From Alphaproteobacteria bacterium (GTDB lineage: Bacteria; Pseudomonadota; Alphaproteobacteria; UBA9219; RFNS01): a stretch of DNA of 37,015 nt. Shown here one piece after another: positions 1 through 37,015 of this stretch; within the stretch, counting starts at the first letter, position 1; each line of letters begins with the position of its first letter. The notes beneath the pieces were generated by a model, which was given only the letters and a program-made list of their open reading frames with translations, searched no databases and was not told the DNA's origin. The stretch covers positions 1-37,015 of the forward strand of contig JAGOHT010000002.1 of NCBI GenBank assembly GCA_017996055.1. The letters run 5' to 3'. Made by a program: the position numbers and the translations under genes.

Positions 1-519
1 CAGCAGTCCGGGATTTTCTTGCAAAACCCTACCGGCACGCACCAGATCGCCTCGGCTTTCCTTATGCAGGCCACGGGCAGGCAAATCGCTCTCGCTCAGT
101 AGCTTGGCGACAGGAAAGGAAGCCACTGCGCGGGTATTGCTGGCCTTGTCGATATGCTCCTGCACGAGGCCGTTATAGAGCGTGGGGAGGGGGCCTTCGG
201 TTAGCTTCGGTGCGGCAAGGCGCGTGTAGGCAATGAAATCGTCCTGCGGAAAATAAACCTCAAGCCCACGCGCGATAAATCCATGCTGCCAGTTGAAGAA
301 GCGCTGAAAGACCTTATGATTGCCTTTTCCGTGCTCCGTCAGTGTCCGCATCGCGCGATGGAAGCGAACGAGGGGCGCCGCTCCCGGTGCCAGCTGTGTG
401 GGGTTGTTCAGAAAGAGCGCGACATCGCCCGCGACATCCGCAGGCGTCGGGTGTGGCGTCACCGCGCCGTTTGAAATGAGATTCGCGATAACGCGATCAA
501 TAATCGCCGTAGTGGACAA
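1..519 (-). CDS. hypothetical protein, N-terminal ~170 aa visible; the gene continues off the left edge
   Basis: The reverse frame is open from 543 to the window edge with GC-rich third positions. It reads EYELSTTAIIDRVIANLISNGAVTPHPTPADVAGDVALFLNNP...FFNWQHGFIARGLEVYFPQDDF. There is no ATG near the 5' end; TTG at 519-517 is the first plausible start. Family not recognised. Confidence 0.45.
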   Translation of the reverse strand, partial: MSTTAIIDRVIANLISNGAVTPHPTPADVAGDVALFLNNPTQLAPGAAPLVRFHRAMRTLTEHGKGNHKVFQRFFNWQHGFIARGLEVYFPQDDFIAYTRLAAPKLTEGPLPTLYNGLVQEHIDKASNTRAVASFPVAKLLSESDLPARGLHKESRGDLVRAGRVLQENPGLL

Positions 520-652
520 TTCATACTCGGTGAATGTTGTTTTTTACAATGCTGCGAATATTTCTACAGAAATGTTGGCTTTTACCTAGAAACTAAAAAA
601 CTGACCGTTTTTTTTGGTTAATGGCCGGCTGCCTGTAGTCGTCTCATTTTCT

Positions 653-661
653 TGTGGATAA
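653..661 (-). promoter_or_regulatory. DnaA box (TTATCCACA read on the minus strand)
   Basis: Exact 9-mer TGTGGATAA, the reverse complement of TTATCCACA. It is part of the 12-bp arm TGTGGATAAGCG (653-664). Confidence 0.55.
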
Positions 662-695
662 GCGCGTCGTACATCAAACCACATCTTGTGTTCGC

Positions 696-704
696 TTATC
701 CACA
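696..704 (+). promoter_or_regulatory. DnaA box (TTATCCACA)
   Basis: Exact 9-mer TTATCCACA. It is part of the 12-bp arm CGCTTATCCACA (693-704), the perfect reverse complement of 653-664, with a 28-nt spacer. Confidence 0.55.
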
Positions 705-818
705 CTCTTACAGAATATAGCGTTGCGTTTCCGGAATCATCCCGTGTCCTTTGCCGCTCCCGCGGCGTGCCTGCACCCGCCAGGCCGGGGTGAAGCCAAG
801 TAGGGAAGGGGCTTCGCT

Positions 819-3800
819 TTGCGTATCCAACGTCTCACCACGGTTGCCCAGGAAGATGTTTATGCCCGCATCTCGTTCGTCACGGCGGATGTCGAGTTGA
901 CTGATGTCTCTGGCGCGGTGACGACGCTAACTGGCGTTGAAATCCCCGCCGACTGGTCGCATGGCGCGGTCAGTGCGCTTCTAGCGCAGGGGCTGTGCCG
1001 CAGCGGTGTGCCACAAAAGCTAAAAGCGGTTGAGGAAAACACGGTGCCGAACTGGCTCTGGCGCTGTGTGCCCTCCGATGTGGCGGAGGCTGAAACTGCT
1101 CGTGGGGCGGAACAAAGCTGCAAAAGTCTGTTTGACCGTGTGGCCGGTGCGCTGACTTATACCGGCTGGAAGGCTGGCTATTTCAAGGCTGAGGCCGATG
1201 CGCAGGCTTTTTACGATGAGTGGCGCTATCTCCTGGCGACCCAGCGCTTGGCGCTCCCTGCCGCCTGCTGGGCTGAGTTGGGGCTCGGTTGGGCTTACGG
1301 TTTTGAGGGGCGCGCGGGCGAGGGCGTGTGGATTGACCCGCGCAGCGGGCGCATTCGTGTGCGTCCCTTGGCTCATCTCAATCCGGATATTCTCGAATTC
1401 ATCGGAGGCAAAGAAGGGCCCGCACTCTTGGCGCCGGACGATCCCGCGCTGGCTGCCAAGCTGGGGGCGCAGGAAATTGCGGCGGCGCAGGTGACCGCGC
1501 AAACGCTTGGCACCCGACTGCTGCAGCAAGCGCTGGATACGCTGTATGACGCGGTTGGCACCGCACAGGCCGAAGCCGCGCTTGCTGCCTCACGGCAACA
1601 GGGCATCAGCGAACGTTTATTGGAGACGACTCTGGAGCGCGCTGCGCTTGGCCAACCGGCATTGCAACTGCCGGTGCCGCAGCCGGCGCCAGAATGTTTG
1701 GAGCGGTCTGTGCCTGGCAGTTTTGTTCCCTATCGTGATGAGGCTGATGACCCATCTGTGCTCAGGGCGCTCTATCATTATAACGAGCCCGGCCTGCTCT
1801 TGCCGCAAGCGTTGAAAGAATGGAGCAGCGCGCCCGGTGCGGCGGAAAGCGGGCTAAGCGCCAGCGGCGCAGCTCTGCTGCCGCTGCATTGCGGTCTGGC
1901 GCGCGCCACGCTGAATTTGTTGCCCTTCGTGCGCGCGGCGGAAGATGGCGGCGGTTTTGACCAGGCCGGTTTCGCTCATGCCGTGCGGTTGACCGCCATC
2001 GCGCTCGATATTCTGCTACAGCACGTGGGCTATCCTGATGAGCTCAGCGCGCGCCGCACATTGGCGCGGCGACCTTTGGCGCTTGGTTACAATAATCTGG
2101 CTTCGACCCTGCTGGCGCTTGGCTGTGCTTATGATAGCGCGGCGGGGCGCGCTATGGCGGGTGCCATAACGGCGTTGCTCGGCGGTATTGTGGCGACGAC
2201 GTCTGGCGAACTTGCGGCGGCGCATGGCGTGGCGGAGGATTTCCCCGAACAGCGCGAAGCCGTGCTGCGGGTCATGCGGAATCAGCGCCGCGCTGCCTAT
2301 GGCGAGACGTCGGGCTTTGAGGGGCTAAGCTTGGTGCCCGCAGGCCTGCAGCTGAGCGATTGTCCAGATTTGGCGCTGGTCGCCGCTGTGCGTCGTGCCT
2401 GGGATCAGGCGGTCGAGACGACGCATACGGTGGGGCTACGTAATTTACACCGTGTGGCGCTTGATGCCGACCGGTCACTTGCGTTGCCGGTCGATGCCTT
2501 TACGGCGGGCATTTTGCCGCTCCCAGCGCTGGTGGAAGAAGCGCAGACCGGTGCGGAAAGTTTTGCGCTGCGCCCGCTGCCCGCGCTGCTGGAGGTGCTG
2601 AATAGTCTGGGCTATGATCCGGCTGACCAGCAGGTAATTGTGGCGCAACTCATTGGGCATCGCAGCTTGCGCGGGGCACCCTGCATCAACCACGCCACGC
2701 TGCGCGAACGCGGCCTTGACGACGCCATGCTGGCGCGGTTGGAAGCCGCCTTGGCCGAAGCTGCCGATGTGCGCTTTGCCGCCCATCCGTGGGTATTGGG
2801 GCAAGCAGCCTGTGCCAAACAATTCGGCCTGTCCGATGCTGAATGCGAGGACCCTACGTTCGATTTTCTCGGTAAGCTCGGCTTTAGTGCGGCAGAAATC
2901 GCCGCCGCCAATGGCTATTGCTGTGGCGGCACCGCGCCCGATAAAATACTGGGGCTGCAGCCGGAACATCGCGCGCTCGTCGCCTGTCTGGATAGCGCCG
3001 GTATGGGCGGTCTGAGCCCCGTTGCGGTCTTGCGTATGGCGGCCGCGATGCAGCCCTTCACGGATGGGTTGGTCGTTGCACCGCTGGCCTTGCCGGCTTT
3101 GGCGTCCGAAGCTGATGTCAGGACGTTGCGCAAGACCGCAGTGGAAATCGGACTGAAGAATTTTATCCTGCAGCGCGCGGCTGCGCCAGCGCAGCCTGTC
3201 GCCCTGCTTGATGAAGCGCTGCGCTTGCCCAAGGTTGAGCATGCCGTCGCGCCGCTGCCTGCCATGCCGACGCAATTACGCGAGCGGTTGCCAGATCGGC
3301 GCAAGGGCTATACGCAGAAGGCGATTGTCGGCGGGCATAAGGTCTATCTCCGCACGGGCGAGTATGAAGATGGCGGCCTTGGCGAAATTTTCATAGATAT
3401 GCATAAAGAAGGTGCAAGCTTCCGATCGCTGATGAATAATTTTGCCATCGCCGTCTCGCTGGGGCTGCAGCATGGTGTGCCGCTGGAGGAATTCGTCGAA
3501 GCCTTTACCTTCACGCGCTTCGAGCCTTCCGGCGTAGTGGAGGGTAATGAGGCCATAAAGATGGCGACCTCTGTGCTTGATTATGTGTTCCGCGAGTTGG
3601 CGGTGTCTTATTTGGGGCGAACGGACCTGGCTCATGCTGCGCCGCAGGATTTGCTACCCGATGCGCTTGGCCACGGGCATCGTGAGGGCAATCTTGGCCA
3701 GGCGGAGGCGCTCAATATGGTGCGGCGGGTGGCCAGCAACGGCTATGTCCGTTCGAACTTTCGGGTCTCGAATAGCGGCATCAGCGACGGGGCACGGCTC

Positions 3801-3863
3801 AAGGTGCGGATTAGCGGTACGGAACCAGCCACCACGGTCGAACCGTTGCCACCAAGCCATTAA
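819..3863 (+). CDS. nrdJ: class II (B12-dependent) ribonucleotide reductase homologue, NrdJ-like; canonical radical-site motif not detected
   Basis: 1014-aa ORF with a TTG start. The N-terminus MRIQRL...GVEIPADWSHGAVSALLAQ, internal blocks LALGYNNLASTLLALGCAYDSAAGRAMAGAITALL and GAPCINHATL, and the C-terminal block RRKGYTQKAIVGGHKVYLRTGEYEDGGLGEIFIDMHKEGASFRSLMNNFAIAVSLGLQHGVPLEEFVEAFTFTRFEPSG are typical of long alphaproteobacterial NrdJ. No N-x-C-x-E motif is present (see findings). Confidence 0.85.
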   Translation: MRIQRLTTVAQEDVYARISFVTADVELTDVSGAVTTLTGVEIPADWSHGAVSALLAQGLCRSGVPQKLKAVEENTVPNWLWRCVPSDVAEAETARGAEQSCKSLFDRVAGALTYTGWKAGYFKAEADAQAFYDEWRYLLATQRLALPAACWAELGLGWAYGFEGRAGEGVWIDPRSGRIRVRPLAHLNPDILEFIGGKEGPALLAPDDPALAAKLGAQEIAAAQVTAQTLGTRLLQQALDTLYDAVGTAQAEAALAASRQQGISERLLETTLERAALGQPALQLPVPQPAPECLERSVPGSFVPYRDEADDPSVLRALYHYNEPGLLLPQALKEWSSAPGAAESGLSASGAALLPLHCGLARATLNLLPFVRAAEDGGGFDQAGFAHAVRLTAIALDILLQHVGYPDELSARRTLARRPLALGYNNLASTLLALGCAYDSAAGRAMAGAITALLGGIVATTSGELAAAHGVAEDFPEQREAVLRVMRNQRRAAYGETSGFEGLSLVPAGLQLSDCPDLALVAAVRRAWDQAVETTHTVGLRNLHRVALDADRSLALPVDAFTAGILPLPALVEEAQTGAESFALRPLPALLEVLNSLGYDPADQQVIVAQLIGHRSLRGAPCINHATLRERGLDDAMLARLEAALAEAADVRFAAHPWVLGQAACAKQFGLSDAECEDPTFDFLGKLGFSAAEIAAANGYCCGGTAPDKILGLQPEHRALVACLDSAGMGGLSPVAVLRMAAAMQPFTDGLVVAPLALPALASEADVRTLRKTAVEIGLKNFILQRAAAPAQPVALLDEALRLPKVEHAVAPLPAMPTQLRERLPDRRKGYTQKAIVGGHKVYLRTGEYEDGGLGEIFIDMHKEGASFRSLMNNFAIAVSLGLQHGVPLEEFVEAFTFTRFEPSGVVEGNEAIKMATSVLDYVFRELAVSYLGRTDLAHAAPQDLLPDALGHGHREGNLGQAEALNMVRRVASNGYVRSNFRVSNSGISDGARLKVRISGTEPATTVEPLPPSH

Positions 3864-4014
3864 GCCGCCGTATTTTAACCATGCTCAGGCTTTAGGCTCG
3901 AAAATGCATCAGTTATCAACAGTTTCCTGCCTTGCAGGCACTTGGTATGGTGCTGAAGCTGTTGAGCCGGAAGCGGAAATGCCGCTAAAATCACGGAATT
4001 AAGGGAGAATCACT

Positions 4015-4707
4015 ATGATGATGACACGCCGGATAATGTTGGGTTGCGCGGCATTGGTCGTTGCTGTTTTGGCTTTCGCGTCGGACGCAGATGCGCTGAC
4101 ACCGGATGAAGCCGCAGCGCTGCCAGACCGTGTGTTGGGCAAGGCCGAAGCGCCGGTGACAATCATTGAGTATGCCTCGCTGACCTGTGGGCACTGCGCC
4201 ATGTTTCAGGAAAAGACTCTGCCGCAGCTGAAGGAGAAATATATCGAGACCGGCAAGGTTAAGATGATCTACCGCGATTATCCAATCGATGGTCCGGCGC
4301 TCAAGGCTGCAGCCGTAGCGCGCTGTATGCCGGAGAGCAGCTACCATGCCTATATCACGTTGCTCTTCAAGAACCAGAGTAACTGGGCGCATGAGGATGA
4401 TTTGGCAAAGACGTTGGGGCAATATGCGCGCCTGGGCGGACTGGGGCAAGCCGATGTGGATGCTTGTATCAAGAGCGACAAGCTGATGGATGCGATTGCC
4501 GATGGCCGCTTGAAAGCCGATAAGCTCTATAAGGTTGAATCGACGCCGACCTTTATCTTAAACGAAGGCAAGGACAAGGTTGAGGGTGCGCTGCCCTTCG
4601 AGCAATTTGCCGCCAAGATTGATGCTCTGCTCGCCACCACAACAGCACCCGTAGCTAAGCCGGAGCTGAAGGTGGAAGAAAAACCGAAAACTGACGGCAA
4701 GAAATAA
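4015..4707 (+). CDS. DsbA-family thiol:disulfide oxidoreductase, secreted
   Basis: AGGGAG RBS upstream. Signal-peptide-like N-terminus MMMTRRIMLGCAALVVAVLAFASDADA. Thioredoxin-fold active site SLTCGHCAMF (CxxC). Lys/Glu-rich C-terminal tail. Confidence 0.9.
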   Translation: MMMTRRIMLGCAALVVAVLAFASDADALTPDEAAALPDRVLGKAEAPVTIIEYASLTCGHCAMFQEKTLPQLKEKYIETGKVKMIYRDYPIDGPALKAAAVARCMPESSYHAYITLLFKNQSNWAHEDDLAKTLGQYARLGGLGQADVDACIKSDKLMDAIADGRLKADKLYKVESTPTFILNEGKDKVEGALPFEQFAAKIDALLATTTAPVAKPELKVEEKPKTDGKK

Positions 4708-4715
4708 GGTTCAGT

Positions 4716-7700
4716 ATGCTGCATTTCACCAAGCTCAAGCTACACGGCTTCAAGTCTTTCGTTGATAAGACGGAGCTGGTGATTGGTCCGGGGATGACGG
4801 GGATTGTCGGGCCGAATGGTTGCGGGAAGTCGAACCTCGTCGAAGCCTTACGGTGGGTGATGGGTGAAACCGCGCCGAAGCGGATGCGCGGCAGCGCGAT
4901 GGACGATGTCATCTTCGGCGGCACGACCTTGCGTCCGGCGCGCAATCTGGCGGAAGTGTCGCTGGAACTTGACAACGCCACACGTGCAGTGATGGCTGAG
5001 TTCAATCACGATGATAAAATCGAGGTCACACGGCAAATCGAGCGTGGTGGTGGTTCGGACTATAAGGTCAACACGCGTCCGGTGCGGCAGCGTGATGTGC
5101 AGTTGCTGTTTGCAGATTGCGCGACCGGGGCACATTCCACCAGTCTGGTCGGTCAAGGCCAGATTGATGCGCTCATTCGCGCCAAGCCGCAGGAACGGCG
5201 GCAGATTCTGGAAGAAGCCTCCGGCACGGCGGGGCTGCAGGCACGGCGGCACGAGGCAGAGCTCAAGCTGCGGGCGGCGGAACAGAATCTGACACGGCTT
5301 GATGATGTTTTGGGCGCGCTGGAAACCCAGCTGCGCAGCTTGAAAACGCAGGTGCGACAGGCTTCGCGTTACCGCAACCTTGCCGACCATATACGGCGCA
5401 CAGAAGCGGCGTTGGCGCATTTGCGCTGGGTGACGGCCGAGCAGCAGACCGAGCAGAGTCATGCGGCGTGTCGCGCGGCGGAAACGCGTGTGAATGAGTT
5501 GCTCGCTGTTGTGACGCGCAGCACGACGGAACGCACCGAAGCCGCGACCGTGTTGCCGGCTTTGCGGCAGGCCGAGGCGGTTGCTGCTGCAGCGGTGCAG
5601 CGTTTGCTCATCGCGCGCGAACAGCTGGAATCCGAACAGCGCCGCGTGGCGCAGGAAACCGAGCAGCAGCAGCAGCGTTTGCAACAGGCGCAGACTGATA
5701 AAGCGCGTGAAGAACATTTGCAGCAGGATGCCCAGCAGGCGCTGGCGACACTCGCGGCGGAGCAGGAGCGCGTTACTGAGCAACGGGCGCAGCTTGAGAC
5801 GGAGATGCCGACGCTACAAAGTAGTCTTGATGATATCACCCAAGTGGTGGATACGCTGGAACAAGGGCTGCAGGCGCTTATTCAGGAGATTGCCGCAGCC
5901 GAGTCTAAGCAAAAAGCTTTGCACCAGACGATAGCGACGCTGGAAGAACGTCGTCGCACGCTCCAGCAAAGGCGCGCCGACTTTATCGCGCAGCGCGATC
6001 AGCTGGAAGCGGATCAAGCGACGCGGCCTGACTTGGTTTTGGCGCAGGCGATGATTGACGCCTGTGAGCAGGATGTTGCCAAGCGTCTGGAGCAAGTTGC
6101 AAATGCTGAAGGCGCGCAGGAGACGGCTGAAGCCGCGCATGGCGCGGCGCGCACAACGGTGCAGGAGCGCGAGACGCAAGCCACCAAGTTGCAGGCGGAA
6201 GCCGATGCATTGGGCGCGCTGCTGCAGCCGCCGCATGATAGCCAGCCGGTGCTTGATTTGGTGCAGGTAGCGCCGGGGTTGGAAACCGCGTTGGCTGGGG
6301 CGCTCGGCGAAGCGCTGACCGCGCCGCTTGATACTGAGGCTGCGACGCACTGGCGTGCTTTGCCACCCTTGGCGCAATCCCCGACGTTGCCCTATGGCTG
6401 CACGCCGTTGGCGGCGCTGGTGCAGGCACCGCCTGCCTTGGCGCGCGCCTTGCAGCAAATCGGGCTGGTTGAAAGCGACGACGAAGGCCAGGTGATGGCG
6501 GCAACGCTGCAGCCGGGACAAATTCTGGTTAGCCGAAGTGGCTGGGCCTGGCGCTGGGATGGCTTTACCGTCACGCCGCGCGCGCCGACGACGACGGCGG
6601 TGCGGCTGCAGCAGCGCAACCGGTTGCAAGCCTTGCAGTCTGAGATTGCTGCAGCGCAAATAAAGGTGATGAGCGCGAAGGAAACCTTCGCTACGGCAGA
6701 GCAAGAACGTACTAAGGCGTTGCAGATGTTGCAGGATGCACGGCAGGCGCAGCAGCAGGCCTATAAGGCGCTGAACGATGCGCGCCAGCACCATGCGCGT
6801 CATGCTCAGGCTGCTGCGGCGACTATGAGCAAACTGGCCGGTCTGGCAGATGCGCTCGCGCATCTGGAACAGGATGAAGCCGGATTGCAACATCAACAGG
6901 TGCAGGCGCAGACGGAAATTACCGAATTACCAGATACGGCGGCTATGCGGCAGGAACAGGATGCCAAGCGGTTGCATCTAGCCGAACAGCGTCAGGTACA
7001 GATTGAACGGCGCAGCAAGCGCGAAACAGCGGCGCAGGCCTTGCGGAGCCTGGAAGCACGGTTACAGCAGGTGGTCGGGGATACCAATAGCTGGCGCAAC
7101 CGCACGGCGGCGGCGGAAAAACATATTGCAACGCTCGCCAACCGCATCACGGAGCTGGAGGCTGTGCTAGTAGCTCTGGCCGAGAAGCCGACGCAATTGG
7201 TGGAGCAACGTGCGACATTGCTTGATGAATCAACGGCGGCGGAAACCGTGCGTTCGGCTGCGACTGACGAGCTGCTGCGCGCTGAACAGGCTCTGACAGC
7301 AATTGAGCAGCGCTTGAAGCGCGATGAAAATGAGTTGGTTGATGCGCGTGAAGATCGTGTGCGTGCCGAGGCTGCTGTCACGGCGGCGCAGGAGCATTGC
7401 CGTGTTCTGACCGAGAGCATTGCCGAAAAGTTGAACTGCGCGCCTACAGATGTGCTGCCACTTGCCGAACTCGATCCCGCCGTGCCAATGCCGGAGATGA
7501 GCGGGCTGGAGGAACAACTGGCGCGCTATGTGCGTGAACGCGACGCCATGGGGCCGGTTAATTTGCGCGCTGAGGTTGAAGCCGAGACGGTTGAGGCTGA
7601 TCGCAACAAGTTACAGGCGGAGAAGGACGATCTGGTTTCGGCCATCGCCAAGCTGCGTCAGGGCATCGGCCAGCTGAACAAAGAAGCGCGCGAACGGCTG

Positions 7701-8207
7701 CAGGAAGCTTTCCAGAAGGTCGATACGAACTTCCAGACATTGTTTACGCGTCTGTTCAGTGGCGGTAAGGCGCACCTGCAGCTTCTCAATGCCGAAGACC
7801 CGCTGGAAGCGGGCTTGGAGATTTTCGCAGCACCGCCGGGCAAGAAGGTGCAAATTCTTTCGCTGCTATCGGGCGGTGAGCGGACGCTGACGGCGCTGGC
7901 GCTGCTCTTCGCGGTGTTCCAGACCAACCCTTCGCCCATCTGCGTGCTCGACGAAGCGGAGGCGGCGCTCGATGAAGGCAATGTTGACCGCTTCTGTAAT
8001 TTGGTCGCCGATATTGCGCGCGAGACCAGCACACGCTTTCTGGTCATTACCCACCAGCGTTTGACGATGGCGCGGATGGACAGGCTCTTCGGTGTGACGA
8101 TGAGCGAGAAGGGTGTGTCGCAGCTGGTTTCGGTCGATCTAAGCCAGGCGGAAGCCGTGCGTGACGGTGTCGTGCCGGATAATCTTGACCTCGCGGCGGC
8201 GGAGTAG
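4716..8207 (+). CDS. smc: chromosome segregation protein SMC
   Basis: 1163 aa. N-terminal Walker A FKSFVDKTELVIGPGMTGIVGPNGCGKSNLVEALRWVMGE, a long Q/A/E/R-rich coiled coil, the C-terminal signature LSGGERTLTALALLFAVF and Walker B ICVLDEAEAALD. Confidence 0.97.
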   Translation: MLHFTKLKLHGFKSFVDKTELVIGPGMTGIVGPNGCGKSNLVEALRWVMGETAPKRMRGSAMDDVIFGGTTLRPARNLAEVSLELDNATRAVMAEFNHDDKIEVTRQIERGGGSDYKVNTRPVRQRDVQLLFADCATGAHSTSLVGQGQIDALIRAKPQERRQILEEASGTAGLQARRHEAELKLRAAEQNLTRLDDVLGALETQLRSLKTQVRQASRYRNLADHIRRTEAALAHLRWVTAEQQTEQSHAACRAAETRVNELLAVVTRSTTERTEAATVLPALRQAEAVAAAAVQRLLIAREQLESEQRRVAQETEQQQQRLQQAQTDKAREEHLQQDAQQALATLAAEQERVTEQRAQLETEMPTLQSSLDDITQVVDTLEQGLQALIQEIAAAESKQKALHQTIATLEERRRTLQQRRADFIAQRDQLEADQATRPDLVLAQAMIDACEQDVAKRLEQVANAEGAQETAEAAHGAARTTVQERETQATKLQAEADALGALLQPPHDSQPVLDLVQVAPGLETALAGALGEALTAPLDTEAATHWRALPPLAQSPTLPYGCTPLAALVQAPPALARALQQIGLVESDDEGQVMAATLQPGQILVSRSGWAWRWDGFTVTPRAPTTTAVRLQQRNRLQALQSEIAAAQIKVMSAKETFATAEQERTKALQMLQDARQAQQQAYKALNDARQHHARHAQAAAATMSKLAGLADALAHLEQDEAGLQHQQVQAQTEITELPDTAAMRQEQDAKRLHLAEQRQVQIERRSKRETAAQALRSLEARLQQVVGDTNSWRNRTAAAEKHIATLANRITELEAVLVALAEKPTQLVEQRATLLDESTAAETVRSAATDELLRAEQALTAIEQRLKRDENELVDAREDRVRAEAAVTAAQEHCRVLTESIAEKLNCAPTDVLPLAELDPAVPMPEMSGLEEQLARYVRERDAMGPVNLRAEVEAETVEADRNKLQAEKDDLVSAIAKLRQGIGQLNKEARERLQEAFQKVDTNFQTLFTRLFSGGKAHLQLLNAEDPLEAGLEIFAAPPGKKVQILSLLSGGERTLTALALLFAVFQTNPSPICVLDEAEAALDEGNVDRFCNLVADIARETSTRFLVITHQRLTMARMDRLFGVTMSEKGVSQLVSVDLSQAEAVRDGVVPDNLDLAAAE

Positions 8208-8210
8208 CGG

Positions 8211-8972
8211 TTAAGGTTTTTTTGGTAGCCGCGCCATGAAGCCGTCCGTCCAGGCGGGCGGTAAGGTAGCCAGGAGTTTGACAGCGGCATAAAGCGGGAA
8301 GGGGAAGGCAATCCGCGCGCGGTTTTGCGCCAGCCCCAGCTGAATAATACGCGCTGCTTTTTCAGCCGACATGATGAACGGCATTGGGAATTTGTTCACT
8401 GCCGTCATCGGCGTCTTGATATAGCCTGGGCATATCACCGAGACTTCAATGCCTGTTGCCATGAGTTCGCCGCGCAGGGCTTCGCCATACAGCCGCACAG
8501 CAGCCTTGCTGGCGGAATAGGCTGGCGCGCTGGGCAAACCACGAAAGCCGGCGAGTGACGCCATCAACGCAATCTGCCCTTTGCCGCGCGCGCGCATCGC
8601 GGGCAGGGCAGCATGGACGGTATTAACGACGCCCTGCACGTTAACGGAGAAAATGGCTGCCGCCTGTTCGCGGTTTTCGCCGCCGCTGCCGGTGCCTGCC
8701 GAAATACCGGCATTAGCGATGACAAGGTCAAGCGGGGCTATGGCGGCGCGGGCAGTCAGCCAGGCTTGCTGGCCGGCAGCATCGGTGACATCGCCACTAT
8801 GGATATCAACCGTCGCGCCGTGGGCGCGCACACGGTCGGCAACATGCGCCAGTCGCTGTGCATCACGGCCATGCAGCGAAAGCACGGTGCCATTATAGCC
8901 ATAGGCCAGCGCCAGGGCGGCACCCAGGCCGCTCGAGGCGCCGGTGATGGCGATATGTTTAGGATTTTGCAT
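8211..8972 (-). CDS. SDR-family oxidoreductase
   Basis: 253 aa. N-terminal Rossmann motif IAITGASSGLGAALA, and YSASK (YxxxK) catalytic motif. Convergent with smc, with a 3-nt gap. Confidence 0.88.
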   Translation of the reverse strand: MQNPKHIAITGASSGLGAALALAYGYNGTVLSLHGRDAQRLAHVADRVRAHGATVDIHSGDVTDAAGQQAWLTARAAIAPLDLVIANAGISAGTGSGGENREQAAAIFSVNVQGVVNTVHAALPAMRARGKGQIALMASLAGFRGLPSAPAYSASKAAVRLYGEALRGELMATGIEVSVICPGYIKTPMTAVNKFPMPFIMSAEKAARIIQLGLAQNRARIAFPFPLYAAVKLLATLPPAWTDGFMARLPKKP

Positions 8973-9026
8973 GGCACCCGAAAGCGGTTATATATGAGGC
9001 AATTGTCATAGCAGTTCTTTGAGACC

Positions 9027-9677
9027 ATGTCCGATTCTTATGCCGAGCAGGAAATTCAACGTCGCGGGCTGATGCTCGTGCTGTCTTCGCCTTCCGGCGC
9101 GGGCAAGACGACGATTTCGCGCCGTCTGCTCTCGCTCGATAGCCATTTGGCGCTCTCCATCTCGGTGACGACGCGGCAGCGCCGCCCGGGCGAGCTGCAT
9201 GGCACGCATTACTTCTTTCATGACACGACCGAATTCAACCTGATGGTCAATCGTGGCGAATTGCTGGAGCACGCTAAAGTCTTCGGCAATTATTACGGCA
9301 CACCGCGCGCGCCTGTGGAAGCGCATTTGGCAGCGGGACGTGATGTGCTCTTTGATATCGATTGGCAGGGCACGCAGCAGCTGGTGGAAAAAGCTCGCGA
9401 TGATTTGGTGAGCGTGTTTATTCTGCCGCCGTCATGGCGCGAGTTGGAGCGGCGCATCCATACGCGCGCACAGGATACGGCGGAGGAAATTGCGCGGCGT
9501 ATGGCGAAGGCGGCGGACGAGATGAGCCATTGGGCGGAATATGACTACGTCATCGTCAACCGCGATCTCGACGCCAGCGTGGCGCATATTCAGGCCATTT
9601 TGCATAGCGAACGCCTCAAACGTCGCCGGCAGGTCGGCCTCTCGGAATTCGTCAAGGCGCTGCAGCAGGGGCTATAA
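9027..9677 (+). CDS. gmk: guanylate kinase
   Basis: 216 aa. P-loop LVLSSPSGAGKTTISRRLL, and the blocks SVTTRQRRPGE..G..Y.F and GNYYGTP. Confidence 0.95.
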   Translation: MSDSYAEQEIQRRGLMLVLSSPSGAGKTTISRRLLSLDSHLALSISVTTRQRRPGELHGTHYFFHDTTEFNLMVNRGELLEHAKVFGNYYGTPRAPVEAHLAAGRDVLFDIDWQGTQQLVEKARDDLVSVFILPPSWRELERRIHTRAQDTAEEIARRMAKAADEMSHWAEYDYVIVNRDLDASVAHIQAILHSERLKRRRQVGLSEFVKALQQGL

Positions 9678-9678
9678 T

Positions 9679-10539
9679 CTACCATACCCGCGGCACGCGA
9701 CCGCCTTTGGCGTAGAACTGCTGCTTAAGCAGATAGCCTGGGTCAGCGTGCTTTTTGCGCTTCGGCGGATTAATCAGCTCTTTCAAACGCAGCATATTGG
9801 TTTTGACTGTCGCTTTTTCCTTGGCGGTTGGGGCTTGCGGCCTTAGCTGCATCAAGCCATCAAACATCGCGCAAAGAACCACAGCGGCTTGTCGGAAACT
9901 GCCGCCCTGGGTCTGGTCGTGCGCGGCGGTCACAATATCCTTTGGCGTGCCGCGCATGATGGTGTTGCGCTGCCCTTGTGTATCATCAAAATAGGACAGA
10001 ATTTTCCCCTGTCGCAGCGTAACGACCACTTGCGGCGCATAGGGGCTTGCCGTAGTTGGGTTCGGCTGGCAGGTGGTATCTGATGCAAGTGCAAAGCCAA
10101 GATAAGTTTTTTGCGATGCCAAATGCTGCTGGGTTTTTTTCAGCAAGTCAGGGTGATCGCGAAGAATGCGGAGCGTCTTGAAAAAATTAGCGCGTTTCGT
10201 GGCGCGCGCGCCATTGACGGCACCAACTTCTTCAAGCTGGTTTTGCATATAAGCAGCTAAAACCACGGGAAAAGCTTGCGCGAGGCTTGGCGTATCGGGC
10301 GTCGTTTTCAACGAATCTTGGATTTTTTCAAGCTTGTGCAACGTGGTGGCAACGTGATTGAAACGCCCCGTCACCAGCTGCTGATCGATGGCGCAGGCGA
10401 TGCCTCTGCCGATATCGCCAAGCGTCTGGGGCGCCTTTTGATTGTGGTCATGCACGAGCCGGTTGAGGCCGTCGAAATTTTGATCCCACACATAAGTATC
10501 AGCGCCGTAAAAGCGCGAAACAATCCCTGACGTCGACAT
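9679..10539 (-). CDS. hypothetical protein (orphan; no motif recognised)
   Basis: Open frame 9679..10551. The listed start is TTG; ATG four codons in (10539) is preferred (MSTSGIVSRFYG...). No signal peptide or TM segment. Basic C-terminal tail PPKRKKHADPGYLLKQQFYAKGGRVPRVW. Its stop lies 1 nt from the gmk stop (convergent). Confidence 0.6.
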   Translation of the reverse strand: MSTSGIVSRFYGADTYVWDQNFDGLNRLVHDHNQKAPQTLGDIGRGIACAIDQQLVTGRFNHVATTLHKLEKIQDSLKTTPDTPSLAQAFPVVLAAYMQNQLEEVGAVNGARATKRANFFKTLRILRDHPDLLKKTQQHLASQKTYLGFALASDTTCQPNPTTASPYAPQVVVTLRQGKILSYFDDTQGQRNTIMRGTPKDIVTAAHDQTQGGSFRQAAVVLCAMFDGLMQLRPQAPTAKEKATVKTNMLRLKELINPPKRKKHADPGYLLKQQFYAKGGRVPRVW

Positions 10540-10633
10540 CGCAATAACCAAAAATAATGAAATTAATAAAATCCAGAACGGTATATTAGCGCAATATTCA
10601 AATTAGGTGAAAGAGGGCTGCCCATAATTACTT

Positions 10634-12868
10634 TCATGGCTGTTGTGCAGCGCGCTGAAAGGCTTGCTGATAGGCCTCGTTCGGGAAGCGACTATTACCG
10701 CCGTAAACAAAGCTTAAGGCAGCACCATAAGATAGGACTTGGTTATCGTCGCTTACAATTATGCTGTTCTGCCCATACCGTTGCATTTGAGCTGGGGTAA
10801 GCCTAACTCCGGATCGCACTTCGGTCTCGCTTAAATCCCGTTTGATGCCAGTGCGCGCAAAACCTGGCCACTGTGTGCCAATGGTGGGCGCGGGGCTTTT
10901 GCTGCCGAGCAATATGCCTGTGCCAGATATAGGGTCTATCCATAGTAGACTATTGGGGAAGACACTCTGAAAGGTTCGGGCAATCGCAGCACCATAGGGT
11001 GGTGACACAAGGTGGAAAGGTAGCCACTGCGCGATGATGCCGTCAGGGGCTAGACGGTCTGCTGCTTGCTGGTAAAATTCTTGTGCATAGAGCGCGTTGA
11101 CACCAGCGAAGGTCGGGGGCATGGGTTCAAGCGTTATGACATCATAGATTTTTGTTGTTCGCCGTAAAAAGGCGCGTCCATCCATGACGATTGGGTGAAC
11201 ACGCTTATCATCAAGCGCGGCTTCGTTGAGCGGGAAATTATGCGCCAGTTTGAAAACGCGCGCATTGATATCGACGATATCAACGGTTTCAAGCGTTTCT
11301 TGGCGCACGGCGTTGGCGGTGCGGCCCGTGCCAAAGCAGATGACCAAAGCTTGCTTGGGGCTCGGGTGCGCGATCATCGGAAGATGCCCCATCCATGGCA
11401 TGTAGTGCGAAGCGGCAAACTCTGTCGCGGCGACAAAGCCGTTGATGACGAGTGCATTGCCGTCCGTATATGCAATCGCTGAGACTGTCGCCTCCGGTCC
11501 TTCATAATATTCTAAGATTTTTTGCGGCACGCGCCCAATATTGACCCAGCCTTGCACATGGGTGCGCCCAACGCCGGATTCTCCCGCGATGGCGATGATG
11601 AGTGCGATAATGCCTAGCGCGCCGGTCTGCCAACGCTGCCGTGGTATGCTGAGTACAAGACCCGCTATGATAACTAAAGTTCCGGCAATCCAGGCAGTAC
11701 GGGCAAAGCCTATCGTTGGCAGTAAGAGCCAGGCGGCGGTCAGCGCCCCAAAAATCGCTGACAAAGTATTCAGCGTATAGAGCCTGCTCCATTGTCGCGG
11801 CGTGTATTGTTCGCTGAGTAGCCAAGGGAGGGCGACGCCAAGCAGTGCGACGGGTGGGCCAATGACGAGCAATGTATAAACGAACCAATCAACGACATTG
11901 AGCGGCGGCGCGCGATATGGAATTAAATCAAAACGCTCGACAAGCGGCGTGGCGACGAGAATGAGCGCGCCAGCGACTCCCACAATCATTCCGAGCGAGA
12001 CTTGCATTTTCTTGAGAATGGGCACGATAGCCGCCGCAATGCCCAACGCCAGGAGCAAGGCTGAGAGCATAATTGCGAAGGCGCTTGTTGTACTCTGAAA
12101 CGCTGCGGTCAGGGAGCGGAACCAGGCCACTTGCAGCAAAAAAGTGCTGAAGCCGGTTATGGCCACACAAAACTGTGCTGAAAATGTAGGATTCGCAACA
12201 TTGGTGATTTGTTGTGAGGTTGCGATTGTTTCCGCTATCACGGGGCTGTGTTTGGCTTGCGCTAAGATATATGCTGCCAACCCGACGCCAAGATTGATAG
12301 CGGCGATGGTGAAAATACTGTGTTGGATGCCGCCCAGCGGGAGAAGGATGAAGGCGGCGACGAGCGCGCCCAGGGCAGCACCCAGCGTATTGAGCCCGTA
12401 TAGCAGAGCGATAGAGGAACCATATTGCCGCGCCACCAGCCCGAAGACCGGCACCGTAGCCCCCATGCAGAGGGTTGGTATACCAAGTACCAGAACAATA
12501 CCGCTCACGTGCGCCAGGGGGGCGAAAGCAGGGGTAGCCGCATAAACCCAGCTATCGAGCTGGGCGACGGCGGCAAACCCGGCGCTCAGCAAACAACCGG
12601 ACAGTCCGATGATGATTTCGAGCGCGGCATAGAGCTTGAGCGGCGGGATTTTGCTGCCATGCTGCAAAGCGCGCCCCATGAGCAGGGAGCCGATACCCAT
12701 CCCACCCATAGTGGCTACCAGCGTTATGGCCGTACCCCAGGCGGAGACGCCAAGCGCTAGCGACGCCTTAATTTGCCAGATGACCTCCCACGAAAGCGCC
12801 GCAAGGCCAGACGAAAGAGTAAGGAGATAAATAAGTATGCGTGGCTGGGGGACGCGAGGGCTGAGCAT
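10634..12868 (-). CDS. fused polytopic membrane domain / spermidine-synthase-like (class I SAM-MTase fold) protein
   Basis: The N-terminal ~480 aa are a chain of hydrophobic helices. The C-terminal part has an aminopropyltransferase-like fold (ALVICFGTGRTANAV...VDIVDIN...MDGRAFLRRTTKIYDVITLEPMPP). ATG at 12868 (MLSPRVPQPRILIYLL) is preferred over the upstream start at 12958. Confidence 0.8.
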   Translation of the reverse strand: MLSPRVPQPRILIYLLTLSSGLAALSWEVIWQIKASLALGVSAWGTAITLVATMGGMGIGSLLMGRALQHGSKIPPLKLYAALEIIIGLSGCLLSAGFAAVAQLDSWVYAATPAFAPLAHVSGIVLVLGIPTLCMGATVPVFGLVARQYGSSIALLYGLNTLGAALGALVAAFILLPLGGIQHSIFTIAAINLGVGLAAYILAQAKHSPVIAETIATSQQITNVANPTFSAQFCVAITGFSTFLLQVAWFRSLTAAFQSTTSAFAIMLSALLLALGIAAAIVPILKKMQVSLGMIVGVAGALILVATPLVERFDLIPYRAPPLNVVDWFVYTLLVIGPPVALLGVALPWLLSEQYTPRQWSRLYTLNTLSAIFGALTAAWLLLPTIGFARTAWIAGTLVIIAGLVLSIPRQRWQTGALGIIALIIAIAGESGVGRTHVQGWVNIGRVPQKILEYYEGPEATVSAIAYTDGNALVINGFVAATEFAASHYMPWMGHLPMIAHPSPKQALVICFGTGRTANAVRQETLETVDIVDINARVFKLAHNFPLNEAALDDKRVHPIVMDGRAFLRRTTKIYDVITLEPMPPTFAGVNALYAQEFYQQAADRLAPDGIIAQWLPFHLVSPPYGAAIARTFQSVFPNSLLWIDPISGTGILLGSKSPAPTIGTQWPGFARTGIKRDLSETEVRSGVRLTPAQMQRYGQNSIIVSDDNQVLSYGAALSFVYGGNSRFPNEAYQQAFQRAAQQP

Positions 12869-13038
12869 ATTAATTGTTACAGCTTTCAAAGTGTTGCGAC
12901 AGTGTGTGGCGTCTAGATAGACTACAATATATGCAGCACACAGCCATTGGACTATCACTATTCGATGGTGACAACGTCTATGTTTATCGTAGCATGAAGC
13001 TTAGATTCTCCATCAGACCGTCTTAAGAGGAACTAACC

Positions 13039-13488
13039 ATGCGTATTGCTGCTGCTTGCCTGACTGCTCTGTTTTGTTGTGCTGCCCTGCCGAGCCAGGC
13101 AGCTAGCCCCGTGGAATCGGGAGCCTTTTTGGCAAAGGCTGAAAAGGAAGTGGACACGATAAAGCTGAGTTCTGGGGTGTTGGTTCAGACTATCAAGAAA
13201 GGCGAGGGCGCGACGCCAACGGCGGGCAGCAGTGTCAGCGTCAATTATCGTGGGACGACGATTAGCGGTATTGAGTTTGACAGTTCTTATAATCGTGGTC
13301 GGCCTTCGAACTTCAGCTTAAGCGGGGTTATTCCGTGCTGGACGCAGGGGATTCAAAAAATGCAAGTTGGCGGCAAGGCGAAGCTGACTTGTCCGGCAGA
13401 CACGGCCTATGGCGAGAGCAGCCCAACGCCGCTGATTCCGCCTGGCTCAGTGCTGGTTTTTGAAGTGGAATTGCTGGGGGTTGAGTGA
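13039..13488 (+). CDS. FKBP-type peptidyl-prolyl cis-trans isomerase, secreted
   Basis: 149 aa. Signal peptide ending SQA-AS. FKBP core VNYRGTTISGIEFDSSY...FSLSGVIPCWTQGIQKMQVGGKAKLTCPADTAYG...IPPGSVLVFEVELLGV. Confidence 0.92.
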   Translation: MRIAAACLTALFCCAALPSQAASPVESGAFLAKAEKEVDTIKLSSGVLVQTIKKGEGATPTAGSSVSVNYRGTTISGIEFDSSYNRGRPSNFSLSGVIPCWTQGIQKMQVGGKAKLTCPADTAYGESSPTPLIPPGSVLVFEVELLGVE

Positions 13489-13586
13489 GGGTAGTTACGT
13501 ATTAGTCATATTCATACACCAGTTGGAAAATCTAGCTTCCTCAGAATTACGAGTGGGTAATTTATACTGGACAATAAATGGCGCGA

Positions 13587-14252
13587 TCATCGTCCAACAA
13601 TGACGTGGACGGCAGCGACTATTTTTGCCGACCGGGTCCATGTCTCTGATGGTTTATGCTGGCGGCAAATTATATTGCCATTCGACCAACTTACGAATTC
13701 TTTGGTATAGGTTTGGCCATTTTTCAACTCTACTAAGCAGTCCTGGCCTGTTTTGGGTGGGATATTTGATACGCAGTAGACTAATTCGCCTTGATGGAAA
13801 CGTGGTTCCATACTGTCGCCTGAAACATAAGTTGCGAAGGCATGACGTATTCCTTCTTGTTTGGGGTGTCGCGGTGCGGTGCCGATATGCTCACTTATCT
13901 GAGCCGCATTACCGTCAGATAAAATACTACTGTGACCTAATATAGGAACAGTGTGCGGATCTTGTGAAATACGTTTGGGGTCTTTGCCACAATACTTTAT
14001 TTCAGGCTGAGGGATATTATCCCCGAGCAGTTCATTGCTACTAATCTCAAGCGCCTTTGCCAGCGCAACCATTTCACGAAATGTTTTTGTTCTTCCATTT
14101 TCAAGAGAAGAAATTTCGGCTTGGGTTGTAGTTGTTCCAGATTGTTTACGCATTTTTACAGCCAAAGCTTCGGCGCTTATTCCGAGATCCTTACGCCGTT
14201 GACGTACACGTTCACCAAGCAATTTATTTGATGCGTTGCCCAACAAGGTCAT
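13587..14252 (-). CDS. XRE-family HTH / S24 (LexA/CI-like) peptidase repressor
   Basis: 221 aa. N-terminal HTH LGERVRQRRKDLGISAEALAVKM...ISSLENG. C-terminal S24 motif VSGDSMEP, with a downstream Lys in TYTKEF. Confidence 0.85.
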   Translation of the reverse strand: MTLLGNASNKLLGERVRQRRKDLGISAEALAVKMRKQSGTTTTQAEISSLENGRTKTFREMVALAKALEISSNELLGDNIPQPEIKYCGKDPKRISQDPHTVPILGHSSILSDGNAAQISEHIGTAPRHPKQEGIRHAFATYVSGDSMEPRFHQGELVYCVSNIPPKTGQDCLVELKNGQTYTKEFVSWSNGNIICRQHKPSETWTRSAKIVAAVHVIVGR

Positions 14253-14485
14253 GTGGTTATCATAAGTTGGTTATTGATCCCTATATTTAATGTTACAGAA
14301 CAGAATATATCTGGGTAAGTTCATTACAAAATGTGGTGGAGCGTATTTATAACATTTGGTTTATGATCGGCAGGCTCGTTTCTTTGTTTAAATGTAGCAA
14401 AGCCATGTTATTGATTTTCTTGGTGGTGTCATTGTATCAATGATGCCGATTGGCCAGGCTCAAGCACGACCAGCGCAAGCCTCTG

Positions 14486-15316
14486 CTATTTTGGAACACG
14501 TTTGTTTTTGGCCATATCTTTCAAATAAGCGATCAGGTCGGTGATCACGGCCTCCCTGTCATTCGCTGCGACACCCAAAGGTGGCATGGACGCATTCAAG
14601 CGAATAGCGTTAGGATTCTCGATCCATTTCCTCAGCCAGCCTTCATTGTAATATTCCGTGATATTGACAGGAAAATTCAGCTCCGGGGCTTTACCGCCGC
14701 CTTCACCATTGACGGTATGACAAGCGATACAGTTTTTACTAAAAGCGATAAACCCGCGTTTAACGCTTAGCGCGCTGTCGGCTGACGGTGCCGTTTGAGG
14801 AAAGCGGTCGGCAAAATTTATCAAATCAAGCCCCACAATCTGATAAGCCCAATCCTCGGTTGCGGATTGATTGCCTGCCTCCCACACCAGATAATAAGGC
14901 CCCAATTGAATGGTCTTGTTAGCCTCTGCTTTGTTGACCAAAGAAAAGTCTGTTTGACCCACACGCTCGAAGGCCAGATAGGCCGGCACGCGGCTAAAAG
15001 TTTCATGGGGCAAGAAGGGCTGAAAGCCATCGGAACAAGTGAATAGTATTCCTTCAGCTTCCTTGCTTTGTTGCCCGTAAACTTTCTCGAGAAGCGCCGT
15101 TAATGAGACGACCTTATAAATAATGGTGGTTAGTGCTAGCGCATCGACGATGGATTTTTCCTCAGGCGGAACAAGGGTCGTTATTTCCTTTAGTGAAAGC
15201 TTTTTTACGACCTGCCCATGGTTCTTGAAAATAAATTCAGAAGTGGCAGCAAAACTATCGGTGCCGGAAAATAGCAGCACACAAACGAGGATCATTCTTA
15301 TCAGTAAAGAGCGCAT
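14486..15316 (-). CDS. secreted c-type cytochrome with an N-terminal ~180-aa domain resembling a molybdopterin-oxidoreductase (SUOX-like) fold
   Basis: 276 aa. Signal peptide MRSLLIRMILVCVLLFSGTDSFA. Single heme motif CIACH near the C-terminus, followed by MPP. The assignment of the N-terminal domain is tentative (pattern LFTCSDGF...LAFE...LGPYYLVWE). Confidence 0.75.
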   Translation of the reverse strand: MRSLLIRMILVCVLLFSGTDSFAATSEFIFKNHGQVVKKLSLKEITTLVPPEEKSIVDALALTTIIYKVVSLTALLEKVYGQQSKEAEGILFTCSDGFQPFLPHETFSRVPAYLAFERVGQTDFSLVNKAEANKTIQLGPYYLVWEAGNQSATEDWAYQIVGLDLINFADRFPQTAPSADSALSVKRGFIAFSKNCIACHTVNGEGGGKAPELNFPVNITEYYNEGWLRKWIENPNAIRLNASMPPLGVAANDREAVITDLIAYLKDMAKNKRVPK

Positions 15317-15500
15317 TCAAACTTCTCCGATAAATTGCCAAGCTTTGGCAGTAGGTCATTGGCCGCCACCACAGATTTCACTTCTTTAACATGTACCCAT
15401 TCATTAGATAGTGTCTGTCATTTTGATGGCCGCGTGTTAAATTTGTTCTTGCCCATGAATCTTAAAATACAGCAGGGCATCCTAGTTTGAGCTTTGGTGA

Positions 15501-16412
15501 ATGTTTGGCACCGTGATACCACAAATCCCGAAGCTACAAGAATTCAGGTGCTATCCTGCGGTTTTGCTCATTACGTTGCTCATTATCGGCATCACGGTTG
15601 CCTGGTGGGCAAAGGTTGATGTTTCGTGTTTGTTTGAAACAGCTGAAATTCGACGTGGTCAACTTTGGCGACTTTTTACAGGTGGCTTTATTCACGGTGA
15701 TATACTGCATCTCGCGTTTAATTTGTATTGGTTATGGGTATTTGCGCCATCAGTAGAAAAAAATTACGGGAAGCTAAACTTCATTCTGCTGATTTTATTA
15801 TTTGGAATTGGTTCCGGAGCTTTGGAATTTGCTTTTGATGAGGGGGGAATAGGTTTTTCCGGAGTTCTATACGGTCTCTTTGGTATGCTTTGGATTGTCG
15901 CTCGGTATGATGATCGTTTTCGGGATGTCGTTAATAAGGATGTTTCTTTAGTATTTTTTGGCTTGTTTGTGATTTGCATTTTTGCGCGCTACGTTTTTCA
16001 GTTGAATATCGGTAATATTGCGCATGCTGCTGGCTTAGCGCTTGGGGTTCTTGTTGGCTGCTACAAGGTTTCCACCAGAGCGAAATATCTATTAAAATCA
16101 TGTATCGTATGTTTCGTCTTGCTGAGCGTGCTTGGGGCAACAATATTCAGGCCGGTCTTAAACAAATCTGATTTTGGAGGTCGTGCCGAGGCTGGCTGGG
16201 GCTATGAAGCGCTTCAAGCTCACGATTTTGCTGTCGCAGTCTGGTGGTTACGCGATGCTGTAGTTTATAGATCCAGCGATGCTGACTCTTGGCATAATCT
16301 AGGTTTAGCCTACCAGGCTCTTGGCGATTCTAATCGAGCAGAATTAGCGTTTCATGAAGCGCAGGCGTTGCGCTCGAATAAATCAGAATCTGCTGTGCCT
16401 ACAAAGAAATAG
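15501..16412 (+). CDS. rhomboid-family intramembrane serine protease with a C-terminal TPR-like tail
   Basis: 303 aa. Rhomboid motifs HGDILHLAFNLYWLW, GFSGVLYGLFG (GxSG) and AHAAGLALG. The C-terminus WHNLGLAYQALGDSNRAELAFHEAQAL is TPR-like. Very AT-rich gene. Confidence 0.85.
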   Translation: MFGTVIPQIPKLQEFRCYPAVLLITLLIIGITVAWWAKVDVSCLFETAEIRRGQLWRLFTGGFIHGDILHLAFNLYWLWVFAPSVEKNYGKLNFILLILLFGIGSGALEFAFDEGGIGFSGVLYGLFGMLWIVARYDDRFRDVVNKDVSLVFFGLFVICIFARYVFQLNIGNIAHAAGLALGVLVGCYKVSTRAKYLLKSCIVCFVLLSVLGATIFRPVLNKSDFGGRAEAGWGYEALQAHDFAVAVWWLRDAVVYRSSDADSWHNLGLAYQALGDSNRAELAFHEAQALRSNKSESAVPTKK

Positions 16413-16528
16413 ATTTGGGTAAGGAGAGCTCTGCCGACTATCTAATCCGGCCGCGTATTGTCATGATGATAGTGGTGGTCATCACTTGCGGCGATGGGAA
16501 ACTTGTGAACTTGATGAAACGCTAACTA

Positions 16529-16549
16529 TTTGAGTCATGATGACTCAAA
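16529..16549. repeat. perfect 21-bp palindrome TTTGAGTCAT-G-ATGACTCAAA
   Basis: Read directly. Arms 16529-16538 and 16540-16549. The flanking CTA/TAG extend it with a 1-nt bulge. There is no U-tract on either strand. Confidence 0.8.
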
Positions 16550-16588
16550 ATAGCTCGGCGCTGAAAACAGCTAGTCCGTTGTTAAGAT

Positions 16589-16635
16589 TGGTGAGTGCAG
16601 TAGGGATTGAACCTACGACTCCTACCGTGTGAAGC
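16589..16635 (-). pseudogene. tRNA-Val(CAC)-like 3' half (anticodon loop to CCA), copy 1; not an intact tRNA
   Basis: The minus strand reads GCTTCACACGGTAGGAGTCGTAGGTTCAATCCCTACTGCACTCACCA. The T arm is GTAGG-TTCAATC-CCTAC, the acceptor 3' strand is followed by A-CCA, and the anticodon-loop-like segment is TTCACAC. The 5' half does not fold (D and anticodon stems fail). Confidence 0.7.
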
Positions 16636-16731
16636 TTGTCCAACATAACGTAATCAATGCACTGGATGCATTGAATAGCATAAACATTTCCACAATTCCC
16701 ATGCTTCCCCATATTTTACGTTACAGTGTAA
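16589..16731 (-). repeat. direct repeat unit, copy 1 (tRNA-half core plus ~95-bp diverged arm)
   Basis: Shares blocks with 24888-25030 in the same register: the 47/48-nt core, TCAATGC at offset 65, and TTACA(G/C)TGTAA at offset 132. Confidence 0.7.
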
Positions 16732-16869
16732 TGTGTTTCCTATCACAAAAAGGCTGAATTGGTCATTGGTGAACACGTTGAATTTCCAACAGATTTTATG
16801 CCCTTTTCACTTTAGACACTTCTGATACGTAAATCGCCCTAGGCTTTTCCTGACTATGAAAGGAAGCCA

Positions 16870-16959
16870 ATGGACGCGCTTTACATTTTTCTAGCAATCG
16901 ACTTTTTCGCCCTGTCTGTCGGACTCGTCGTGTTTAGCAGCCGATTGATGGAGTCATGA
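16870..16959 (+). CDS. candidate 29-aa hydrophobic peptide immediately upstream of kdpF
   Basis: AGGAAG sits 4 nt before the ATG. The product MDALYIFLAIDFFALSVGLVVFSSRLMES has one predicted TM helix. Its stop is 1 nt before the kdpF GTG. It is not in the ORF track because it is too short. Confidence 0.35.
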   Translation: MDALYIFLAIDFFALSVGLVVFSSRLMES

Positions 16960-16960
16960 C

Positions 16961-17053
16961 GTGACCGTACTTTACCTTATCGTGGGCGGCGTTGCGCTGG
17001 TGCTTATGATCTATCTCTTCGTCGCTTTGCTGAAGCCGGAGATTTTCCCATGA
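16961..17053 (+). CDS. kdpF: K+-transporting ATPase subunit F
   Basis: 30 aa with a GTG start: (M)TVLYLIVGGVALVLMIYLFVALLKPEIFP. The tail resembles the E. coli KdpF tail YLVYALINAEAF. Its stop overlaps the kdpA ATG (ATGA). Confidence 0.8.
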   Translation: MTVLYLIVGGVALVLMIYLFVALLKPEIFP

Positions 17054-18825
17054 CTCTAGCCTTGATCCCCGGCAATAGCTGGTTGCAATTGCTGCTATAT
17101 TTCATCGTTCTGTTCGTGCTGGCAAAGCCGGTAGGTGTCTTCATGGCAAAGGTCTATGAAGGTGAAAGAACATTTTTATCCCCGGTTTTCGGCGGGTTGG
17201 AGCGCATTCTCTATAAGTGCGCGGGTATCGATCAGGCGGAAGAAATGAATTGGAAGCGTTACAGCTTCGCCATGATCGTCTTTAGTACTGTCAGCTTTCT
17301 TGGCTTATACGCGCTATTGCGCTTGCAGGGCGATTTCGGCTTTAACCCCGCGAATGTGGCCGGAACATCGCCAGATTTGGCTTTCAACACCGCCGTCAGC
17401 TTCGTTACCAATACCAATTGGCAATCCTATGGCGGCGAAAGCACTATGAGCTATCTGAGCCAGATGGTGGGGCTAACGGTACAAAATTTTCTGTCCGCTG
17501 CCGTTGGAATGGCGGTTTTGGTCGCCATGATCCGGGGCTTTACGCGAAAGAATACCGATAAAATCGGCAATTTTTGGACAGATCTCGTACGCGGGAACCT
17601 CTATATACTGTTGCCGCTGACTTTCGTGCTAGCGCTGCTGTTGGTCTCGCAAGGCGTGATTCAGACATTCCAGCCCTACGAAAACGCAATATTGCTTGAA
17701 GCAACCAGCACGGCCGACCCAAATACCAAGGCCGTTACACCCGTAACAGAACAAAATATTGCCCTTGGCCCAGTCGCATCGCAAATTGCGATCAAGCAGC
17801 TCGGCACGAATGGCGGCGGCTTTTTCAATGTCAATTCTGCGCATCCATTTGAGAACCCGACGCCGCTGACTAATTTTCTGGAATTGCTGGCAATCCTGTT
17901 GCTGCCCGCTGCTTGCTGCTGCATGTTTGGAAGGATGGTCGGCAATATGCGGCAGGGGTGGGCGCTACTGGCGGTTATGACGATCATTTTCATGCCTTTA
18001 CTGCTGTTCTGCCTTGCCAGCGAACAAGCGGGTAATCCCCAATTCACTGTGCTTGGTGTCGATCAAGCCGCGAGCACCGGGCACGCGGGCGGTAATATGG
18101 AGGGCAAGGAAACCCGCTTCGGCATCCTTAATTCAGCATTATGGGCTTCGGCGACGACTGCCGCCTCAAACGGCTCTGTCAATGCCATGCATGACAGCTT
18201 CACACCGCTTGGTGGTATGGTGCCGCTGGTACTGATGCAGTTCGGTGAAGTTATTTACGGCGGCATAGGGTCTGGCCTTTACGGGATGCTGATCTTCGTG
18301 ATCCTCGCGGTATTTATCGCAGGTCTGATGGTTGGGCGTACGCCGGAGTATCTCGGCAAGAAGATAAACGCCTTTGACATCAAAATGGCTTGCATCGGCG
18401 TTCTTGCCCCGCATTTCGCCGTCCTGGTCGGTACGGCAGTTGCCGTTTTGTCCGAGGCAGGGAGAGCCACCATCTATAACCCTGGTGCGCAAGGATTTAG
18501 CGAGATCCTTTATGCCTTTTCCTCAGCCGGAAATAATAACGGCAGCGCGTTTGCCGGTCTGGGAGCCAATAATGCTTTCTATAATACAACATTAGGCCTG
18601 GCCATGCTGCTGTCGCGCTATTGGGTCATGATCCCTGCGTTGGCGATTGCTGGATCGCTGGCGTCCAAGAACGCCGTGCCACCATCAGCAGGTACCTTGC
18701 CGACTTCGACGCCGCTTTTCGTTCTAGTGCTTGCGTGCATTGTCGTCATGGTCGGCGTACTGACCTTCGTTCCGACGCTGGCGCTTGGCCCGGTCGCAGA
18801 GCATTTTCATCTTATTGGGAAGTAA
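17050..18825 (+). CDS. kdpA: K+-transporting ATPase subunit A
   Basis: 591 aa. Shows AFNTAVSFVTNTNWQSYGGE, IKQLGTNGGGFFNVNSAHPFENPT and NNGSAFAGL selectivity-filter-like repeats. Confidence 0.97.
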   Translation: MTLALIPGNSWLQLLLYFIVLFVLAKPVGVFMAKVYEGERTFLSPVFGGLERILYKCAGIDQAEEMNWKRYSFAMIVFSTVSFLGLYALLRLQGDFGFNPANVAGTSPDLAFNTAVSFVTNTNWQSYGGESTMSYLSQMVGLTVQNFLSAAVGMAVLVAMIRGFTRKNTDKIGNFWTDLVRGNLYILLPLTFVLALLLVSQGVIQTFQPYENAILLEATSTADPNTKAVTPVTEQNIALGPVASQIAIKQLGTNGGGFFNVNSAHPFENPTPLTNFLELLAILLLPAACCCMFGRMVGNMRQGWALLAVMTIIFMPLLLFCLASEQAGNPQFTVLGVDQAASTGHAGGNMEGKETRFGILNSALWASATTAASNGSVNAMHDSFTPLGGMVPLVLMQFGEVIYGGIGSGLYGMLIFVILAVFIAGLMVGRTPEYLGKKINAFDIKMACIGVLAPHFAVLVGTAVAVLSEAGRATIYNPGAQGFSEILYAFSSAGNNNGSAFAGLGANNAFYNTTLGLAMLLSRYWVMIPALAIAGSLASKNAVPPSAGTLPTSTPLFVLVLACIVVMVGVLTFVPTLALGPVAEHFHLIGK

Positions 18826-18828
18826 GCT

Positions 18829-20904
18829 ATGAAAATGAATCCCACAAATAATACAAGCATCATAGACACGGATGACTTTTCCAAAGCCGTTAGGCTCTCC
18901 TTTACGCGATTGATGCCGCATTACCAAATGCGCAATCCGGTGATGTTTGTGGTCTATGTCGGGTCGATCATCACCAGCGGTATTTTTTTCTCGAGCTTCA
19001 GCAATCCGACTGGCGAACCGGCCTGGTTCATTGGTTTGACCGCATTTTGGCTGTGGTTTACTGTCATTTTCGCAAACTTCGCCGAAGCGCTGGCGGAAGG
19101 ACGCGGGCGAGCGCAGGCAGAGGCGCTTAGAAAATCGCGCCAACAAATGACGGCAAAGCACATGGCATGGGGGCGTGACAAAAGCCAAACTGTCCTTATC
19201 CCCGCGAATGAGTTGAGGAAGGGTGATTTGGTTTTCGTCGAGGCCGGTGATCTTATTCCTGGCGATGGGCAAGTTGTCGAAGGTATTGCCTCGGTGGACG
19301 AAAGCGCGATTACCGGGGAGAGTGCGCCGGTCATTAGGGAGAGCGGCGGTGACCGCGATGCCGTAACGGGCGGCACGCGGGTTCTGTCCGACTGGATTGT
19401 TGTTGGTATCTCCTCGAATCCTGGCGAGACATTTTTGGACAAAATGATTGCCTTGGTGGAAGGCGCAAAACGGCAGAAAACACCCAACGAAATCGCGCTG
19501 GGTATCCTGCTAGCGGCCATGACGATTATGTTTTTGCTGGTTTGTGCGACACTGTTGCCTTTCTCGCTGTTTTCTGTTGAACGCGCAGGGCAAGGGACTG
19601 CTGTTAGTGTCACGGTCTTGATTGCGCTTCTGGTATGTCTTGCCCCTACAACCATTGGTGGTTTGCTGTCAGCTATAGGAATCGCGGGCATGAACCGCCT
19701 GATTGCCGCAAATGTCATCGCTACCTCCGGGCGAGCGGTTGAGGCTGCTGGTGATGTTAACATTTTGCTGCTCGATAAGACCGGCACTATCACGCACGGC
19801 AACCGTCAGGCCGTTGCTTTTTTTCCTGCCGAAGGGGTGCAGGCAAAAAAACTGGCCGAAACCGCCGAACTTTCCTCACTAACTGATGAAACGCCGGAGG
19901 GTAAGAGCATTGTTGCTTTGGCGCGCGGTCAATATGGCGTAGCGCCGACGCAGCTCGCTTCGCTAGAAGCCCAATTTATTCCCTTTAGCGCTGAAACGCG
20001 GATTAGCGGTATAGCCCTTGCGGACAGGCAGATATTGAAAGGCGCGGGCGACGCCATTGAAGCCCATGTCAGGAAATTGGGTGGGACAGTACCAGATGAC
20101 GTATCGCGGCAGGTGGAAACCATCGCACGTCAAGGCGGGACCCCACTTCTGGTGGCCGACGGCAGTAAAGTGATGGGGGTCATTCACCTCAAGGACGTCG
20201 TCAAGGCGAATATCAAGGAACGTCTTGCGCAATTGCGCGCCATGGGCATTAAAAGCGTCATGGTCACGGGCGATAATCCTTTGACAGCGGCCTCAATTGC
20301 CTCAGAGGCAGGCGTTGATGATTTCATTGCGCAAGCGACGCCGGAGGCCAAGCTGGCTTATATCCGCAAGATGCAGGCAGGCGGCGAATTGGTAGCTATG
20401 GTGGGGGATGGTACCAACGACGCACCAGCATTAGCACAATCCGACGTTGCTGTGGCGATGAACACGGGAACGCAGGCTGCCAAAGAAGCGGGCAATATGG
20501 TCGATCTCGACTCCAACCCGACTAAGCTGATTGAGATTGTGGAAATTGGCAAACAACTGTTGATGACTCGCGGCGCTTTGACGACATTCTCCATCGCCAA
20601 CGATGTTGCCAAATATTTCGCTATTGTTCCGGCAGCTTTCATGAGCACTTATCCTGCTTTGGCAGCATTAAATATTATGGGATTGACGACTCCATACAGC
20701 GCCATACTTTCCGCCGTCATTTTTAATGCACTCATCATCGTATTCCTGATCCCGCTGGCGCTGCGCGGTGTGAAATACCGGCCCATCGGGGCGTCAAGCC
20801 TGTTGCGGCACAATATTGTCGTTTACGGGCTTGGTGGAATTGGCGTGCCCTTTATCGGTATCAAGATCATCGACATGCTGTTGCATGCTGTAGGAGTTGC
20901 CTGA
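18829..20904 (+). CDS. kdpB: K+-transporting ATPase subunit B (P-type ATPase)
   Basis: 691 aa. Phosphorylation site LLDKTGTIT, plus [10 protein letters not shown] and [13 protein letters not shown]. Confidence 0.97.
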
Positions 20905-20905
20905 C

Positions 20906-21478
20906 ATGATCAAGCATCTGCAAACCAGTGTTGGACTATTTATCCTTTTTACGTTTTTGCTTGGTATTGTCTACCCTGGCGTGACGACTGTTGCCGCGCG
21001 GGCGCTGTTTCCTCTGAAAATCGAGGGCAGTCTGATCCTGAGAAATGGCAAGCTGCTCGGTTCGGAGCTTATCGGGCAGAGTTTCTCTGCACCGAAATAT
21101 TTCTGGGGTCGTCTCTCAGCGACTGCGCCAGTTGCCTATAATGCAGCATCTTCCTCCGGCAGCAATTACGGTTCGGCCAATCCGGCTTTGCTGGATGCCG
21201 TTAAGGTGCGTATTGACGCTCTTACAACTGCCGATCCCGACAATAAATTGTCAATCCCGGTCGATCTTGTGACGGCATCTGGCAGCGGCCTTGATCCGCA
21301 TATTTCACCGGCTGCTGCTGTTTATCAGGCTGGACGGATCGCCCGCGAGCGCAATATGTCAGCGCAAACGATCGCAGCGCTGATTGAGAAACATACCGAA
21401 GGACGGCAGTTCGGCATCCTCGGCGAACCGCGTGTCAACGTTCTGATGCTGAATCTTGATCTGGATGGTAAGCTATGA
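20906..21478 (+). CDS. kdpC: K+-transporting ATPase subunit C
   Basis: The track ORF starts at TTG 20897. ATG 20906 (MIKHLQTSVGLFILFTFLLGIVYPG) lies 1 nt after the kdpB stop and matches the usual KdpC N-terminus. Also shows ASGSGLDPHISP. Confidence 0.93.
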   Translation: MIKHLQTSVGLFILFTFLLGIVYPGVTTVAARALFPLKIEGSLILRNGKLLGSELIGQSFSAPKYFWGRLSATAPVAYNAASSSGSNYGSANPALLDAVKVRIDALTTADPDNKLSIPVDLVTASGSGLDPHISPAAAVYQAGRIARERNMSAQTIAALIEKHTEGRQFGILGEPRVNVLMLNLDLDGKL

Positions 21479-21481
21479 GGC

Positions 21482-24169
21482 ATGAATAGAATCGGTCAAC
21501 GCCCCGATCCCGATGCTTTGCTTCATGCCGTCAACGCGACGGACTCGCAACGCGGCCGCTTGAAGATTTTTTTTGGCGGTAGTCCTGGCGTGGGCAAAAC
21601 CTATACCATGCTTGAAGATGCCCGACAGCGTCTCAAGGAAGGCATTGACGTCGTTATTGGTATTGTCGAAACACATGGCCGCGAGGATACCCTGGCGCTT
21701 CTGCACGGTATCTCTGCCATCCCCAGACGCGATATTTTGCACCGCGGCGTGACGGTTCAGGAATTTGATCTTGATGCCGCGTTGGCACGTAAACCGGGCA
21801 TTCTCCTACTTGACGAGTTGGCTCATACGAATGCGTCGGGGTCGCGTCATCCCAAGCGCTGGCAGGATATAGAGGAACTGCTGAAAGCCGGGATCGACGT
21901 CTATACAACCTTAAACGTCCAACATATTGAAAGCCTCAATGATCTTGTCGCCGGGATTACCGGCGTTGCCGTCAAGGAAACCGTTCCGGACGCATTATTC
22001 GATCAAGCCGACGATATCGTGCTGGTCGACATTCCACCTGATGAGCTGCTTAAGCGTCTGCGTGAAGGTAAGGTTTATATTGGGGAAGATGTTCGCGCCC
22101 GCGCAGCCGAAAATTTCTTCAAGAAGAGTAATTTGAACGCTTTGCGTGAGCTTGCCCTGCGCCGCACCGCCGAACGCGTCGATGCGCAGATGGGTGACTA
22201 TCGTATTCTAGAAGGTATGCGCGATGTCGCGCCGGTTGCGGACAAGATTATGGTCTGCATCGGCCCGGAGCCGCTTTCTATTCGGCTTGTACGCTCGGCT
22301 AAGCGCCTTGCCAATGGGCTGAAAGCACCATGGATCGCAGTCTATGTTGAAAATGCGCGGCATCATCGCCTCAACCAGCATGGCAAGCGTGCCGTGCAGA
22401 TGGCCATGAGTATGGCTGAACGCATCGGGGGAAAAACCATCGTATTGCAGGGTGATAACCCCGTCATTGAAATTATGAATTACGCACGCGCTAAAGGTAT
22501 TACCAAGATCGTTGTGGGCAAGCCGACCAAATCAAGATTGCTGGATTTCCTCTACGGGTCGCTTACGGACAAGATCATGCGGGCCAGTGGCGACGCCATT
22601 GACGTTTATGTTGTTACCGGCAAACCGTACTTGCTTAAGGAGATCGCTAAACTACCCGATCCTTTCAGGTTCGAAGTGAAACCCTATGTCCTGGGCGCGG
22701 GCACGGTCGCGGCAGGAACACTGGCGGGATTAGCGCTCGACGCGGTACTCAGGCCCATTGACCAAGTCATGATCTACCTGATCGGAGGTGTGATGGTCGC
22801 CGCACGCTTCGGGTTGGGGCCATCCATTTTTTATTCTCTGTTAAGTGTGAACGCCTTCAATTTTTTCTTTATCGAGCCGCGCTATTCCTTCAATTTCTAC
22901 GACCAGTCTTATTGGATGACCTTTTCCGTCATGCTGATCACGAATTTTGTCATCACTGGTCAGGCGTCAAAGTTGCGATTACAGGCGATTATGGCGCGTA
23001 AACGTGAGTATGACACCCGTACTTTCTATGCCCTGACCCGCGCCATGGCTTCGATGCGCGACTATCGCGATATGGCCGAAGCAGCAGCAAATCACATCGA
23101 AGAAATTTTCAAAGCTCATGTGACGATATGGGTTTCGAACGATAAGCTAACCCCTGTCGCTGGACATTTACCCGGTTTCGACGACGTAAAGGAAATGAGC
23201 GCGCTGCAGTGGTGTTTTGACCATGCAGAAATGACTGGGCATGACACAATGACGATGCCGAGTGCGGTTGGACTCTATTTTCCTTTGGTCACAGGTGAAG
23301 GCACAAGAGGTGCGATGGGCGTGACACCGGAGGATGCTACGCGTGACTTTACCGCAGACGAAATTGCATCGCTGGAGATTGTCGCTAGCCTTCTTGCCTC
23401 GGCTTTTGAGCGCGTGGCTTCGGCGGACGCCGCCGAAGAGGCCAAAATCGAAACCGAACGCGAAAAATTACGGAATGTCCTGTTAAGCTCCGTCTCGCAT
23501 GACCTGCGGACGCCATTAGCTTCGATTGTCGGTTCCAGCAGCACGATCATGGCGGAAAGCGACCTCATTCCCAAGGCAACTATCATCGAACTTGCGCAGG
23601 GCATCAATCGCGAAGCAAACCGGCTTTCCAAAGTTGTTGCTAACCTGATTGATGTGACCAATCTTGAATCCGGTACGCTACGGCTCAATCTCCAGCCCTA
23701 TTATCTGGAAGAATTGCTCGGCGCTGTCCTGTCACGACTTCAGCCGTTCTTAAGCGGGCATCGGATCGTGACGCATATCGCCAAGGATTTGCCCATGGTC
23801 ATGGTGGACGGCATGATGATTGAACAGGTCTTCACCAATATTATTGAGAACGCCGCTAAATATACCCCACAGGGCAGCACTATCACCATCGCCGCGCAGC
23901 AGGTGCGATGGGACATATTGGTCAAGATTGCTGATAACGGCTCCGGTATTCCTGCGGGACTTGAACGCAAGATTTTCGACAAATTCTATGCCATCGACAA
24001 AGAGTATGCTCACAAAGGAACGGGTCTTGGCCTTGCCATATGTGCCGGAATTGTTAAAGCACACAAGGGCGAAATATGGGAGGAGCGTGCGCCCGAAGGT
24101 GGTGCGAATTTCAATTTCACGCTGCCTATCGTAGCTGCGTCAAAGGAGCTCGCCGATGACCAGCCCTAA
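21482..24169 (+). CDS. kdpD: sensor histidine kinase KdpD
   Basis: 895 aa. N-terminal KdpD domain LKIFFGGSPGVGKTYTML, four TM helices in the middle, H-box SSVSHDLRTPLASI, and an ATPase domain with DNGSGIP and GTGLGLAIC. Confidence 0.96.
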   Translation: MNRIGQRPDPDALLHAVNATDSQRGRLKIFFGGSPGVGKTYTMLEDARQRLKEGIDVVIGIVETHGREDTLALLHGISAIPRRDILHRGVTVQEFDLDAALARKPGILLLDELAHTNASGSRHPKRWQDIEELLKAGIDVYTTLNVQHIESLNDLVAGITGVAVKETVPDALFDQADDIVLVDIPPDELLKRLREGKVYIGEDVRARAAENFFKKSNLNALRELALRRTAERVDAQMGDYRILEGMRDVAPVADKIMVCIGPEPLSIRLVRSAKRLANGLKAPWIAVYVENARHHRLNQHGKRAVQMAMSMAERIGGKTIVLQGDNPVIEIMNYARAKGITKIVVGKPTKSRLLDFLYGSLTDKIMRASGDAIDVYVVTGKPYLLKEIAKLPDPFRFEVKPYVLGAGTVAAGTLAGLALDAVLRPIDQVMIYLIGGVMVAARFGLGPSIFYSLLSVNAFNFFFIEPRYSFNFYDQSYWMTFSVMLITNFVITGQASKLRLQAIMARKREYDTRTFYALTRAMASMRDYRDMAEAAANHIEEIFKAHVTIWVSNDKLTPVAGHLPGFDDVKEMSALQWCFDHAEMTGHDTMTMPSAVGLYFPLVTGEGTRGAMGVTPEDATRDFTADEIASLEIVASLLASAFERVASADAAEEAKIETEREKLRNVLLSSVSHDLRTPLASIVGSSSTIMAESDLIPKATIIELAQGINREANRLSKVVANLIDVTNLESGTLRLNLQPYYLEELLGAVLSRLQPFLSGHRIVTHIAKDLPMVMVDGMMIEQVFTNIIENAAKYTPQGSTITIAAQQVRWDILVKIADNGSGIPAGLERKIFDKFYAIDKEYAHKGTGLGLAICAGIVKAHKGEIWEERAPEGGANFNFTLPIVAASKELADDQP

Positions 24170-24854
24170 CAAGCCTTGCGTCCTGATCGTCGAGGACGAA
24201 CAGGAAATCACCAAATTTCTCAAGGCGACTCTGACTGCGCATGACTACAAGCCAATCTTTGCCGAGAGCGGTAAACAAGGCATTCGTCTTGTGGCGCTTT
24301 ATAAGCCAGACATTATCATACTTGATCTTGGTTTGCCCGACATGGACGGGCTGGAAGTCATCAAGGCAGTGCGGCAGGACGGGGTAGCCCCAATAATCGT
24401 TCTTTCCGCGCGCGGTCAGGAGCAAGACAAGGTGAATGCTCTTGAACTGGGTGCGGATGATTACCTGACAAAACCTTTCAGCACGGCGGAATTACTAGCA
24501 CGGCTCAAGGCGGCGTTACGCCGTGTCAGTCAGAATATTGGTGCGGGATCAGCGGTTTTTGAGAGCCAGGATTTATCCGTTGACCTGGAAAAACGGCTCG
24601 TACTCGTAAAGAATGATGAAATTCATCTGACGCCGACGGAGTATAAGCTGCTTGTTATCCTAATCAAGCACGCGGACAAGGTGGTAACCCATGCCCAGCT
24701 ATTGAAAGAAGTCTGGGGGAGGCACACTAATGAGGACAATCATCAGCTGCGCATGCAAGTCCAGCGCTTGCGCCAGAAATTAGACGATGACCCTATGCAC
24801 CCCCGGCATATTATGACCGAGGCGGGCGTGGGCTATAGGTTGAGACAGTTATAG
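24156..24854 (+). CDS. kdpE: OmpR-family response regulator KdpE
   Basis: 232 aa. Receiver domain VLIVEDE...IIILDLGLPDMDG...LSAR, and a winged-helix C-terminus LTPTEYKLL...GVGYRL. Overlaps kdpD by 14 nt. Confidence 0.95.
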   Translation: MTSPNKPCVLIVEDEQEITKFLKATLTAHDYKPIFAESGKQGIRLVALYKPDIIILDLGLPDMDGLEVIKAVRQDGVAPIIVLSARGQEQDKVNALELGADDYLTKPFSTAELLARLKAALRRVSQNIGAGSAVFESQDLSVDLEKRLVLVKNDEIHLTPTEYKLLVILIKHADKVVTHAQLLKEVWGRHTNEDNHQLRMQVQRLRQKLDDDPMHPRHIMTEAGVGYRLRQL

Positions 24855-24887
24855 GTAATCGCTAAAATCTAAATCTTTGAAAAGAAT

Positions 24888-24935
24888 GGTGGGTGCAGTA
24901 GGGATTGAACCTACGACCCCTACCGTGTGAAAGCC
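24888..24935 (-). pseudogene. tRNA-Val(CAC)-like 3' half, copy 2; not an intact tRNA
   Basis: The minus strand reads GCTTTCACACGGTAGGGGTCGTAGGTTCAATCCCTACTGCACCCACCA. It differs from copy 1 by 2 substitutions and 1 indel. No complementary 5' acceptor strand lies 70-77 nt away. Confidence 0.7.
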
Positions 24936-25030
24936 ATTCGGCTGAACACATTCAATGCGTTAGCTTCCATGAATTGGCGAGATGTTTCTAATTATCCCGT
25001 GTCTTATTATGAATTTTATTACACTGTAAT
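24888..25030 (-). repeat. direct repeat unit, copy 2
   Basis: See 16589-16731. The landmarks are in the same register: TCAATGC at 24953-24959 and TTACACTGTAA at 25020-25030. Confidence 0.7.
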
Positions 25031-25070
25031 AATTTCGTACGAAACAGGAGGCACGCACTGTTTGCCGTTA

Positions 25071-25667
25071 CTATAACTTGCGGGCCACGAGATCAATCAG
25101 AGCCGAAGTGCCGACATGGGCTGTACCTTCGCATATTTGCGTCTCATATGATTGCAGCGCGATAATTTCAAAATCTTCGAAACTCTGACGGAGCAATTCT
25201 TCTGTGTATAGGTTTTCAACTTCTGAGGGGCCGCCGGTACGGAATTCAAGTTGTTGTGGAGTGTAGCCGTGCAGGAAGATTAGCCCGTTGGGTTTAAGGG
25301 CGTTTTTCATAGCAGCAAATATTCGGTCCCGCGCTGGTGGCTTTGAGAATTGTATAAAAATACCAATGACATAGTCATAAACAGCTTCTGGCCAATGCCA
25401 ATTCATCACGTCGCATTGCTCAAGTGTTAGCGTGACCCCATGTTCTGCCGCGAGCAGATTGGCTTTTTCAAGAGCTGCAGATGAACCATCGATGGCGTGA
25501 ACGTCAATTCCTTGCTCTGCGAGCCAAACGCCGTTTCGACCTTCGCCGTCCGCTACACAGAGTGCCTTTCTGCCTGAGGAAAGGAATTGAGTATGCTTTA
25601 TCAAGAATTGGCTTGGTTCTTTGCCAAAAAGATAGTCGTTTGAGTTGTAGCGTTCATTCCAATCCAT
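25071..25667 (-). CDS. class I SAM-dependent methyltransferase (TehB-like small-molecule MTase type)
   Basis: 198 aa. SAM motif I ALCVADGEGRNGVWLAEQG, then IDGSSAAL and a post-I acidic residue. Its start shares 1 nt with the RND stop (TAATG). Confidence 0.85.
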   Translation of the reverse strand: MDWNERYNSNDYLFGKEPSQFLIKHTQFLSSGRKALCVADGEGRNGVWLAEQGIDVHAIDGSSAALEKANLLAAEHGVTLTLEQCDVMNWHWPEAVYDYVIGIFIQFSKPPARDRIFAAMKNALKPNGLIFLHGYTPQQLEFRTGGPSEVENLYTEELLRQSFEDFEIIALQSYETQICEGTAHVGTSALIDLVARKL

Positions 25668-28600
25668 TAGGCGGCCTTTCTTACTACCGCATCTGCGTCC
25701 CGTAAGACGACGTAGATCGCCGGGATAACTAGGACAGTAAGTGCTGTTGAAGACGCTAAACCAAACAAAAGCGAGATAGCCAGTCCTTGGAAAATCGGAT
25801 CAAGCAGGATTGTCGCCGCACCAATCATCGCCGCTAAAGCAGTCAGTAAAATCGGGCGGAAACGGATCGCTCCAGCATCCAAAAGCACTTCACGCAGTGT
25901 CTTGCCTTCACCCGCTCCATGGCGGATGAAATCGACCAAAAGAATGGAATTGCGTACGATAATCCCGGCTAAAGCTATAAATCCGATCATCGATGTCGCC
26001 GTAAAGGGTGCGTTGAAAATCCAGTGCCCAATGACGATACCAATCAGTGTAAGCGGTATGGGCGTGAGAATGACCAACGGCAGTTTGAAGCTTTTGAACT
26101 GGCTCACAACCAGAATGTAGATACCGAGTATCGCAATGGCAAATGCTGCGCCCATATCGCGGAAGGTGACGTAGGTCACCTCCCACTCGCCGTCCCAGAG
26201 CAGTGTTGGCTTGGCTTCGCTGACAGGTTGACCATGTAAGCTCACGACGGGTTTCGGCAGAGTGCCCCAGTCATGCTCATTTATAAGTTTATTGATATCG
26301 AGCATGCCGTAAATAGGAGCCTCATAGGCACCAGCGAGTTCGGCGGTGACCATATCGGCGTAATGCCCATCGCGCCGGAAGATTACCGAGGAGCCAAGTT
26401 CTTTGCTGGCATGGACGACATCATCAAGCTCAACGATGGAGCGGTTACCGGGAAGCGCATTGGCTGGAATTGGGGTTGCACCAAGCTGTTGCGACCACGT
26501 TAAATCCTGCTTCGGAAGGCGCATAACAATCGCGATGGGATTACGATCCTCGCCGCGATGGGAATAGCCAATTGTGGTTCCCCCTAGAAGTGCCCCTAAA
26601 GTGTCATAGACATCATTTTGTTCGACACCAAAATATTCCAGGCGATCCTGGTCAATTGATAAGCGCAGACGTGGCCTTGGCTGGCCAAAAGAGTCGTCAA
26701 TATCGACGATATAAGGCACTGAATGAAGAATTGTTTTAACTTCTTCAGCCACGGCACGCCGTGTAGCCACGTCGGGGCCATAGATTTCAGCGAGGAGCGT
26801 GGACAGTACCGGCGGACCGGGAGGAACCTCGACGACTTTGACGACGCTGCCAGCCGGCAAAGTCAACGCTTTCAGCTGATTACGGATATCCAGTGCGATT
26901 TCGTGACTGCTGCGTTTTCTATCGGCCTTGTCCGCGAGATTGACTTGCAATTCACCCAATTCGGGTTGCTCGCGCAAATAATAATGCCTTACGAGGCCAT
27001 TAAAATTGAATGGCGCAGGCGTTCCGGCATAGGCCTGGATCGACAGCACTTCGGGCGTCCTGCCCACGATGTGCGCGGCAGAGAGTAAGGCTTTTTCAGT
27101 GTCTTCAAGGCTTGCGCCTTCCGGCAAGTCAAGCATCACTTCAACTTCGGATTTATTATCAAACGGCAATAATTTGACTGTCACACTGCGGGTTGCAAAT
27201 AAACCGCAAACAAGGATGGTTGCTATCCCGACTGTGCCCAGAAACCACCACGCTCGGCGGCGCGAATGCAGAATTGGCGTGGCGACACGACGGTATAATT
27301 TTGCCAACACATCTTCTCCACCGTGAGGCGCGTGCGTCCCGTTCTGGCGGTTGGAGAGCTTGAGCATGGCCCAAGGGGCAACCACCATGGCGACAAAAAA
27401 AGAAAACAGCATGGCGGCGGAAGCATTGGCCGGAATAGGAGCCATATATGGCCCCATCATGCCTGAGACGAACATCATCGGTAACAGGGCGGCGATGACG
27501 GTTAGGGTCGCAACGATGGTGGGGTTCCCCACTTCGGCGACGGCCTCAATCGCTGCTTGCATGCGACTACGGCCATCTTGCATTGCCCAATGTCGCGCAA
27601 TATTTTCGATCACAACAATGGCGTCATCAACCAAAATGCCAATCGAGAAAATGAGCGCGAAAAGGCTCACGCGATTAATGGTGTAGCCCATGAGATTGGC
27701 CGCAAACATGGTCAAGAGAATAGTAGTTGGAATAACAATGAGGGTTACCCCGGCTTCACGCCAACCAATGGTGAAGCCAATCAATACGACAATCGAGAGC
27801 GTGGCTAACGCCAAGTGAAAAAGCAGTTCGTTGGCCTTATCGTTCGCGGTCTTGCCATAGTCGCGGGTAATATCGATTCGTATTCCTTTCGGAATAAGGG
27901 AGCCTTTTAATTGCTGAAGATGGTTTAACAGTGCTTCTGAAACCACGACAGCATTTGCGCCCGCACGTTTGGCAAAGGCAATGCTCACAGCCGACCCAGT
28001 AAACCAGTTTCGTTCTTTGTCAGGGGTCAGATTCCAGACACGATGCTCGGCGGCACTGGGGCCAACAATCACTTTGGCGACATCGCGGACGTAAACCGGG
28101 CGACCATCGCGTGAGGTCAGGAGGAGCAATCCGATGTCAGGAACACCGTGCAGGGTCTGCCCCGCCGTTACTTGCAGAGTTTTGCCGCCATCTCTTACAT
28201 AACCGGCCAAAAATGAGCGGTTCGCACCCTGAATTTTGCCTTTGAGTTGTTGCAGGGTTACGCCAAATAGGTTCAGCTTTTCCGGGTCTGGTTCAACGCT
28301 GATTTCATCACGGACACCACCGGAGATATAAGTCAGACCAATATCATCAACCTTGATAAGCTCGGATTGGACTTTATCGGCGAGTTCATAAAGGTCTTTA
28401 TCATTCCAGTGCTCCGCGACGGATTTTTCCGGCGAAAGGGTCATAACGACGACGGCGACATCGTTAATGCCCCGCTTGATGATCAGAGGTTCGGGTATGC
28501 CAACGGGAATACGGTTGTAATTTGCCCGAAGTTTCTCATGGACGCGAAGTACAGCGTCATCTTCCTTCGTGCCCGTTAGAAAACGGGCGGTGACCATGAC

Positions 28601-28882
28601 GCGGTCATCCTGCGTCTGGCTGTAAACATGCTCGACGCCGTTAATCCCTTTGACGATTTGTTCCAATGGCTTGGTGACAAGTTCGGTCGCATCGGGTGCT
28701 TTCAACCCGTCTGCCGATACCAGAATATCAACCATAGGCACACTGATTTGTGGCTCTTCTTCGCGCGGTATGACCATTAAAGCGGCTAGACCAAAGGCGA
28801 AAGCCGCCAAAAGAAAAAGAGGGGTTAGCGGCGAACTGATTGCGGCCCGCGTAAGATAGCCCGAAAGTCCAAGTTTCATCAT
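25667..28882 (-). CDS. RND-family efflux permease
   Basis: 1071 aa with 12-TM/large-loop RND architecture. Blocks FALIFSIGILVDDAIVVIENI and GFIALAGIIVRNSILLVDF. Confidence 0.93.
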   Translation of the reverse strand: MMKLGLSGYLTRAAISSPLTPLFLLAAFAFGLAALMVIPREEEPQISVPMVDILVSADGLKAPDATELVTKPLEQIVKGINGVEHVYSQTQDDRVMVTARFLTGTKEDDAVLRVHEKLRANYNRIPVGIPEPLIIKRGINDVAVVVMTLSPEKSVAEHWNDKDLYELADKVQSELIKVDDIGLTYISGGVRDEISVEPDPEKLNLFGVTLQQLKGKIQGANRSFLAGYVRDGGKTLQVTAGQTLHGVPDIGLLLLTSRDGRPVYVRDVAKVIVGPSAAEHRVWNLTPDKERNWFTGSAVSIAFAKRAGANAVVVSEALLNHLQQLKGSLIPKGIRIDITRDYGKTANDKANELLFHLALATLSIVVLIGFTIGWREAGVTLIVIPTTILLTMFAANLMGYTINRVSLFALIFSIGILVDDAIVVIENIARHWAMQDGRSRMQAAIEAVAEVGNPTIVATLTVIAALLPMMFVSGMMGPYMAPIPANASAAMLFSFFVAMVVAPWAMLKLSNRQNGTHAPHGGEDVLAKLYRRVATPILHSRRRAWWFLGTVGIATILVCGLFATRSVTVKLLPFDNKSEVEVMLDLPEGASLEDTEKALLSAAHIVGRTPEVLSIQAYAGTPAPFNFNGLVRHYYLREQPELGELQVNLADKADRKRSSHEIALDIRNQLKALTLPAGSVVKVVEVPPGPPVLSTLLAEIYGPDVATRRAVAEEVKTILHSVPYIVDIDDSFGQPRPRLRLSIDQDRLEYFGVEQNDVYDTLGALLGGTTIGYSHRGEDRNPIAIVMRLPKQDLTWSQQLGATPIPANALPGNRSIVELDDVVHASKELGSSVIFRRDGHYADMVTAELAGAYEAPIYGMLDINKLINEHDWGTLPKPVVSLHGQPVSEAKPTLLWDGEWEVTYVTFRDMGAAFAIAILGIYILVVSQFKSFKLPLVILTPIPLTLIGIVIGHWIFNAPFTATSMIGFIALAGIIVRNSILLVDFIRHGAGEGKTLREVLLDAGAIRFRPILLTALAAMIGAATILLDPIFQGLAISLLFGLASSTALTVLVIPAIYVVLRDADAVVRKAA

Positions 28883-29925
28883 GGGTGAACCAGCGTATCG
28901 CCGACTTTAAGCCCAGAAAGGATTTCGATACTCACGGGCAAATCCGGAAGCGTTAAAACATGGCCGCGCTGTACTGGCACTTCAATAACAGTGCTATCGC
29001 TTTGTTTAAGCTGTATAAAATCAATGCCGTTCTGTGTTGTAATATAGTCTCCTGGTATGGCTAAGGCTTTGCGCGTTCCCGTTGATACCCAGACGCGTAC
29101 GCGTTCACCGACGAAATAATCGCCGACGCCATTCAGAACCGCATCAGCTTGCAAGCGGCCATTTTCAATCTTGGGGTATATCAATTTGATCGTACCAGAT
29201 TGCGTTGCCGATAGCCCTAAATCACTGCCATCAACCCGAATGGCATCGCCAGCCTTGATAAAAGCTGCATGCCGTTCCGGCACACTGAGACGCAGAATGT
29301 AGTTCTGCTCCGCTATCGTTGCGACAGGTTCACCGGCCATAATGACAGTACCGGCGGTGATGGGCACCGTTAAAACGCGTCCAGCGGTAGGGGCGAGTAT
29401 TTTTCCCTCGGTCTGCTGCTGCTGGACAACGGATTGTTGCGCCGTCTGAGACTTTAGGTTGTTGATGGCGACGTTATGGGCCGTACGCAATTGTTCGACC
29501 CGAGCTTTAGTAGCGTAGCCCTGTTGGACAAGTTTTTCAGCACGATCAAGATCTAAACGAGTTTGATCAACCTCAGCCTGCGCGGCACGGGCTTGTGCTT
29601 CCAGAGATTGAATTTGTAGGCCGATCTTCTGGTCGCCTACAGTAGCGATGACTTGGTCGCGTTCGACACGATCGCCTTGCTTAATTTTGAGTTCAACGAT
29701 CGTTCCGCCGATACGGGCGCGGGCTGGGACGACATTAGCACTTTCAACGGTAGCAAATACGGCTTTCTCATCGACGGTTAATTTCTCAACAACCGAATAT
29801 TCAGGTTTAGTAATCGTAGCGGCTGTGGGAGGAGAGTCGGCAGCCAATGATATATCGCTGCAACAGATATAGACCAGAGACATAAGTAGAGCCATTACAG
29901 CTCGATTGTGAAAAATGGCTTTCAT
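28879..29925 (-). CDS. RND efflux periplasmic adaptor (membrane fusion protein)
   Basis: 348 aa. Signal/anchor N-terminus, biotinyl-lipoyl-like GGTIVELKIKQGDRVERDQVIATV, a coiled-coil hairpin and a beta-barrel C-terminus. Overlaps the RND start by 4 nt. Confidence 0.9.
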   Translation of the reverse strand: MKAIFHNRAVMALLMSLVYICCSDISLAADSPPTAATITKPEYSVVEKLTVDEKAVFATVESANVVPARARIGGTIVELKIKQGDRVERDQVIATVGDQKIGLQIQSLEAQARAAQAEVDQTRLDLDRAEKLVQQGYATKARVEQLRTAHNVAINNLKSQTAQQSVVQQQQTEGKILAPTAGRVLTVPITAGTVIMAGEPVATIAEQNYILRLSVPERHAAFIKAGDAIRVDGSDLGLSATQSGTIKLIYPKIENGRLQADAVLNGVGDYFVGERVRVWVSTGTRKALAIPGDYITTQNGIDFIQLKQSDSTVIEVPVQRGHVLTLPDLPVSIEILSGLKVGDTLVHP

Positions 29926-29926
29926 C

Positions 29927-30286
29927 TTATTTTAGGTCACGAACGGTGCCACTGGCTGGGTCAAGTGCAATTGTGGGCAATTGGGCACTCTTCCAGGCCT
30001 GGATACCACCAGCCATATGGCTGTGATGAGCCAAGCCAGCCTCTATACAGCGCGCAACCGCAGTCGCCGACCGCTTGCCGGAGCCGCAATGGAAAACAAT
30101 CTGCCTTGAGGCAGGTGCGGGGAGCGCGGCAGGATCAAATGTTGATAATGGGAACAGCAACGCACCATGGATGCGTTCAGCGGCATATTCCTGCGGTTCA
30201 CGCACATCAATGAGGATGATTGATCGATCTGCGAGTTGTTGCGCCACCTCGGCTGGTGTCAGGTCTTTTTGTGTGAGTTGTGACAT
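29927..30286 (-). CDS. single-domain rhodanese (sulfurtransferase)
   Basis: 119 aa. Shows LIDVREPQEY and the active-site loop FHCGSGKRS. Confidence 0.9.
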   Translation of the reverse strand: MSQLTQKDLTPAEVAQQLADRSIILIDVREPQEYAAERIHGALLFPLSTFDPAALPAPASRQIVFHCGSGKRSATAVARCIEAGLAHHSHMAGGIQAWKSAQLPTIALDPASGTVRDLK

Positions 30287-30288
30287 TA

Positions 30289-30651
30289 TCAGGTTCCTTT
30301 GCGTTTTCTAAGTTTGCTGGATGCGGGCTTATCTTTCCCGCATAGAGGCAACGGCGTACAATAAATGCGATAAAGCGTTTCCAAGAGCGTTCTGGCTTCG
30401 GCACTTTTGATCGAGTACCACATCGTTTGGCCATCACGCCGAGCCACGACGAGACCACAATTGCGCATGAGGGCTAGATTCTGTGAAACTGTCGTGGAGC
30501 GAATACCGAGAAACTCGGCCAGTTCGCCAACAGACTTCTCGCCCTCGACCAATTGGCAAAGAATAACCAATCGATGCGGGTTCGCGACAGCCTTGAGTAA
30601 GTCACAGGCTTCAGCGGCTGTTTCCAGCATATGCTCAGCATTAATATTCAT
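30289..30651 (-). CDS. ArsR/SmtB-family regulator, SqrR/BigR-like (candidate persulfide sensor)
   Basis: 120 aa. HTH core ANPHRLVILCQLVEGEKSVGELAEFLGIRSTTVSQNLALMRNCGLV. Cys32 lies in the helix before the HTH, and Cys98/Cys104 lie in the C-terminal helix. The Cys32-Cys98 spacing is 66 residues. Confidence 0.85.
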   Translation of the reverse strand: MNINAEHMLETAAEACDLLKAVANPHRLVILCQLVEGEKSVGELAEFLGIRSTTVSQNLALMRNCGLVVARRDGQTMWYSIKSAEARTLLETLYRIYCTPLPLCGKDKPASSKLRKRKGT

Positions 30652-30677
30652 ACTTGCGAATATACAGAAACAGGAAT
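30644..30677. promoter_or_regulatory. candidate SqrR/BigR-type operators: ATATTC-N8-GAATAT followed by ATAC-N8-GAAT
   Basis: The perfect inverted repeat spans 30644-30649 and 30658-30663 and contains ATTC-N8-GAAT. An adjacent imperfect second site spans 30662-30677. It overlaps the regulator's start codon and the sqr promoter. Confidence 0.5.
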
Positions 30678-30682
30678 ATAAT
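30654..30682 (+). promoter_or_regulatory. sigma70-like promoter for sqr (TTGCGA-17 nt-TATAAT)
   Basis: -35 TTGCGA at 30654-30659 and a perfect -10 TATAAT at 30677-30682, 24 nt upstream of the sqr ATG. GGAGG RBS at 30696-30700. Confidence 0.5.
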
Positions 30683-30705
30683 GCAAGTGAATTTTGGAGG
30701 TAACA

Positions 30706-32004
30706 ATGGCCGAAGTCGTTGTTTTAGGCGCAGGTTTAGGCGGTTCTTTAGCCGCCTACGAGCTTCGTGCGCAGCTAAGAACAGAAGATCGACTCACCGT
30801 CATTGGTCAGGGGGCACACTACCATTTTGTACCCTCAAATCCTTGGGTTGCTGTCGGTTGGCGTAAGCGTAAGGATATCGAAATCGATATTGCCAGCGTT
30901 ATGGCCGATAAATCTATTCGCTATTATTCGCAGGGTGCAAAACGACTCAAGCCTGAGGAAAATTGTCTTATTCTCGGTGACGACACCATCGTTCCCTATG
31001 ATTACCTATTAATTGCCACCGGCCCTGATTTAGCTTTTGATGAAATTGAAGGGTTGGGACCGAACGGGTTCACGCAGTCCGTTTGCCACATTGAACACGC
31101 CGAGAAATCTTACACGGCATTCGAGAAATTTGTTGAGAACCCTGGGCCAGTGATCATTGGCGCGGTTCAGGGGGCTTCTTGTTTTGGCCCAGCATATGAA
31201 TTCGCCTTTATCTTGGACACAGAATTGCGTCGCCGGAAAATTCGCGACCAAGTGCCGATGACATTTGTGACTTCAGAGCCCTACATCGGCCATCTTGGTT
31301 TGGATGGTGTCGGCGATACCAAGGGTATGCTCGAAAGCGAATTTCGTAACCGCCATATCAAATTGGTTACCAGTGCCAAGGTTAAGAAGGTAGAAGCTGG
31401 CCAGATGGCTATTGAAGAGATTGGCGAGGACGGTACGGTCAAAAAAGAAGCAGTCTTGCCGTTTCATTATGCCATGATGCTCCCTGCTTTCCGAGGCGTT
31501 CCGGCAATCAAAGACATTCCTGGTCTCGTGAACCTGCGCGGGTTTGTCTTGATTGATCAGTTCCAACGCAGCAAAGCCTTCGCGAATATCTTCGCGGTCG
31601 GAGTGTGCGTCGCCATTCCTCCTATCGCTGCTACACCTGTGCCTGTCGGCGTCCCCAAAACCGGCTTTATGATTGAGTCCATGGTGACGGCAGCTTCGCG
31701 CAATATTGGGCAGATGCTGCGTAACAAGCCTGTCAACGTCATGGCGACATGGAATGCGATTTGTCTTGCTGATTTTGGTGACAGTGGCGTCGCTTTTGTG
31801 GCGCAACCAGAAATGCCGCCGCGCAATGTCAACTGGTCGTCAAAAGGCCGCTGGGTACATTGGGCTAAGCAGGCATTCGAGAAATTTTTTCTCTACAAAA
31901 TTCGTCGTGGCAAGAGCGAGCCATTCTATGAGCATTGGGGCTTGCAATTGTTGGGGATACGGAAATTGAAAATCACCAAGGCAATGAAGCAACAACAACT
32001 CTAA
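30706..32004 (+). CDS. sqr: sulfide:quinone oxidoreductase (type I-like)
   Basis: FAD motif VVVLGAGLGGSLAAYEL. Three Cys in the expected contexts: TQSVCH, GASCFGPAYEF and AVGVCVAIPP. ATG 30706, after the GGAGG RBS, is preferred over the track's TTG at 30694. Confidence 0.9.
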   Translation: MAEVVVLGAGLGGSLAAYELRAQLRTEDRLTVIGQGAHYHFVPSNPWVAVGWRKRKDIEIDIASVMADKSIRYYSQGAKRLKPEENCLILGDDTIVPYDYLLIATGPDLAFDEIEGLGPNGFTQSVCHIEHAEKSYTAFEKFVENPGPVIIGAVQGASCFGPAYEFAFILDTELRRRKIRDQVPMTFVTSEPYIGHLGLDGVGDTKGMLESEFRNRHIKLVTSAKVKKVEAGQMAIEEIGEDGTVKKEAVLPFHYAMMLPAFRGVPAIKDIPGLVNLRGFVLIDQFQRSKAFANIFAVGVCVAIPPIAATPVPVGVPKTGFMIESMVTAASRNIGQMLRNKPVNVMATWNAICLADFGDSGVAFVAQPEMPPRNVNWSSKGRWVHWAKQAFEKFFLYKIRRGKSEPFYEHWGLQLLGIRKLKITKAMKQQQL

Positions 32005-32027
32005 CCAACACAAAAAAGGTAGATAAC

Positions 32028-32264
32028 ATGAACAAGAACATCCACCCGGTCGAAAGAATAATCCGTGTCGTTGGCGGCGCAGTCTTGGCGTCAATGGCGT
32101 TCTGGGGTCCGCAGAATATGTGGTTCTTATTAGGGTTAATCCCACTGGCCACCGGATTAATGGGCTGGTGCCCTCCCTATGCAATGCTGGGAATTAATAC
32201 AGCAAAAATGTGTGGCGCAAAGTGTGGTTGCGGGACGCCCAATCAACCAAAGGGGATGTCATGA
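32028..32264 (+). CDS. DUF2892 (YgaP-type membrane domain) protein with a Cys-rich tail
   Basis: 78 aa. HPVERIIRVVGGAVLASMAFWG...LIPLATGLMGWCPPYAMLGINT, then the tail AKMCGAKCGCGTPNQPKGMS. Confidence 0.75.
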   Translation: MNKNIHPVERIIRVVGGAVLASMAFWGPQNMWFLLGLIPLATGLMGWCPPYAMLGINTAKMCGAKCGCGTPNQPKGMS

Positions 32265-32467
32265 CAAACCTAGACCAAGCAGTGCTGCGCTTTGCCTCTG
32301 TCGTTGTTCTGGGCAGCCTTGCTTTGGCTTATGCTCATAGCAGCTACTGGCTTTTGCTGACGGCATTTGCCGGGCTGAACATGCTGCAAGCGAGTTTTAC
32401 CGGTTTTTGCCCCGCTGCAATTGTTTTTAAGAAACTCGGCGTTCAGGTGGGTAATGCCTTCCGCTAA
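32261..32467 (+). CDS. DUF2892 (YgaP-type membrane domain) protein
   Basis: 68 aa. MTNLDQAVLRFASVVVLGSLALAY...LTAFAGLNMLQASFTGFCPAAIVFKKLG. Its ATG overlaps the previous stop (ATGA). Confidence 0.75.
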   Translation: MTNLDQAVLRFASVVVLGSLALAYAHSSYWLLLTAFAGLNMLQASFTGFCPAAIVFKKLGVQVGNAFR

Positions 32468-32768
32468 AACAAAAAGGTCAACCGCTGCATGGCTCCTTAA
32501 AGCAAGCCGCTTGCTTAAGTCGCTTGCGCATCCTGTGCGGCTATCAATCCTGCAAACACTTTTGCGTGATGGTGAAATGAACGTCACGCAGATAGTGGTG
32601 TCTCAGAAGGGAATGGCTTCTCAATCACAGGTTTCTCAATTTCTTGCAAGAATGCGTCGTGAAGACTTGGTACAGGCACGTCGTGATGGAATTACCGTGT
32701 ATTACCGGGTGCGGTCGCGTGATGTTCAGAAGCTCTTGGAGGCCGTAGGCGGCATAACTTTTCACTAA
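32454..32768 (+). CDS. ArsR/SmtB-family regulator without any cysteine
   Basis: 104 aa from ATG 32454 (AGGTGG upstream). LLKSLAHPVRLSILQTLLRDGEMNVTQIV...SQSQVSQFLARMRREDLVQARRDGITVYYRV. The translation contains no Cys. Overlaps the preceding gene by 14 nt. Confidence 0.8.
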   Translation: MPSAKTKRSTAAWLLKASRLLKSLAHPVRLSILQTLLRDGEMNVTQIVVSQKGMASQSQVSQFLARMRREDLVQARRDGITVYYRVRSRDVQKLLEAVGGITFH

Positions 32769-32816
32769 AACTTTCCCGCCAAAATCAACTTCTCAAATCT
32801 ATCAAATGAGGAAGCA

Positions 32817-33170
32817 ATGACTAAAGACTATTCTGCTATCACAGGCGACATAAGTGCGTATACGGCTGAGTTGCGTAAGTTAATTCCTGAAGTTATGCAG
32901 GGCTTTAGCGGCATGGCAAAAGCCGCGCTCCAGACCAATTCCCTTGACGAAAAGACCAAAGAATTAATTGCCTTGGTGCTCGGCGTCGCCGCGCACTGTG
33001 ATGGCTGTTTAGGCTTTCATGCAAAAGCGTTAGCACGACTTGGAGCTTCGCATACAGAAGTTGCGGAAGCCCTGGGTATGGCCATTTATATGGGGGGAGG
33101 CCCTTCATTAATGTACGCTGCTGATGCGCTCCGGGCATTTGATCAATTCAAACCTAAAGATGCTGCATGA
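32817..33170 (+). CDS. carboxymuconolactone decarboxylase / AhpD-like family protein
   Basis: 117 aa. Shows the AhpD-type CxxC motif VAAHCDGCLGFH. Confidence 0.85.
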   Translation: MTKDYSAITGDISAYTAELRKLIPEVMQGFSGMAKAALQTNSLDEKTKELIALVLGVAAHCDGCLGFHAKALARLGASHTEVAEALGMAIYMGGGPSLMYAADALRAFDQFKPKDAA

Positions 33171-33403
33171 GCACGAAGCCACCCGAAGTCACTCGACCTG
33201 CTGAAATGCCGAGGAGCCCCAGCCTGCGAAGGTCACTACGCTGGGAAATAACCGGCATACTGGTTTTTAAGTTGACGATAATTCTGGTGGCGGGTTTCAC
33301 GATATTTGGGGCGAGCCACCGCGTTCATGTCAATGCAGACGCCATGACAAATAAGATACTTAGCAACGTTAAGCCTACTACGGTCGAAAAAACGAGGGAA
33401 TGA
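33167..33403 (+). CDS. small single-TM protein upstream of cydA (CydP-like, tentative)
   Basis: 78 aa. Basic N-terminus then a TM helix, LRWEITGILVFKLTIILVAGFTIFG. ATGA overlaps at both ends (with the AhpD-like gene and with cydA). Confidence 0.55.
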   Translation: MSTKPPEVTRPAEMPRSPSLRRSLRWEITGILVFKLTIILVAGFTIFGASHRVHVNADAMTNKILSNVKPTTVEKTRE

Positions 33404-34971
33404 AAATGGAAATGATGGATGTAGTCACCTTATCCCGTCTGCAATTTGGTCTGACGGCTATGTACCATTTTCTGTTCGTGCCACTGACTCTTGGCCTATC
33501 GCTTCTACTGGCGATCATGGAAAGCGTTTGGGTTATGACCGGGCGTACCATCTGGCGCGATATGGTCAAGTTCTGGGGCATATTGTTTGGCATTAATTTT
33601 GCCATGGGGGTCGCTACCGGCATCACGATGGAGTTCCAGTTCGGCACTAACTGGGCTTACTATTCGCATTACGTTGGTGATATTTTTGGTGCGCCATTGG
33701 CAATTGAAGGACTTATGGCGTTCTTTCTTGAGGCAACTTTTGTTGGTTTGTTCTTTTTCGGTTGGGATAAACTCTCGCGTGTTCAACATTTAGTTTGCAC
33801 GTGGTTATTGGCTTTAGGGGCAAACCTTTCAGCACTTTGGATTCTCATTGCGAATGGCTGGATGCAGAACCCAGTTGGTTCACGCTTCAATGTTGACACC
33901 ATGCGTATGGAAGTTACCAATTTCGCGGATGTTATCTTTAATCCAGTGGCTCAAGCAAAGTTTGTGCACACCGTGAGTGCAGGTTATGTCACGGGCGCAA
34001 TCTTTGTTTTAGCGCTGAGCGCATGGTACCTTCTCAAGGGAAGGCACATTGAGATCGCCAAACGTTCAATGACGGTAGCCGTGTGTTTTGGGTTGGCTTC
34101 CGCCTTGTCAGTTGTCGTGCTGGGCGATGAAAGCGGGTACACAGCCAGTCAAAATCAGAAAATGAAAATCGCGGCTATTGAAGCTGTGTGGCACACTGAA
34201 GAAGCCCCAGCGGGGCTTACTCTTTTCGGAATACCTGATTCTGAGCATCAAATCACGCGCTTTGAGATTAAGTTGCCGTGGGCATTAGGATTAATTGCGA
34301 CGCGTTCGATTGATCAGGAAGTCCCAGGAATTGCTAATCTCGTTGAGCAAAATAAAGCACGCATACGTAACGGAATGCTTGCTTATGCGGCACTTGAGAA
34401 GCTGCGGCATGATCGAAAAAATAGTGTCCTGCTTGAGCAGTTTAATGCCCATGAAGCTGATTTGGGATACGCATTATTGCTGAAGCGTTATACTGACGAC
34501 CCGACTCATGCTGACGAAAAAATGATTGCGGCGGCGGCACATGATACTGTGCCCAACATTCCAGTATTGTTCTGGAGTTTCCGTATCATGGTGGCACTGG
34601 GGTTTTACTTCATCGGCCTGTTTGCCCTTGGGTTCTATTACGCCAGTCTCCGGCAGCTTGAGAGAAGAAAACTATTTCTTAAGTTCGCCTTTCTCTCTTT
34701 ACCGCTGCCCTGGATATCCGCTGAACTGGGCTGGGTTGTTGCCGAAATGGGAAGGCAGCCATGGACAATTGACGGTGTTCTGCCAACGTTTTTGTCGGCG
34801 TCTTCCACAGCAGTAGTTAATGTCTGGATATCTTTAGGCGGTTTTGTGTTGTTTTACTCGACACTCTTGGTGGTCGAAATATTCTTAATGATCAAATACA
34901 TCAAGCTTGGCCCACAAGAAAATGCAGTGGTTCCAGCACAGAACGGCATCGCTCAAAATGGAGGAATTTAA
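33400..34971 (+). CDS. cydA: cytochrome bd ubiquinol oxidase subunit I
   Basis: 523 aa. Shows SRLQFGLTAMYHFLFVPLTLG, GINFAMGVATGITMEFQFGTNWAYYSHYVGDIFGAPLAIEGLMAFFLE and GRQPWTI. It has a long Q-loop. The start could instead be Met5 or Met6 (33412/33415). Confidence 0.96.
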   Translation: MKMEMMDVVTLSRLQFGLTAMYHFLFVPLTLGLSLLLAIMESVWVMTGRTIWRDMVKFWGILFGINFAMGVATGITMEFQFGTNWAYYSHYVGDIFGAPLAIEGLMAFFLEATFVGLFFFGWDKLSRVQHLVCTWLLALGANLSALWILIANGWMQNPVGSRFNVDTMRMEVTNFADVIFNPVAQAKFVHTVSAGYVTGAIFVLALSAWYLLKGRHIEIAKRSMTVAVCFGLASALSVVVLGDESGYTASQNQKMKIAAIEAVWHTEEAPAGLTLFGIPDSEHQITRFEIKLPWALGLIATRSIDQEVPGIANLVEQNKARIRNGMLAYAALEKLRHDRKNSVLLEQFNAHEADLGYALLLKRYTDDPTHADEKMIAAAAHDTVPNIPVLFWSFRIMVALGFYFIGLFALGFYYASLRQLERRKLFLKFAFLSLPLPWISAELGWVVAEMGRQPWTIDGVLPTFLSASSTAVVNVWISLGGFVLFYSTLLVVEIFLMIKYIKLGPQENAVVPAQNGIAQNGGI

Positions 34972-34972
34972 A

Positions 34973-36112
34973 ATGTTTGATTACGAAGTCCTACGTTTGA
35001 TCTGGTGGGCGTTGCTAGGAGTTCTGCTTGTTGGATTTGCCGTCATGGACGGTTTTGATTTTGGTGCTGCGGCGTTATTGCCATTTCTCGGCAAGGATGA
35101 TGAAGAAAGACGCGTCATTATCAACACTGTTGGCCCCGTATGGGAAGGCAACCAAGTGTGGTTGATTCTTGGCGGCGGAGCAATATTCGCAGCATGGCCC
35201 TATATCTATGCCGTGGCATTTTCAGGCTTCTACCTTGCTATGTTTCTTGTGCTTTGTACTTTGATTCTAAGGCCGGTCTCTTTCAAATTTCGGAGCAAAA
35301 TGCCCAGTGCTCAGTGGCGCAGTTTCTGGGACTGGTGTCTGTTTATCAGCGGCACTGTGCCGCCGGTTATTTTTGGGGTTGCAGTTGGGAATGCACTTGA
35401 AGGTGTTCCATTTACCTTCGACGATACAATGCGGATGACCTATACGGGGTCTTTGCTTGGGTTGCTTAATTCTTTTGCTTTGTTGGCAGGATTCGTCAGT
35501 TTGGCAATGACCCTGACACAAGGAGCCGTCTGGCTGACTGTTAAGACAGATGGTGACGTGCAGAAAAGAGCCAGAAAGGTTGCCATTTTATCGGCAATTA
35601 CGACCCTTGTGTTATTTGGTGCTGCTGGCTTTTGGGTTGCCCACGGAGTGGATGGTTATCGTCTAACTAGCGAGGCCGCTATGAATGGCCCTTCAAACCC
35701 TATGTTGAAAACTGTTGTGCGGGAGAGTGGCTACTGGATGGCCAATTACGCAAGGTGGCCAATCAGTATGCTGGTTCCTGCGCTTGCCTTCCTGGGCGGC
35801 ATTGTAGTCGTGGCCGCTGTGGCTCTGCGTCGATACGGTCTGGCATTTATAGGCAACTCGCTGACGATTGCGGGCATCATCGCCACGGTGGGTTTCTCAA
35901 TGTTTCCCTTCCTACTGCCGTCATCGCTTGATCCAAACGCTAGCCTGACTGTATGGGATGCTTCGTCCAGTAGAATGACGCTCATCATTATGACAATCGT
36001 GGCGGCTATATTTGTGCCAATTGTCCTAGCTTACACGGGCTGGGTTTACAGTGTGCTACGGGGCAAGGTCACCAAAGCTTACATCCGCGAGCAGGGCAAG
36101 ACCGTTTACTAA
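34973..36112 (+). CDS. cydB: cytochrome bd ubiquinol oxidase subunit II
   Basis: ATG at 34973 lies 1 nt after the cydA stop: MFDYEVLRLIWWALLGVLLVGFAVMDGFDFG...VWEGNQVWLILGGGAIFAAWP. The track ORF start at 34907 lies inside cydA. Confidence 0.95.
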   Translation: MFDYEVLRLIWWALLGVLLVGFAVMDGFDFGAAALLPFLGKDDEERRVIINTVGPVWEGNQVWLILGGGAIFAAWPYIYAVAFSGFYLAMFLVLCTLILRPVSFKFRSKMPSAQWRSFWDWCLFISGTVPPVIFGVAVGNALEGVPFTFDDTMRMTYTGSLLGLLNSFALLAGFVSLAMTLTQGAVWLTVKTDGDVQKRARKVAILSAITTLVLFGAAGFWVAHGVDGYRLTSEAAMNGPSNPMLKTVVRESGYWMANYARWPISMLVPALAFLGGIVVVAAVALRRYGLAFIGNSLTIAGIIATVGFSMFPFLLPSSLDPNASLTVWDASSSRMTLIIMTIVAAIFVPIVLAYTGWVYSVLRGKVTKAYIREQGKTVY

Positions 36113-36130
36113 ATCTGAGAGAGGAAAGTC

Positions 36131-36247
36131 ATGTGGTACTTTAGCTGGATTCTAGGTCTTGGGTTGGCCTGCGGTTTCGCAGTTCTCAACGCGTTATGGT
36201 TTGAGTTAGATGCTGACAAGAGTGCCAACAAGATGTCTGACGATTAA
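36131..36247 (+). CDS. cydX: cytochrome bd oxidase small subunit CydX
   Basis: 38 aa, MWYFSWILGLGLACGFAVLNALWFELDADKSANKMSDD. It has the MWYF.WILG signature. GAGGAAAG RBS upstream. Not in the ORF track because it is too short. Confidence 0.85.
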   Translation: MWYFSWILGLGLACGFAVLNALWFELDADKSANKMSDD

Positions 36248-36566
36248 CTAAATTGTATTTTGGGGCATTCTTTTAGTATCGGACTGTTCTGCTCTGGCTT
36301 GGGGAATGCATTGCCGGCTTGGCCGGCAAATCACGGAACCGAGAAGCTGAACATTACTTTCAGTATAACGCGACCTAAACCCAAAAACAGGATTCTGTGC
36401 CTCTATATATAGGAGGGTAATTTGCTGTTTGGAGCCATACATCCTCAAATCAAGTGCATCATCGGGAGTGCTAACTTGTAAAACATGGACGCTATGGAAC
36501 GTCTGGAGACGATGGGGAACGTTGACGGACAAACGCGCTAGAAGTGCATGAAAACGTTGATTTTAC

Positions 36567-36594
36567 TTGACTTTCTCTAATCTCGTGATATGGT
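36567..36594 (+). promoter_or_regulatory. candidate sigma70 promoter TTGACT-16 nt-TATGGT
   Basis: -35 at 36567-36572 and -10 at 36589-36594. It is followed within about 110 nt by two plus-strand terminator-like hairpins. Confidence 0.3.
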
Positions 36595-36625
36595 ACACGT
36601 ACATTGTGAGACATAATTTTTTGTA

Positions 36626-36656
36626 GTCGTTCAGGCTTTGTCTGTGCGGCTTTTTT
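36626..36656 (+). terminator. weak intrinsic terminator candidate
   Basis: GUCGUUC (36626-36632) pairs with GUGCGGC (36644-36650), with 2 G-U pairs and 1 mismatch, and is followed by T6 (36651-36656). Confidence 0.3.
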
Positions 36657-36678
36657 ATTACCTAAATTTCTGTGCCCC

Positions 36679-36710
36679 GCTGCCTGTTCGTACGAACGGC
36701 GGCTTTTTTT
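36679..36710 (+). terminator. intrinsic (rho-independent) terminator
   Basis: GCUGCC(U)GUUC - GUAC loop - GAAC GGCGGC gives a stem of about 10 bp with one bulge and one G-U pair, followed by T7 (36704-36710). Confidence 0.6.
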
Positions 36711-36744
36711 ATTTCCAAAATTTATATTTATCCGGAGGTATGCC

Positions 36745-37015
36745 ATGTCAGGTCACGATACCGAGAAACCCGACATCCGTCTTCAATTTCGGCAAGCAGC
36801 AATAGCGGCCTGTAAGCTTGAGACTGATACCAACACGGACTCCCACGCATCACCCAAATTGTCAGCCAATGGTAGCACCAACAAGGTGGACTCCCAGTGG
36901 TCAGACCAGAAGGGTAACACCAAGAGTTCCACGCAAGTTGCGCCCTTGGTCAGACCACCTGTGGTCAGACCAAAAGCATGCGGGCTAAAGCCCAAGCGGA
37001 AACGACCCTACAGGC
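36745..37015 (+). CDS. possible 5' part of a protein gene running off the right edge (unknown function)
   Basis: GGAGG sits 6 nt upstream of the ATG, and the frame is open for 90 codons to the window end (MSGHDTEKPDIRLQFRQAAIAACKLETDT...KPKRKRPYR). The sequence is low-complexity Ser/Thr/Lys/Pro-rich and is overlaid by DNA-level palindromes, so coding status is uncertain. Confidence 0.3.
   Translation, partial: MSGHDTEKPDIRLQFRQAAIAACKLETDTNTDSHASPKLSANGSTNKVDSQWSDQKGNTKSSTQVAPLVRPPVVRPKACGLKPKRKRPYR
36898..36972. repeat. three exact copies of the 11-bp palindrome TGGTCAGACCA
   Basis: Copies at 36898-36908, 36947-36957 and 36962-36972. GGACTCCCA also occurs twice (36837-36845 and 36888-36896). 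Confidence 0.85.

Follow-up and report, generated by a model that had tools for sequence, protein, structure and literature searches.

A sulfide:quinone oxidoreductase gene chained to cytochrome bd genes in an alphaproteobacterium, and its candidate persulfide sensor

The gene row from sqr to cydX

The window analysed here is a stretch of 37,015 nt from an Alphaproteobacteria bacterium (GCA_017996055.1, contig JAGOHT010000002.1, positions 1 to 37,015 of the forward strand). Between 30706 and 36247, the ORF listing and the sequence place nine tightly packed genes on one strand, followed by a structured region:

30706-32004, +, sqr, type I sulfide:quinone oxidoreductase (Pyr_redox_2; PDB 3sz0, E=2e-142; three catalytic Cys motifs)
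32028-32264, +, DUF2892a, YgaP-like transmembrane protein (Pfam PF11127, E=5e-19; 23-nt gap after sqr)
32261-32467, +, DUF2892b, YgaP-like transmembrane protein (Pfam PF11127, E=3e-9; 4-nt overlap with DUF2892a)
32454-32768, +, arsR2 (HTH_5/ArsR, no cysteine; 14-nt overlap with DUF2892b)
32817-33170, +, CMD/AhpD-like protein (Pfam CMD, E=4e-20; 48-nt gap after arsR2)
33167-33403, +, CydP-like small membrane protein (NF045611, 22.9 bits; ATGA overlap with CMD)
33400-34971, +, cydA, cytochrome bd subunit I (Pfam Cyt_bd_oxida_I, E=4e-171; likely true start 33406)
34973-36112, +, cydB, cytochrome bd subunit II (Cyt_bd_oxida_II; TIGR00203, 476 bits; 1-nt gap after cydA)
36131-36247, +, cydX small subunit (YbgT/CydX; TIGR02106, 64.3 bits; 18-nt gap after cydB)
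36265-36330, +, GC-rich hairpin UUGCCGGC-UUG-GCCGGCAA, without a U tract

These spacings reproduce the tight chaining claimed in a preliminary description of this DNA, which had also held the two larger gaps to be free of terminators. The sequence scan found no terminator-like or promoter-like site in either the 23-nt or the 48-nt gap, and both appear unstructured, with folding energies (-2.7 and -5.9 kcal/mol) like those of shuffled sequences (z about 0). A consensus scan gave no promoter-like match anywhere between 31241 and 34262; such a scan could miss a promoter buried inside the CMD or arsR2 coding sequence, and cydP-cydABX may have one there. Folding of 36235-36345 (-34 kcal/mol, z=-2.2) marks the hairpin region as a place where the transcript may end. 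The overlap previously reported between cydP and cydA exists for a start at 33400 but not for the likelier start at 33406: the Shine-Dalgarno GAGG (33394-33397) suits the latter ATG better and relatives' cydA gene calls give 521 aa, so the two genes are probably 2 nt apart.

The best solved-structure match of sqr is A. ferrooxidans type I SQR (3sz0), with all catalytic Cys motifs aligned (SVCHIEH, GASCFGP and NAICLAD). CydA aligns gaplessly to E. coli CydA (6rko, residues 1-502), keeps the contexts of H19, E99, H186, M393 and E445, and by this comparison is of the long Q-loop (bd-I) type; cydB and cydX score well above their model cut-offs (117 and 31.6). The AhpD-like and CydP-like assignments made earlier were also upheld. 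The CMD protein has an AhpD core with HCDGCLGFH (CxxCxxxH; TIGR00778, 46.3 bits against a cut-off of 27.8), and the CydP-like protein, whose score lies under the cut-off of 29.6, has homologous ORFs directly 5′ of cydA in three other loci (L085 and L086, 51-53% identity, and L172).

Of the accessory genes, DUF2892a (GWCPPY motif and a Cys-rich tail) is confined almost entirely to the window clade, while about two thirds of related loci have an orthologue of DUF2892b (GFCPAA motif) after sqr, and in about one relative in four the sqr module includes a CMD orthologue (50-77% identity). A DUF2892 gene in Azospira rises about 10-fold under sulfide (PMC5358917). As first described, the window is free of a persulfide dioxygenase, no Lactamase_B/PDO domain being found among its ORFs of at least 110 aa, and none was found at the annotated loci of five relatives (L001, L003, L084, L095 and L176).

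The divergent regulator and its arm

Leftward of sqr, across a 54-bp promoter/operator region common to both, runs a second arm headed by an SqrR-like gene:

30644-30688, candidate divergent promoter/operator region (inverted repeats ATATTC-N8-GAATAT plus a third GAATAT, overlapping a promoter-like site)
30289-30651, -, SqrR/BigR-type ArsR repressor with two Cys, Cys32 (ILCQL) and Cys98 (IYC)
29927-30286, -, rhodanese, single-domain sulfurtransferase (Pfam Rhodanese, E=7e-16; Cys67 in the FHCGSGKRS loop)
28879-29925, -, RND membrane-fusion protein (Pfam HlyD_3/HlyD_D23)
25667-28882, -, RND inner-membrane pump, AcrB family (Pfam ACR_tran, E=2.6e-142)
25071-25667, -, SAM methyltransferase, TPMT/TehB-like (Pfam Methyltransf_25/TPMT/TehB), last gene of the arm

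The SqrR-like protein scores 89 bits against the NCBIfam BigR model, under the equivalog cut-off of 155; both of its cysteines align in its PDB matches, HlyU, R. capsulatus SqrR (6O8L) and BigR. SqrR itself operates a Cys41/Cys107 tetrasulfide switch (PMC12344995). It is the two-Cys protein that probably senses persulfide at this locus. The promoter-like site TTGCGA-17-TATAAT (30654-30682; 10/12, the best of the region) lies 24 nt upstream of sqr. Nearly all of the 39 loci in which sqrR and sqr diverge keep a core, ACTTGCG(A/T)ATATAC, of which the window has a single copy, and among such loci the ATTC-N8-GAAT dyad is found in the window clade only. The RND pump adjoins sqr in most of 160 related loci (61-79% identity), kept together with its membrane-fusion protein. 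The preliminary description mentioned neither the divergent two-Cys gene nor the operator/promoter region.

Distribution and history of the linkage

Comparison of neighbourhoods among relatives established that the arrangement is not unique to this strain, since the whole order from sqr to cydX recurs in at least five other metagenome samples (L084, L088, L089, L090 and L091). Further afield, where 160 distant SQR loci were surveyed and about 121 could be assessed, a bd oxidase lies downstream of sqr in three; about 97% lack the linkage, which is therefore lineage-specific and recurrent, not generally conserved. The bd matches near distant sqr genes are all downstream and on the same strand (three in 1.09 Mb, against none in 1.10 Mb upstream). 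L172 has sqr-31 nt-cydP-cydA-cydB, directly chained; L136 has sqr-trx-DUF2892-cioAB; and L095 has sqr-DUF2892-arsR2-like-CMD-...-cydABX, with an opposite-strand Rrf2 regulator before cydA. In L058, too, the stretch from sqr to cydABX is interrupted, by cydDC in the opposite orientation, so proximity does not always mean one operon.

The row is a mosaic. A 7.4-kb core (25084-32490) shares 96.9% DNA identity with L176/L177 and 85.5% with L001 by blastn; its left breakpoint against L176/L177 is at 25084, and its right end is a further feature of the locus:

32490-32491, right-hand recombination junction, 36 nt into arsR2 (blastn homology with L001 and L176/L177 ends at 32490)

In L176, L177 and L001 the core is followed by a different cassette, ferritin-Tll0287-MCP/CZB-cioAB, which also ends in a bd-type oxidase. 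Alignment across these loci shows that cydP-cydABX was joined by recombination to an older, widespread sqr module. The genes proposed earlier as one self-contained set do adjoin, but they comprise a conserved sqr module (DUF2892, CMD) and a separately acquired cydP-cydABX. Non-orthologous sqr-bd chains are found in L001/L176, L095, L136 and L172. Given the recurrence in at least five samples, the three distant loci and the stand-alone context of the closest cydPABX, sqr-bd linkage is, as judged from gene order, rare, recurrent and independently assembled.

Could the adjacency be devoid of functional coupling? The genes would then be neighbours by chance or through a shared niche in a recombination-prone accessory region, with cydP-cydABX serving micro-oxic respiration from its own oxygen- or redox-responsive promoter in upstream coding sequence. 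We consider this unlikely. Recent shuffling is indicated by abrupt ends of homology at 25084 and 32490 and by the different flanks in L176, which include an IS3 transposase. The closest CydA relatives (83-84%) belong to stand-alone, housekeeping cydPABX operons with their own upstream region; the sqr-linked CydAs do not group, being 60-71% identical to each other and 84% to unlinked ones; and the small number of linked distant loci is in keeping with chance. However, CMD and cydP overlap at their stop and start codons, so that no intergenic space is left for a promoter, the scan of 31241-34262 was negative, and no FNR-type box was found before cydP. An sqr core 97-99% identical carries two alternative cassettes that both end in bd-type oxidases, the bd matches lie exclusively on the downstream side, and L172 places cydPAB directly after sqr. 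Several independent assemblies of the pairing favour selection over chance.

The embedded paralogue and a working model

Alignment with 16 database homologues and the window's own SqrR-like protein shows arsR2, whose best PDB match is R. capsulatus SqrR, to be a paralogue of the SqrR clade in which both sensing cysteines are gone (Cys to Gln in SILQTL; IYC to ITF) but the recognition helix is conserved. The C-terminal Cys is kept in 17/17 aligned sequences besides arsR2, and the first in all but P0277; the L095 orthologue has the first Cys only. The embedded ArsR is thus present and Cys-free as first described, but it is unlikely to be a sulfide sensor because both SqrR/BigR cysteines are missing. 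Most plausibly, having kept its DNA-binding helix, it would act as a persulfide-blind, signal-blind feedback repressor or modulator.

It might instead be an autoregulated repressor of arsR2-CMD-cydPABX that responds to a non-persulfide signal (heme, quinone or a metal, for example), leaving SqrR with sqr-DUF2892 only. Homologues of arsR2 adjoin YgaP-CMD-DUF2892 sets, apparently as local regulators, and share its recognition helix; heme is also bound by SqrR/YgaV proteins (PMC12344995); and the core/cassette junction falls at the arsR2 5′ end. We nevertheless judge two such nested units improbable: arsR2 overlaps DUF2892b by 14 nt, its first 12 codons are part of the conserved core, no promoter-like or operator-like dyad was found either ahead of it or within the 48 nt that precede CMD, and Cys41, a proposed heme ligand of SqrR (PMC12344995), is lost as well. 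Finally, arsR2 could be a relic, decaying and functionless, without which the chain works. Cysteines have been lost stepwise in the sqr-embedded lineage (one in L095, none in the window), the N-terminus is unlike that of homologues, and L176/L001 retain just the first 36 nt; yet the ORF is intact, 99-100% conserved across six samples, and its helix-turn-helix motifs are conserved, which makes decay a very doubtful explanation. The dN/dS comparison had only three substitutions to work with.

Our preferred reading, which we hold to be reasonably probable, is that the locus encodes an SqrR-controlled sulfide-quinone-O2 branch ending in an oxidase whose sulfide insensitivity is assigned by analogy. 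Heme-copper oxidases are poisoned by sulfide, whereas cytochrome bd is insensitive in E. coli, so the branch could run amid its own substrate; to our knowledge, resistance has been demonstrated for E. coli-type bd enzymes only. In this persulfide-controlled sulfide-response island, two divergent arms would share the 54-bp control region. Following the family mechanism, the two-Cys repressor would keep both off until sulfide-derived polysulfide cross-links its cysteines and releases it. The spacing, start/stop overlaps and lack of internal signals suggest that the rightward arm, sqr-DUF2892a-DUF2892b-arsR2-CMD-cydP-cydABX, is a single message. Type I SQR would pass electrons from H2S to quinone, leaving sulfane sulfur, and the co-made bd-I-type oxidase would re-oxidise the quinol with O2. 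Instead of a persulfide dioxygenase, it would presumably be the DUF2892 membrane proteins, the AhpD-like protein with its CxxC motif, the rhodanese and the RND pump that deal with this sulfane sulfur or clear it. Placing sqr and a bd oxidase in one row would hard-wire a partnership already known from physiology, with the linkage physical, in cis and probably under one sulfide-sensing switch.

In E. coli, cytochrome bd-I is a sulfide-insensitive oxidase (PMC9774250; PMC5702731) and cydAB is sulfide-induced and de-repressed in a mutant of ygaV, an SqrR/BigR homologue (PMC9774250; see also Forte 2016 and Korshunov 2016 on the sulfide response, as cited in PMC5702731 and PMC9774250). An SqrR-family persulfide sensor thus acts upstream of bd expression and the oxidase is likewise a long Q-loop CydABX, but E. 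coli has no SQR and reaches its separate cydAB operon in trans, whereas the window joins sqr to cydPABX in cis, downstream of the candidate operator region of the sensor itself. The electron path matches the Acidithiobacillus model of SQR, quinone and bd/bo3 oxidases, where sqr (AFE_1792) and cydAB (AFE_0955-0954) are unlinked and merely co-regulated on sulfur (PMC2754497). Heterotrophic sqr-pdo operons share rhodanese-type accessories and inducible sqr-based sulfide detoxification, induction of the window's genes being assumed by analogy; the window encodes a terminal oxidase instead of a persulfide dioxygenase (PMC5702731). Rhodobacter capsulatus SqrR-sqr likewise pairs a two-Cys ArsR-family repressor with a type I SQR (PDB 6O8L; PMC12344995), and the SQRs of Rhodobacter loci, of the same family, are about 65-67% identical to that of the window. 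The window adds rhodanese-RND-methyltransferase to the sensor arm, and two DUF2892 genes, the Cys-less paralogue, the AhpD-like gene and cydPABX to the sqr arm; its ATTC-N8-GAAT dyad also sets it apart. Cyanobacterial sqr-arsR operons (Synechocystis, Geitlerinema) similarly have an ArsR-type gene downstream of sqr, apparently within one operon, and a mobile context, but their ArsR is a responsive repressor (arsenite, sulfide) and they contain no oxidase genes (PMC4918915); in the window it is a second, divergent ArsR that keeps both sensing cysteines, which the embedded one has lost.

The sqr-cydX gene row and the enzymes it encodes

Nine genes follow one another from sqr to cydX on the forward strand of the window, and a divergent arm of five genes, which the preliminary description did not include, lies upstream of sqr on the opposite strand.

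Genes of the leftward and rightward arms (coordinates, strand, identity)
25071-25667, minus strand, TPMT/TehB-like SAM methyltransferase, last gene of the leftward arm
25667-28882, minus strand, RND pump, leftward arm
28879-29925, minus strand, RND membrane-fusion protein, leftward arm
29927-30286, minus strand, rhodanese, leftward arm
30289-30651, minus strand, SqrR-like ArsR repressor with both sensing cysteines
30706-32004, plus strand, sqr (ORF list, sequence)
32028-32264, plus strand, DUF2892a (ORF list; Pfam PF11127)
32261-32467, plus strand, DUF2892b (ORF list; Pfam PF11127)
32454-32768, plus strand, arsR2 (ORF list; ArsR family)
32817-33170, plus strand, CMD, AhpD-like (ORF list; PF02627, TIGR00778)
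33167-33403, plus strand, CydP-like (ORF list; weak NF045611 match)
33400-34971, plus strand, cydA (ORF list; PF01654)
34973-36112, plus strand, cydB (ORF list; PF02322, TIGR00203)
36131-36247, plus strand, cydX (ORF list; TIGR02106)

The ORF list and sequence give successive spacings of 23, -4, -14, 48, -4, -4, 1 and 18 nt from sqr to cydX, which reproduce exactly the same-strand map and spacings of the preliminary description, and its family names were all borne out by Pfam and NCBIfam, with the CydP-like protein as the sole weak case. Its ATGA overlap between cydP and cydA holds on ORF coordinates but probably not at the true start: a GAGG at 33394-33397 fits an ATG at 33406, the gene calls made in relatives give 521 aa, and the two genes are therefore probably 2 nt apart. 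A scan of the two larger gaps (23 and 48 nt) found neither a terminator-like nor a promoter-like site, and both fold no better than shuffled sequence, in line with the original remark that they lack a hairpin plus U-tract. No FNR/Anr-type box with fewer than two mismatches precedes cydP/cydA in 32000-33400, and an Rfam scan of the whole window returned no family. With no terminator-like or promoter-like site in the larger gaps, the sequence signals are consistent with a single unit running from sqr to cydX. It could instead be argued that sqr and cyd became neighbours by chance or through niche, with cyd read from a promoter of its own inside the row. The lack of internal signals and the start/stop overlap of CMD with cydP count against this explanation, as do two comparative observations described below, and we regard it as rather unlikely.

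The product of sqr is predicted to be a catalytically complete type I sulfide:quinone oxidoreductase. It matches the Acidithiobacillus ferrooxidans enzyme (3sz0) with E=2e-142 over residues 2-423 and the Aquifex enzyme (3hyv) with E=5e-99, whereas the match to human/type II enzymes reaches just E=1e-15. Its catalytic-cysteine motifs SVCHIEH, GASCFGPAYE and WNAICLADFG align with SICTVDH, GASCFGPAYE and WNAVCFADMG of A. ferrooxidans SQR, whose three conserved catalytic cysteines we take to be Cys128, Cys160 and Cys356. The nearest relatives of SQR, CydA and ArsR are from Alphaproteobacteria MAGs.

At the other end of the row, cydABX is predicted to encode a complete quinol oxidase of the long-Q-loop, bd-I type. 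All three subunits are present (CydA, PF01654 E=4e-171; CydB, PF02322 E=8e-106 and TIGR00203 476 bits against a cut-off of 117; CydX, TIGR02106 64 bits against a cut-off of 31.6). CydA aligns without gaps with residues 1-502 of 6rko, which gives it a long Q-loop as in E. coli CydA, and retains the heme-ligand contexts MYHFLF, AIEGLM, KFVHTV, FRIMVA and AEMGRQPW; since its score of 747 falls below the E. coli-specific equivalog cut-off of 968, it is not filed as an E. coli orthologue. The CydP-like protein scores 22.9 bits against NF045611, under the curated cut-off of 29.6. It is a small membrane ORF just 5' of cydA that is kept in relatives, unrelated contigs included: tblastn places homologues directly upstream of cydA in contigs L085 and L086 (51-53% identity) and L084 (94%), and a similar ORF occupies 4216-4491 of L172, immediately upstream of cydA. 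The CydA proteins most similar to that of the window, at 83-84% identity, are encoded in stand-alone cydP-cydABX operons amid housekeeping genes, with no sqr nearby.

Between the two enzymes lie accessory genes. DUF2892a and DUF2892b score 68.6 and 37.2 bits against PF11127 (gathering cut-off 25.3). DUF2892a has a GWCPPY motif and a Cys-rich C-terminal tail, CGAKCGCG, and is nearly confined to the window's clade, relatives carrying the DUF2892b type alone. The CMD protein (TIGR00778, 46.3 bits against a cut-off of 27.8; PF02627, E=4e-20) has the AhpD core motif CxxC(xxxH) as HCDGCLGFH, with Cys61 and Cys64. The absence of a persulfide dioxygenase (PDO), already remarked upon in the window, holds for the 30 window proteins scanned with Pfam, none of which matches Lactamase_B, the metallo-beta-lactamase fold of PDO; the locus thus lacks the PDO of an sqr-pdo cluster. 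This raises the question of what removes the sulfane-sulfur product without PDO, for which the conserved rhodanese, RND pump, DUF2892 and AhpD-like proteins are candidates.

Repeated assembly of the sqr-bd linkage

We surveyed 80 genome and 80 metagenome loci whose SQR is 63-72% identical to that of the window, using tblastn with the window proteins. An arrangement of RND pump, membrane-fusion protein, in some cases rhodanese, and sqrR, divergent from sqr and DUF2892b, is present whole or in part in most of these 160 loci; each component on its own turns up in about one half to two thirds of them, and CMD, anywhere in the module, in roughly one quarter. From this distribution, DUF2892 and the AhpD-like protein belong to sqr and not to cyd. 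The RND pump (61-79% identical) and its fusion protein, often with rhodanese, adjoin sqrR/sqr in most of the 160 loci, and the RND-linked loci (L003-L083, L096-L175) are mainly from Alphaproteobacteria such as Bradyrhizobium and Rhodobacter. One idea is that the pump exports polysulfide or sulfur made by SQR.

Genes for bd oxidase occur in the fetched flanks of just 3 of the 160 distant loci. In L172, sqr is followed after 31 nt by cydP, cydA and cydB; in L136 the order is sqr, thioredoxin-like gene, DUF2892 and, after about 600 nt, cioAB; in L058, cydABX lies 5.7 kb from sqr beyond two long ORFs on the opposite strand. These intervening ORFs, cydDC-like by size and position alone, led us to reject L058 as an sqr-cyd operon. 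All three matches lie downstream of sqr on the same strand (3 in 1.09 Mb, against 0 in 1.10 Mb upstream), where about 0.3 would be expected by chance under an assumed, unmeasured density of one or two bd loci in a genome of 5 Mb. The excess of bd genes downstream of sqr is modest but real, and this strand and side bias is the first of the comparative observations that speak against chance or niche adjacency. The closer clade adds three architectures, those of the window, of L176 and of L095; in L095, cydA is preceded by an Rrf2 gene on the opposite strand. Sqr-linked CydAs are 60-71% identical to each other, no closer than to unlinked ones (the window CydA is 84% identical to unlinked CydAs), and the joinings were therefore independent. 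The sqr-bd linkage is thus missing in about 97% of relatives, yet it has been assembled several times, and the fact that several lineages assembled it independently, using bd oxidases that differ, provides comparative evidence for selection.

Closer to home, the neighbourhood comparison proposed in the preliminary description finds the exact arrangement again in L084, where 10.3 kb match the window at 97% DNA identity, and in contigs L088, L089, L090 and L091, which come from four additional samples. Two other relatives, L176 (GCA_963852305.1) and L177, match the window at 96.9% DNA identity from 25084 to 32490 only, with sqr 99% identical, and L001 matches nearly the same interval, from 25078 onwards, at 85.5%. 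This 7.4-kb core, which spans the methyltransferase to DUF2892b, has sharp breakpoints on both sides (25084 and 32490). To its left, the window carries kdp genes and L176 an IS3-type transposase. To its right, L176, L177 and L001 carry genes for a ferritin-like protein, a Tll0287-like protein, an MCP/CZB chemoreceptor and a bd oxidase of the short type (467 + 340 aa), followed by an ORF of 50 aa. Judged by these breakpoints, the chain in the window is a mosaic. The junction between core and cassette falls after the first 36 nt of arsR2, which remain in L176 and L001; together with the order sqr-DUF2892-arsR2-like-CMD in L095 (SQR 74%), this suggests that the window-type order is older and that the second cassette is a replacement. 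That the swap delivered a bd oxidase again is the second comparative observation at odds with chance or niche adjacency.

The alternative cassette occupies 11619-16605 of L001 and 11863-16870 of L176, and is also found in L177. Its Tll0287-like protein has a heme sensor fold and its MCP carries a CZB zinc-binding domain; L095 also has an MCP/CZB gene. The presence of a chemoreceptor gene next to those of SQR and an oxidase hints at a link to sulfide/oxygen taxis. The transposase of L176 is a pair (2816-4056) beside the core and suggests that the core moves as a module. A search of PLSDB for a plasmid origin returned just short housekeeping-gene matches (kdpB, cydA). The methyltransferase that ends the sqrR arm moves together with the core and could methylate sulfide, thiols or selenide. 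We set aside its assignment as an MddH-type H2S methyltransferase as speculation, the MddH paper giving no link to TPMT.

Two ArsR-family regulators

The divergent SqrR-like protein has two cysteines, Cys32 (VILCQL) and Cys98 (RIYC), that align with the sensing cysteines of Rhodobacter capsulatus SqrR and of HlyU/BigR; because its BigR equivalog score (89) is below the cut-off of 155, the assignment is at family level only. The 54-bp gap between sqrR and sqr contains the region's best promoter-like site, TTGCGA-17-TATAAT (30654-30682), which is overlapped, its -35 element included, by a dyad ATATTC-N8-GAATAT and a third GAATAT recovered in an inverted-repeat search. A core, ACTTGCG(A/T)ATATAC...GAATATA, occurs once in the window; both its sequence and its placement are kept in almost every one of the 39 loci with divergent sqrR-sqr. 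ATTC-N8-GAAT, which we take to be the SqrR operator consensus, has its sole window copy in the same gap. We rejected it as the conserved operator: it is present in 5 of the 39 related intergenic regions, all of the window's clade, and we relied on the conserved core instead. A predicted two-Cys repressor of the SqrR type thus adjoins a conserved promoter region with a putative operator.

The embedded regulator is different. As first described, arsR2 contains no cysteine at all, and its best solved relative in a PDB search is SqrR. We aligned it with 16 database homologues (38-51% alignment identity, 39-59% by BLASTP) and the window's own SqrR-like protein. The second cysteine (...IYC) is present in 17 of the 17 other sequences, where arsR2 has ITF, and the first (SILC...) in all of them except the homologue P0277, where arsR2 has SILQ, with glutamine. 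By this alignment arsR2 is a relative of SqrR/BigR by descent and predicted not to be a functional persulfide-sensing member: lacking both sensing cysteines of these repressors, it cannot form the Cys-Cys tetrasulfide that switches SqrR (PMC12344995). The gene for another homologue, P0243, is divergent to a set comprising YgaP-like rhodanese-TM, CMD and DUF2892, so that these accessory proteins are normally the partners of this ArsR subgroup. In L095 the orthologue (P0258, 2025-2318), also embedded behind sqr, keeps the first cysteine and ends in ...DIFL in place of ...IYC, an intermediate that suggests stepwise cysteine loss in sqr-embedded copies. The recognition helix SQSQVSQFLA[KR]MR is retained in arsR2, and that the gene is a relic seems to us very improbable; a dN/dS comparison of the window and L084 copies offered only 3 substitutions, too few to bear on this. 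Motif and inverted-repeat scans found no second operator copy inside the sqr-cydX row, and a sub-operon under arsR2 control we judge to be distinctly unlikely.

Proposed function, precedents and flanking sequence

In the mechanism we propose, polysulfide would release the SqrR-like repressor and the rightward arm would be read through to cydX; SQR would then reduce quinone, and the bd oxidase would re-oxidise the quinol with O2 while resisting sulfide. Because no PDO is encoded at the locus, the rhodanese, DUF2892, CxxC AhpD-like and RND pump proteins would handle sulfane sulfur. A bolder reading, which we offer tentatively, starts from the cassette exchange, in which cioAB would have taken the place of cydPABX in genomes with a 99% identical sqr. 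The 7.4-kb sqrR/sqr core might be a mobile sulfide-response module with a sulfide-resistant bd-type oxidase repeatedly kept directly behind it by selection, and the persulfide-blind arsR2, produced solely while the operon is expressed, might pair with SqrR as a heterodimer or act as a built-in feedback brake. Were this true, SQR and bd oxidase would be inherited together as a unit dedicated to sulfide respiration, and paralogues with a dead sensor would add a new layer of regulation to the sensing of reactive sulfur.

That cytochrome bd allows bacteria to respire when sulfide is present, and that electrons from SQR enter the quinone pool, is already established. In the papers cited here, E. 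coli bd enzymes reduce O2 insensitively to sulfide and are sulfide-induced, with cydAB de-repressed in a ygaV mutant (PMC9774250, PMC5702731), a DUF2892 gene of Azospira is induced about 10-fold by sulfide (PMC5358917), and unlinked sqr and cydAB of A. ferrooxidans are co-induced on sulfur (PMC2754497). The literature that we searched in full text, of incomplete coverage, thus gives functional and regulatory links among sulfide, SQR and bd oxidase; none of it describes an sqr-cydABX operon, a shared sqr core followed by alternative bd cassettes, or an SqrR paralogue devoid of cysteine. In the known systems, as far as these sources extend, sqr and bd oxidase are at separate loci, joined at most by regulation, whereas in the window the pairing is fixed in cis behind the persulfide sensor's own putative operator. 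The SQR-bd partnership itself is expected; what the locus offers is a clean, testable and transferable case. As a compact 11-kb unit it could show whether SQR and bd oxidase alone give sulfide-resistant, sulfide-driven respiration, and it raises the question of the role of an SqrR paralogue stripped of its sensing cysteines.

Downstream of cydX, 36567-36712 (plus strand) holds a promoter-like TTGACT-16-TATGGT with an upstream TG and, within about 110 nt of it, two U-tract hairpins (~36625-36657 and ~36679-36712; fold z=-3.2). The element has no Rfam match and is a possible small RNA or pair of tandem terminators. The Lys/Arg/Pro-rich ORF that follows (36745-37015, plus strand) runs past the end of the window; the gene call for it in L087 is a fragment of 90 aa, and no Pfam match is recorded for that cut product. 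In L001 the cassette is followed by a recombinase and ars/mer genes, so the ORF may open a further accessory block. Along the window, GC content drops from 56-63% (1-13000), a part that encodes class II RNR, DsbA-like, SMC and guanylate kinase proteins, to 42-55% (13000-37015), with a minimum at 14-17 kb and an HTH/Peptidase_S24 repressor-like gene at 13587-14252. The window's right two thirds may have been acquired.
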